Shown here: positions 1 to 64,000 of the stretch, piece by piece | Numbering within the stretch: position 1 is the stretch's first letter | How the letters are laid out: the number at the start of each line of letters is the position of its first letter | Source of the DNA: Marsupella aquatica | Lineage: Eukaryota; Plantae; Marchantiophyta | Assembly: GCA_973895155.1 (NCBI GenBank) | Contig: OZ316892.1 | Span: forward strand, 5,426,476 to 5,490,475 | Length of the DNA: 64,000 nucleotides | Direction of reading: 5' to 3' | Position numbers and translations under genes: made by a program | Notes under the pieces: model-generated | What the model was told of the DNA's origin: nothing | The model's input: the letters and a program-made list of their open reading frames with translations, nothing else | Database searches by the model: none

Positions 1-2917
1 GATCCTGAATAGATATTTTATTACCAAGATGTTCATTCTTTGGCTCTGAGGTGATTGAATTTTTTGATACAAAAAACATGGATACATCAGCAAAAACAAG
101 GGCTTCGCAACAGGCCCACTAGCCGACTAGGAGTGGTAATGGTTTTGTCCTACATATGCCCCAAAGTTCATGTGAAATGAAGTCCAGCCTGTCCCCACAT
201 TTGAATAGGTAGGATTATTGCATCTTAGACATAGGGAAATAAACACTTTGAGCTCTTGTAGAGCCCCCACATCTATACTTTAATCTGTGATTGAGTTTTA
301 CCATTCAAGCCTTACTTTGTAAAGTAAAGCCATAGGGTATAATTTCTCTGGTAATTAACAACAAATTTTAAAATTGAGACTAAGCTCTCAGTGGGGGTTT
401 GCATGAAGGAACTCTTCCTCTGCATAAGCAAGGGTATCCAGGCTAGTGGGACAAAATGGCAGACAAATAGCTGTAATGGCTTCCCTATGGAAAGGAGTTG
501 CAACCTCATGGAACCATCTCTGCTGAGGGGGTCTGTTTTTGGCAAACAATAGTTTCCATGAATAATGTGGAGGGTGAGCACTACAAACTAAGTCGTGTCA
601 AAATATTTTATAGGATGCTAGAAAACAAGCCATCTTACAAGATTTGGCCAGAGTGGCAAGTTAGACAAGTGACCAGGCATGTGGCTGAGTAGTGCGGGAC
701 TGCTGGGTCCTTAGGAGGGGATCCATCAACCAGCCTCCGCCCTTGGGACAATGGGAGGACTTTAGGGGTGAGAGCCAGGCTAAGGGTAATTTGGTGCATT
801 TGTTTTTGATTGTCACTAAAGATGTTCTAATTTATAATACTGTCAATATCAATATTATATTTTCAAATAAATATACCACTGTTTTAGTATATCAGGACCT
901 CTGGTTTTTATTTTTATTTTATTTTACAATGTATACCACTGTTTTTGGTACATCCCCACACTGGTTACTGTGTCTCAATTTGTCATCTTTGTACATAGTC
1001 ATGGCTTATTTTCAAATACAAACAAAAAAAAATCATGACATCTGTAGTGTCAAAGTAATTAAAAATTGTTTTGCAATTCTTGTGTAGGCAGGTGATGTGG
1101 CCAAAGCAGGGCCAAATCTTGGCAAAATTTAACCAACGAGGTAAACTGGAAGAGTCAGCAAAGTCCAGCCTCTGCCCGTGGGCAAAGGGAAAAAACCTAA
1201 GCTGAGTGGCAGAGTGGCAGAGGTATTGACGGGGCAAAGGTAAAAAAAAACCAAGCTGACGGGGAGAGTGTATTGATGGGGCAGCAGCCAATCGGAGAGG
1301 AATAGTGGCATGTCCTTTTTTGGCTTGACTGTTGACATGCCCCCACCCCCCCACCACACAAAAAAAAGGGCCCAGAATACTTTCAGGACTAATAAATTAA
1401 TACAGTCTTTGCAATACCGTGTCTTCAACTAACAACTAAGGTGTATATAATACACAGTCTCTATTGTTACGTATTGCTTGTGGTCTGGCAGGTTTACTCC
1501 CTCTTTTACCTGGTTTTATTTGTCTTCTAAGTAAAGAACTCCTTTCAAACCAAAACAAAATTGTGAAGAGGGGGCTTGTATTGTCACATGGTAATATACA
1601 GAATATACACATGATATACTGTATTATACCATATAATATAATATAATATTGGTACACACAAAAATAGACCCCTAAGAGGTGGTTCCATGAGGTTGCAACT
1701 CCTTTCCATATGGAAGCCAATTGGTTGTCATCACAACAGCATTTTTTCACAAGGGTATTGTCCTGTTTTCTCCCTACCCGCGTTGCCACCAGTTGCCTCT
1801 GCCTGGCCAGAAGAGCCGCATTTAAGAACCTATAAAGCGCTGTAAAATAACTGTGGTTAAGCTTGGCTTCAATAATCCTAACCAGATCCTAGAGTTAAAT
1901 ACCAATAATCGTGGGGTCCAGGCACACTTATTTTCTTTTGACCTATCACACACGAATAGGTTTGTGTTGTTTTATTTTATTGGTGGAAAACTTACAAATG
2001 GTTGTGGAAGAACAAGGTGTTTCAATCCCAAAATCATAAGAATTAAAGGGATATTCCATGTCAGATGTCATGGTGAGGTCCTCATGCTTGTGCTTGTGCT
2101 TGTAATCTTGTCATTTTGGTGTTAGGTCCTTTGAATCTCTCCCTTGAGTGTTGGGATCTTGCATGCATGATTTTGATCTTCAATGTTTCCGTCTCCTCTT
2201 TCAGTGCACGGATCTCCCATGGCGACCTCACCAGGCCGCCATCGCCAGAGCAGCTCTCATCCATCTCATTTTGGGGATCAGCAATGCCTGAGTTAATCCA
2301 ATAGGTACAAAAATCTTAGAAAGAATCTCATAGCAAAGTCTTGTTCCCTCCTTTTCCAAGTTTTTGAATAGACCACGGATGGAGTTGGGCCAGGGATCCC
2401 TTATTAGAGTGGTTGATGACTTATTTATCTAGCTATGGGACCAGTTTGAGAGGGACTTGTTCCCTCATTATCCAAGATTGTCGCCATGGAGGTATACCAA
2501 ATTTTCAATGTTTTGGTATGTGCTGCTATAGTGATAGGACACACTTTGGTTATTTTGTCTTATTGTAATTGCTTGTTACATATTTTTATGTAAACGTGGT
2601 CATTATATGCTTTAAATTATTTTCCTGAATTTAGTAATTTCTTGCAACCCTTTGATGTTTTCAATTCTTTAGTTTTTCTTAAACTTTTATTAATATTTTT
2701 ATTATGATACCTTATCTTATTCCTCTATTCTTAATTTGTAGGTTATTGATACATGTTAATGTTAAAGGCATTCCTCCTCCTTTCCATGAGATTCAATGAT
2801 AAGGTCCAACTCTCCAAGCTCAATCAGGCAACATGCATGGTACACAATTTAACAATGCATTGTAATTTATATTTCTATTGTTTAAAATCATTCCAATGCT
2901 TATGATTTATAGATCAA

Positions 2918-2945
2918 TTAGCCTGATGCCCGTGCGTTGCACAAA
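2918..2945 (-). mobile_element. Helitron 3' terminus (hairpin + CTRR)
   Basis: Minus strand reads ...GTGCaacGCACgggcatcaggCTAA|T: a subterminal hairpin followed ~10 nt later by CTRR and a host T, the canonical Helitron 3' end. The 5' TC end was not located. Confidence 0.55.
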
Positions 2946-4647
2946 AGATTTTGAAATGAGGGCAAGATGTCAAAGAGAGGAAAATATGTTGATGCAAGGG
3001 CAAGACGAAAAGGAGAGGGCAAGATGTTGAGGTGAGGGCAAGATGTCAAGCCCGAGATGTAAGGCAAGGGAGAGATGTCAATTAGGAGAGATGTCAAGCG
3101 CAAGATAATGGCCATCACATCTATTCAACACATTTTTATTCTTAGTTTTACCCAATTTTTTATTCAAGATTTACCAAAATTCTTTTATATAAGTTTTTTT
3201 GGCCTCCCTTCTTTTCCCCCTCTCCCACCCTCTCCCCTTATATCCTTGTGCTTTCCCTTCTTGCCCTCCTAGTGCCTCGTCCTTCCCCCTGACCCTTTTT
3301 CTTCCCTTCAACACCAGTGAAAAAAGTAAAAAGGTGTTAAAAATGGGAAGAAAAGACAATTAACCTCCAAAAAATGAAATCTCCTTTTTAAGAACAAAAA
3401 TCAAACTAATTTCATGTCAATCTACTCTACTTCCCCTTAGTGCTCTAAACACCATTATCTCAAATCGATCTATTTTTACTTCAATGCTCCATGCCAAAAT
3501 GTACTCTAAATGGACTTAAAAATATTCTACTTCCACTTGAATGCTCCATGCCAAAAAGTATGATAAGCAAGCTACAAAATAATTAAAGTAACATATTCAA
3601 GTATTCTATCATATATTATACTATATTATAATTTATAACCAAATAATCTTAGGTACCCATCTCATTCAATCCAAGAGCCTTAAATAATTCTAAACAATAT
3701 CTAACAGCTGAACATTGTTCCCTCCTTTTCCCTTTTGTAACGGGATGATGGACAAAAACTGGCCGGATTTATTATTATAATTGTAATTAAAATAGGTGTC
3801 ATCTAAACAAAGAGTTCCTCAAAATAGAGCTTAACATTAGAAAGGTACAAAGTTCATGTACTTTGCTTTCAGCCACAAAAATACTATTCTTACAAGGTAC
3901 ACTTTTTATCCCCTACAAGTTAATGTATTTGTCTTTCACCAAGAGAGTAAGATACCTCTGTTGTCATGACCATACGTAGCGTGCTAGACTATGTAGTGTG
4001 CTAGCGGAGTCCATACCTTAGATGGGCCGTAGTGCCTAGTTAGGAGTCTGGTTCCATGGTAGAGGGTTAGAGGGGGTGCCCTGTTGATGGTGACTCCTCT
4101 AGTAGGACCCGCCCTCAGGGTTGGAGGGTATAGTGTGGAGAGGCTCAAAGGACGGTTAGTTCTTTGAGTTGAGCCTTTGGCGTTGGGAGAGCCTTGGTAG
4201 TGAGTGGAGCTCCTTGGCTATGGTGTCCCGTTAGCTTCGACCTAGATTCTCCATTGTGGAGTGGGTTTGGCTTGACTGTGTGTGTTCTTACGTGTTTTAT
4301 GACAATATGTCTTTCACGGATTTCAGTTGCGGTACACTGTCTTGTATTTGTGTATGCTCTTGTCCATGTTATGCATGTATGTGAGTATGGCATGACCAGC
4401 GATGTATGTTGTACGATGATGTGGATTCGCACTACACTGTTCACTTGGATATGTTTTTTTTTCCCATTTACAATCTGTCATGGATAAGTGCTACGTGTAT
4501 AACTGCATTCCATGGGTAACTGCAGGGTAGTCGACATGTAGTCCCCCCAAAATATAGCACATTCCTTTGTAAATGCACCCAAAAGTGCACCGTCTGTAAG
4601 TACATCTCGGCGTCACTAAATGACAAGATTCATAACTATATTTCGTC

Positions 4648-4935
4648 CTCGGGGGGTTAACTAAGTGTATATTTTGGGGTACCACGTGCGATCATAGCCT
4701 AATATAAATAGACCTATTTTATAAATAAAATATTCCAAGAATATTCTCTATTTTCAATATTAATAACATATTTTACTTTATAAAAGATATATATTAGAGA
4801 ATATTCTATAAACATGAGTTTATAATACATTCTTTTGCCTCCTACACTTTTTAAAAATTTAGTTAAGTTCTATCCAAAATACCTATTTTGGATCGCACGT
4901 GGTTCCTAAGATTTTTTTATAGTCAACCTCCCGAG
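4648..4935. mobile_element. MITE family A (CTCGGGG...CCCGAG termini, 8-bp TSD)
   Basis: TIRs ctcgggggg/cctcccgag, flanks atttcgtc/attccgtc (1 mismatch), AT-rich core with subterminal ccacgtgcgatc/gatcgcacgtgg. Inverted copy at 25732-26016. Confidence 0.85.
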
Positions 4936-5322
4936 ATTCCGTCTATAAGAGTTCACATTGTGTTTATCAATTTGTGCATACAGTGGACAAAATGCTTTTA
5001 TTGATAAGCGCTTAAAAGATTTACATAGACTGTCTACTTAAGAGTATTTATCAATAAGAGCATAAGTTGTGTACCAACACATAGAGTACTAGGGTGCACT
5101 AAAGCATTTGGGCAGGGCCTGTATGAGGGTTTAGGTACGAGAGACTTATGTGTGACCTGACAGCAGAATCACGAGGTTTAGATTTATGGGTGACCTGACA
5201 GCAGAATCACAAGGTTTAAACGAGAGAATGTGAAGGGCATCGAGGTTTAGGACTGACAAAGAGCAACAGTCAACCAGGGACATAGTGTGTGGCAACACAC
5301 TCTTCTTTGAAGTGCTGTCATC

Positions 5323-7155
5323 ATGGGGGCAAAGAAGCTGACAACCTTGAGCCACAAGGAGAAGCAAGACATTTGTAAGCACAAGCAGCAAAACAATGGC
5401 TTGACTAACAAGGATTTGGTTAAGTGGGTGCCAACCACATTTGGGGAGAAGGTTCATAAGACAACTGTTGGCAGAGTATTGAAGAAGATGTTTGCTTTGT
5501 TCTCGAATGTTAGCAGCAATAAGGTAAAGAGGAATAAAAACCCACGGGAGTGCTGATTCTGGAGGAGGCATTGTACCGCTGGTTTTTGGCAGTGCAAGAG
5601 GCAAGTCTGCCAATTTTTGATGAGTTGCTAATGGAGAAAGCACCTCAAATGTACACTATTCTACAAAACAAATCCTGAGCTAAACATGGACGAAGACAGG
5701 CCTATTTTACAAGCCGTAGGTGAACAAGAGCTTGTCAGTAGGACAAAGTTGTGAACGGACAAAAGAAATGCAAGGACCGAATCACCATTGCATTAACTTC
5801 AAACATGGATGGCAGTATCAAGCTCCAGCCTCTAGTGATCAACAAGTCTGAGAAACCACTATGCTTCACACAGTGCAGGATTATTTAAGCCCCTTGATAG
5901 TCTAGAAATTCAATGGTACACCAACAAGAAGGCCTGGATGACAGGGAAGTTTTTTGGGCTTCGATGCTGAGATTTGAGGAGCACATGAAAGCATTGGGTC
6001 AAACAAATGTGGCTCTTCTCTTGGACAATGCCCCTGGCCACCTCTTGGGCCCTCTTGTGGACCAGTTGAGGTGGTGAAGGTATACTTCTTGCCTGTCAAC
6101 ACCACAAGTGAACATAGACGACAATCACAATGGGAATTCTATATACCATCCAATGCACAAGTATCAACACAGAGATTTACGTGGTTAATTTCCTCATGAG
6201 GCTACGTCCATGAGAACACACAAGAACTTTATTGCACTCTAGGTCGACTGACCATATTAAACATCCATAACACAAGCTCTCTCTATCTCTCAATTGGCTC
6301 CGTAACAATGAGCCCAAGTTCCTCCTATCCAAGCAAACACCGCTTGGGTATAGTGTGTATAACATGACTAATCTAACCTAATCTGTGACTAAGGTTAACC
6401 CTAACTACGATATAGTCGTAACTCTAGACCTAAATGTAAATTCTAACAGATTTTAGCCTAGATGCTGAGATTATTAAGAGCTTTAAATGTTGGTAAAGTT
6501 GTTTAAGAGAAGTAGCTCCAAGATTTTGACAATTCAGAACTCTTCAAAATGGATGTGTACAAAGCTGTGAAAATGGTGGTGAAAGCATGGAGTGATAGAG
6601 TCACTCAAAAAACAATTCGCACATGTTGGGAGCATTCCCAGCTTATGACTTACAAGCATCAAGGGGCGAATTGCTGCAGACTGGACATCGACCTGGAGTT
6701 GGAGGCGACAACAGATGATCGAGACCTGCGTGACAATTTAGAGGATTTGGCATACCATCTCATTCAGTTAAAGTTGTCATATCTCGTGATGGTGGATGCA
6801 AAAGAGTACCACACTGCAGACAATGTTCAAAATGCTCCCACATTTCCAGTTGACAATGGCGACATTGCAAATTGTTGGAGACCTTGCAGAGGATGAAGAT
6901 GAGGTCTTGGATGAATTCGAGTCACAAAATGTGAATCTTGACGAGACTCAAGATGTCCAAGACACTGAGACAGTTACTGAGCCCCAAATCTCATTTCAAG
7001 CAGGCACTTCTTATTTTGAAGGGGTCAAAAAGTTTCTCTAGTAGCGGGAGTACAATATGTATGGGCTTACATTGGAATTGAACAAAATTTTGAAGTTTTG
7101 AAGGAAAGGACACCTAACCAGCTTGAAGCACTCAAAGATTGACCAGTTCGTTGCC
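5323..7155 (+). pseudogene. pogo/Tigger-like (CENP-B HTH + DDE_1) transposase relic
   Basis: Fragments across frameshifts and stops: MGAKKLTTLSHKEKQDICKH (HTH), KDRITIALTSNMDGSIKLQPLVINKSEKP, WYTNKKAWMT, LLLDNAPGH, FLPVNTT..DAEIIKSFK, AVKMVVKAWSDRVTQKTIRTCW. Interrupted by a solo LTR. Confidence 0.85.
6109..6448 (-). mobile_element. Copia solo LTR inserted in the pogo transposase
   Basis: Colinear with the LTR at 57316-57660 over its length (e.g. gaggctacgtcca, tggctccgtaacaatgagcc, gtaactctagacctaa...ctaaca). It splits the FLPVNTT|QPLDAGII motif. Left end slightly eroded, no TSD seen. Confidence 0.85.
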
Positions 7156-9777
7156 ACAAATGGTGGAGTTGATGGTGGGGACATAGTGGAGGATGGCGCT
7201 GCAATTTCCGAGTGCAATGCCGAACCCTTGGGTGAGTGAATTCTAATTTGCAGATATGGAGTCATTGGAGCCCTAAGTTTGCGCGTAAGTACTCAAGTTG
7301 AAGTTTTGTTATGTGCTCTAGTAATAGGGACTTTATTATGAATAAGTTAAAATAGGTGTGCCTTACGGGGCCGCCAGCTATATACAGTGGTTAACCTGTA
7401 AAAGTGTGTACCATTGTGGCAGTGCAGAATGTGATGAGTGAGCGTCAATGTGTGTGTAGGGTGTGTGAGCAATGGCTGCCTGTGTGCTCTCCACGCGCGA
7501 TGATGAATGAGTTGCGTGCTTGCCCCGGCTGCTCATGCGGACAGACAAAATGTTCTTCAACACGGAACACTCTGTGGAACTCCAGAGTGGCCTTCAATCT
7601 GGCTGTACTTGAAATAGTGAGGACATTGGTGATCACATTGTCTTGACAAGCTCAATGATGGTGTGTTGTACTGAAGACACAATCCAAAAGGTTGGGCATG
7701 AGACCATAAAGTTGGCTTTGTTTACATTCCCTCTTGTTCTTAGACACGTCGATGAAAGTCTTCAGCTATATCCTCATTTCATCTTCATATGATCTAGCGT
7801 TATATTCCCTCATGTTCTTGACAGGACGACCATAGTCTTCACTGACCTCTTGATTTCATCTGTTTATGATCTAGCCTCATGTGCTTCATCACTTTACCCC
7901 TTTTCGGGCCTGCAGCAGATTGGACGAAGACCATCCAAGGAATTGGATTGGAGCTGTAGGGTTTCTTGTAACTCTCTTCTTCTGTTCTATGCGGGAGGGC
8001 AATTGAGCCACTTCTTTTTCATTCACCGGTTTGTAATCTTCAGCTGCTTGCCCATCTATTTGCAATCTTTCGCAATTCTGATTGTACTCATTGTTCAATG
8101 CAGCTGCTTCATCTACCCAGCGGATTTTCAATCCCCAGTAAATTTGGAATCTAAGCTGCTTCCTTTGACCATTTGCGATTCTCAGCTGTTTAACCATTTG
8201 CAGTCCCCAGCAGATTCGGATTCAACCCGCTTCCAGTCTTCTGCTGCTCATCCTCCCAAAGCTATTTCTGCTGCAGATTTGGACTCCTTATACGAATGTT
8301 TTCGTGAGCAGAGCATTGGTGACAGAGAGAATTTTGCCCAGGCTCTTCTTGGTGACGAGGAGTTGGCGGGTACTCAGATTTTAGTCATCTTGGGACACTT
8401 TCGGAGAAGCGATTCATCTTAGCTCGGCACTGAAGTCTGGTGGGTCCATTCGTCTTCAGCTCGACAGAAGAGGTAAGACCGAATGTATCCTTTCCGTAGC
8501 GTGCAACTTTAAAAGAGGAGGGAATGGAATCTTAATTTGAAGTCTTGGGTGAGGGAATGGTAAGCTCATTCCCACAGGGTAAGAAGTGATTCGACTGGGG
8601 AGGCCACGATTCCAATGCAATTTATGATTGTCGTAGTCTCCGAGTTCTTCCCTTACCATTCCGGGTTTGCAGAATCAGGTGCCTCTGTGGTACCTTGCCT
8701 TGGCCATCCCAGTTTTCAAGCTAGTCTCCAGATTTCTAGTTGTCTACCGTGTTTTGTCTACTGTATATTTGTGAGGGCGGAGGCCCATTTGATCATTTGC
8801 ATTGTTTGATTGGTTCTGCCTAACAAATTATAGTGACGTACTCCTTTTACCACCAAAATGCAGCGTACTGTATCCTAATAATGAAAATATTTGGGGGAAG
8901 CAGCTGCTACAGTTGATTTACCAATAAAGCACTTCACACGGAATCAATTTGGATTCTGGTTCTTTTGTTTAATAGCGGATAGGCTGCTGATTTACACCGT
9001 GACGTGACGAGCTCTGAGGCACCGCCACGAAGGTGGTAATTTGTCCTTATCGACTGTTGGCAACAATTACACGGGGGCAGTTGCTTCTGCAGCTTACCCA
9101 TCCACAGACACGGAACCTCTTACATACACAACGGCCACACCTTCCCTTCGCTAGTCCTCATCGAGTGGTTGTCAGAGATCATACGGAGTGTCAACTCTAG
9201 AACTTTGAAGATTCCCAAATTGAGAGCAAGCAATAATTTTCTTTTGTCAGGGTGTAGGTTTCTGTAAAGTTAGGTAGGCAACTACAAACCGAGATGTACT
9301 GTGCCACTTCCGAGACTCTTGTGGCAGTGATTAGGATCTCACAAACGACTTGGGTATTCTCCGTTTTCTGTTTTGAATTTTTGGGAAGAACTTTTGGGCT
9401 GGTGGCATTTCTTGTACCATCGGCCTAATCATCTTCATCGTTGTCTGCATTTTGGAGCAGGGCCAGGAAGTTTCAATTGAGGGATCTCGAGGCCTAAAGG
9501 AGCAACGCCACTGAGGTAGGAGGAGCTCCTTCAATGCCTCACTAGGCCCGTGAATTCATGAGAACGAAAATGTCAACAACGCCCTTGGTCCTTGGCCCTC
9601 TTTGGGCCCTCTTTGGGGATGGGTGCAAGTCAATAATAATTCTTTCCGCTTACATTGGATTCTATCCTTCTCATCCACATTTCGATCGACTTCCCGTAAT
9701 AGCCAAGAAGGTCGGGTGGGCTGATTCTGTTCATCCTATTTGCAGGGCACTCCTGTTTTTGCTCGTCCGGGTCGGCG

Positions 9778-12700
9778 ATGCGGACCGCGGAGAAGCAGCC
9801 GCTCTTGCCACCAGGGGTTGATGAAGGACCAAAACATGGAGGGCATCGAGAACATGACGAGTATGAACGAGCGTACGAGGAGTCGGAGCAAATAGACACA
9901 ACTTTGTTTTATGGGCAGGATGATTTGGAAAGCGGAGACCACGTTCCGAAATTCTCCTGGAAAAAGTTATGGCTCTTTACCGGACCAGGGTTTCTCATGA
10001 GCATCGGATACCTCGATCCTGGGAACATTGAGAGTGACATCCAAGCAGGTGCTGGGGCAGGGTATAATCTTCTATGGCTGCTAATGTGGGCAACTGTGAT
10101 GGGGCTTCTCATTCAGCTGCTGGCCGCCAGGTTGGGAGTCGCCACAGGATGCCATATGGCTGAACTCTGTAGAGACGAGTATCCACCTTGGGCAAGATAT
10201 TTGCTCTGGCTGATGGCTGAGGTTGCCATCATAGGAGCAGATATTCAGGAGGTGATTGGAAGTGCGATTGCATTTCGGATTTTGTCAAATGGGTATCTCC
10301 CTCTGTGGGCAGGAGTGCTCATCACTGGAGTAGACGGGTAAGTGAGTAGGATCGCTAGAGTGATTGTTGGTCGGTACGGTCTAAAATGGTCCACTTAAGA
10401 TTGGGCAGGATTTGTTCAGTGCATCTTTTGTAAAAAAAGTGTCCACCATCAGTACCAGAATCACCACCCTAGGATCTGGAGCCTACCTAATGCCATCTTC
10501 TGCTCGGATAGCCTTGGGCGATTTTGATATCGATCATACAGCTTGGATTGTGATCCGATCAATGGACGAGCACACCTAGATCTGCAGCTCGTTGGTCAGA
10601 AAACTATTGATTAGGTCAATGGACATCCGGTGGAGATTAAGGATCTAGATCTGGACTCCAATTATTCTCCTGTCATTGATATCGGTAGAGGCAATTGGAG
10701 ACTTTATTTCAGCAGTTGTTGTTGGTCCAATGCCACAAATGGGGTCCCGTTGTCCATTCATTCCTGGATTAATTCTTCTTTTGATTGTTTCGATCTTTTT
10801 GCATTTATTCGTTCATCCATTCATTTCATGTTCGTTTTTCGCATGTGCACAGGTTTTTGTTCCTGTCACTAGAGAGCTTCGGAGTGAGAAAACTGGAAGC
10901 TTTGTTCGGAGGCTTCATCGCGGTGATGGCAATTTCATTTGCTTGGATGTTTGGGCTAGCGCAACCTGACAACAAAGAGATTGCTCGAGGTACGTGACTT
11001 GTGTACGCACTGACCGCCTTCGTCTCCTCATGATGAAGACAATCCAACAACCCACTGGACAATCGTTTGCAATTGCCTCTAGGTCCTTCAATTGTCTTGT
11101 ATTTCCTGTATTGTTATGTCCGTCTGTCCTCGAATTTATATGGGTCGTCTGTCTCCCCTGTTCTACGAAAGGTTGTAAAGTCATGGTCTTATAATTACTA
11201 TATGCAAATTTGCGTTTATTTCCAAGCCCTGTCGTCATTGGTGTGGAAGTCCTTGAACAATTTTGGAAAGAATGTCCGAGTTCAGTTAATGAGCCTTCTT
11301 CTTAACCTAATGTGCAGGTTTGCTCATTCCTTATGTGCCCTCCAATTCAGTGGACATTGCAGTAGGAATTGTGGGGTGTGTAATCATGCCTCACAATATC
11401 TTTCTCCATTCTGCGCTTGTGCAATCGCGGTCACTTGACAAGTCAAAGGAGAGTACCATCCGGGATGCTCTTCGTTACTACACAATTGAATCAGGCCTGG
11501 CTCTGTTTATCTCCTTCAGCATCAACCTCTTCATCATGGCGGTATTTGCCAAAGGGTTTTACACGCCAGGGGGCGATAGACCAGACATTGGGATCATGAA
11601 TGCTGGAGATTACCTTCAAAATGAGTATGGTGGAGGATATTTTCCTATTCTCTACATTTGGGCAATTGGGCTTCTGATGGCGGGCCAGAGTAGTACCATG
11701 ACGGGGACTTACACGGGCCAATTCGTCATGGCTGGGTTTTTGGAGATCCGAGTGAAGAAGTGGCTTCGGGTGCTTGTGACACGGAGTGTGGCCATTGTAC
11801 CCACAGTTATTGTGGCGCTCATTTTCGACGAGGCTGGCAACAACCTCGACCGGATGAACGAGTGGCTTAATGTTCTCCAGTCAGTCCAGCTGCCATTTGC
11901 TCTCATCCCTTTGCTTTGTCTGGTCTCGACTGAGAGAGTGATGGGAGCCTTAAAAATCGGACGTGTGACACAGGTATTTTGCTTGTTCATAGTGTGTGTG
12001 TTGAGTTTCATGTCTGAACTGCAATATTGTAGATGGTCCTCCAATGACCTTTGTGGGAAAGTAAATGCCCTCCCCCCAAAAAAGGAGCAAGTGGGGGACT
12101 TGTAAGTTTGAGTGTAATGTGGCTGGCTCGTTCCAGTCTCTAAGCTTTCCCTTTGACGATTGAAGTCTTCTATGAACTCCTGTGCGTAAAGGAGAATAAG
12201 CAATGTGCACCTAGTGATTGGTGCTTTGTTGCACAGAGTTGAGTCTCAAACACGTATCTTTTAAAGTGCTGGAAATTTTGGGTTAGGAAGAGAAAATCGC
12301 CTATTTCTTTTGTGAGGTACGATTAGAACTTGTTTTGAAGTAGATTGTTGCTTGGCTATAAGTCTTGTTCATCTGTTGCGTTATGACAAGTCGACGTTGA
12401 GCAACGGCTGATGGTTGAGGCGGGTGTACTTTGTCAATTAGTTCAGCGGTCAACTTGTTGGGGGTTTAGTACCTCCGCTTTCAGCAAAATTTGTGCGGTT
12501 CATCTCTTCGTTCTGAATGTCTCACGTCTGTCATGCTGGATTTGAAAACATGGTCAAGGTTGCGCCTTTGCGTCATTTGTTGTTTTGGATCCTCCCGCTG
12601 TCCACGTTAGTTGGTCTGGAAAATTAGTCAACTCTTTGAAGGGCTTCGAAACTATCATGTATGTCTCTCCAAGAGGACTGTCGTTCTTGTGGTATTTTGC

Positions 12701-13635
12701 TGTGGTCCTTGGACAGAAGACCTGTATGCAAAGTTTGTCTTGAAAGACAAACCTCTCTTATCTTCTGTCCCGAGGGGCTGTAATCTCAATCTGGATGCAC
12801 CTGGAAATATGCACACACGAGCTTTGAGGAATTTCAAAGAATTTCCTTTGTTCGTCCATGTTGGAATCTGATCTAACAAGATGAGGGTGCTTGGGTGCAG
12901 GTCATAACTTCACTGATTGCATTATTGGTCTTGGCCATAAATTTCTACTTGCTATCAGTGTTCTTTTTGAGCGAAAATGCCGCAGGACTAGCCACCTTTA
13001 TTATTTTGGGAACTGCTGCGATTCTGTATGTGTTCTTCATTCTCTACTTAGCCTTGCGACCTTCCCAGGCGGATGGGCTATGGGCAGGGTTGGTCAAGGC
13101 GTCTTCCAAGTAAGATTTTCCCTTAAGCATTTTTTATGAAACCAAATGTCTTTAAAGTGTGGAATGAGTTTGAGTTCGTGGAACCAACTTAAACGCACTT
13201 CTTTACAGCAAAATTCCGAATTGAGTTCGTTAAAACTCAAATGATATGTTGAAGCTGAACAGCGTTCAGAGCAGCTGAAAGATGACTCATAACCTTATGT
13301 TTCTGATTCCTTCTAGATAAATTTAGAGTGCTTGTGCTCAGCAGATAGAAAGACTTGTCTTGCTTCAGAATTGGTCGTCAACGCTTTCGGACCTTTTTGT
13401 AGTCTTGGGATCTAGTTCATATGTTTCATCTGTAAAGCTAGAGGTACTGATATGCGATATCAGCCCATGCAATTTTACTTTAGCTCAAAATATTATTTGT
13501 GGTTGTTGGCAACATGAAGTTTTTGGATTCATAGAATGTCGAGGGGTTCTAATCGCCTGAATCAGTACTGATCACGGGAAAGGCGTGTTTACATGCAGGG
13601 CTAGGTCTTCAGAATCTGGGCGTTCGCTATCATAG
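9778..13635 (+). CDS. NRAMP: NRAMP metal (Mn/Fe) transporter, NRAMP2/3/4-type; exons 9778-10337, 10853-10989, 11318-11973, 12901-13109, 13599-13635
   Basis: [17 protein letters not shown] (TM1 DPGN), [11 protein letters not shown] (TM6), [19 protein letters not shown] transport motif. GT-AG introns restore the frame at every junction. The last exon is less certain because an in-frame TAA follows exon 4 at 13111-13113. Confidence 0.93.
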
Positions 13636-15796
13636 AAATCTCATTTTGAATCCAATCAACGGGTTTGATCCAGAAGCCAACTAGAAGTAAATAAGGCCAA
13701 GGTGTAAGATCATCCCAAATGACAGTTTCTTCGAGATCCTAAAACTTCCGTTAAAATCTGTCGTTGGATCTGCAAAGCGAAGTAGTTTAGAAGCGTGTTG
13801 ATCTGCTACAAACTTATCCCAGGGTTAAGAATTGGATTTGCTCCGAATCAGTAGATTTACTGGGATGCAGAATGGATATGCACCATGGATGCTGGAGATG
13901 CTGCCGGCTCAGATTGCTTATGCGAGCCCAGCATGTCCGATCGACGACACGGATAGAATTGTACAGTTTCATTAGGATGGAAGAGTTCAAGATTTGAAAA
14001 TAATTCTGAAAATTGGAGGTACATATCTGGAACCAACAAGAATGAAAGGATTGCCAAGATTCTGCTGGCTGTGAATTTTCGTGTACTTTGTAATTATCAG
14101 TAAAGTAGGTGGGTCGAATCAATGAAGGAATCATATTCCTATTTACAAAAGATTGCTTTCTGGTTAATCGCATCTTGTGATCGAGTAAGCAAGATAAAGA
14201 AGGCTTTACTCTCAGCACTGAGCTGGCGAAGCCAGATCAGAAGGGAAATATCCATCTTATGAAAACAAAAGTACAAAAGTGGCTCTCACGAGAACAGTTT
14301 CGAATTAGGGATCTTCATGCCTTGCTTGCATTCATGGAATAATCTGATGGCTTGTTTCAAGTGATTTTGAATCTTGAGAACGTCGTCTAAAGTGTCTGGT
14401 TGTATCACTTCATTGAGTGTAAGTAAGGATGTCAAAATTTATCGTAGAGCATTCCTAGCTTAGAAGATGGGTGACCGCAGGCACTTTGAAAACGTTGGAA
14501 GGTATTTATGGGGTACCAGCTGCCGTCCAGGTATTAGTAGTGGAAGGGAGTTGTTGGCAGAGCATTGTGTCTATTTGTATCATTGCTGAGGAAGGGACGA
14601 AATGGATCTTTGCCTACTCTTAAGGGCCAGCTAGTTGTTAGACCTGAGCTGGTTCCTATCTCCCTAAGAAGCGGAACGATTTCTCTGGGACAATAGAATC
14701 ATTGGGCAGATCAACCATAGAGGTCTGTCTCTCATAAACTGTGGAACACAATGTGTTATAATGGTGTCTGGACAAGGTCAAGAGTGGGTTTCAGAATCTT
14801 TTACAGCTCTACCCTTCTTAGGAAGTCCGCTGGGTTCAGAAAAGTTCCTACTTCTCAAGAATTTCTACTTTGGCTTCAACTCACTTTCTGTGCACACCCG
14901 GTAAAGGTTGCATAAGTAGAGGGATCTTCCATGCACTGTTAGCAAAGCTTCGCGGAACGTTCTGCCCTTTTGCAACAGGTTGCGCTTGGCAGCTAGACGG
15001 AGAATATGTGCTGTCCCCACAGAATATTTACAATAAGAATAATCTTGTGAGCGACCTAGATACCTTTGGGTACAAAATCTCGTACTTTCTTGTAAAGGGA
15101 ACTATGGCAAAATAGTCGTTCTCATGAATCCTGTTCACATCTTCAAGTTCTGTTTAAGATATCTATAACTTGCTTCTGCCCCTGGAAGTTAGAGACTTCA
15201 GTCTCGGAAGAACATACCCAACTTGACACAGCCAAACGAACACAGGAATTCAATGGAAAGACATTTTACATCAGTCATACAGATTCGAATCGCCCATTTC
15301 CATTTTAGTAACTTACATATTGGGCGACTACAGTTGTCCCCGCCATCTGGGTTCCATCCCTGCCTACGATACTAGAAACCTTCCTGACTTGCGGAAAATT
15401 AACCCTTCCAAACATAGCGGCTTTCCAGTCCCATAAGCGAATCACTATTTCTGAGACCAGTTACAAACTTTCCAAGAATCTTCCCGGAAATGTGCATATT
15501 CTTAAAAGCTGGACTATCATACCGCTATCTAATCCATTCCAATTTTGCCGAGAAAAACAATATCAGGGAGAAACAGAGACCAACTTTACAAATTCAGCTG
15601 CTCAATACACTAATTCAGTAACAACTAAATGGCCTTCGATAGAATTCACTGACCCAGAATTCAGTAAATGGCCCAGAATATCGTAGGCAGGGATGGAACC
15701 CAGATGTTGGATTGACCAGACAAATTCACGTAAATTGGCCTTCGATAGAATTCACTGACCCAGAAGGCCAATTGACAAATTTTGTCTGGTCAATCT

Positions 15797-16795
15797 TCAG
15801 TAAATTTCGTCGTCGGAAATTTCAGGGTTCAAGAACTTGAGAGGGTCATCAATGATATTCACTGACCTCGGTTTCACCCTTTCGACATTGGGAGCTAACG
15901 CAATGATCGAATCCTCATCAATAACTGAATCAATCAATCCATACTCGATAGCCTCGACGGGTGACATATACCTATCTCTATCCATATCCTTCGAAACCTG
16001 CTCAAAAGGCCGTCCAGTAATCTCGGAAACTATCCTCGTAATATTGTTCTTGTGATACATCACCTCCTTGGCCTGAATCTCAACATCTATGGCTTGGCCG
16101 CTGGCTCCCCCAAGAGGCTGATGCATCATAATCCTCGCATTAGGCATGGCAAACCTTTTCCCTTTGGAGCCGCCAGCCAACACTATGGCAGCAGTGGATG
16201 CCGCCAAACCAAAGGCCACGGTCGACACATTCGCCCTGCACAGCTGAATTGAGTCATAAATCCCCATCGCTGCGCTGATTGAGCCCCCCGGACAATTAAC
16301 GAACAGGCGGATATCCTTCGTTGGATCCACTGCGTCAAGGAGCAGAAGCTGGCTGATAATTGCGTCTGCCACGAAATCGTCCATCTGGTGGCCCAGAAAC
16401 ACGATCCTCTGCTTCAGCAAGAGCCCCATCACGTCGGCCTCAGCGCTCTTCTGCGCCATGGCCGGTGCCTGCGTCGCCACGGCACCACCCGCAGCACCAA
16501 AAAAGTCATTTCCAAACACATCTCCCAACCCTAACGACCCAGCAGCGGCCGAAGATGCAGAAGCACCAGCGGCCACAGCTCTCTCCATCTCCACTCGACG
16601 CCCAACACCGATTCCCGAGTAATTCCTCTTCTGCACGCCCCAACTTTGCAAGCAGCAGGCGCCATCTCCGAGCTGCAGAGAAGATTGCTTCCTTCTATGG
16701 GTATCGTTGCCATGCCTGCTACTCCGAGGGACGACTGCTGTTGCTGCTGCTGCTCGGGAGAGAGCATAACTAGTGCTGCTGCAGAGAGCAGCCAT
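15797..16795 (-). CDS. CLPP4: Plastid ATP-dependent Clp protease proteolytic subunit 4, intronless, 332 aa with transit peptide
   Basis: DVMGLLLKQRIVFLG, catalytic Ser (AASTA), His (MMHQPLGG), Asp (QAIDVEIQAKE). ClpP4-specific C-terminus KFLNPEISDDEIY. Ser/Ala/Arg-rich N-terminus starting MAALCSS at 16795. Confidence 0.93.
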   Translation of the reverse strand: MAALCSSTSYALSRAAAATAVVPRSSRHGNDTHRRKQSSLQLGDGACCLQSWGVQKRNYSGIGVGRRVEMERAVAAGASASSAAAGSLGLGDVFGNDFFGAAGGAVATQAPAMAQKSAEADVMGLLLKQRIVFLGHQMDDFVADAIISQLLLLDAVDPTKDIRLFVNCPGGSISAAMGIYDSIQLCRANVSTVAFGLAASTAAIVLAGGSKGKRFAMPNARIMMHQPLGGASGQAIDVEIQAKEVMYHKNNITRIVSEITGRPFEQVSKDMDRDRYMSPVEAIEYGLIDSVIDEDSIIALAPNVERVKPRSVNIIDDPLKFLNPEISDDEIY

Positions 16796-16797
16796 GG

Positions 16798-17691
16798 TTG
16801 CAATTCCTAGAGTGGCGAGTCTCGAAGCGAATCGAGACGATCTGATGTGTGGGCGTGGGTGACCGACAGTGAAGCTCAACGAGGTGGTGATGGACGGATT
16901 GAGAGAGAGCAAGAGAGAGGAAAAACCCCACGACAGTACAGGACGATGTGGAATTGTTAAACCTTGGAAAGAAGTGCAAAAGTGACTATTGTGAAAAAGA
17001 CCCTACAAGTCAAGGGCCTCTCAAAGCTCCAAATTGATGGACCTTAACTTAACTAGGAGTTAAAGAATATATAGGATAAGGTCAGACAAAGCTTTGGACT
17101 ACTAAATTCATAATCCATTATTTATTTTTCCAAATAGATTGGTTATATGCCATGACCATGAGTCACTTGCAATTCTTAGAGTAGCGAGTCTCAAAGCGAA
17201 TCAAGACAATCTTATGTGGGTGACCGACAGTATCAACTAGGTGGGGTTGAATGGATTGAGAGAGAGCGAGAGAGGAAAAATCCCATGACAGTACATGTCT
17301 ATGTGGAATTGTTAAACCTTGGAAGGAAGTGCAAAAGTGACTATTGTGAAAAAGACCCTAGTAAAGTGCCTCTCAAAGCTTCAAATTGATGGACCTTTAA
17401 CTTAAGCCACCATTGGCATTATAAAATAAGGAGAAGTGTCAAAGACTTCTTACTTTTTCACTTTCTCCTCTAATGTGAGATTTTGCTCCACAATTTCAGG
17501 AAAAAGTACTAAAAATGGTGCATTTGGTGTAACCAGGTTATGCTCTTTAACTCACTTTGCTTCAAATTGATGGACCTTAACTTAACTCGGAGTAAGGAAT
17601 AGAATAAGGTCAGACAAAGCTTTGGACTACTGAATTCATAATCCATAATTTTTTTCCATAAAGATTGGTTACATGCCATGACCATAAATCA
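16798..17691. repeat. Tandem duplication of the ClpP4 5'UTR/promoter (~370-bp unit)
   Basis: 16798-17166 is repeated at 17167-17405 and continues at ~17560-17691 after a short intervening segment. Confidence 0.85.
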
Positions 17692-17976
17692 CTGGAGAGG
17701 CTCGTAACAAAAAGAACAAAAATTCATAATCCATAACTGTAACTATTTAAATTTCCATAAAGATTGATCATACGTCGTGACCATAAGTAGTTGTAGAGAC
17801 TTGTGACAGAAGAACTATAAAACCTTTTACATACCCCTCTGAAATAATAGTTATGGCTATAAGCCATCATCAGCAATTTTGAAGCTTTGAGATCCGAGTT
17901 GAAGATGCCCTACTAACACCTTAATCCACTTCTTTTTTCTTTTTTTTGCAAGAAAGGCTCAATTTGATAACACTTT

Positions 17977-20107
17977 CCTTGGAATGGTAGCCATAAATAA
18001 ATCATTTCAGTTCCCCCGTGAAAAGCCCCACGGGGAGGGCGCACAAACAGACCAGGTTTCCCGGGAGGCAGCCAAGAAAGAACAGAGGGCCAAACCTCAA
18101 AAAACCAACCCAAATCCACCTAAGGCAAGGAATTACTCTCCCCGGAGACACCTACCAGCAACCCAAACCCACACCACACAAACTCACAACCAGCTTGAGG
18201 GCATCAGTGCCCCCAGAACCAAACATCCATTGGTCTCAACGTTCAAACATCACTGCAAAATCAAAGTCACCCAGCGGAAGTGAAACTGATCCCCCCGCTG
18301 CCAAGCCAGCTCCTGCGAAGCCCATCGATACATGATTTGGCGCGCAGCAGGCGAGTGCACTTCTTGCCCGGGGGGCAACGCCGACCAGCAGCGAATAAGT
18401 TTTCCACTGCCTCTGACAGTACAAGTCCCAGGTCAAACACACGTCTCCCCCCCGTCTGAAACATGTGAGTGTTTCTCCCAATCCAGAGCCTCCAGAGAAT
18501 CTGGTGCAAGACAAACAGTTGCGCCACTCGGATCGGCTCCCTCCCACAGGCTGCATCTAAAAGGGCCATCAGCCCTTGTCCAATTGGCATATCCAGCGCA
18601 CTCAACGAGGTCAAACAGAGACGCCAGCAACAGACAGCATGTGCACATTGGAAAAAAAGGTGAGGGATGGTTTCCAGCCGTCCGCTGCACAACTTGCAGT
18701 CACCATTGCTCACCTCTAATCTAAGTGCACGGGCCCCAGTGAACAAGCCCCCCACAATGATCCTCCATATAAAGGTCTTGCCTCTGGTTGGTAAATCCGA
18801 TCTCCACAGTCTGGACCAGCTCTCATTCCATCCTCTCTCCTCTCGGGTAAGAGACCAGATCCTATTCAGGCGTTCGTGATTTGAGGTCTTGGGCCGCAAG
18901 AAGTCATACACTCTGCAGTTCTGAATTCTGAAATCCTTCAATGGTTCAGGTCTATCTGTCCACCTCCACTGTTTGGCATACAGGAAGTACTCTGACCGGC
19001 AGTGTGAAGCGCTCCATATACTTTCCAAGAACTTCCGTGCAAGCAATCGATGCTCTGCAGAGAATCCACGCATGTTGCTCCATCTAAGCGGGAGGTCCTT
19101 CCAACATCCTTCCTCCGCCGACCAACCATCACCAATCGATCTCATTCCCAGCCGGCCACAGATTGTTGCAATGTCCGTAATGGCCGAATTAGGAAGAGAA
19201 TGAAAGCCCACCATACATCTGAGTGTGTCAGTGATGCTCCACCGGGCAGGCGGCCCCCCCCGGCCAGGCTCAAAGGATAGATGGGCTCTCACTAGCTCCC
19301 AGCATCGCCAGAGACCCGTAGTGTAGGGGAGCCCACTAAAGGAACGAGGTGTACATAAAAGCAACTGGTCCTGGAAGGAGTATCCATTTCTCCTAATAAC
19401 CTTGTAGTTCATCCACCCCAACAATCCCAGATTGGCCGCCAACATCTTGGACCATTCCAGTTCTGGCGAGTTCAGTGCCTTAGTGAACCATTGAGAGAGC
19501 AAGGCATCAGAGTGGCTGCGGAAATCCCGAAATCCCAATCCCCCCTCCACTCGTGGCAGTGCCATCCTGTCCCAAGCCACCAACGGGACCTTCTTCCCTC
19601 TTGAGTCATTGTATCCCCATAGAAACTCTCTACTGAGAGCAATAAGCTTCTTGGCTAGACCAGCAGACGCCTTGCAATACATAACATGGTAGATCGGAAT
19701 AGCAAGCAGCACCTGTTTAACTAGTAATGATCGGCCAGTAAAGGAAAGCAACTTGTTGGACCAAACAGCAAGCCTGGCACAAATTTTGTTGAGGCAGAAT
19801 TTGTGCAGTTGCTCCGTGCTCAAGCCCACCCCAAATGGTGCACCAAGATATTTTTGCATCTCCCCCCTTTGACTGATATGGCAGCCCGTGTTATTCAGCC
19901 AAACAGGGACCTCCTCCATAGCCAATGGAATCACAACTGATTTCTTCAAATTCAGTCGAGCACCGCTAGCCTTCTCATAACAGTCCAGAGCAGTTGTTGC
20001 TTCCTCAAAAGCATTCTCAGTTGCAGGGATAAACATCCCCACATCATCCGCAAACAACCTGTAGCAAATAGTGAGATCAAGCGAGATCTGCAAGCCACAC
20101 AGTCTAC
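17977..20107 (-). mobile_element. 5'-truncated L1-like LINE (RT C-terminal half + zf-RVT), ORF 18267-20093
   Basis: RLFADD, YLGAPFG, GGLGFRD, CKLC...ETIPHLFFQC, WRLWIGRN. The ORF is uninterrupted. Perfect 17-bp TSD caatttgataacacttt at 17960-17976 and 20108-20124. Confidence 0.92.
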
Positions 20108-20350
20108 CAATTTGATAACACTTTAATCCACTTTTTTGATTTTGTGAAAACTGCCCAATTCACTAACACCTTAGTCCAGTTATTTCTTGATTTTGTAACA
20201 AAAGCCCCAATTTACTAACATCTTAATCCAGCTTTTTGAAAAAGGCCCACTTTACTAACACAATAATTAATCCAGTTTTTGATTTTTTGAAAAAGGCCCA
20301 ATTTACTAACCTCCCAATCCAGTTTTTTGATGATTTGAAAAATGTCTAAT
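20108..20350. repeat. Degenerate ~45-55 bp tandem array (ccaatttactaacaccttaatccagttttttgatttt...)
   Basis: About five units here, plus further units at 17911-17976 and 25541-25575, separated by the LINE and by the 20351-25540 insertion. Confidence 0.75.
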
Positions 20351-21043
20351 TGTAAGAAACCATTAGCTCCAAACTAGACAACAATGCAGAACATGAGAGC
20401 ACTCCTCGGAGCACTCGATCTCACACTATGACACTGGGCAGTGTGTCACTTGACATGATGCAAACGTCAGATTAGGACGTATACTATCATTAGGACCATA
20501 TTTGTATAGTTAGGATGTTTTGAAAAGTCATTTTTGCAATTATGTTTAGACTAGGAATGTGTTAGTCAACCTAATGTGTACTGAATACAATGTGCAGTAT
20601 TACAATCGTCCGCGGTACGATGGCGGCGACGGAGTCAAAGTTTATTGTAGCAGATCACACTTGGACTGAGACAGTCGACTGCAATTAAATGGAGGCGGCT
20701 AATGGCCTTCGAAACCCTCGCGCCCGAGCTTGCCCAAGAGCCCCCATAAAAGCACGAGTCAATGGCACGGTGACCCATTTGCCACTTTGCGCCTCGTAGA
20801 TCACTTGGATGTCGTCAGGTCGCTCTCGTAGTAGCCATCCTTGGTCGAAGCTCACTTTTATCAAAGGAAATCGGAAGTTGCGGGTGTATGGTGGCAAGAT
20901 TTAGTCAGAGTCGGTGCTTTCTTCACGGATGAAGCTAGGGCTTTCTTCCAAAGGGAGCTAGGGAAGCAGACTCGACCAGAGGACTGTGAAGGTTAGTATG
21001 ACCGTCATCGCTCTTGAATTCTGGACCTTGTTTGGCGAGGTAG

Positions 21044-21340
21044 CTCACGGGTCTCACTATATGGATGCCTCCCCATCACCTGTGACGTTTTTAGGCCTCG
21101 GACCCCCTAAAATGTAAGAAAAAAACATTATTTTTCAACCCCTATAAATTTGGAATATTCTTGGAATATTTTTAAAATTGGTTATAAGGACCCTAATATT
21201 CTTATAAGTCTCAAAATTTGATTTAAAAAACCCTATTGTTCTTCTGAGAAAATTACTAAGTCTTCCCTTTGAACCAATAAAATGACCCGTATACTTCGTC
21301 GCACGTGATGTGCCATTTTTTTGAAAGTGAAACCCCCGAG
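21044..21340. mobile_element. MITE family B, 8-bp TSD
   Basis: ctcacggg...acccccgag, flanks cgaggtag/caaggtag. Inverted relative at 27448-27712. Confidence 0.85.
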
Positions 21341-23759
21341 CAAGGTAGGCGCTAAGCTCTCAGAGACCTATTGGTACTCCTGCCCCAAGAAGGCCTCCTT
21401 CAAACGATGATACGCCAAGTTGGTGACCAAGGTAGCGCAGATTAACTACGACAAGGCAGCCCTTACCAAGGACTCAAACTACAATGACTTGCGGGACTAC
21501 ATTACCGAGCTGTACATCAACAAGGAAGGATTCAGATTGGTAGCTGAGGCGATCCTCGTGGTCCCCGCAGAATTCTTTAATTAAGCTAAAGGGTGGCCGC
21601 AAGCTGACTTAGGCAGAATTTGATAAGATTCTTGGTTATATTGTCAACAGATTGCGGCCGAAAAGCAAGTAGAAGACATCAACAGGCAACAAGAAGCAAC
21701 TCGCAATCTAACGTTCCTCGGAGAAAGCTCTAACTCCTTCAACTGGGAAATGTCTACTCCTCCGGTGCCTGCTGCCACTCGGCCTATAGACATCCCGGCC
21801 AAACGAGCCAGGCCGAGGTCTCTCCGATGGACAACACCAAATGTTTGTCAAGCTTTGGGGGACAGGTTAGTCCGCAGCTGGAGCAACTTTCATGGAAGCG
21901 GGCTAGGACAACGCCAGGTCCAGATCCGACTACGCAAACTAACCCCGCCCCCGCACCAACTCTGGCCCCGGCCAACCCACCAGCCAACACCGAGTCCTCA
22001 AGGACCCCCGACTACCGGCAGTTAAACCTACTACAGGTTATCCGCGTCCCAGACGTAGTCTAGTCCGCTATCAAGAACCCATCACACGTGGACTATCTCA
22101 AGGAGCATCAGTTGGAGCAATTCGCTCATCTGAACTGGAGGCTTACCACCTTCGGGGCAAGGGAGGTGTATAAGTTCATCTCCAATTTTGATATTGACAC
22201 ACCCGCCATTGAGGTAGCGGGCAGACCTTGTCACTTATGGAGTACGGATGGACCTAGATCTTTTATCTGCCAACCGGGCCGGTATCGGATGAACTCCGGA
22301 TCCGAGATAGTTGGAGTACATGCCCAAGTACTTCAAGCCAGAGGGCAAGACGGACAACGGGTACAAAAACGGCTTGTGTACCAACCTAACCTGTATGGAG
22401 TGGCTAAACTTCATACAGACTACCCTGCACATGATCAAACCCCGGTCCAAGATTTTCCTCTATACGATTGTGGAGGTGGAGCAGTGCAAGCGGCGGAACT
22501 GGGCCCGATTCTTGAGCCGCCGGTTTTTGGGAGAGCTCAAGCAAGCTCAGACGGGCATGCCTATCGGGGGAAGGACGTACCTAGGGAGTCACATCACAAT
22601 CATCCTAGCTTGGTACAAACAGCGGCGTGAGACTAGAGGGAAGAATAATTATGCCACCTCGGCCCCAATCAACGCCGCCACCACCCCTGGATGTACTACA
22701 CCAAGTGCCCCAACTACCATGGCTCGGGTAAACCCCAACCCCGCCGCTCCGCAAACTACCCCTCCGCCCTTTACTCCGTTTGGCACCATTATGAATAATG
22801 GGCCGCCCCCACCATCCCCTATCATCAAACCCCCGGTGCCCCAGATGCAACCACCCCCGAGTCCACCACCACCACCTGAGGAACCCATTCCTTCCCCAGT
22901 GCGGACTACAGAGGAGGTCGTCCCCCCAATCGTGGACGTACCCTTACCCAAGAGAATGGAGGATAATTACCGAGTAGTTTCGGGGACCTTGGCCCACAAT
23001 CTGATCCAAAAGTTTAGCCAGGACCTATCAGGGGAACTAGCGACATACATCGGGCAACAAGTCGCCTAGTACTTCCAACCTACCTTCTTCATCATGTTAG
23101 ATCACCAACTTACCGCGGATCGTAACCTGCTTGGAGGATGAACTTATGGCCAAGGGAAATGAGATTGAGGACCTCCAATTGACTGTGGAGTGACTAGGGG
23201 AGGCAGCCACAACTCGCGAAGAGGAGTTAGTCCGCGTCACCCAACAACAGGACAGACTAAACCAGGAGCTGCTTAAGGCTCAAGCTGACCTTACAGGACT
23301 CGAAGCCATGCACCGTGCTTTAGCTTCAAGCCGAGTCCTCAGCTTGGGTTAATAGCCTGATTGACCTGACAACCAGTTTGTTCAGGCTGCCTAGCAGGTC
23401 AACGTTATCACCGTCGATCGGGATAAGCGATTGGCCCAAAACCAGGCTGACCTTAAGACAATCGGCCAGCTCAACTTGGAGGTAACACGGCTCCAGGCGG
23501 AGGTCGACAAAGTCTCCAATGAAGCGGAGGAAGCGGTGCGGGATAACAAATCCCTACAAGAGCGGATTACGCTGCTGGTAAGCCAGCGGAGCAGGGTGGG
23601 AAATGCCTCTGATCAAGGCGGCTCAAGGCCCCTGCCTGACAAGGGGACAAACCCTGGACTGACAACGTGACGCGCGGGAGGGGTGGTTAGCGATGGGGGC
23701 AATCATGCGGCTGTGCAGTGCAACCAGCGGACTAGGGTATCTTTTTGAGTTAACCATAG

Positions 23760-24087
23760 TTTGGGGGGGTCACTTCCACGGAAGTGACACATCACGTGCG
23801 ACAAAGTATAGGGCCATTTAAATGGGTGTGGCGAAAGACTTCCAAAGTTTGGTGGAAGAACACATAGGGCATGTTTTATTGATTGGTCGACTTTAAAGAA
23901 CACATAGGCCTATTTAATTGCAAAAAATACTTTATGTAAAGGTTTTAGGGGTTTTTTAATAAAAAATGACAAAATTTAAAGAAAGAAAGGGCTTTGCAAA
24001 AAAATATTTTTCACTTAAAAAATAGGGGGGTCAAACCCTAAAACGTTGCACGCGATGTATGGCCCTCCATATAGTGACCCCCCCGAG
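23760..24087. mobile_element. MITE family B-related, 8-bp TSD
   Basis: tttggggggg...cccccccgag, perfect TSD aaccatag. Confidence 0.85.
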
Positions 24088-24902
24088 AACCATAGTGATA
24101 GAATAGCTGTTGTTAGGCGCCAATTAGCGGTGTGGTAGGCAAGATTACGACAAAGTTAGTTAGGATCATCTAGCGTAGGATAGGCGACAATGAACGGGCT
24201 AAGACGACTGGCAATAGGACTTAGATGTTAGCACCGCGGTCAACGACCCTTGCCATTGACAGTCAACAAGACAGTGGGCAAGTGGTCAACCGCGTCAGTT
24301 AGTAGTTAGTCAAGTAGGCCTTGGCCGAGGGAGGTAGCATCTCCCCGGAAAGTAGTATTTAGGCTCCCGCCTCCGCTAGTGTGGGGGAGAGGCTGGTGGC
24401 TTATTTCAGTTAGGAAAAGCATGGCGCACAGGGAGTCCCGTCCTGAGTAGGATCGGAGAGCACTAAGAAGTGAGAGCCAGAGTCGACCTTGCTGGGCAAG
24501 TGCGAGACAAGGTCTCGTAGAGACTGGACACTGACTGTTGTTAGGCCTGCCGATCACTAAGAAGTCGTGCAACTCAACTGTGTAAATGGTTCTTCTTATT
24601 TGAGTAAACCTTGTCTTTCCCCCAATCTTTGCGAGTAGTTTGTGTTGCATGTATGCCTTGCCTTGACAAAGGCGCCATTCAAGGGACGTACCAGGTACGG
24701 ACTAATGGTTGGGATTGTCAGGAAGTGTATGCTGCAAGTTCTGGTCGTGGTGATGGCTTGAAAGTCCCCAAGTCTGGAGTTAGTCCGAGTCACTGACTAT
24801 GGGATCCTTCCAGCGGTGGAAACCAAATATACCTATGATGTCTGTGTTGGTTGTGTAATATTATACCAGTACCTATATATATATAGTCTAACGTAGACTA
24901 AT

Positions 24903-25208
24903 CTCGGGGGCCTCAATCCAAGGGGTGTCCCATATCACGCTTGAAGTTTTGGGGGAATAAACACCCTAAAAGTTAAGTCAATAAAGTTTTTTTAAGGAAT
25001 TTTTTACCCCTAACTTAATGGAAAATTCCAAGAATATTTCCATATTTGATTTAAAAAAACCCTATGATTCTTATAATTCTCAAAATTGGATTAAAATAAC
25101 CCTAATGTTCTTCAACAAAAATTTAAAAGTATTTCACTAAACCCAATAAAAAAACCCTATACTTATTCACGTGTGATGGGTCGGAAGAAAAGAAGTGAGG
25201 ACCCCGGG
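24903..25208. mobile_element. MITE family C, 8-bp TSD
   Basis: ctcggggg...accccggg, perfect TSD agactaat. Near-identical copy at 39624-39909. Confidence 0.88.
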
Positions 25209-25731
25209 AGACTAATTAACCTGGCCACTACACCCCTCTTTGCCCAAAACCTCACCTTTACTAGAGGTCGTGCGCGCGCCAACAAGTTAACCCGGATTTA
25301 AGGCCTGGGCTGGTGGCGCAACACACACTACATCAACAAGACACCACGATGGAGAAACTCTTGAAGGATCCATAGCTTATGAGAAAGTACATGTGAAAAA
25401 TGAGGGAGAGAATGTTCTCCGTCCAACCTATACCCCCCGAGGGGCGAGATGTGTGGGCCTAATCTAAGCGAATCTTATCCTAATGTAATCCAAGTGTAAC
25501 CCTAGTAAGGCCTAACTAACTAGAAGCTGGGATTTCTTAAACTAACACCTTAGTCAAATTTTTTGATTTTGTGAAGCTATTGTTTGACAAAAGAGTTGGG
25601 ACTATGCATTCTCGCGTGAAATTGAAACTGTGGTCTAGACCTTCCGGTTCATGCAACTCAAGATTTTTTCCATTACCACTTGCGTCCAGTACTCCTTTCA
25701 AACTGCCTTCAGTTGTTCTTCTTGCCATAGC

Positions 25732-26016
25732 CTCAGGGGTTGACTATCAGAAATCTTAAGAACCACGTGCGATCCAAAATAAGTATTTTTCATAAAAATT
25801 AGCTAAATTTTTTAAAAGCGTAGGAAGCAAAAGATGGTATTATAAATCCAAATTTGTAAAATATTCTCTAATATATGCCTTTTATAAAGTAAAATAGGTC
25901 ATTAATATTGAAATAGAGAATACTTTTGGAATATTCCCATTATAAATTAGGTGTGTTTATATTAGGCTAGGATCGCACGTGGTACCCCAAAATATACACT
26001 AAGTTAACCCCCCGAG
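25732..26016. mobile_element. MITE family A (inverted copy of 4648-4935)
   Basis: ctcagggg...ccccccgag, flanks gccatagc/gccacaac (2 transitions). Confidence 0.85.
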
Positions 26017-27447
26017 GCCACAACACAAGCACAGCCCTCGATGCATTAATTTTGCCTCAAGATTGTGCTGCAAACCAAACGCCTGGTAATCGCGCTGATG
26101 ACGGACGGACTATACACGGCAGATCGAGGCAAGATCGAAGACAACCTAAATCGGACTGAGAGGCAACTGGAGATAGGGGAAATGAAAGTTCACAAAACAG
26201 AGGCTGAACCTCACAACAAGCGAGCAGAGGCGATATGCACGCTCAAAAGACACCCTAAATGGGACTGAGACACAAGTGGCTCTCGCATATGTGAGGTACC
26301 AAAAAAATCTACTCTAGTCCTCTTGTCCTACAGACTACGTGGGAGATGCACAAGTACTTTTCTTGGCTCTAATTTTTTATATTTTCATTTGTCATTATTT
26401 CTTGTCCCTGTTGTCTCCTTTATAATGATTTCAAAGGACTGATTTCAAAAAACAGGACCTCAAGGGCTGCAAAAATTTGAGCCCTTGCACTTCGTTTTGC
26501 ACGTCTTCGCTTTGTATGCCATAAGCCTGATGAGCAGGTTTTTCCACAAATTCTGAGTCAATTCTTTATTGTCATCTGTGGAGTTAAGGGCTGGAAAATT
26601 AAACCTCACAGCAGCTGGGGAGCAGCCCGGTAAATTAGCATAAGAGGGAGAAGCCCAAACCTTAATCTTATTTTTACTCAAAGCAAGTGGAACAAGAGCA
26701 AAGAGGTTCCAACACTCCCTCTCAAGGAAGAGACAAAGAGACCACAAGAAAATTAAAGAAACCTTAAAAAATGAATCCAGAATTGGGCCGAGCATTGCGC
26801 TGCTTGGTAAGCAAGAGTATAGATGTAGGGTTGGAAGTGATAGGATTGTTCTTCCAATTGTGAATATTGTCAGATTTTTGCTTGGTTGGCACAGGCGGTG
26901 AGAGGGTTGGAGCCATGTGATCAAGGGGATGCAAGACCAAGAGACACCCTGAGCCACATTGAGAGAGAGGAAGCTTGAAGGAGACAATGCCCCCTCTAAA
27001 ACAGGGATTCCCTTCCATGTTATTCAACACAACATGACTTAGAAGTCCAAGTACTTCTACTGTTATATGCGAACCAATTGTGTAACGTGGATCATATAAG
27101 CTCTAGTACCCTGAAGCTAACAGACATTGATGCCACAGCTTCTCCGGCTATTGCTCAAAATTGTTTGCTTGTTAGTAATTGCTGGAAGAAGGGGTTTGCA
27201 GACCTCTGCCGATATATACTGAGCTTGGGAGGTCATTTTTACATGGATATGGTTCAGATTTTTCCTCATGCACACGTTAGTAGATGCAGAATTGTTGATT
27301 GGACCTGTCGAATCAACTAAAAACAGAAATTCATAGGATTACATTTCTTCAGAATACTCTTAGTCGAGTAATAACCACACTCAAAGGTTTTGTATTCCAA
27401 TGCACTCAATTCTGATTGCCCGTTTGATTGTTTCTCCTCATTTATCC

Positions 27448-27712
27448 CTCAGGGGTTTCACTTCTACAAAAATGACATATCACGTCTGACAAAGTATAGG
27501 GTTGATTTATTGGTTCTAAGGGAAGACTTAAGAATTTTTGCAGAAGAACAATAAGGTCTTTTAAATTCAATTTTGATACTTATAAGAACATTATTCCAAG
27601 AATACTCCAACTTTATAGGGGTTAATTTTTATTTTTATTTTACATTTTAGGGGTTTGAGACCCATAAACATCGCAGGTGATGGGGAGGTCCCCATATAGT
27701 GAGACCCCCAAG
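27448..27712. mobile_element. MITE family B, 8-bp TSD
   Basis: ctcagggg...cccccaag, perfect TSD atttatcc. Confidence 0.85.
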
Positions 27713-29664
27713 ATTTATCCTCAATTATTTACATTGCCAAGTTTCAATGAATCCCCGAATGAATCGGTAATTGCACAGCTGGGTTCTCGAAGGAAAATAG
27801 TCCTAAAGAATTTAACAAAATTGGAGGAAGTAGGTGATGTGCTAGCCACAGATAACAAACCCAATTTCTATATCTATCTCAAATGCAATCAGAAAGACTG
27901 AATTCTCTAATTTCATTGGTAGAGAACACGGTTCTCAGGACCAATTATCCTGGGAACCAGTCAGAATGTCAAGCACTATTACTTTGGAAGGTCTTTTGAG
28001 TATCTTACCAGGGTGGTTTTACTCACTATATTTTTCTATATCCAACTGCTGGGACTACTCAGATGGCTAGCCAGTTAACTAGCTAGCCATCTGGAGCCTT
28101 AAAACACTTAAAATATAAAAGGTAGCTAAACTCAAAAGCATTTTATAGCCACTTGTAAGTCTTTAACAACACTCATTGCTATGAAAATTCCATGCAGTTT
28201 GCTTGCAGGGTGAGGTTGTAGAGATGATTTAGAGATCATGAGGCAGAGAAAAATTTAAAAAAATCCAACCACCATCATTGATTCCCACCTTTCCAGATTT
28301 GGAATGTTCAAGGACTAAACGTCAAGTGGGCCACAGGCTTCCAAAATGATCATGGTCAGGTCCAAGGTCTTCCAAAATTTGTATCACATGACCCGTCATG
28401 ATCGACTAGACTGGTGATAGACGAGTTGCTTACAACCACGGTGTCACCCCTTCAGAATCTGAGCTAAAACCTAAACTTAGATACAAAGTACTTTGGGGAG
28501 TTTTCCAAAATTTTCAGCTACAAGTGTGATAACATTTGAAATGAACTAATAAACTTTGGTAACTTTTGCTTTAGTTTACATGATCGAGGCTAAACTCTAA
28601 GAGAAATAGATTGCCTTAGAGTGACAATGTGCTCATATACACCCGTACATGATGTGCACTCCTATTGTCTTGGACCAGTGTCCTACATTGTCATTGCTTG
28701 ATCCCAAAGAGTGACTCAGAGATTAGACTCTGGTAACCCAGTGCTACGTGTCCCAGAGTCTAAACTCTTCCCAAACCTAGTTTGACTTCATATATTAGGT
28801 TTTGTTGTGACTGGATTGTCTTCACCCTCAATGTCTGCTTTTCTGGGGGTGGGTAGGTCATTCAACATCGTCTTTGAGGAGTGTATCTCTTTTAGGTAGC
28901 CCTCTTTGTACTTAGATTTTTCTTTTTGTGTTGTAAATGGAAAATCCATTGGAGGCAAAAACATGAACACTTTGATGGAAAGATAATTCTCGCCTCTTGA
29001 TCCCGAGAATATGAACTACGTAAATCAATAACATTCTTCCCTCGGAAGACATTTTTATTTATACAAGAAAACCGTGAGGAAGGGTGCAAAGCACACAAAG
29101 CTTACCTCATAAATTTTAATCAAATGGCCAGTCACCTACTCCAAGAAGTCAAACTTACGATTAATGCATGACAAATCCAATTTTAGGTGAGAGATACTTG
29201 ATGGACCCCCAAAATGCAAAGTGTTCTGTGATAGACCTATGAGTGATCTAGACCCGGATCTCAAATCAATGTACCCCAAAAGCTCATGGGTCTCATGAGG
29301 TCTAGACATTTCAATTTAGGGATCGATCTGGTATCTATTTTACTATAAAAGCCCTAATTGAAGTCTATTTTTAAGAGCTTAGGTCTAAACTGAAGCCTCT
29401 AGACTGTAATTCCCAATATAGAGACAATACTGATAATGAGGTTAGTCAAGATAAAAATTTTGAATAAGGATGGAAAAAAATGACATAGAAAGACAAAATT
29501 GAAATGAGAATAGGCAAAAAAACAAGAATGACTAACCAAAATAACATATGAATTTTATTTCCTTCATATCGGAGCGGGCTAGTATATCTCAATTGTACGT
29601 TGATATGCCTCACTGTTTACGTTCAAGGATCGGGCTAGTATCTCTCAATTTTACGTTGATAGCT

Positions 29665-32600
29665 TCACTGCCGTAACAAATTAGCCCGGTTTGCTTCCCT
29701 TTGACATTTTTGGCAAACCCAGAAGCACGTCCGTTTTGTCCCTGACAGATATCTGGAGAGCATCTTAGATTTGTATTGCACTTGATAAAGTTGGAATGTC
29801 TTTGAGATTTGTCCTTGCGCCTTCAAGGGTGCCATCAGGTCCTGAACAAATATCAAATCCGAGTTATGAACAAATCACCCCACTTAACGATCAAACCAGC
29901 TCAATCTAACAATGAGATGGTGTTAGTTTCCTCCTTCAATCTGGTAGATTTGAAGTTAGCGAGCCTACGATCATGCCTAGCCTGTCGGAAACATTGAGAG
30001 CATCCCAACGGGTTTGGTGGCCAAGCCTCCCCAGATCATGCAGAGAAAAGTGTTCATTCCAAGAATTAAATTTCCAAGCCGCTATGATTGAAAGTCGACA
30101 ACCCCACCAAGTCCCTCCAAGCTGACCTCCATTCCAGAAATTGTGCATTCATACTTTCTAATTGGTCTCGGTCGTGGACCATGGCGGGTTGGCGACCGCT
30201 ATTCTTGCTAATACTGAGGGTCGGCAGCTTGGATCTGGCGTGTCTGTCGGTCTGTGAACGACACAAGGGGTACTGGTGGGAAACGCAACAGCAAAGGTTT
30301 CTCTCCATTTGGTTTGTTTGGCGGTTCAGAGGCCAGGCGAAAAGGTGCACTGGTGTAGAAGCTCGAACAAATCTAAAACTGAGTGCAAGAAGGATTTGAA
30401 TTAGAGAGGGGCAAAATAGAGTCTCTTGACCTGTATAATTCCCCATGCCTCTGCCAGAGTACTGTCAACTTCAACTTGGTTGCAATCTACAATGGAAGTC
30501 TTGATGTTGTATATGATATTAGCTCCGGTCAAAGTCGTAGCAACCAGTGGCGCAGCTCCAGCCCACGATGAAAAGTGTGGGATTGCACTGCCGATACCAG
30601 CAGCAACATGAAGCCCAACCTTCGCCAGAATGAACAAGATCTTGAGAGAGCCCAATACAAGGGGCCTCAGCTTTTTGTATGTGTCCCTGACAGGGAGTTC
30701 AAGCACAGATTCAGAAATTTTGATGCGAGATTAAGCTCATCTATAATTCGGACTGGTCACTGCTGATAAAATTGCGGCTGACTTCTGAGATTTGCCTTAG
30801 TTTGAAGAACTCATTTTCACTAGAGAAGATAATCATCTTAGTTTAGACACGTACTGGCAACTCAAATTAAACTTCAGAACAAAAAACTTCCCCTATGAGT
30901 CAGAACCCAACTGTCAAGGAATTCTTTGATATAAAACTTTTAACTTTAGTCTGTCCAATTGAGATGTATAATCGGATTTGGTCCTGGCACCCAAATTATA
31001 TGTTGTACTTTTGAAAGTTACTGCTAACACACTTCAGGACGTAACTTTTCGATTTTCAGCAGTACTACAGTAGCTGTATCTTTGCCCGTAAATTCTTTTT
31101 GTTATGGAATAAAACTCGAAGGGAAGTAAGTGCAAGTGCTTAATTACCCCGGCAACAAGTTGACCAAGGGCAGACCCTGCTGATCCTTGACATAGTGAGG
31201 TTGGTTTGGACTTTCGCACATGAAATGCAGCTTGATAGGTACTCCGATTTGCAAGACAGCCACGAACCGTTGTTTCAAGCTCACGGAGTTGTCTAAAAAG
31301 TAAGGCAACCCGGGCATATCCTGCAACTCTGCGACGGACCCCATGAGTTCGTCCATTTTCTCCACCAGAGTGCTTTGCATCTTTTGGTGGAGCATCTGCA
31401 TATCATCCAAGCTCGCCGCAATATGTGACAAAAGTTTCGTCTGTTCCTCAATCTTCGAAATGACGACGTCCTGCATTTCTCTCAACTGCCTTGAAAGGGG
31501 TACTCTAATTTCCTGTAGTGGGCATCGCAGTCGCACAAATTAATGCCCACGAAGAATTTAGAATGTAGATATCATCCGGAGGCTGGAAAAAAGGAAAAGG
31601 ACTGATCATCATACAATCTAAAGACTTACAGAATGTCGCTCATGAAAATGTGAATTCACGATCGTACCCAAATCACGCGTCATAAAGTGGACACATGCGA
31701 GAAACTATTTAGATGCTGAAATTAAGTTTAAGTGGTTCAAGACAGGTAAGTAAATATTGGCATCTATACACAGTCTGGGCACTCAAAGTGAGGAAGTGAC
31801 TCGGTACATGAGTAGTGCTTACATTGACATACCAACGCCACGCGTCCGGCCCGTCAGGTGGCCCCTCTGGTTCTTCCGATTCACCAGCTGATTGCACAGG
31901 CTGCGATGTCGTTCTGGACGTAGACGGCACTTCAGCGCCAGTAACGTTCTGGACCTCATCAACGGCTTGAAAAAGGCCATATCGCTGTTCACTAATCGTG
32001 ACTCTGTACTTGAAAATAGCTTCTTTTACGTCTAGGAGAGTTAGCATTTGCATCGCCTCGACCCACTCTCCTCTAACAAGGTACTCGTCCTCTGGCACAG
32101 CGGGAAAGAAGTGCCTGTAAATCCTTGACATATCTTGCACGGAATTGGCGTACGAGCCGTCGTCCCAAACTTCCAATTCAACCGACTCAAAGAGTTTTTC
32201 CATCACGGCTTTCGTCAAGTCCTCCTTCAGGACTGCCTGGTTCTTCCTGTGACAGCACAAGGACAGCCTCTCGACGCACTGCGGCCTCAGGATTGCCTCT
32301 TGCAGCGCCACACCTGGGCAGCCCTCTCGAGACGCGCAGAACAGTCGTAGCTGCTCCACAAGATTGGTGACTAGTAAGTGTGAACCTCGTGCCTGGCTGC
32401 AGGACTTCACTAGAATATCCACATAATCTCCGTCGAGAAGACCGTCATCTCCACTCTTCTCCATGAGTATCTCAAGTCCATCGTGCTGCACTATAATCAG
32501 ATTTTTCTCAATCTTGTATATCAACTGCAATTTTGGGCCGCGCAAAAACTTCTGTAGATAGACCTGAAGGTACGGTTCAACACAAGCCTCGTTAATTAAG

Positions 32601-35600
32601 CAAACTTAAAACTCTTAGTGCGTTGATGAACAAACACACCATTCAATTGATTTGAAGGAATGGTCTACGTACGTGCATCTAGCTGGCAAAACAGTCTTCA
32701 GCTGACAGGAAGCAGCAGTAATCCAAGCAATTCACTCAAAGGGTGATTCGATAATATGTCGTCGAGTTCCAGGATCAAAGGTCGCAGCAATAAGCAGGAA
32801 AGAAGAAATGAAATATAGCTACCTGAAACCTTTGGAAAAAGCCAGAGGTTAGGAACGTTCGTGATTGATCCGTGCACTGCAATCGAAGACCACTATAGAT
32901 TGGACGGTTTGACGTTTTGCTGTCGTCCACCGGCCATGATAGCCTCCGTCTGCCTCGGCGAGCCAGGCCGTTGGGGTCGTCGAGAGTGCTTGGAACGAAA
33001 TATGAACAGGTTGGAGGATCAGTTCTCAAGTCTTCTTCGTAGCAGAGTTCCAGCTCCTTCATGAGTCGTATCAAGTCCCCGGCTTTGAATCCACGATAGC
33101 TCCTTCTCTGAATGAAATCCTCCAAGACTTCCATTAGTTTATGGTGAGATAAGCACCCATTTTTGATGTTATGAATGAATGGCTCATAACTTTCATCTCC
33201 TGGCCTAAACAACTCTCCCAAGAAAACCTTACCTAGCCAATTCGGGTCCACTACAACAAAGGACGAATTCGGGAAGTGAATGATGGAACCCACGTCATGC
33301 AAATAAGATGCTACAGCTAGCTCGTTCTTTTTGCGATACGCTGTTCTCATTTCCTGTTCTTCACTGGCAATTTCTGCCGGGACATCTCGAAATAGTACAT
33401 CTAGTTCCTTCATCTCCTTACAAAGATCGAAAAACTTCTCTTGTGTAATGATCGGATAAAAGCTGTGGTTTCTCTTAGCGGTCCACTTTGCCAAGAAAAG
33501 ATTCATCTCCTCGCAAGCAGCAGGTACTTTTGGAAGGGTTGATGAGAATAAAGAATCGAAACTTTCGAGAACATCATCGACAACTTCACGAGCATGTCGG
33601 GCTGACCAGGAATTGATAGCGTGAACCTTAGCGTTAAGGTCCACACGACCTTCGAAGACTCTACTCAATTTATGCACCTGCCCCGTCGTTCTCGCCCACT
33701 CGATGTACCTTTCCTTCCGATTTGACTCAATATTCCCAAACCGTCTGGACAGTTTGTCCAAATGGGTCAACACGATCGAAACTCGTGGTAGTATCCATCC
33801 AGTTTTCCTGCAATTTGAGGTTATGAAACCGAGCCAATAACACAGCTCCTTTTCCAAATATTGGGCTGATTTCTCCTCATCCCAACTACCGTTCTCATTG
33901 AAGACAGGTTTGTTCAGAAATAGGAACACGCAGGCCTGATTAATGTCGGGAAACATGTAATGGCTGTCGTGCAAAGCATGGTACTCATCCTGTCCGGCCA
34001 TATCCCAAACAGCAATATGTTTATCTGTGGAATCTCTCAAGAGCCGTATCTCGATCCCTTGCGTTCTTCTGTCGAAGTAAGATGGGCAAAAACAACTTTG
34101 ATTGGCCATGCACGCTGTTGCTTCAAATATTGATCGGTTGATAGCATTCCCCTGCGTGCCAACCATGGACCTTCGAAGAGTGGTCTTACCTGCACAATGC
34201 ATGCGAGTGCTGCCTTTAATCATCCTCTCATGCTGGCCGGGTACATGGATCCGAAGTGCAATTGACATTGTAGTGTATTCCGGTGTTTTCATTTCCAAAA
34301 AATGATACATCACTCAACCAAACTAAACCAACTATAACGTCATTTTATTGATTTAAAGAAAAAAATTAGAAATTTTGTGAAAAAAAATTAAAAAATTAAA
34401 ATCGAAATTCGAGACTCCATAGCACGTCATGTCATCATGACACTTTTCAAACAAATATGAATTTGTTTACAAAATAAAATTATTTCATTGTTCTTGTTTG
34501 TGGCAAGATTTTGGTAAAACTGAGGACACCATGCCGTAAATCTTGATGTAAAAATATTTGAATGTTTGAAAAATAATAGTTTTATTTACCCTAGGTAACA
34601 AACTGTTCAATTAGTAGAAGGCCCACTTTCCGTGTTTTTTACCCTGAGTAACCGCTGCCCACCCGTATTTTGAATTGTATTTCAATTGAATAATACTAAT
34701 TGTCTCTCGGCAAGTTGATCTGATGACAAAGTAATCGTGGTAATTTTCTTGACATTCGGCTGCCACGAAGGAAGAAGTGGACATGATTCTATGTTGGATC
34801 ACTCAACACTCCTTTCCATGTCATCATTGCAGTTCCTAACTCAGTGATGCCTCTCGTTACTGTTATATTGTCCAACACATGAGGCACGAGCGAACGAAAG
34901 AGAAGCAAGCTTAGCAGGGTTCACTAAGGGTCTCGTTTACGTGCAGATGGTGTTGAAGAGCCTGGGCATGAAAGAAGGACATAGTTATAAGAAATGTCAG
35001 CATATGATCAAGGGAGTCTATGCAGACGATAATGGGAAGGTGGACTTTCAGGAGTTCAAGGGGTCCATGAACTAATTTAAGATTTATAAGTATATTAGAG
35101 TCCGATTTTAAAAATATTTTAAAATAATCCCAAAAATATTTTAACTTTATAAGGATTTTTTTTCTTTTCTTATACTTTAGGGGATTGATACTAATAACTT
35201 GGTGATGGAGAGATTCATATAATGAGACCCCCAACAGTGTATTCTAGCTTGGCCTAACCAAGACCTCCCATTACTGAGTGACAAAACCTCCACGTAATAA
35301 CTACATTCAATTAGTGCAGACCATTTGACCATCTGCCTACGTAGAGACGACGACAACAACAGCAAATGCTGGCACCCAGCTGTCATGAATTATGTCATTC
35401 AAAGGTGCTTCATTAGGACTTGAATATCAGAATGCCAAAACTCTGGACTAACGAAACTCAACTGTATCAGGTTCAGGTACCGTCCTGTGGCGACCTGCAG
35501 CTCCAGGAACCACCATGACACTTTCGCAAGTAAACATTGAAGAGCTATCTAGAGAAACCAACCAAAAGAAAGATCATCAAAGATTTATTTTCAAGTTGAG

Positions 35601-36923
35601 AGTTGAAAACTGACCATCTTAACCGCCTACAGTACATTTTGTTATATATACAATGAGACGTCAGGAGAGAGAAACATAAATCAAGGACTCGCAATTTCCG
35701 AACTTTGGGAGGTATATAGTAAACTACATGTTGTATTGGATAGGAGGGAAAGGACGTCCTTAATAACAATAATATCCTCAGACAGTCTCATTGACATTCT
35801 CATTGATATCCGATTGGACGAAAACGTAGAAACGACGATACGTTGCAGACGCTGGGCGTTACTTACCTGCTCGTGGGAATCCACAAAGGAAAAGGCGTCC
35901 AATCTTGGGTGGGACAAATTGCAATTTGTTCTGTAAGGTGCCGAAGTAATCCGCCAGCCTCTCGTTCCGTCGAAGCTGCTGTTTGAGTAGCGCAGACTGC
36001 CCACTGTTATCCAGTGGTGTTCCCGCCATGTCAATGGAATTAATTTTCCTATTTGCTTGGAGAAGTTCCATAAGATCGACGAAGGCATCGCCAAGCCCTG
36101 GTCCGCAGCGGTACAGATCCATCTTTTCCACCATATGGTTGTCTTTCAGTGCCTCCCAAACCTTGCTCCATTGCGCACGATCGAACTGGAAGGATCGCAT
36201 TCCAAGAGACTTCAAGGAGCTGTTGTGAGTGAGCATTTGCACGAGATTTTCTGCTATTCCCTTCTCATACTCGTAATTCATACTGAATCCTTCGAGAGTT
36301 GTATTGTAATTCTCATCTTGGTGTAAACGTTGCTCGAAGGTGAACAGATCAACCGGTGTGAGGGCTTTCAACAAATAAGTCAGCGGCCCCTCTTGATCGG
36401 GGTGAGAGTTGCCATATCCGACTCCACATGCCAAGTGACGCAGTGTCGTGTTCTTTGACAAAGCCCTGGCCACGGGAACTGTCTCTTCTGCAGTCCATCC
36501 TGGACCCCACATGCCGAGAAACTTTAAGCTTGGGATGTTGTGCAACAGAAGCTCCTCCACCAGCTCAGCCCCTCTCTTTCCGAGTTTGATGTTTGAACCA
36601 ATCTCTAGCGTGGAAAGTACTGAATGGGGATTCTCAAGCAACCCCCTGATGATATACGACAGGCCATCGCCATCCATGCCAACTCCATAGACCGAAAGCT
36701 TCTCGAGGGTCGTGCTTCTCCTCACAAGTTCCCCTAGCAACTTACAGCTCTCGACAGACCCGAAATATGAGCTGTTATCCAGAGACACGGAACGCAGCAC
36801 GGAACGCAGCGGGTTGAACTTTACGTGCTCGAGGAACAATTTGCACTCTGCGTCATTTTGCTCATTGTCTTCCAAAGAATGTTTTCCACCGTTACTTCTT
36901 ATCTGCTCTACCAAATCCTCCAT
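29665..36923 (-). CDS. TORNADO1-like LRR-Roc-COR (Roco) protein, ~1320 aa; exons 36923-35867, 34189-32823, 32563-31823, 31512-31148, 30686-30431, 29841-29665
   Basis: RI-like LRRs (NTTLRHL, NSSLKSL). P-loop GFPRAG|KTT split by intron 1, RRTQGIEI, VWDMAGQ, VLTHLD. COR-type YLHDVGSIIHF...VVVDPNWLG. TRN1-like tail LHFMCE...H and WVCQKC. The six GT-AG exons sum to 3963 nt in frame. Confidence 0.88.
34944..35075 (+). pseudogene. Calmodulin-like (CML) C-terminal EF-hand fragment inside a degenerate MITE in intron 1 of the Roco gene
   Basis: Translates QMVLKSLGMKEGHSYKKCQHMIKGVYADDNGKVDFQEFKGSMN*, matching the plant CML pattern (VL.SLG.K.G....C..MI..VD.DG.G.V.F.EFK.MM). Followed by the family-B MITE end at 35076-35235. 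Confidence 0.7.
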
Positions 36924-37718
36924 GATGTTACTACCTTCGCTTCTGTGACGGCTGGACCAAATCAGATCTGCAGACAGTCAGGGGGCTGGATCAAATCGAA
37001 CAGCCCCGAACCCTCCACGAATGCAATTGATCATAAGAAAATAAGAAAAAACGACTTACGGTGGCACAACTTGTGCCAGAGCAATGCCTAATTGCTGCGT
37101 GAAAATTGACTAAGACCCAAACTAAGACAGGCTTCCTTATCCATCCGTCTGGGGTTCTAACCCAGCTCCGGGATCAAGGTACTTCCCCGTTTGACATCGC
37201 TAACTGTTTGTCGCAGTCGATCGATGACAAAACTATCCAATCCTAGAGAGGTTTCAACTCGATGGAAAACGACACGACACCATTGAAAGCAGCTGTATGA
37301 TTCTAGCAAGACCAACGTATTCGATCCAGTGATATGCAAAGCGATGAACCGACCGAACGACAGAGAACGACGGACCTCTATATACTAACTTATGGAGCTC
37401 TCGAAAAAATTGATCTACGGTGGAACACTGGAACTAGATGGATCGAACCGCCGCCGGTCGAGCCCTCACAGACCCGATCGAGCCCTCATAGATCGGGAAT
37501 GATTTTCTCCTATCCGGCTACCGAGTGAAAAGATAATAAAAATAAAATATAGATACTGCGACTTTTCTTACAATCTTAGTAAATTGCCACCAAAGTTACT
37601 CTCTCCCTGTCTACAGAAAGGACTACACTAGATGCTGTGACTTTTCTTCCCAAATTGGGAAGTTGCCACCCAGTTCACTCAACTCCCTTTTTCCCTGACC
37701 TACACTTTTGGGGGTCTC

Positions 37719-37836
37719 GGTAACTTGCACATCAAAATATGACATATACTATATATGACACCCTTGCATACCGTGATAATCCTAGTTTTTTTCTTTCAAT
37801 CAATGAATGCAGTCACATTTTGATGTGTGATTTACC
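37719..37836. repeat. ~120-bp hairpin/MITE-like inverted repeat
   Basis: ggtaacttgcacatcaaaatatgac ... gtcacattttgatgtgtgatttacc. Confidence 0.55.
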
Positions 37837-37872
37837 AGCAGGGCACTTTTGGAGGTGATTCGATGCCAGCAA

Positions 37873-38085
37873 AGTGATTCCTCGCTCAGTCACCACTGGC
37901 GCTTGCTTGCCTATGAGAGCCGGGTCATTGTAGAGTGATTCCTCGCTCAGTCACCACTGGCGCTTGCTTGCCTATGAGAGCTGGGTCATTGTAGAGTGAT
38001 TCCTCGCTCAGTCATTGTAGAGTGATTCCTCGCTCAGTCACCACTGGCGCTTGCTTGCCTATGAGAGCTGGGTCATTGTAGAGTG
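37873..38085. repeat. 61-bp tandem repeat x3 plus one 26-bp internally deleted unit
   Basis: Units agtgattcctcgctcagtcaccactggcgcttgcttgcctatgagagc(c/t)gggtcattgtag start at 37873, 37934, 37995 (short) and 38021. Confidence 0.92.
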
Positions 38086-39623
38086 CAAGGAAAGAGTAAA
38101 AATTTCCTCGCACGGGCACGTTTTCTCCTGGCAATACCCAAAATTTGTCATGAAAACAGCCTCGCTAGTATAAAGTGACACTCGCTAGCCTAAAAGAAAC
38201 CGTTAAATAAACATATCTATGAAAGTCCCATTGGATTTCAAAACCTATCCTCAGGGTCAATTGGTACACATTACGTATATCCCAAAAAAAGAAGGTGAGT
38301 AAATAACATCATAATTCACCCTAGAATTTGTACGTACATCAAGGCCAGGGAAATTGCTATCCATAATGTTGCCCATAATTCTCACACGAATAATTGTGTG
38401 CGGTCTTGAATAGGACAAAAATCCATGATGAGAAAGGATGGCAACTAACGGTTTCAACGGAAAAACCACGAGAATCCAAAGCTCCCTTCCTCACCATTGA
38501 AGCGTGAACGGACAGGATAGGCAGAGCATGTCCAAATTTACAGTCTCGTGGGTATGGACGTCCACCTCAACGATGAGGATGTGAGTATATATCTATATGT
38601 CAGTTCTTTGTTAAGGCATGGCACTTATGAATTTCAGACTGCATATCAATTTTTGACATTGTTTGGGATGTATTGGATTCATCCAACATGAAATTCTGTC
38701 CACCTTCCATTGCATGCAGATTCTGCCCAACCTGATTGGGCAAATGCGGGTAACATTTGATCAGTTTCAATGTCCACAAGGACATACATGGGTTGAACCA
38801 GGTTGGGAGGATGGTATTGGGTCCTAGAATTGAACAAGGTTGGGAAGGTGGTGAAGGTAATTGACAGGTAATGAATAAGGTTGGGAAGGTGGTGAAGGTA
38901 AAATACAGTACCTACAAACGCTGGAAGAGGGGCACGTAATGTCTGAAGTAGTTGCAATGGAAGAACTCATTCTATCTGTAGTCCATTCATGTGGGTATAT
39001 TCTGAACATGTACAATGATAGCAAATGTATGTGTGCAGGTTGGACAGTCAAACCGTCGACTCAAGTATTCACTAATGCCCCTATGTAGATGCAGTACGGA
39101 AGGGGGGTCAACGAATGTTCACTTGTTTTCCTATGGTTTATTCATTTACTAAGTTTTCACTACAATGTTTGCACATGCATACCTAGAAAGTGACAATATC
39201 TAGAACCGAGCTATCTGGACAACCAACTGACGGGATCTGGATAGCTGAAGATCATTGACTCCGATGCCGAGCTCCCTTATGGTCCAGGCCTGGATAGGCC
39301 ATCCGGGGAGAACTTAACATAGGGAGACTTGTGGGCAATAGGGCGTGGCACTAGCGAAGGCAAGGCCTAAGCTAGTGACAAACACTAAGGACTTAGACTA
39401 GCAACAAGAAGCCTTAAGGGATGAGTCCAAAGCCTTATTTCTCTTTTCAAAATCTTCATGATAAATTCAAAAACGTGTACCAAAAAACCACCAAAAAATG
39501 GTATGTATTTTTCAAACTAGACTCAAGAGAATTTTACCACCAAAATATAAGCATGTATCTAATCTGATATTCTCACAATTGTATAAACCTTGAAATATGC
39601 ACTTTATAAACGCCGTCAAAAAT

Positions 39624-39909
39624 CTCGGGGAACTCAATCCAAGGGGTGTCTCATATCACACTCAAAGTTTTGGGGGAATAAACACCCTAAAAGTTAAGTC
39701 AATAAAGTTTTTCCCCCCTAACTTAATGGAATATTCCCATATTTGATTTTAAAAAACCCTATGATTCTTATAATTCTCAAAATTGGATTAAAATATTTAA
39801 CCCTAATGTTCTTCAACAAAAATTTAAAAGTATTTCACTAAACCCAATAAAAAACCCCTATACTTATTTGCACCTGATGGGTCGGAAGAAAAGAAGTGAG
39901 GACCCCGAG
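39624..39909. mobile_element. MITE family C, 8-bp TSD
   Basis: ctcgggga...gaccccgag, perfect TSD tcaaaaat. Confidence 0.88.
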
Positions 39910-40120
39910 TCAAAAATAAAATCATCGATCAGAGTTTAAGTCAAACTCAAAGTTTTACAAAATATCACCCCACTTAAGCCCTAGTAGTCTCAAACGCTAA
40001 GAGTCCCTCTATTGACCTAGTCTAATGCAAAGAGACCGCTTCCCCTTCCTCAGTTCCGGAAGTCCCTACCGTCAATTTTGGAACAATTGTGACCTCGTCA
40101 ACCACACTATACTCTCCAGC

Positions 40121-42020
40121 CTAAGGAATCTCTTCCTCACTCTCCTCATCCGTATCCCCCTGTCTGTCTTCCTCTTCAATGTTATCTGCAAGGTTAAGAA
40201 TCCTCCCTTTCAACACACTACTCTGTTGCTTGTCAATCTCAATGGCAACGCAATATCTTCCCATGGCCAAGGAGGAGGTTGTCCTAGTCCATGATCCTGA
40301 ACAAATATCCAAAACCCTGTCTCCAACCTGACTAAAATGACTCACTTCCCAATCTAACAATGCATGTGGTTTCTAATATACATTCACTGCCTTGTTATCC
40401 CCATTGTGTTTCAGCTTCTTAATTAGTCACAGTTGTGCATACAACCACATTATTCCTTGATTCATTTGTATCAAAATTGAAGTGCTCCAATGACCGTTTA
40501 CCATCTTGGCTGTGAAAGCCAATTGTAAAGCACTCAAAATTGCTGTTCAATCTAAGCAGCGGGTTCAGGGTTTTCCCACTCTTGCTCATTAATGTCTATT
40601 AATGATCTCCTACGGCATGTAATTTGACCGGAGCCGGAACTGTATTGTGGCAGGTGAGGACTTTGGATTTCAAATTGAAAAACTTAGGAAGGAGATGAAA
40701 GAGGAAAGGGACCAGCAAGACTCAAAGCTGCAAGCATACAAGACACAAAAGGTGGGCAACCCAACACCAGCATTCTTCACATTATCCTTAACCCTGAAAA
40801 ATCATAGAAAGTCAAGGAGTCATTTAAACTTAGAAACATGGTTCATGAAATCATGAACAACTAATAATTAATTAATTGTTTTCTTAAAAAACAAATAATT
40901 CTTACCACACACAATTCTGGAACCCTCCATTACACTCCGCTTTCAAAACGGTCTTGACGGCCTCATAATATTGGTCCAGGCTATGGTGAATGATAATACG
41001 TCACAACTTCGCAGTAGTAGCCACCTTAAACAATTGGACCATCTTTGTGATCTCTTGAAGTCCCCATCTAAATGAATGGTGTCCTCATGAAGACATCCAG
41101 GCAATGCAAACCCGTAGGAACCACCTCATGTAATTGTTGAGCATCATGAGTAAAAATATCATAACGCACATCACCAAACTCTGGGTGCTCAAAAGAATTT
41201 GGATGAAGTTCCCCCTCTTGGGTTTGCCGACTAGAAGTCTTCATGGATAGCCAATTTTGCGCTTGCACAATATGTGCATTGAATTTGTCTAGGAATGACT
41301 TGAGATCTTTGCCTTCTTCATCTCCCTTCTTTTTCCAGGAGGTGGTATCTTTCTGCAAAAGGGAACCTTACAATTAGAAATGGGTTAGAGACAAGGATTT
41401 CAAATATTAAATGAATTCCAACAATCCTTGGAAGAAAGGTGACAGAATCTTACCCATGTTTGGAAAACAGGTACAAAATTCTTAAGCACATTGTTGGTGC
41501 AATGCTCAGGGTACTTGGTTTTGCAACCTGACCAACTCTCCTTGTGTAGACAAGTTAGGAAAGCCTTCTGCACTTGCATCTGAAATTTGTGTCAAGTAAA
41601 TTTGTGGACCATTTCTTGTAAAGAGAGTTCTTTAGTAAGAACTCTCTATAACACTGGGCAAATCATATCAGGATCTTTCAAGGCCTACATGTGTCTCCAC
41701 TCCGTCAATTTCATGTCCTCATATATAAGGCAGTTTGGCATCTCTGGACTGAGAGGCTTTCTTCTTGCCCTTGTCTCCTTTTTGACCATTGATCTCACAC
41801 ATCTCCCACTTGTCACAAATCTACCTCACAAATGACCACACAGGATCTTGTCGAAATGCCAACTGAAATAGGTTATCATTGGCATTTAGAACCCCAATCC
41901 TTGAGATTGATTTCAGTAGCACACTCTTTCTTGAAATCCTGGTTGGACGACAATTGATCCATTTTCCACAAACCTCACGTGAATATAATTTACTCTCTGG
42001 ATTGTCGTCATGTGCGGTCA
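40121..42020 (-). pseudogene. Decayed intron-containing beta-class amino (N4-C/N6-A) DNA methyltransferase gene
   Basis: C-terminal exon reads NVY*KPHALLDWEVSHFSQVGDRVLDICSGSWTRTTSSLAMGRYCVAIEIDK, i.e. HPxQKPxxLL..S..GDxVLDPFxGSGTT..GR..IxIE (motifs X-I-II). The upstream exon has IFTHDAQQLHEVVP/(P)YGF. GT-AG intron at 41453-41367 and a donor at 40905. Several stops and frameshifts. Confidence 0.75.
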
Positions 42021-42690
42021 AAATTCAGAATCAATATTATTCACTGAAGGAGAAGTCGTGAAGGAGACCAATGAGGAACAAGAAGAAATTGAGGAAGAGC
42101 CTTCTAGAACACCAAATGAGGATGATCTCAACGACATGTTATTAGATTAGTTAGTTAGATGTGCTAGTTAGAATTTCTTGGCATCACAGTCATGCTGTTA
42201 TCAATGAGAAATGGAGTTGTCAATAAATTTATTGGATTCTGTATTCCATCAAGGAGAACCGTTGTAACCTTTGTTCATGCGATAAATTTATCGGACTTTG
42301 CATTCCACGCTCTAGCTATTCCACTCCCTCCGCTCTAGCTATTCCACTCCCTTGTTTGTCACGATGTTATAGCTGTCGAATGGAGTTGTTGATAATCTTA
42401 TCGGACTTTGCATTCCACGTTCTTGCTATTACACTCCCTTGTTTGTCACGGTGTTCTTGTTGTCACAGTGTTCTAGCTAGGGGAATGGAGGTGTCGATAA
42501 TCTTATCGGACTTTGCAATCCACGCTCTAGCTGGTCTGTCATTACAATAATTTCAAAAAAAAATATCATTATAGCTTTGGAGAACAACATAGTCCTAGAT
42601 GTTCACGATTGCAACCATCCTCATGGGAACGATAACGATTATAACTTAAACCTTTATACTAGCTTCTACTATCAACGACTACAATGTCCA

Positions 42691-45600
42691 TCATTGCATT
42701 TGAATGATTCGTCTTGTTTGTACAGGGAGAGTACTATTTGCCAATAACGCAAAGTTATACGCATAAACGACAATTTTTGCTAGGGACAATTCATCCTCCA
42801 GTACTTTGTTAGACAAAGCCTCTTTCTCCGGATAATATCTGCCTTCAATTGCAGACTCCTCTTCCGAATCCATTGCATACCAAGTAATTTTAATTCGCTC
42901 CGGGATGTCGTTAATTTTTGTGAGAATCTCAGTCACTTTTGTCATCCAGAATGGTCTTCCCTTTGGATCCTGATGGGCTGCTACACATATCATTGCAAAT
43001 TTAGTATTCACCTCTAGATCCTTGAAGTCTCCAATTTCCGTGACTTTTTGCCAACTTCTATACATGACTGTCCTCACACCCGCTATTTTATCAACCAAGA
43101 TAGGTTCCATTGCTGCTTTTGTAGGATTGGTCGTAGGTTCACTCTCTACGCTTACCTTGGGCCAACTCCAATCAAAACTCCAATGTGCGGGTTTCAGGTG
43201 GGATGGATCACTTCTTGTTGTTTGTCAAAAAAACAACCCCACCATATATAGCCGATCTTCATCGTCAAGTAATTGAATCCATCTTCAATTGCTCTCCAAT
43301 ACTTTTGAAGAGTCGAAAAATGATTTTGAGCTGCCCACTCATCTTGTTCCTTAGTATCATTCTCTTGCTCATCATTGTCTCCTATCGCTCTCGTGGCCAA
43401 CTTCAATGCCATTTGTGGTGCGACCCACATTCCAGATGAAGGAATGTCTAGAACAAATTTCACGAGCTCTCCCCAATCTGTTGTCGTGAAAAGATGTTTG
43501 GCGTGGAAGACAGACCGAGCACTTCCATCTTCAAGTACTCTTGTAATCCAAAATTGTTTCTGAGCACTTATATATGCCATGGAGAGTACGCAGGACCTGA
43601 CCATCCATATCTTTGTCATTTGCTTGATCCTTGTCAGACACAAATTTTTTGAAATTGGCAACCTCATCGACAAAAAATATCTTTGCCATAGGATTGTAGG
43701 ATTCCTCTATGATTGCGGAAAGAGTGTCCAACCAAAAAGTTTTTTGCTTGTTCAATTTTGAAGAAAACTTGCTAAATATTTGATCAATTTGATCATGGGT
43801 GTGCCCCACCAACACAAAACCAACCTTTATTTTTTGGAAAACACCTATCTCCACCAACATGTTCAAATATGCCATAAGATATTTATTCTTGTTTTCTCGA
43901 GCAGTGTTATCAAGCTGGAGGTACAGCACTGGAGGGAGCGGACCTTCCCAGGTATTTAGAATATGCTGAATAACGTGGATGGGCAAGTTGCTATCATTGT
44001 GAATATTTGGATAGTTCAAAAAAACATTTGAACTTAATTGTTTGTTGAAGATCAGACAACCCACTACGTGTACAGGGATGAAATACTTTTCATCCATATT
44101 CTTCGGACACCAAATGAAATGAGGTAACTCTGTCTTCTTTTGATCCATTCCATCAATACAGATGCCCAAATATTTCTCCGGACTCTTATAACATTTGCTC
44201 CGGTGCTTTGCTTACTTCTCCCTCTCCACTGCTTGTGCCTTCTGATGCTCGTTTAGCAATGTTGAGAATTTTCCTACAATAATAAAAAGGTTTAGGACTT
44301 TGCTGGCCTGACAGCGATAAATTTATCGGGTTCAGTATTCAAACACGATAACAGTAATGTTAAACCGTGACAGCGATAAATTTATCGGGATTAGTATTCA
44401 AACTGTTCAAACGATATATTCACACACATTACCAAAGAAGAAGCATGGAAATACTCAACCCAATAAAATAATCGGGAGTAACACACGGGTTTAGAAACTT
44501 ACTCTTATTTGCTTCAAGTGTTGCCTTGTCACGGAGTGCTTTGAATTTAGTACACGGGGCACAGGTGAAAAAACAACTCCTTTTGGGGATGCGCATGCGA
44601 GGAAACTCCTTGTTCCAAATGCAAACAAACCATGAATATGTCACGCCTTGTTCTTGGCGCATTAGAGTTTCAGATTGGAAGGTATCAAAAACTTTTGTTT
44701 TTGTCCAATTGTCAGGTAAATGAAAGATAATCTTGTTGGGGAGACTCTCTACATTTGTGGTAAAAAAATCATCTAGCCACTTAATGAGACCAAGATGTGC
44801 GGACAATTTTTCTCTACAAAATGTATTGATCTGTATCTGAGAAAACATGTTCTTTGAGATTTTTTGGAGATGATTATTTCCTAGTGAAAATAATTTCTTA
44901 AAACCACTCCAACAAAAGGATCTACCGCTAACTGAGTAACCGCTTGCACCGGCATGCCAACCCTTCACACATCCTTTTAGAAGTACATTCTTCTCTTGGT
45001 AGGATAGCCCATAGTAATATGTGCGTTGTTTTGTCACGTCTTGCAGACCCAAATTCCTTAGACAAAAATTATCACAACAGGGATACTTATAAATTTCTCC
45101 CATGATTTTGTTTCTATTCAAATTATCGTTTATGACATTGTCTTTCCTAGTAATTCGGTCTCTATCTTTTTCACTAGGCTCATTTGACTTCTCTATAGCC
45201 TGAAATCCGTTGATAACATTAACATTTTTGGGTCCTTTAGGTACCTCGCGAATAGATGCATCACTCTTTGCTGAGCTACCATCCTCCATAGATCTCCTTG
45301 ACGCATTCAGAGGGGCACTGAAAAGGCGACTATAACTATTCTCTTCTACAACTCCTTCTAAACATTCAGACACAACTTGTGCTATGATATCGGATTCTCT
45401 ATCTCCTTCCTGATCTTCGTCCTCTGATCCACTCTACTCATTTGAAAACACAATTGAACTCTGTGGCTCTCTATACATAACCCGAACGCCACTAAGACCT
45501 CTCTGCGACACTTGGAGCCTGGAACCAATCATAGTCTGCCCTGGAGAACTTGGAGATTCTGGATTCACACATGCAGTCTCAACGCCTCCGCGAGCTGCAA

Positions 45601-46180
45601 GAAAACTGAGCACTTGTTTACCATGATTCCCACGGACCATTCAGGAAAGGGCCGAGTCTGGACTTCACAATCCGATTCTCTCGCTTGCTCGCACGTCCAG
45701 TCCAGGCAATGCAAAGATCGATTGCCGTATCGGTCTTTGTATTTCTCCCTCTCGATCCTCACCCGGAGACTGAAAGATCCGTCATTGAACGTGTGTTGAA
45801 TGTGGCGACTTGAATGCCGAGTGCGATACGCCTATCGGTCACGGGATACCCTCTCCATAACCCAAGATGGATGGCCTGAAGTGACATCTCGGACCTAAAC
45901 CTGGGATTGAAAGTTTCTCATTTCTTGGCGATGGAACGCTCAAGAGATGATGCTTCTCATGTTTACTTGGTGACACATAGTAAGAACTGGGCTAAGGACC
46001 AGAACTTGCATCAGAATCTGAGTCAGAGATTTTGGCCACTATCTGCTGTGAGAGAGGTCTAGAGCTTTAAGTATGGGACTTGGCAAACAACGGGCGACAA
46101 CATTAGGAGTGGATTCAACTAAACTTGAAGGTGAATCTGTGTCTGATTGAGACATGGCTATCCGAGACACTATGGGGCTT
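42691..46180 (-). pseudogene. Sola-like (DUF7869-type) DDE transposase, disrupted
   Basis: CIDGMDQKK..PH, LYLQLDNTARENKN, FVLVGHTHDQIDQIFS. Upstream CCDNFCL and FFTCAPC cysteine motifs. C-terminal PFWMTKV...IKITWY SH3-fold-like segment. Split over ORFs 44429-45373, 43531-44169, 43194-43673 and 42691-43110. Confidence 0.75.
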
Positions 46181-46298
46181 TGCATTACTCCCTCAATCAG
46201 GGAAAACGAATGGCTCAGCGGACAAAATGTTGCTCCAAGAACACAACTCCCAAAAATCTTCTCTGGATAATGATGCCAAAAACTTATCGGTGGTGGCC

Positions 46299-46350
46299 CT
46301 TTTATAGTGTCTGTTGACGGGTTGGCCCACGTGGCCACTTTTGATTGGCC
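46299..46350 (-). promoter_or_regulatory. Putative promoter of the transposase (TATA, G-box, CCAAT)
   Basis: Minus strand has CCAAT (~46345), GCCACGTGG G-box (~46330) and TATAAAAG (46306-46299) in canonical order upstream of the ORF fragments. Confidence 0.4.
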
Positions 46351-47078
46351 ATCGCCCTAAATGACAAAATAGCAGAGAAGGGTATATTTCTTGGATTTCT
46401 AATTTCATTCTTGCACGTGCATCGTGACAAAATTATATAGTTTTGAAATTGAAGCAATAAATTTATCTGATGTTGGTATTGCAAAAGGTGTTTCCTTCAC
46501 ATGGAATTGCAATTTTGAAATTGAAGCGATAAATTTCTCTGATGTTGGTATTGCAAAAAGTTTTTTTCATATGGCATGGATAGTTGCAATTTTGAAATTT
46601 AACCGATGAACCGAAGGATCTTAGTATTGTCGGCAAATATTTTTGCCGTCCGTAGTTTTTCCGCTAATTTTATCGGACTGCGCATTGCTGTTGAAACAAT
46701 GGCATGTTAACTATGGTCACTTGTGGAGGTAACTATGATCAATTGCGGAGGTAACTGCAAGGTAAGTTTGACGAACCGTGCAATAATTTCTTATTGACTG
46801 TGATGTAAAATAGTTACGGTAAATAACCAAAAACTGAGATTGAGTCAGAACTTTCATGGTTGAAATCCGGAGTCCGATATAGTTATTGGACTTTGCTCGA
46901 AAAATGGATATGGATTTTTAGATAAGACCTTTTATATATCTTCGGAGAGCGTGAATATGAGGTTCAGGCAAAATTTTTTCGAATCTAATTTTTCCTTTAT
47001 AAATTGAATGTTTGTGAACATTAATTTCAGTGGTTTGGAACATTCCTGAATTTCTTGATTCAATCCGAATTCCAATAC

Positions 47079-47161
47079 GGATTACATTATTTCCCCAAAA
47101 ACCTATTTTTGATGAAAAAACCCACCGATTTCGCGAGATTCGGCGAAAAATGAAAACACAC
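47079..47161. repeat. Subterminal TE segment with an inverted copy at 57233-57315
   Basis: ggattacattatttccccaaaaacct...ttcggcgaaaaatgaaaacacac is the reverse complement of 57233-57315 with few mismatches. Confidence 0.85.
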
Positions 47162-50100
47162 GCCCATTGCTAAAGATTTGCCCTCAGATCTGTCTGATTT
47201 TCACAATCTCCATATTCTCCTACTGGTTGAAATAATATGCTGAGCTATTCGAAGAAAGGTCATCACACGTTAACAAGATCAGTTGACCAGGTTGGCGTGA
47301 CTTGCTACACAGCCACGGCTCTTGTCTCAGCTTGACATATGTGTTTTGGAAGATGCAAATGCTAAATAATTATGTGTTCACTTGACGGAGCTCACCCAAA
47401 CTTATGTGTCACTGGACAACATTCAAACGATGAATGATCCACCGACCAATGAAGGAGGGCCCAAAGCCAGGACCACTCTCTTCTTCCCACATAACCTCAT
47501 AAGGTGTAAGCAGAAAGGTGTGTATCGGTAGCCGGCTTCGGCAAAACAGGGAATAACATACAATTATAACGCAATCCCTTCGAGTGTCCATGAAGTTTAA
47601 TCTCAATCCGAGCCAGACGCGTAGAATTGGGAATTGGGTCTTGAATTGCAGATGACACGATTCATTGTTGCAACCACAAATCGCACAGCGAACAGAATTG
47701 TCTGTAAAATTATCACCTGCTTGCAGGCACTCGGTGCTGGTGCTTGCTGTGTCCCATGACAAAGTAATCAGACTTGTGACTGGACGTCGGAAGTGGGCCA
47801 TGGGAATCATGACTTTCAATATCCGACTGTGGCTTTTGGTATCGAGTAGGGCCATGTGAAATATTCTGTAAAATTTGAATGACCAGTTTTCTCATTTTGT
47901 GTTTCATGGGCGAGGATAAGATGAGGAGCACTTTTCACTCTGGTTTTTGGGAATGATGCGACGTACAGATTACAGTGTGTCAGATCTTTGAGGCTAAAAT
48001 TCCCGTTTTAAATTTTCCATTGCAGGCAGTTCCATAGGAATGCCTTCAATAGATGACAAATGACAGGAAGTGTTGTTAGGTGTCCAGTGAGGTCAACATC
48101 AAGATTAATATAATTGATCAGAGTTCTACTAACATCTCCCTTGCCATGATTGATATTGTACTCGCAAAGTCTTACTTCCCAATCATGCATCCAATCATCA
48201 TCTAGTGTAAGTTCTGCAGCATAGCACACACAAAAAGAATCTCAACCAGTTTGTATTAAATAGTAGCCGAAGTATAGATCATCTTTCCAAATAGCCTCTT
48301 GCACATAATCCTTTCAATAAGGGCCCATATATATCCTTGATTGGAGGCCATTGCACTCCGATGATAGAGTTAAACGTTCCAGGTGGTTTTTCTTGGCCCT
48401 GCATTTGAAAATGCAATCGATCTGGTCACCACTCTCCAGTATAACCAGTGAGACTTGAGATGAACTTTAATTACTCTCATGTTGTTATGCAATTATTCGG
48501 TCTTAAGTCGTCCCACATTTGCCCCACTATAACAAACAATAACCATAGAATAAAAAGAAACCGACCTGGTCCGCTCTGATCACCAATGGTTAGATCTCTA
48601 GGTTGGAATTGGCCCCCACTCGAGAGTCGTCTGAATGCATGGAATCCTGCCCATGAGGCAATGCCAGTCAAGCTAAGGTTGAACAGGCACACATACGTAC
48701 TGTGATTAAGAGCCCTTGCCGTACAGGAATATTTTGTTCCTAGTTTTGTCTCAAATATTGCAGCAATGTCCTTTACTGCGTTATTTAATGGATTGTGCAG
48801 AAATTTCATCGAGTTACTTATGTGGATCATCCTCAAAGACTTCGGCAACTGGGCTACCAAATGATATGTAACTAAGACATTCGACAAGACTTTTCCACGA
48901 AGAAAAAGACTCTTGGCCTACAAAGACGGAAGGACTCAACCTGGTTTAATTGGTCAATCAGTTGTCGGTGGGGCAGGGATGTAATCATCACTCTCTCCGT
49001 CCCTCTTCTTTCTAGCTGTCCCTTTTATAAGAGGCTGCTTCTGCGCCAGTCTCGAGGCCGTGTGGGTCACTTGGGGTGTCACCCGAAGGAGTTGACAGTA
49101 GTCTTTGCACATGTACTGCTAGAGATCACGCTGGGATCACAGATGCGCCCGACAATCCTATTTATCTGTTCCCCAGTCCTGACTATCACCGTGGAATATT
49201 TGCAAGGAAGCTCGCTGGGAACACACGCAAGTTTCGTAACATAAAACGGAACATTCTCACTTTGCTGGGTCAGTATTACACATACTGTCTAGTTTATGAA
49301 TGAGAATCTCAATTGTTCTTTCATAGTTACCATGAATTTAAATTATGGCGAAAAGAATTGGAACTGCAGAATTGCAAAATTGCAAAATTCATGGCACTGC
49401 CCTGGAATTGAAATGCAAGTGTAAAACAATTTTGGATCATAACGTTTGATACAAATTAGGTTCCAAGGAATAATTATCACAATTTGTTGGAAGCTTTATT
49501 GAAGATTGAGTCTTAATTTGGAAATGATTTATCTTATTCTCGACCCCATGACCAATTTATTAAAAAAATCCTGGACTATGGTTACCCCATGTTAGTGTTT
49601 CTAGTACAACAGAAACAACACACTACTACTTTGTTTATCACAAACTAAAGCTAGGATGGATCTTCACTTTGTCTATGAAGTCCATATGGACTCGCAAAGC
49701 TTGGATGGACTTGCTCAGAACATTTAACTGAATCAGATAGCATCGGGTACACTTTATTGATTGAAATGTGACCTGTAAATGGTCTCCTTATCATTTGCAA
49801 AAGATTTCAATTACGTACATTACCGAGTTGGTTTCCTTGATAACTTGACGACCTTGAACCTGAAAGACATCAAGACGTCATGCCATTATTTAGGATCACC
49901 ATGTCGTCTTGACTACTAGTTTTCTCCCCAAATTAGTCGAAGTCGTCAACTGCAATCTGTGACCGGTTCCTTTTTCTTTTCAGTGTTAAAGCCATGATAT
50001 CTTGCTTTACGCAGTCTTGGTCCATCCGGGCTTTTGTTTCTTGTTTATCATGACACTAGCAAATATCATAAACCCGAGAATAATAAAAACTTAAGAAACT

Positions 50101-50474
50101 GAAAATTAAGATGTTGAATAACAAAGAATGCCTGGGGGCAAAACATTTTCTTTTCTTAGTTTTTAAATTATGATAAACTATCTTTGCATATTTAATATTA
50201 CTTCAAAATTAAAACAACATCTACTTACTCTAGACATTAGATCTGATTATTTGATAAGCTGATTGATATATGTATTCCATCAATCATTGGGTAACAAAGA
50301 GGATAGTTGATGATGGTTGCACAACTTAACGGTCACAAAAAATATTCATGTTGGTCAGATTTCTTAGATCTACAAATGAGATCAAATGTTGATCATTAAG
50401 GTGACAATGTGCTCATTAGACCAATGGCCTACTTTATGTAAATCAATTGTTCTTTTTAAGTTTTCATGATATTA

Positions 50475-51077
50475 GAGTTTTCCGTAAAAGCACACTTACG
50501 GGGTGAGTTCACAGGGTGAAAAGCAGGTTTATGATTTACACAGGGTGAGTTAGCGTTTGGCAGAGGTACTCAAATACACCAGAGTAAAATCCAGGGCGAA
50601 AACGGGAAAGTGATCTTCGGGGGTGGCAATGCCTAAGTCACCCTGTAATCTTCATGTGGGCAGCAACTAGCAGCAGCGAGCAGGGGCGGAACTAGCAGCA
50701 GCAAGCAGTGAAGCAGGCGCAGCGAGCATGCAGCATCAATTAGATCTTACATTATTTTGGCAGAGCAACAAGAAGAATAACACAAGAATATTTGGAAGAG
50801 CTACACTAGTGAACCACCATAAAGCAAAGCAAGAGTGCAACAGAGCATCAGCCTGGACCATGCTTACAATGTCAGAAATGCTCACATTGTGGAAAGTGTG
50901 AGGGATGTCAGAAATGCTCACAAGAGTCGAGACTTGCCCTAGAAATCATTAGCTGTAGGACTTCACCTTGAGTTTTGACAAAAAAGTTTGTTCATGCTCT
51001 ACTTTCATGGTAACTAGCCTTTTAGAATTACAGGGTGAGTGGCCCATCTTTTCATGGGCTGCTTTTACGGAAAACTG
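50475..51077. mobile_element. Non-autonomous Tc1/mariner-pogo-type element (TA TSD)
   Basis: ta|gagttttccgtaaaagc ... gcttttacggaaaactg|ta, with internal repeated (a)cagggtga motifs. Confidence 0.75.
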
Positions 51078-53130
51078 TATTGTTACAGACCTGTGAGGAT
51101 TCTCTTTTAAAATTTTCTAGCACATGGTTGCACCATGTTAACTCTTAGTTCCATCACAAACACAAATGGTGAAAATGAGCTCCAACAACCCATGTGAGAG
51201 AACATTACTAGTTTACTCACAACCATAAAAGGCAGGGCCCGTCCACAACCTAATTTTCATGTTACTCAAATACTAACAATAGCATCCTAAGATCTGGGCC
51301 TAACATGCATCAACAGAGAATTTTAACTACAAGTTCATTATTGCAAACCTGTTTGGGCTGAGATTTATTATGTTGGTGTAACCTAGCTTGGGACCTGGCT
51401 ATGTTGTCCAAAATAATTTTTAAGAAAAATGGATATATCTCAAAAACCATTTATGACCCGCATCAAACAAATCAGATGAAAGAAATTGAAATGAAAGTAA
51501 CACAAACTGGAAAAAGTGAGTTAGGATTTAGGGACAATAGAAAAAAACTAAAACTAAGTGGACGATTAGGGTGGGCAAGGAGTGGGAAGGTTTCAGATTC
51601 ATTTGCAACTTTTGGTCTAGTTGGGCTTTTGTTGTGCTTTAACCACTGTCTAATTGGTTTCACTTTTGTTGAGTATTAGTTTAGGATTAGCCACCAATTA
51701 CTTGAACTTGGTAAGTTAATTGACTGCATGGATTGAAGTCTAAATTGAGACACCATGGTAATTGTTCTACTTACATAAATTGCATGGAATATCCAGCAAA
51801 GGAGGTTGGCAAATACAAAGACGGGAACCACTAATTCATTCAATCTTCTTATGCATGTTACAATACTATACTATATAAGGTTTTGGAATGAATATTATTC
51901 TACCCAGTTGGGCACCTTCTTGGTATTGGCAAATTAAGCATGGTCCCACTCACTCTCCTAAACCTCAAAATAAAAAGGATTGGGGATCACCTTAAATCCC
52001 AAGAGTACGTAGGTGATTTATTTTCTGTAGTTTGTGATTCAAACTGGCAAATGCCTCAAAGGTCTAGGAGGGAAAAGATCGATGTGGGACCCATCTAATA
52101 TACACTTATAAATTAGGTGTTGTATTTGGTATCAAATTGTGTATTCCTATTATTTTTCTTTGTATCATTTCACCAGGAACTGAAGAAGGAAAAATTTGTA
52201 TACCTAATAAAAATATTTAGAGTGCTTATAAGACACTTTTTTTTTTGGTAGGCTCAGATAGAAGACTGTACTCGTGGACGACTCTAACTTAGTTTGCGCT
52301 GTTGAGACACTTTAGGGATAACTTCAGCACAAAGTTTTCCCCTCGTTGCTACTTTTCATGTACTAAATTCGCTTGATTTGTACTTCGATCACACGGATTA
52401 CAAGTGTTCCTTGTGAGATCAAACCATGTGCTTAATACGACTCCTACAAAGCTACCAAAGAAGGCCGCGTCATCAGCCGAGGTCATCAACCCATCATCGA
52501 ATCTATTTACTACCCGTACAGAGCGAGGCCCCCAAAGAATGGAGACGAAGGTGGGGGAGAGGCCGGGAATCAAGGACCGTCTTCGATCGAGTTTCTACAG
52601 CCAAGCATCTCCAAGTAGGCGCGGCAACCAGGTCCAATTGACAGTCACTACCAGCGTGTCGGACGAGTCCAACGGGGAGTAGAATGATCCACTATTCTAC
52701 TCTTTACGGTAGATATTTCAATTTGAAACTAGACTTCCGATCGAAATGTGCTTTATGTTCCATATAGGTAGCCCACAAGGGCAGCAGGATCTAGATTGTG
52801 CCCACGAGAGGATTGCCGCCCGTCTGAAAAGGAAGAACACCCGCTTGACACTTAGAACTCGCTTTGGTCTCCTCTTTACTCGACTCCTTCCTGTGGAAAC
52901 TCCGTTCAGTGCGGGTCAGAATGTTTCAGAATATAGGCGGGCACTGATCGGAGGGTTCTAAGGTTATTCGATATACACTACTGCGGAGCTGGGTGCCGGG
53001 GCTGGGTGCCAAGGTGGCCATTTGTTTGTAGAAACGGTGGTAGGACAGCAGTACGTGGTTCGACTGGGTTTGCTTCACCCTCCGTATTAGGAACGGTAGC
53101 ATTTCTCGGAACCGTCTCTTTGACAAGACC

Positions 53131-55488
53131 ATGTATGTAGATATGGCTTCGATAAATCGAGGATTGCTGCTGACTCTAGCAATACTGTATCTTACTGTTT
53201 CTCTTCAAGGGGGCTTGTGTAGCGCTGATTCAGGGTCATGTACAAATGTGCCCTGCAGCTCTGGCCTCTGCTGCAGTCAATTTGACTTTTGCGGCCCTTT
53301 TGACAGCTACTGCGGAATTGGGTGCCGCAGTGGCCCTTGTTACGCCAATTCTAGTGGTTCATTCGGATCGTGTTTAAATCAGTTCTGTGCCGATGGATTC
53401 TGCTGCAGTGCCTCGTACTACTGTGGTAACAATTCCAGATATTGCGGAGTAGGTTGCCAAGATGGACCGTGTAATAGCAATTCAGGTGGTACAAGTCTGA
53501 ACAGCACTGGTGCGACTACCGGATTGGCGTTTGCCTTTGTGCTAGGGACTATAACATTACTTGGGAATGTCTTCTCTACCACACCCAGGCGAGTACGCGG
53601 CTCTTCGAGAAGTCGAGGATGGTTTCTAACCTTCGGACTGCTATACATTATGGTTTCGCTGCAGATGGGCTTGAGTAGAGCTGATACAGGATCTTGTATA
53701 AATCAGGCCTGTGGCTCTGGCTTCTGCTGCAGCCAGAATCTCTATTGTGGTCAAGGTGACAGCTATTGCGGACTCGGGTGCCGAGGTGGTGCTTGTACTA
53801 ATAACTTTTACAATACTTCAGGATTATGTGTGAATCGGGCATGTGCTGCTGGATTCTGCTGCAATTTGAATTATGTTTGTGGCTCTAATGGCAGCGATTG
53901 CGGAGACGGGTGCCAAGGTGGCGCTTGTTACAGCAATTCAGGTGCTACAGCTCTGGGCAGTATTGCGAATCCTTGGTTTGCTCGAACCTCCGTGGTAGGG
54001 ACAATAACATTGCTTGTGGCAGCCCTCTCCGACAAGCCGATTCGGGTAGGCGTCTGTTCGAGGAATCAAGGATGGCTGCTTACCTTAGCACTGCTTTGTC
54101 TCATGGTTTCGCTGCAGGTGGGGTCGAGTAGAGCTGATAACCCTACCGCAGTCGGAATGTGTACAAATAAAAGATGTCCCCGCACTGGCGACTGTTGCAG
54201 TTCCGACAACTATTGTGGTCCTGACTCCAGGTATTGCGGAGCCGGGTGCCAAAGTGGCCCTTGTCACTCCAATTCAGGAGGGAAAATTCGGGGCACTGGT
54301 GCGATTTTCGGAATCGCTGTGGGCTCCGTGGTTGGGGTTCTGATGCTGAGGGCCTGTGTCGACTTTGCGGCTCGGCGGCGTGCGCAAAGCACCAAAAAGG
54401 GCCAGATCATTGCGGGACAGAGCATTGGCAACGCAAGGGATGGTCGTCTGGATATCACATTTTCCAGTCCATGGAGGAGATTTGGACTTGAAGAGTTGCA
54501 CTCGGCTACCGAGGGGTTTAGTGAGGAGCTTGGGAAAGGAGCGTTCGGGATTGTTTACAAAGGAGTTCTTAGAAATGGGAAGGAAATAGCCGCCAAGAAG
54601 ATGACCACTAGTCAAGCGGTTGTGAAGGGCTTTGAGGCGGAGGTGAAGACTCTTGGAAGCATCAATCATGCAAATTTGGTGCAGCTTCTTGGGTTCACCC
54701 ACGACCTAAATGAGCTGTATCTGGTCTACGAATTTGTGGCCAAAAAATCTCTGGATTATTGGATATTCGAGAAAAAGAAATCTAACAAAGACTTCGTGTT
54801 GACTTGGAATAGAAGAGTCACCATTCTCAAAGGGACCGCCAAGGGCCTAGCTTATCTCCACGAAGATCTCCAGGGTGGGAAGGCTATAGTTCATCTTGAC
54901 ATCAAACCTCAAAATATTCTCCTTACTGAATTCTACGTACCCAAGATAGCAGATTTTGGATTGGCGAAGCTGCTGGGATCGGACACAACTAAAGGAACCC
55001 TCATTGCTTCTCCAGGGACAATAGGTTATACGGCTCCTGAAGTTCTTCATGTAGCAACAGTCAACCCGAAGCTGGATGTCTACAGCTTCGGCATGGTACT
55101 GCTCGTGGTGGTGGCCGGTCGAGACTATGTTGATAGCTCCTTGGACTTCGATAGGTTCTACTTGCCTGCATGGGCCATTCGGAAATTCAAACGAGGAGAA
55201 GAACTGGAGGTTGTTGACCCTCTCTTACGAGATGATAGACGTGAATTTAGCCAGGTAGATGTGAATTTAGCCAGTACATTCATTCGGATAGGTCTTTTGT
55301 GCTTACAACGAGATCCAAACAAGAGACCTGCAATGAGCACGGTGTTAAGCATGATGGAGGATTTTAATAAGCATCCGGACCTGCCCCCGGATTTGCAATC
55401 AGAGTTGGAGATGATCGAAAGAGAATTTCGCCCGAGACGAAATACGATATTCTCAGATAACTCTACAGAACGCCTACGAGCGTATTGA
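53131..55488 (+). CDS. Intronless receptor-like kinase with five hevein (chitin-binding type 1) domains in three SP-hevein-anchor modules; non-RD kinase (start probably ATG 53143)
   Basis: Five 8-Cys CCSxxxxCGxxxxYCGxGCQxGxC-type repeats. TM AIFGIAVGSVVGVLML then RRR. Kinase motifs LGKGAFGIVYKG, IAAKK, HANLVQLLG, IVHLDIKPQN, DFG, GTIGYTAPE, DVYSFG, CLQRDPNKRP. Confidence 0.92.
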   Translation: MYVDMASINRGLLLTLAILYLTVSLQGGLCSADSGSCTNVPCSSGLCCSQFDFCGPFDSYCGIGCRSGPCYANSSGSFGSCLNQFCADGFCCSASYYCGNNSRYCGVGCQDGPCNSNSGGTSLNSTGATTGLAFAFVLGTITLLGNVFSTTPRRVRGSSRSRGWFLTFGLLYIMVSLQMGLSRADTGSCINQACGSGFCCSQNLYCGQGDSYCGLGCRGGACTNNFYNTSGLCVNRACAAGFCCNLNYVCGSNGSDCGDGCQGGACYSNSGATALGSIANPWFARTSVVGTITLLVAALSDKPIRVGVCSRNQGWLLTLALLCLMVSLQVGSSRADNPTAVGMCTNKRCPRTGDCCSSDNYCGPDSRYCGAGCQSGPCHSNSGGKIRGTGAIFGIAVGSVVGVLMLRACVDFAARRRAQSTKKGQIIAGQSIGNARDGRLDITFSSPWRRFGLEELHSATEGFSEELGKGAFGIVYKGVLRNGKEIAAKKMTTSQAVVKGFEAEVKTLGSINHANLVQLLGFTHDLNELYLVYEFVAKKSLDYWIFEKKKSNKDFVLTWNRRVTILKGTAKGLAYLHEDLQGGKAIVHLDIKPQNILLTEFYVPKIADFGLAKLLGSDTTKGTLIASPGTIGYTAPEVLHVATVNPKLDVYSFGMVLLVVVAGRDYVDSSLDFDRFYLPAWAIRKFKRGEELEVVDPLLRDDRREFSQVDVNLASTFIRIGLLCLQRDPNKRPAMSTVLSMMEDFNKHPDLPPDLQSELEMIEREFRPRRNTIFSDNSTERLRAY

Positions 55489-55784
55489 CAGCTCCCGTTT
55501 GATGGCATGGCACACAGGTTTCAGAGATTGTGAAGTTGTACGACAGCCAATGTCAGAGCGTCGTTTCCGTCATCGATGAAGATTGCAGGACTCAAAAAGG
55601 AAAATTAACCTGAGATTGGCAAGACTGAGGAGTCTGAAGAAACAGTGCGTATATAGGAAGACCCTAGGCCTCGACTTAAACGTACTGCATTCGGTGCGTG
55701 TGATGTACATATTTATCATCCATGGGAATTTCTGTCTGTCTCCCTTGATGAGTTTAGCTTCACATATGCATATGATATAATTAA

Positions 55785-55911
55785 TCCATGTACCCCATGT
55801 TATTCTAGAAACTGAACCCTAGATGAACCTCCAAATCCAAAGAAAAATAAATTCAAAATCCATGTACCCCATGTTATTCTAGAAACTGAACCCTAGATGA
55901 ACCTCCAAATC
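55785..55911. repeat. Direct duplication (~54 bp) downstream of the RLK
   Basis: atccatgtaccccatgttattctagaaactgaaccctagatgaacctccaaatc occurs at 55785 and 55858. Confidence 0.85.
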
Positions 55912-57315
55912 TAAGAATTAAAAAATAGATAAGTCAATGTTTCACACTTTGAAATAGTTGTCAAACTTACCAATGCAACCATAATTAATATCAAATACAA
56001 AACCAGCTTTGAGAACTAATTCTATCAATATTAAATTCATTAAAAAGCTAAATAAATCCTAGAATTCATAATCTCCTTAGTACTCCATAAAATTTGTTAA
56101 TTTTAGTTTCTTTCTCATGAAAGGGGTCAACATTTCAAGGATTGTACAACAAAGATTTATATTCAAATTAGAGATTATGAAATCACGGGTAAAATCTATT
56201 TTTTAAAACTACTTACTCAATTTTTATCTAATGGTGACAATGCTGAGCTCATCAAGATCTTATCTTCAAAATCTTCCAATGTCACCATATTATTCGTGAG
56301 TTTTTATTATGATTTGACTCAGCAATGTCAAATCATAACTTGTTGTCAGGAAAATTTTATGTTTTGAATAAAATCAAAATGGAAATAAAACCATTGCTGC
56401 GAGAAGTTTTACCTCAATTCTTTTGTCTTTTGATTTGCATGTCAGATTTTTTTACATTCCTTTTTATGGCATGACGTCCCACTTTTTACAGCAAAGTAGC
56501 CACAAACACAAATCTAGAAGTTGATTTTATCGAAAAACAAGTCTCTTCCTGTTTGCAGTGTGCCATGATGAGTTGGCGCACTGTGGAGCCAGGAATTTTG
56601 GAAAGGACCTCTAGTGGGGTCCATAATTGGTTCGAGGACCCTTGAGACAGATAAACTTGAATACATAATTCAACAAATTGGATCAATGAAGAACACTCTT
56701 GCCCATCCCTTCATTCATAATGAAAATGAGAGCTACGGGTATACATATCTGCAGTTGTGATTTAAGGGTTTCCCAATCTGCAAGACATTTGCCTACTCCA
56801 TCTGTTAGTAGGAGGAAATTACCAAATAATATACACAGGATTTGTTTGTAATTTACAGGAGGGATATTTAATATTCCTACTAAATTCACCAAAAACTGCC
56901 CAAAGATGCATGACTTTGTGGTAGCTCACTTGAATAGAGACTCATGATAGGTCTTGGGTTCAATTGTGGGCCAACTCTTCCCAACTAAATTGTGGCTTAC
57001 TCTTCCCTTTCTGTGGGGTTTCACAAATTATTATTTTTAAATCACCAAAAATTGGCTTGGATGAAAGGGCAAATTGTCAGATCTAAGAGTATAAAGGTAG
57101 CCATTAGCTTTGTCATGTTATCTCAAGTCATCTAAAATGTACCATCTACAACTGGGGTTACCACTTGGAAACCCAACAGTTTGTTTTTAAACACGATTTC
57201 CGACCAATGAGAACTATTTCCACAAACAAGAAGTGTGTTTTCATTTTTCGCCGAATCTCACAAAATTGGTGGTTTTTTTCATCAAAAACAGGTTTTTGGG
57301 GAAATAATGTAATCC

Positions 57316-58750
57316 TGTTGAGCATAGACGACGATTGCAACGGCAAGCCCATGAACCATCCAACGCACAATAGTTGACACAAAGAAATACGTGGTTCACC
57401 TCCACATGAGGCTACGTCCACGGGAACACACGAGAGCTTTACTGCACTCTAGGCCGACCGGCCATACCAAGCATCCACAGCACAAGCTCTCCCTATCTCT
57501 CAACTGGCTCCGTAACAATGAGCCTGAGTTCCACCTCTCCAAGCAAACACCGTTTGGTTATAGAGTGTGCACAGCATGACTAACCTAACCAAGTCTGTGA
57601 CTAAGGTTAGGCTTAACTACGGTACATTCGTAACTCTAGACCTAAGAGTAAATCCTAACAATCTCCCCCTTGACTCTGGTCTAGGGGAGGGTAAAGACTG
57701 CTACCAATATGACTGCTCAGCGGGAAGTTCTGGAAAGAAAAACCAAACCGGTTTTTCCCTCTTTATACAAGAGTAGACCAAAACTAAGTCGTAGCCTATA
57801 CAAGGAATGAGCAAGAGCATATCTCAGTATCTACACAAATGTTAAGTAACCCTACTTGTGAGGCAATTGCAAAACCTGCAACGCATCACGGTGTCTAGAA
57901 AAACTTTCCAAATGAATCACTTTGGTAAAAGCGTCAGCCGGGTTGAGTTTACCGTCAATCTTGACTAGCTCAAACATATTATCAGACACAGTCTGCCTGA
58001 TAAAATGGTACCTAACGTCGATGTGCTTCACTCTGTTGTCCATCACCTGGTTCACAGCAAGGTGGAGTGCACTCTGACTATCACAATGGAGCTTCACATT
58101 CCCCTGTGGCAATCCCATCTTAGTGATAAGTCTATCCAACCAAATCGCTTCCTTTGCTGCTTCCGCTGCTGCAACATACTCCACTTTTGTAGTAGACTGA
58201 GCAATACACTTCTGCAAAGTAGACCTCCAACTTATGCATCCACCTCCAAGTGTGAACACATAACCTGTTGTTGAACTCCTCCGATCCAGATCATGTGCAT
58301 AGTCAACATCTACATAGCCCATCAATGATCTAGCATTACTAGCATGTGCATCAAACAATAGACCATGATCCACGGTACCCTTCAAATACCTAATAATCCA
58401 CTTCACTACTTCCCAATGTACCTTCCTTGGATTCGACATGTACTTGCTCACCTTGCCCATAGCCATGGCAAGATCAGGTCTAGTGCAAGTCATGAAATAC
58501 ATGAGACTCCCCACTGCCTTGTCATACGGAACCTTTGACATCAACCCCTTCTCTGTGTCATCCGTAGGACAGAACGCTGATGATAACTTGAAGTGTGGAG
58601 CCAATGGGGTACTTACTGGCTTGCTATTCCCCATGTTGAACCTTGCAATTACCTTCCTCGCATAACTGCTCTGCGTCAACCATAGCTTGCCAGCCTCCAA
58701 GTCCCTAGTGATCTCCATACCCAAAATCCTCTTAGTTGGCCCTAAGTCCT
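57316..58750 (-). mobile_element. Ty1/Copia 3' portion: RT-RNase H (57852-58750), PPT, 3' LTR (57316-57660)
   Basis: KDLGPTKRILGMEI, VGSLMYFMTCTRPDL, ISWRS, LHCDSQSA, KHIDVRYHFIR, NPADAFTK. PPT aagggggagat abuts the LTR TGTTAG...CAACA. Cut at 58751 by the Gypsy. Confidence 0.93.
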
Positions 58751-61700
58751 TGTAAACGATAAAAATTACACCGGCGATATTATAGTTTTTTTTAGGTTTA
58801 GAAGTGTCAACTAGAGGTCAACCAAGAGTATTTAGGAAGTAGTAAGCAAGGACCAGTGGTTATTCATTTTGTTGAGATGACAGAAAGGCTGGAAGTAGGG
58901 GAGGCGACCATCATCTCGATTAACGGTCGTGTAGGAGTCAAGTTCTGCTATGAAGGCTGCGATGGCCTACTAGCAGATGGCAGAGTATGTGCCTTAGGCA
59001 CAAGAGCTCAACAGAAAAGGCAAGGGGGGGCGGATATAGGAACCCCGTTAGCAGGAATCGGTTAGCTCATGAGTGTAAGTCGCTAGGCAAAGGAGTGCCT
59101 ATGTTCATGTTCACTATTCGGATCAAAGAAGGAATCTGTCGTGTATGGGATGCGGCTAGGTAACAATTGTTCGGAATGAAGGGCGAAGAGTTCCGCCAAC
59201 GATTCACCACCGGCGAGGCCATCGAGGAACTCTGCAGAAAGGTCATGCGGAAGAAATGGAATCTGCTGCTAAGACGGGAGAACAACCACGATCAGCGGAT
59301 TACGTGGCGATTAATCACCACCGAACAAGTAATCATGGCCGGCGAACCGAGCAACCCCAAGGAAGATGACAGAAGTCAGGAGGTCGAGGCACATATGGCA
59401 AGATTAACAATCGGGAGTCCAGAAGCTTCCGGATCAGGCGCAACCGAAGGGAATCGAGGAGGCCGTTGCCTAGTTCAGTAACCAGGAAGACAGAACTTCT
59501 TGACATAGTAATCAGCAGTTCTTGGCTTCCACTCATCGTTCTGGTAGGCATTAGTTAGCGTTCTTGGTGAATGAGCGGAGGAGAGCAAAGAGGAGGCGCG
59601 AGTCGCCCAATTGTAATCGGCGCACCCCAAGAAGTAGTAGAGGCCTCGGGCGAAGATAGACGCGGGGTAAAGGTATTTAGGGGCTTTGAAGTACTAGTCA
59701 CGGTGTCACTTTTTGCTAGAAGTCTGGGGCAAGGTAAGGCTCCGCTCACCTTAGGAATGCCAGCAATTTTGTAATAGTGTCCCTACTCAGTTGAGTAGTC
59801 TTTGAGTATAAAGAGAGAGTTTGGAATGAATGCAACAGAGTGAAGTCCGCACTTGAGCAGTGAATGAGAACATCGAATCAGAGAGAGAGAGAGAGAGAGA
59901 GAGAAGGAATTTGCCTTATGCAGCAAGTCGTTACTCGTTAATCGCAACGATGAATGAATATCGTCTCATTGCGAACCAGAACCTTACGGGCCAGCGCCTC
60001 AAGGTATAGGTTGAACAGATAGCTAGTGAGAAGCGGTGTCTGGTTGGAGATAGTGTGTTTTGAAGGCGATATACTGGTCGTCATACACCTCCATCATACA
60101 AGGGTAAACGTGATACTGGGGTACTTGCTTAGGGTAACCCTGTCATAGTCTGAACCCACACAATCCAGAAATCAATTGCCAGGCAGGCTGATTCAAAGGA
60201 CAGCCGGACTTAATCAGGTCACGGCTACTACAAACCATGAATGCAAACAGCAGTGACGACAAGTCTTGCTCCTTGATTACCTTAAGATCACTAGAACTGT
60301 GGATCTGTTCTATCAGCACCCATCTTATTTCCCGTCAGTTACTATACAAGAACATTCCGATTTGCTTGATCACTTACCGCGAGTGGTGTGGGTTCATTGA
60401 GATTGTGTATAGAGAGGGGTTAGTGTTGGCCAAGGCTGAAGTGCCTGAGAAGTGGAAGACGGAACTCGACATTCAAGAGCACTTGGTCGGATTCACTTAC
60501 GGGGACTGTGTCGAGATAGAAGGAGTGCCGCCTCTCGCAGGTCGGTTAATCGTTTAAATGAGATTACTGAGGAGAAGGTAGTTAAACGGCCATTAATCGC
60601 AAGGTCAAAGTTGGCGTTTAACATTTTTGGCGACCATACTGGGGAACGCCTCGTTGAGGGTTCCGAAAGAGGAGCAACTGCTACGACCAGCAGTCCGAAC
60701 CAAGAGAGAAACGCGCAAATCCAGAAAGGCGAACGGGTGACATGAACTCGCCGAAGGAGTTCTAGACGATGTTCTATTTTGAGAAGGATGCCAAAGCAGC
60801 AATCATAGCAACACTGAACGAGAAAGAGCACTCGATACTAGCCAGCGGGAGAAGTAGGGCACGAGAAGGCGATGTTATGATAATTGCTTACACCACGCCC
60901 ACACACACAAAGTTGGTACTTCGAGAAGCGCATGGAGGAACCTGGAACGTGAGGAGGCGAGCAATTCATTTGCAATCCTCTGTTCGGAGCAGCGTTTACA
61001 GCAGCGACCATGCCACCAAGTGATCGATTACCTCAAGGCTACACGCAGTACCGCCTACCCAAGAGAAAGGAGGACCTTAGAAAACTCTTAGAATGGTGTC
61101 ATTGGAATCGAAATGAGTACCCGGTTGCTATAGCATTCTAGATAGGCAGAATCGCTAGGAAATTAAGTTCTAAACTAGAGGAAACCGCAGGAGCTTGCCC
61201 AAGATGTATGATGTGGAGTCAACATGACAGTTTTGAGTTTTCTATGTTAAACCAGTTATTAACGATGTGCTTTAACGAGGAACTCATGGCTCCAGAAGCC
61301 TGCACTCCTAGTTTAAGCGAATAGGAGTCATTTCGCAGAGGGCAAAGGAGAGAGAGGAACTGATTAACAGAAGTTATAGCATTAGTCAAGTAAAGGAGAC
61401 AGTAGAAGGTCTCCGTTTTTGTGAATCAGGTAGGAACAAGCAAACAAGATGGGGATAGGATGGAGAGTAGTCAGGGATATTACAATCCGGATCGTAATGC
61501 AAACCGAAGGCCCTATAAGGATGGTGGTACTAAATACCCACCAATTTGCTATTACTGTCGACTAACTGGCCACATCAGGGGGCCCGATTGTGAATTATGG
61601 ATGAAGCACATGAAAGAAAAAGAAGAAATAGCGGGGAAAGCCCCAGCACCTGTGAATACTGTGCAGGTGTCAACATACGTGGTGACAAGATCTCAAGGGC

Positions 61701-64000
61701 AGCCAGAGAACTCAACCCAAACCAATTCCCCGGAGACTGAGGGAGGATTCGATTGGAGCCAAATGGATGCAACCACCCAAGAAATGGCGGATGAAATTCG
61801 CCACAAACAGCGGAACGAGACCTTGCCACGACCTGAACGATTAATGCGTTCAGAACCTTACGCGGAGACAGATACGGAAATTCTAGAGGAGGGAGTGACG
61901 ATGGGGGGATTCGATCAAGAAATGGGACAACTCCCACGAGACGAAGAACCACCGAATAACCCTGCCGAAGCGAACCAGCGAATAGTGGATAAGCTAGTGC
62001 AACTCATCGCGAAGACCAGAGTCGACATCACTATCGAGGAACTGTTCCAGTTAGCACCACAGTGCAAGGAAGCAGTAATGAGACGGTTGGGAGGCAGAAT
62101 TAGTCCTACCACATTACCCGGAGTACCACTGTACCAAGCTGGGAAGATTCCCCTAATCGACAAAGGAGCCGTAGTACAGATCAGCGTAAGGGGCATCAAA
62201 CTAAAGAACGTATTGCTGGATGGAGGGTCAGCCGTAAACCTCATGAGTGAGCAGACCTACAGACTGCTAGGCAGAGTCAAACTCTTACCAGCCCCTTTTA
62301 ATTTAATAATGGCCGATCAAAGCAGCTGTCACCCACTGGGTTACGTGCCAGACTTACCAATGCTGATTTCAGGCATCAAGTACAATTTAGGAGTGGTAGT
62401 TTTGAGAGAAGCAGATTCCACCCGAGGACAACCCATGTTGTTAGGATGACCTTGGCTAAGACAGGCCAAAGTAAAACAACACTGGGGGGAAGAGAAGGAT
62501 TATATAAAAATAGAACACGGAGGAGAGACTTTCAAGATCAGAACCAAGGCTATTGAGGATGGTGTACCACCTATGGCCAGAGTCTGTACCTTGAACTGGG
62601 CAGAGGGGTTGAATGAGGATGAAGAAGAGACCTATTTAAAATGCCATCTAGACTTAGTCCCAATTTCAGATATGGAAATAGTCAAGCTCGACGAGATGCA
62701 AGGAATGACCAAAGAAAAAATGGATCATGATCTACGAAACGATCTGTTTAAACACATAGACCCGCAAGGCATTCAGGAGTGCTCATTAAAGGAGGAAGAA
62801 GCACAGACCACCTTGCAGGATCTAGCAGAGAAAGTGGTGGGATGGAGTGCCACCGAGGAAGAGCACATTCAGAAGGTCGATTTGAGTGACACTGAACGAC
62901 CACGAGAAGTAAAGATAGGGAAACACCTTTCCCCCGAGCTCAAAGAGGAACTTGTTACCCTACTCGCCGAATTCCGAGATGTTTTTGCCTGGGATTACAC
63001 GGAGTTAAAGGGAGTTCCAGAGTCAATTGGCGTACATCGAATCCGACTCATACCAGGATCAGTACCGGTGCAGACACAACGATATAGGATGAACCCCAAC
63101 TATGCGGAAAAGGTAAAAGAAGAAATCCAAAGGCTCCTTGATGCCAAATTCATTGAACCTGTTAAGCGTTATACGTGGCTATCCCCAATAGTCGTAGTAC
63201 CTAAGAAAAATGGGAAGTTAAGAGTCTGCATTGATTTCAGAAAATTAAACGCAGCGACCATAAAAGACCCTTTCCCGGTACCCTTTCTAGACGCAGTTCT
63301 GGATGTGGTAGCAGGAAAGTCAACTTATTCATTTTTAGATGGGTACAGTGGGTACAGTCAGGTCCGGTTAGCAACAGAAGCAAGGGAGCTAACCACTTTC
63401 ATTACGGAATGGGGCGCTTTCCAGTGTCTCGTATTACCCTTTGGATTATGCAATGGGCCTAGTACATTCCAGCGATTAATGATGATGTTATTTCATGAGT
63501 ATTTGAATCAGTTTATGCAAATCTTCCTAGATGACTTCACCATATACGGAGAGGAAGAGCAACATATAGGTCATCTCAGATTATGCCTCTTAAGATGTAG
63601 GGAAGGGGGAGTCAGCCTGAACCCTGATAAGTGCACCTTCTTTGTACCATCGGGCAGGATATTAGGACACATAGTCTGTAAACAGGGCTTGTTAGTAGAC
63701 CAAGATAAGATAAAAATCATTAAAGAGATGCCAGTTCCCAATAGTGCAACCCAAGTCAGAAGGTTCCTGGGAAGTGGAGGTTTTTACCGTCGTTACATCA
63801 AGGGGTACTCCCAAATCAGTGCCCCGTTGGCACGATTAACGGATAACCATCAAACGTTCACTTGGGACGACGACTATCAAAACGCGTTTGAAGAAATCAA
63901 AGACCGGTTGTGCCATGCACCCATACTCAAGGAGCCAGATTGGAAGAGGGAGTTCCATCTACATACAGATGCTTCTCTGGTGGCGGTGGGGGCAGTGTTA
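58751..64000 (+). mobile_element. Ty3/Gypsy element nested in the Copia RT: 5' LTR ~58751-60623, PBS ~60628-60645, gag zinc knuckle, protease, RT, start of RNase H (runs off window)
   Basis: tgtaaacg...cgtttaaca then tggcgaccatactgggga. CYYCRLTGHIRGPDC, LLDGGSAVN, WLSPIVVVPKKNGKLRVCIDFRKLN, LPFGLCNGP, IFLDDF, HTDAS. In-frame TGA at 62447-62449 and a degraded gag. Confidence 0.92.

Follow-up and report, generated by a model that had tools for sequence, protein, structure and literature searches.

The region at positions 40121 to 47161 of the window (the whole 64,000-nucleotide stretch of Marsupella aquatica DNA analysed here) contains three gene remnants: a DUF7869 transposase that is dead, the end of a methyltransferase gene (MTase-B) and a larger relic of another (MTase-A). 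The reading we favour, with a probability of about 0.58, is that a deletion has joined parts of two sister transposons, whose accessory proteins are predicted to have methylated the DNA of their own element. Element B would have run from a ParB-like MTase-B gene on the plus strand through a palindrome array, the transposase on the minus strand and further palindromes to the right end, and element A would have supplied the MTase-A relic with a palindrome of its own. In intact copies the N-terminal part of the accessory protein, helical and ParB-like, would bind the element's 14-bp palindromes in the way ParB binds parS, and the protein would methylate element DNA close by, with adenine N6 a likelier target than cytosine N4; this might keep the element transcribed by countering silencing, or mark it for its transposase.

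Gene remnants and palindromes in the window

The features that make up the region are listed in Table 1. The DNA of the window is that of a land plant, repeat-rich and with host genes that bear introns, and the closest named homolog of the MTase-A relic is a Calypogeia fissa protein, P0001, which aligns to six collinear pieces of it (41726-40157) at 55-79% identity. The fragment at 40121-40372 (minus strand) matches PF01555 with E 7.7e-4 and 19.9 bits, under the cut-off of 26.7 bits that intact homologs exceed, and in the ESM Atlas the last MTase-A exon piece groups with N6_N4_Mtase clusters at 0.96. Compared with L002, one of two metagenome loci discussed below, motif IV has been deleted, about 11-12 codons being missing before PYG and the gap ending in the first half of the motif, and there is a frameshift near 41118; further stops and frameshifts occur, motif I is altered, and the 5' part, comprising the ParB-like domain region, is lost at 42040. 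The initial annotation, made from the letters alone, had described a dead beta-class methyltransferase relic with spliceosomal introns and a deleted motif IV, all of which holds; its extra helical N-terminal region is present as well, as what is left of a longer N-terminus truncated at 42040. The 213-bp insertion is skipped by contigs in three of four runs, and no source for it was found in the window, the loci L001 and L002 or 125 proteins. Where the window has a stop, at 40375, contigs from each of the four runs have a sense codon, so other MTase-A copies are less decayed. A word-indexed search with the MTase-A C-terminal fragment gave no match.

Table 1. Features of the methyltransferase-transposase region (window coordinates)
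Feature	Position	Strand	Basis
MTase-A relic, beta-class amino-methyltransferase pseudogene	40121-42040	-	profile match, homolog alignment, loci comparison
GT-AG intron of MTase-A	41353-41453	-	same position in L001 and L002
GT-AG intron of MTase-A, with palindrome-like TCATGAAATCATGA at 40843-40856	40794-40905	-	introns placed as in L001, L002
Insertion in last MTase-A exon, 213 bp	40554-40766	.	joint 40553 to 40765/40767 in X1, X3, X5
Deletion junction, 14-base filler resembling neighbouring sequence	42041-42054	.	loose contig ends, sequence
Last 31 codons and stop of second methyltransferase gene (subfamily B), convergent with transposase	42055-42150	+	C-terminus match
Intergenic tandem array, four copies of CGATAAATTTATCG palindrome	42221-42509	.	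repeat and motif search
DUF7869 DD(D/E)-type transposase pseudogene; N-terminus low-complexity, start approximate; stops, frameshift	42691-46160	-	
Transposase GT-AG intron, three palindrome sites	about 44502-44274	-	
Upstream/subterminal palindrome sites	46276, 46455, 46527, 46662, 46875 (46276-46890)	.	motif search
Approximate right end of repeated unit	47079-47161	.	94% match over 83 bp to 57233-57315

The transposase inferred at the outset from DGMDQ, LDN and GHTH is real: all three motifs are present, and 43531-44211 (minus strand) matches DUF7869 with E 2.8e-47. Sola is a putative name given by analogy, DUF7869 being what the matches showed; Pfam matches for Sola domains were lacking in 2017, according to PMC5751038.

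Between the junction and the palindrome array, the plus-strand frame matches the exact C-termini of two among 125 proteins, P0049 (E 2.8e-10) and P0063 (E 1.2e-8), the latter a PF01555 protein with DIPY as motif IV. The scores of 79 and 76 (next best, 52) were reached by 0 of 20000 shuffles and 0 of 300 best-of-125 shuffles, and a loose contig end left of 42055 resembles by eye the next upstream residues of both proteins. A quick tree (104 rows, 146 columns, built from proteins with a match of at least 55 residues to the window's C-terminal piece) separates a B clade of 9 rows from an A clade of 28 rows that includes the window relic, with SH-aLRT 98 for each; the two subfamilies are 38% identical over the catalytic domain. 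From the tail match and the separate clade it follows that a second methyltransferase gene, surviving here as 31 residues that are partly acidic low-complexity, faced the transposase tail to tail. One X1 contig (depth 137) joins this tail to the palindrome array, and X2 contig 14 (depth 1536) covers 42555-42769 and so reaches the end of the transposase; no one contig covers the B tail through the transposase, so that their linkage comes from the window and a chain of short contigs, and no single sequence with an intact MTase-B gene and the transposase was obtained. That the transposase family carries MTase-B is, in our estimate, very probable.

The two sides of the region carry distinct palindromes. 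Palindrome B, CGATAAATTTATCG, is 14 bp long, and 12 of its 13 sites at up to 3 mismatches lie in 42221-46890, between the genes, in the transposase intron and upstream, with none in MTase-A; at up to 2 mismatches no site in the window falls outside 42221-46676, and L001 and L002 have none. The motif that had been seen to recur from 42280 to 46680 was borne out in a search with GATAAATTTATCGG (up to 2 mismatches), which gave 15 strand matches against 0.52 expected, all in 42222-46676, a count reached by 0 of 100 shuffles. On the other side, the last MTase-A intron holds one of two window matches to TCATGAAATCATGA (0.14 expected), and the same intron holds TCATGCTAGCATGA in L001 (3215) and TCATGATATCATGA in L002 (4375), of the form TCATG-N4-CATGA. 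This form has three matches in L001 and four in L002, against 0.01 expected, with a centre specific to the locus and repeated upstream. At L001:307-380, TCATGCTAGCATGA sites are centred in longer perfect palindromes of 32 bp.

Other parts of the window deserve a short record. An insertion of 299 bp at 39611-39909, MITE-like and of very high copy, is skipped by an X1 contig of depth 1125 and has relatives at 24900-25206, 21162-21310, 27492-27588, 23786-23862 and 1925-2014. Near-perfect tandem repeats of 61-75 nt occupy 37863-38085. By eye, 31144-36977 (mostly minus strand) contains LRR and ROC/COR-like gene pieces that resemble the liverwort TORNADO1-like family, and 53044-55488 (plus strand) is an intronless ORF of 814 aa that combines a kinase domain with hydrophobic segments and repeated Cys-rich modules of a chitin-binding-like kind.

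Intact homologs and the catalytic motif

Loci L001 and L002 are metagenome contigs of 3.6 and 4.8 kb, the two loci obtained from 510 candidate stretches in one metagenome scan, and carry nearly complete MTase-A genes with both introns at the same positions; contigs of this length are too short to reveal a transposase. No related loci were found in viral contigs or prokaryote genomes. In Calypogeia, related genes lie on five different contigs, and among 10 relatives looked up, two are named as Riccia sorocarpa (P0040, P0050) and one as Ginkgo biloba (P0046); Marchantia is not among the names of 17 query proteins looked up. The Ginkgo protein (Gb_37443), with the motif variants DIPH and GGCNS, takes the family into a seed plant. 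Two further observations concern these relatives. Five distant ones (P0055, P0057, P0059, P0077 and P0082) have a C-terminal Cys/His-rich stretch that by eye resembles a PHD-type finger, a possible chromatin-reader fusion, and L002:2-703 (minus strand), upstream of MTase-A, is a divergent ORF rich in Ser, Asp and Pro whose frame contains TCATG palindromes and for which profile and protein comparisons gave no match.

P0001, P0003 and P0063 score 32.7 (E 9.4e-8), 48.7 and 30.5 bits against PF01555. In the homologs motif IV lies N-terminal to SAM motif I, and the model of P0001 (mean pLDDT 67, above 80 over most of the catalytic domain) shows the beta-class fold; a fold search places CcrM at the top (E 2.8e-14), with the PvuII and rotifer N4CMT folds matching nearly as well (E 8e-11). 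Motif IV, which the initial annotation proposed to read in intact copies as either SPPY or DPPY, turned out to be neither: it is DIPY in L001 and L002 and in every protein scored by script, 6 of 6 in clade A and 3 of 3 in clade B, with DIPS in the clade-A protein P0029 outside the script's set and DLPR, DIPH, DFPY and DVPY in more distant relatives. No protein of clade A or clade B in which the motif is covered has SPPY. As described in PMC8885841, SPPY goes with most 4mC enzymes and DPPY with 6mA enzymes, and by this split DIPY without SPPY makes 6mA the better guess; the predicted product thus leans to 6mA over 4mC, which the DIPY motif does not settle.

The intact clade-A homologs also have a long N-terminal extension with a conserved domain marked by a GGNHS motif, which by eye resembles ParB. 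Profiles of Pfam, NCBIfam and the PDB gave no match to this domain. Its model is poor (pLDDT 35), and the top seven Foldseek ranks are ParB, KorB or Noc at E 0.19-0.65, the best Z being 3.7, to PadC over residues 123-255 of this poor model from subfamily A; taken together, the domain looks weakly ParB-like.

It is possible, if on the doubtful side, that the accessory protein binds DNA as a helper without catalysing anything, acting in anti-silencing or as a transposase cofactor, or that the palindromes are sites of the transposase itself, with no methylation in either case. Catalysis may indeed have been lost, DIPY being non-canonical and some relatives reading DIPS, DLPR or DIPH, and a helper would also fit the putative ParB arginine patch, which reads GGNHS and not the canonical sequence. 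Palindrome placement can be read the same way: VANC proteins bind motifs that lie in introns, between genes and in the terminal regions of the element encoding them (PMC5735166), as the palindromes are placed here. Against this stands the retention of D-x-P-Y, QKP and the SAM motif D-L-C-x-G-S/T-G across subfamilies A and B at 38% identity; in full-length PF01555 proteins of the outgroup clade, moreover, the second residue of motif IV is likewise non-proline (DLPY, DMPY). On balance the sequences lean towards an active enzyme, by a modest margin of confidence.

The junction and the number of elements

In X1 and X2, contigs mapping to 41700-42900 have loose ends after 42038-42040 and ahead of 42055, and the one past 42040 continues MTase-A, by eye, into its N-terminal domain. 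Because loose ends lie on both sides and other copies continue past 42040, we read 42041-42054 as a deletion junction with a short filler; among 32 of 499 contig pieces none bridges it. A junction had been flagged at about 42020, correctly as to its existence, its deletion nature having been missed. An acceptor-like stretch at this place was considered as part of an intron and dropped, since other copies continue in frame past 42040.

With MTase-A and the B-transposase side each having its own palindrome, two sister elements are favoured, and MTase-A probably comes from another element than the transposase. The initial annotation had proposed a plant cut-and-paste family carrying its own amino-methyltransferase on the strength of relic A; the proposal stands by way of the MTase-B tail, contiguous with the array and the transposase, and the link of relic A to the transposase is probably secondary in view of the deletion junction and the different palindrome. 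Were there instead one large element with MTase-A, MTase-B and the transposase, this copy would be an internal-deletion derivative and the original linkage would hold. Such an arrangement, which we think unlikely, would account for the short templated filler, of a kind typical of gap-repair deletions, for the divergent ORF upstream of MTase-A in L002 and for the similar summed depths of the A, B-tail and transposase parts in X1; giant algal elements, too, carry fixed nested insertions (PMC12477816). Palindrome B, however, is never found in the A part, L001 or L002, MTase-A having its own, and depths are uncoupled in other runs: summed contig depth, a weak measure and not a copy number, is 1704-3890 for A-like bins against at most 11 for B-tail bins in X6, and in X2 the A bins are severalfold above the B and transposase bins. 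As evidence on one versus two elements, depth is mixed.

The repeated unit of methyltransferase remnants and transposase is present in many copies, one MTase-A contig in X1 having a depth of 1761 against 37-58 for contigs identical to the window flanks, and this copy is dead. The unit fades near 47161-47400, and summed X1 depth, with the same weakness as a measure, drops from 2177 to 193 after the bin ending at 47415. The second copy of the right-end sequence, at 57233-57315, diverges from the main copy at 47161 and adjoins an apparent Copia-like LTR. Neither a TIR nor a TSD was found, comparison of the right end with 36.9-40.2 kb giving no inverted match; the left end of element B would fall in the deleted part. 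A repeated stretch at 38570-39170, with 37-nt tandem units and a summed depth of about 6000 in X1, may represent element A's left subterminal region.

Relation to known systems

The self-marking transposon design is already in print for algae (PMC12477816; bioRxiv 10.1101/2025.02.11.637652), and the window region likely extends it to land plants. In Ectocarpus, Sola1-1_Ec32 has a gene of 1104 aa with ParB and N4C/N6A methyltransferase domains opposite its transposase, and self-modification was proposed (PMC12477816). The likeness lies in a methyltransferase gene on the strand opposite the transposase, which the B tail matches in orientation and adjacency, and in a putative ParB-like domain, seen here in subfamily A; relic A differs in being co-directional with the transposase. 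The brown-algal element is intact, 21.5 kb long, with a 282-bp TIR, AACCG-CGGTT termini and a 4-bp TSD, and the best match of its transposase is listed as Sola1-1_PPa_tp (PMC12477816), whereas the window element, likened to it by description, is from a land plant, dead, and shows two methyltransferase subfamilies, each by its own palindrome. Plavaka elements of red algae (Bostrychia) encode PAG2, with PF01555, and PAG3, which is ParB-like, beside inverted-repeat arrays proposed as binding sites (bioRxiv 10.1101/2025.02.11.637652); the combination of transposon-borne domains and adjacent arrays is alike, but the transposase is of the EnSpm/CACTA type and the domains occur in separate genes as MTase-SET and ParB-2OG oxygenase fusions. 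VANC proteins of VANDAL elements likewise go with short motifs that are specific to the family, have spread by tandem repeats and lie in introns, between genes and in terminal regions; they differ in that these are Mutator elements with an unrelated protein, 5mC loss and a motif that is not palindromic (PMC5735166).

With the bacterial enzymes CcrM, M.RsrI, M1.MboII and M.PvuII the family shares motif IV before motif I, QKP and the fold, at 15-22% identity, and it departs from them in having DIPY in place of DPPY or SPPY, spliceosomal introns, a long N-terminal extension and no restriction partner. MpDN4MT1a/b of Marchantia and N4CMT of bdelloid rotifers are likewise eukaryotic bacterial-type beta-class amino-methyltransferases; in what we have of their descriptions they are SPPY-type 4mC host enzymes, not presented as transposon cargo, and N4CMT has a chromodomain and silences transposons. 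The lead of the initial annotation towards a 4mC writer related to MpDN4MT1, with transposons spreading or seeding such enzymes, is very improbable: beta-class order and fold are common to 4mC enzymes and both occur in liverworts, but the close intact homologs lack SPPY and have a long N-terminal extension, whereas MpDN4MT1, compared by partial description, has TSPPY and is said to be without extra domains. We see no sign of a tie between the two.

The available part of Iyer 2016 lists ParB-linked eukaryotic methyltransferases and no such plant transposon family, methyltransferase passages were not found in PMC13317346 or PMC10288648, and a non-exhaustive literature search, which missed both algal papers, returned no land-plant report of a ParB-methyltransferase transposon family. 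A wider picture, offered tentatively and in our view doubtful, is of diversified transposon ParB-methyltransferases in non-flowering land plants and Ginkgo, in which each subfamily would have its own 14-bp palindrome (TCATG-N4-CATGA for A, CGATAAATTTATCG for B), ParB/parS-like loading and 6mA self-marking. What is added here to the algal cases is one from land plants with a kept D-x-P-Y, two subfamilies and two candidate target palindromes. In the algal papers, binding and modification of a transposon by its own accessory proteins is no more than a proposal, and intact land-plant frames, in L001 and Calypogeia, together with two candidate pairs of protein and palindrome make it directly testable. 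If active, these proteins would give plants DNA methyltransferases, for adenine or N4-cytosine, that stem from mobile elements, and 6mA and 4mC calls made in bryophytes could be confounded by them. If each subfamily does address its own palindrome and writes 6mA, they would form a co-evolving, sequence-addressed means of self-marking, and plant genomes would contain a source of adenine methylation that has been overlooked.

Follow-up and report, generated by a model that had tools for sequence, protein, structure and literature searches.

Flavivirus glycoprotein precursors carry hairpins of a transmembrane (TM) helix, a loop and an internal signal peptide that are processed by host signal peptidase. 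TM-loop-internal signal hairpins of bunyavirus glycoprotein precursors are likewise described as cut by the host enzyme (PMC7926653, PMC4974537), and the earlier note on the present locus had taken internal signal-peptide processing to be typical of viral polyproteins. Viral cases do exist, but the process is not confined to viruses, as mammalian IGSF1, a cellular protein, is reported to be cut co-translationally at an internal signal, its upstream product remaining in the ER (PMC5841168). PMC11980579 mentions a rare internal MYXO-CTERM motif.

Plant receptor kinases are usually assumed to be single-pass proteins with one signal peptide whose co-receptors come from separate genes. For the LysM receptor-like proteins that are paired with receptor kinases, GPI anchoring has been demonstrated. 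Described LysM receptor-like protein/kinase pairs include rice CEBiP with OsCERK1, and Arabidopsis LYM2 (10.1101/2022.12.28.521631), and according to the same source the chitin responses of Marchantia are abolished by loss of the LysM receptors MpLYK1 or MpLYR; since these responses need MpLYK1 and MpLYR, the liverwort hevein family is not the known chitin sensor. Hevein-plus-kinase architectures have been reported in Marchantiaceae and ferns (PMC6362431), and we found no mention of internal signals in hevein kinases in the available part of that source.

The window, the whole 64,000-nucleotide stretch of Marsupella aquatica DNA analysed here, contains a stop-free open reading frame at 53131..55488 on the forward (+) strand, the strand of every feature given below, that encodes a modular hevein receptor kinase of 785 aa (P0001; 785 codons without the stop). 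Its N-terminal part reads signal 1, hevein 1 and 2, linker, anchor 1, basic loop and signal 2, and the remainder reads hevein 3 and 4, linker, anchor 2, basic loop, signal 3, hevein 5, TM and kinase; Pfam detects Chitin_bind_1 (E 1.3e-13) and Pkinase (E 2.4e-42). Every peptide quoted in the earlier note was found where the note had placed it, and, as it reported, the kinase motifs are intact and the frame is open, over all 785 codons. An assembly artefact was rejected because one contig spans the ORF and contigs of organism B bridge both junctions: one contig of run X1, a run that may itself be the source of the window, covers 52106-55812 with 0 differences and no break or join, and organism B contigs from two runs bridge each junction separately (53365-53797 and 53366-53686 for the first, 53887-54134 and 53887-54114 for the second). 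The modules are diverged DNA repeat families with 71-72% identity over 183-194 nt at a spacing of 453-456 nt, and the repeats in the P0001 gene are not due to chance.

The Ser/Thr kinase domain (54520..55350) was recognized by Pfam and by its place in the tree and carries GxGxFG, Lys489, HLD, DFG and APE. HLD replaces HRD in the window kinase and in 14 of 15 relatives, and the fifteenth has NLD, all of them being non-RD. Kinases of the non-RD type are typical of immune receptors. The closest single-kinase matches come from liverworts (Calypogeia fissa, Marchantia and Riccia), together with two Logan proteins, and angiosperm tandem-kinase proteins rank among the closest matches by summed score. 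Our kinase tree comprised 25 rows (the window kinase, 17 liverwort-type relatives and 7 G-type kinases, other matches being left out). In it, the window kinase lies inside an 18-row liverwort hevein clade (100/100) that is sister to G-type SD2 kinases, and within this it forms, with P0005 and four kinases of Calypogeia, a clade of six rows (98/96) to which P0006 is sister (96/94); the junction-bearing kinases fall in one clade (98/96). The kinase thus belongs to the liverwort hevein receptor-kinase family of RLK/Pelle, SD-2b by Marchantia naming. A hevein ectodomain, a TM and a cytosolic kinase with catalytic motifs are all present in P0001, though its TM helix (aa 390-406; 54298..54348), placed by comparison with relatives, is short, and relatives are hydrophobic at both positions where P0001 has Arg407 and Asp411. 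P0001 is a member of the family by kinase and ectodomain, not by topology: its primary product has three signals and three anchors or TMs rather than a single signal and a single pass, a form that only the third piece would take, after cleavage.

A profile of the junction and hevein part returned Calypogeia fissa P0129 (CAM6083354.1, 312 aa) as the top match in two databases. P0129 reads signal, two hevein domains, anchor, loop, signal, two hevein domains, anchor and stop, and is colinear with residues 12-295 of P0001 (165 of 301 positions identical, 55%), its start aligning with Met5 (53143). The earlier note had proposed a search of relatives for the same architecture; P0129 keeps junction 1 and both dihevein modules but has no kinase. 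Its accession directly precedes that of the kinase CAM6083355.1 (P0008), both on a 66.6 Mb contig, and from these consecutive accessions we infer that the two genes are adjacent. The two-module protein of Calypogeia ends at the anchor, and its kinases are separate models that start at a Met inside the anchor. With lectin part and kinase in separate gene models, Calypogeia does not conserve a fixed stoichiometry between the two. The window modules are each closest to their Calypogeia counterpart (65%, 67% and 72%), in a module tree that is mostly unresolved, with one of nine branches starred.

Other relatives are more fragmentary. In P0005, from a third species, the kinase frame also takes in a hevein tail, a weakened anchor, a loop and a signal; with the upstream hevein broken and the anchor weak, this is a degraded junction before a kinase. 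A second gene in the organism B runs matches module 1 with 65 differences over 391 nt, followed by 138 other letters and then by a match to the end of signal 2. The hevein pattern occurs in 148 of 275 proteins, and in six of these a hydrophobic stretch separates hevein domains; the complete pair of anchor and signal in this position was found among the 148 only in P0001 and P0129, the stretch in P0130, P0145, P0190 and P0268 being without it. Among 1.84 billion representatives, a profile search found 446 matches at E<=0.001, and of the 150 matches listed only P0129 and the input proteins matched the junction strongly. Of 16 loci from a scan of metagenome contigs, 15 match the hevein part only and L002 (37%) reaches residue 52. 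The arrangement is conserved under selection, judging by junction 1 in P0129 and the degraded pre-kinase junction in P0005; intact modules fused to a kinase are seen only in the window lineage.

Signal peptide 1 (aa 1-32; 53131..53226) is identical to P0129 at 17 of 23 positions. In the first junction, anchor 1 (aa 131-148; 53521..53574), a predicted membrane helix with a KD19 of 1.61, shares 12 of 18 residues with P0129; basic loop 1 (aa 149-162; 53575..53616), predicted to be cytosolic, with five K/R and zero D/E, shares 4 of 14; and internal signal peptide 2 (53617..53682), with a predicted cut after Ala184, shares 14 of 23. In the second junction, anchor 2 (aa 281-299; 53971..54027), identified by hydropathy and by its DNA likeness to the TM (p=0.002), shares 6 of 15 residues and is weaker; its position 285 is Arg in the window and Leu in organism B, and the anchor is marginal in the window organism. 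Basic loop 2 (aa 300-313; 54028..54069), also predicted to be cytosolic, has three K/R and one D/E, with Ser310 where organism B has the family residue Trp, and internal signal peptide 3 (54070..54135), with a predicted cut after Ala335, matches the sole signal peptide of the Calypogeia receptor-kinase models P0002, P0007, P0008 and P0123. The hydrophobic stretches and basic loops are thus as the earlier note had described them, and so are the ends of the internal signal copies at 53682 (aa 184) and 54135 (aa 335), with Asp next in both. In all ten signal copies from seven proteins, four of these copies being junction-internal, position -3 is Ser or Cys and position -1 is Ala; the internal segments are, as had been claimed, genuine copies of the N-terminal signal peptide of the family, and their -3/-1 site is intact. 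The proposal that SNSG/SGA resembles an omega site fared less well: the SNSG linker also precedes the true receptor TM, both in P0001 and in single-module relatives, and is therefore not the mark of a GPI site. By prediction, the feature set of a polyprotein (stop-transfer helix, short cytosolic loop, internal signal with small residues at -3/-1) is present, on a topology that rests on hydropathy scales and homology; the AlphaFold model of the junction has a mean pLDDT of 51.

No in-frame Met occurs in P0001 between aa 5 and 174, and before signal 3 only Met174 and Met179 are in frame, both within signal 2. The earlier note had named a start at module 3 as a case against its own reading; initiation by ATG at module 2 or 3 was rejected, as there is no in-frame ATG of its own ahead of either internal signal.

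Hevein 1 and 2 (53239..53472; Pfam and eight-cysteine pattern), hevein 3 and 4 (53695..53928; eight-cysteine pattern) and hevein 5, the ectodomain of the receptor kinase (54160..54264; Pfam), have the eight-cysteine pattern intact in five of five domains (all 40 Cys), and the best solved-structure match of the hevein part is WGA (E 1.3e-16). The sugar-binding positions, a Ser and three aromatics, are taken from the hevein numbering. At these positions the full set is found in one of the five domains, hevein 1, and one aromatic is missing in three, including hevein 2; hevein 4 has none of the four residues, both in the window and in P0129. Chitin binding is plausible, on these residues, for domain 1 and would be weaker for domains 2, 3 and 5.

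That the internal signals are under constraint at the protein level is supported by their conservation in P0129 and by dN/dS, which is 0.30-0.41 among the three window signal copies over 24 codons (a small sample) and 0.35-0.41 for signal 2 against the other copies; pairwise values are 0.20-0.83 for hevein pairs and 0.54-0.82 for anchor plus loop (small samples). Non-Cys hevein positions are identical to P0129 at 11/26, 12/26, 16/26 and 15/26, and anchor 1 and signal 2 are conserved at least as well as these. In neutral simulations of 304 module codons, the open frame and all 32 module Cys were kept in 17 of 3000 runs at 0.05 changes/site and in 0 of 3000 at 0.1, whereas the uncorrected synonymous divergence between modules (~0.3-0.5) is well above the simulated range. 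A recent neutral duplication was rejected because frame and Cys were not kept in simulation at far lower divergence. Survival of frame and cysteines beyond the neutral expectation implies that hevein 3 and 4 are selected as disulfide-bonded, lumenal domains, and their selection as lumenal domains in turn requires that signal 2 works.

The DNA of the anchors resembles that of the receptor TM, with 0 of 2000 codon shuffles scoring as high for anchor 1 and 4 of 2000 for anchor 2; the signal-peptide controls gave p=0.054 and 0.36. The Calypogeia kinases begin with a Met at a position that is Ile (ATA) in the window, and their N-terminus matches the loop and the anchor's second half. A similar N-terminus, in register, is present in P0006, the simple sister (p ~0.009 against P0007, P0008 and the P0129 junction), whose likeness to P0002 and P0123 is not significant. 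From these resemblances we infer that anchor 1 took its first half from a receptor TM and its second half from an old N-terminus. Most likely the junction arose by an in-frame tandem duplication of the 5' part of the gene, from the start codon to mid-TM, after which modules would have been gained and lost at the 5' end. The final anchor of P0129 resembles a junction that a stop has ended early, an indication that the fused, longer form came first.

On a slight balance of probability, we propose that cleavage of P0001 by signal peptidase yields one receptor kinase and two dihevein lectins, each with an anchor. Signal 1 would open translocation of hevein 1 and 2 in the standard manner, and anchor 1 would stop transfer and leave basic loop 1 in the cytosol, as topology parity suggests. 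Signal 2 would then re-open translocation and be cut after Ala184, consistent with parity and the conserved -3/-1 site, and anchor 2 and signal 3 would repeat the same steps with a cut after Ala335. The disulfides of hevein 3 to 5 demand that each anchor stops and each internal signal re-opens transfer, and partial retention of the layout in a distant relative makes cutting of the protein in the ER likely. Cuts by the ER signal peptidase after Ala32, Ala184 and Ala335 would yield pieces of 152, 151 and 450 residues, two membrane-tethered dihevein lectins and one single-hevein receptor kinase, with predicted N-termini at Asp33, Asp185 and Asp336 and unglycosylated masses of about 16, 15 and 50 kDa. 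Signal peptide peptidase may then trim the spent signal that remains on the lectins, as is reported for IGSF1. Processing of an internally placed GPI signal in COS cells (PMC2288913) makes it conceivable that, if the chain is cut, the anchor of the lectins is exchanged for GPI, which we consider doubtful; the anchors of P0001 are internal and TM-derived, unlike the C-terminal tail of P0129, where 17 hydrophobic residues follow a Gly/Ser-rich spacer. The tethered lectins could bind GlcNAc/chitin next to the non-RD kinase in the manner of LysM receptor-like proteins, and a co-receptor role for them, drawn by analogy, is speculation.

The chain may instead stay whole. A longer n-region is reported to lower cleavage efficiency (PMC13578380), in corin signal peptidase is blocked by basic residues on the cytosolic side (PMC11756421), and both loops of P0001 are basic, which by analogy would count against efficient cleavage. 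Because long n-regions and cytosolic basic residues hinder cutting, a five-pass receptor has to be weighed in which the internal signals insert as helices, uncut or poorly cut, and join three extracellular lectin modules. Topology parity is equally good for the uncut chain, and the conserved hevein cysteines demand lumenal placement only, not cleavage. We nevertheless regard this form as unlikely: conservation within the internal signal is highest in the c-region, which holds the -3/-1 site (signal 2 of the window and signal 2 of P0129 agree there at 8 of 10 residues), the hydrophobic core of the internal signal has stayed short, and the pieces are viable on their own, P0129 terminating in an anchor and the kinases of Calypogeia being separate proteins.

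Even a chain that is cut might matter only for its last piece, the upstream modules being passengers that are retained in the ER or degraded, like the N-terminal part of IGSF1, or parts of a gene in decay. Signs of decay are present in the window lineage in the form of Arg285 in anchor 2, the short TM and a dead module 0 (52889..53130), an indel-broken hevein end, linker, anchor and loop directly before the ATG, whose DNA local score is 101.5 against junction 2 and 80.5 against junction 1 (shuffle maxima 57.5 and 59.5, 200 shuffles each) and which is also covered by repeat families D5, D6 and D8. P0005 is without an upstream module, the dN/dS of anchor plus loop within the window points the same way, and 12 of 14 translated in-ORF differences to organism B are non-synonymous, a count drawn from the best 40 of 276 rows in which some differences may be paralogous. 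Against these stand the 40 intact hevein cysteines, the affinity of each module to its own Calypogeia counterpart, the retention of two lectin modules in Calypogeia as a protein of their own, and the module indels in organism B, which are multiples of three in the 12 rows shown of 36; we hold a passenger role or decay to be quite unlikely.

Removal of the junctions by splicing, or their bypass by internal transcription starts, to give an ordinary five-hevein or single-hevein kinase is very unlikely. In its favour, phase-1 GT (53486, 53942) and phase-1 AG ends (53689, 54151) would allow frame-keeping introns at 53486-53689 (204 nt) and 53942-54151 (210 nt), Marchantia has multi-hevein kinases without junctions, and the junction of P0129 contains a Met. 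Against it, the protein sequence of these putative introns is conserved between species and they show a third-position bias, which disfavours in-frame splicing, four junction copies of differing lengths are all in frame and stop-free, pyrimidines upstream of both acceptors are below 60%, the P0129 gene model retains its junction, and the window codons at the Calypogeia Met position are ATA (Ile).

The architecture is real, partly conserved and apparently undescribed. We found no published description of a plant receptor-kinase polyprotein or of an anchor-signal junction in the literature covered, whose scope excluded most subscription journals and the supplements of PMC6362431 and of the Calypogeia genome preprint 10.1101/2025.04.01.646537, which may list these genes; no description of P0129 was found in that literature. 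Returning to the proposed cleavage by signal peptidase, we advance only tentatively, as an idea we think less probable than not, that a clade of leafy-liverwort receptors evolved a virus-style polyprotein, one mRNA giving a hevein kinase and two tethered, possibly GPI-linked, hevein co-receptors, with the junction as a reusable cassette that adds or sheds modules and can later become a gene of its own, as in Calypogeia. If true, this would mean chitin sensing independent of LysM receptors and a direct route from receptor kinases to receptor-like proteins. A conserved internal anchor-signal junction would add co-translational cleavage to the ways of building a receptor set and would be a second natural cellular example beside IGSF1. 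The locus draws attention to an unstudied liverwort family of hevein-based receptors and illustrates how partial gene duplication can yield kinase-less receptor-like proteins, in genes that annotation pipelines would miss or shorten.

Among known systems, P0001 compares most directly with the liverwort hevein receptor kinases MpRLK-Pelle_SD-2b and SD-2b6 (P0015, P0016) and Calypogeia fissa CAM6083360.1 and CAM6083355.1, with which it shares a hevein ectodomain, TM and non-RD kinase (59-66% kinase identity). None of those models has more than one signal peptide or more than one TM, whereas P0001 has two extra in-frame anchor-loop-signal junctions. P0129 differs from P0001 in that it stops after the second anchor, without kinase, and keeps a Met in its junction. 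The LysM pairs resemble the proposed pieces of P0001 in setting a kinase-less tethered chitin binder beside a receptor kinase, but use LysM rather than hevein domains and separate genes. IGSF1 has Ig domains, a single internal cut and no kinase, is unrelated to P0001 in sequence, and leaves its upstream piece in the ER. The viral precursors are likewise unrelated to P0001, whose units are duplicated parts of one host gene.

Within module 1 of the hevein receptor kinase (53239-53472), the first hevein domain is nearer to the second than to the first hevein domain of the two-module Calypogeia fissa protein P0129 (CAM6083354.1), with 12 versus 8 non-cysteine matches, and it carries the full aromatic set, which together suggest, on sequence comparison, an internal domain swap or conversion in this module. 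Hevein 4 (53827-53928) has none of the four sugar-binding residues in either species, yet is otherwise kept between the two proteins (23/34), hinting at a role other than that of a lectin.

The stretch immediately 5' of the kinase ATG at 53131 (52889-53130, + strand) is a degraded copy comprising the end of a hevein domain, an anchor and a loop; it resembles junction 2 more closely than junction 1. Organism B, the label of two of the sequencing runs, differs from the window by four substitutions inside 53096-53121 of this copy.

A 3115-nt contig of run X1 (record 2) is a paralog of the kinase gene, aligning to 53124-53514 and 53654-53706; it carries a signal and a pair of hevein domains, then a junction of near-equal length and the end of a second signal. 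The same paralog occurs in X2, X3 and X4. A loose end at 53706 in X3 suggests that the double cysteine may be absent from the hevein domain that follows in this paralog. Contig depth over 53600-55315 is flat in X1, whereas in X2-X4 it exceeds the flanking depth by a factor of about 2-4, a ratio that is not a copy number; near-identical extra gene copies are possibly responsible for the raised depth.

High-copy repeats begin near 55780 in the contig comparison. Pfam matches identify transposon remnants of LINE type (zf-RVT, 18267-20159, -), of a DUF7869 element (42691-45433, -) and of a copia-type RVT_2 frame (57852-58817, -); a further remnant, a gag/protease-like frame (61406-62449, +), has no Pfam match. 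Pfam searches also recovered Nramp metal transporter exons (9703-12105, +), a Clp protease subunit gene in a single frame (15797-17002, -) and pieces of a Roc-COR gene (31709-36977, -; Roc, E = 4.9e-05; COR-A, E = 5.7e-10) with an LRR-like frame upstream, which we take to be TORNADO1-like.
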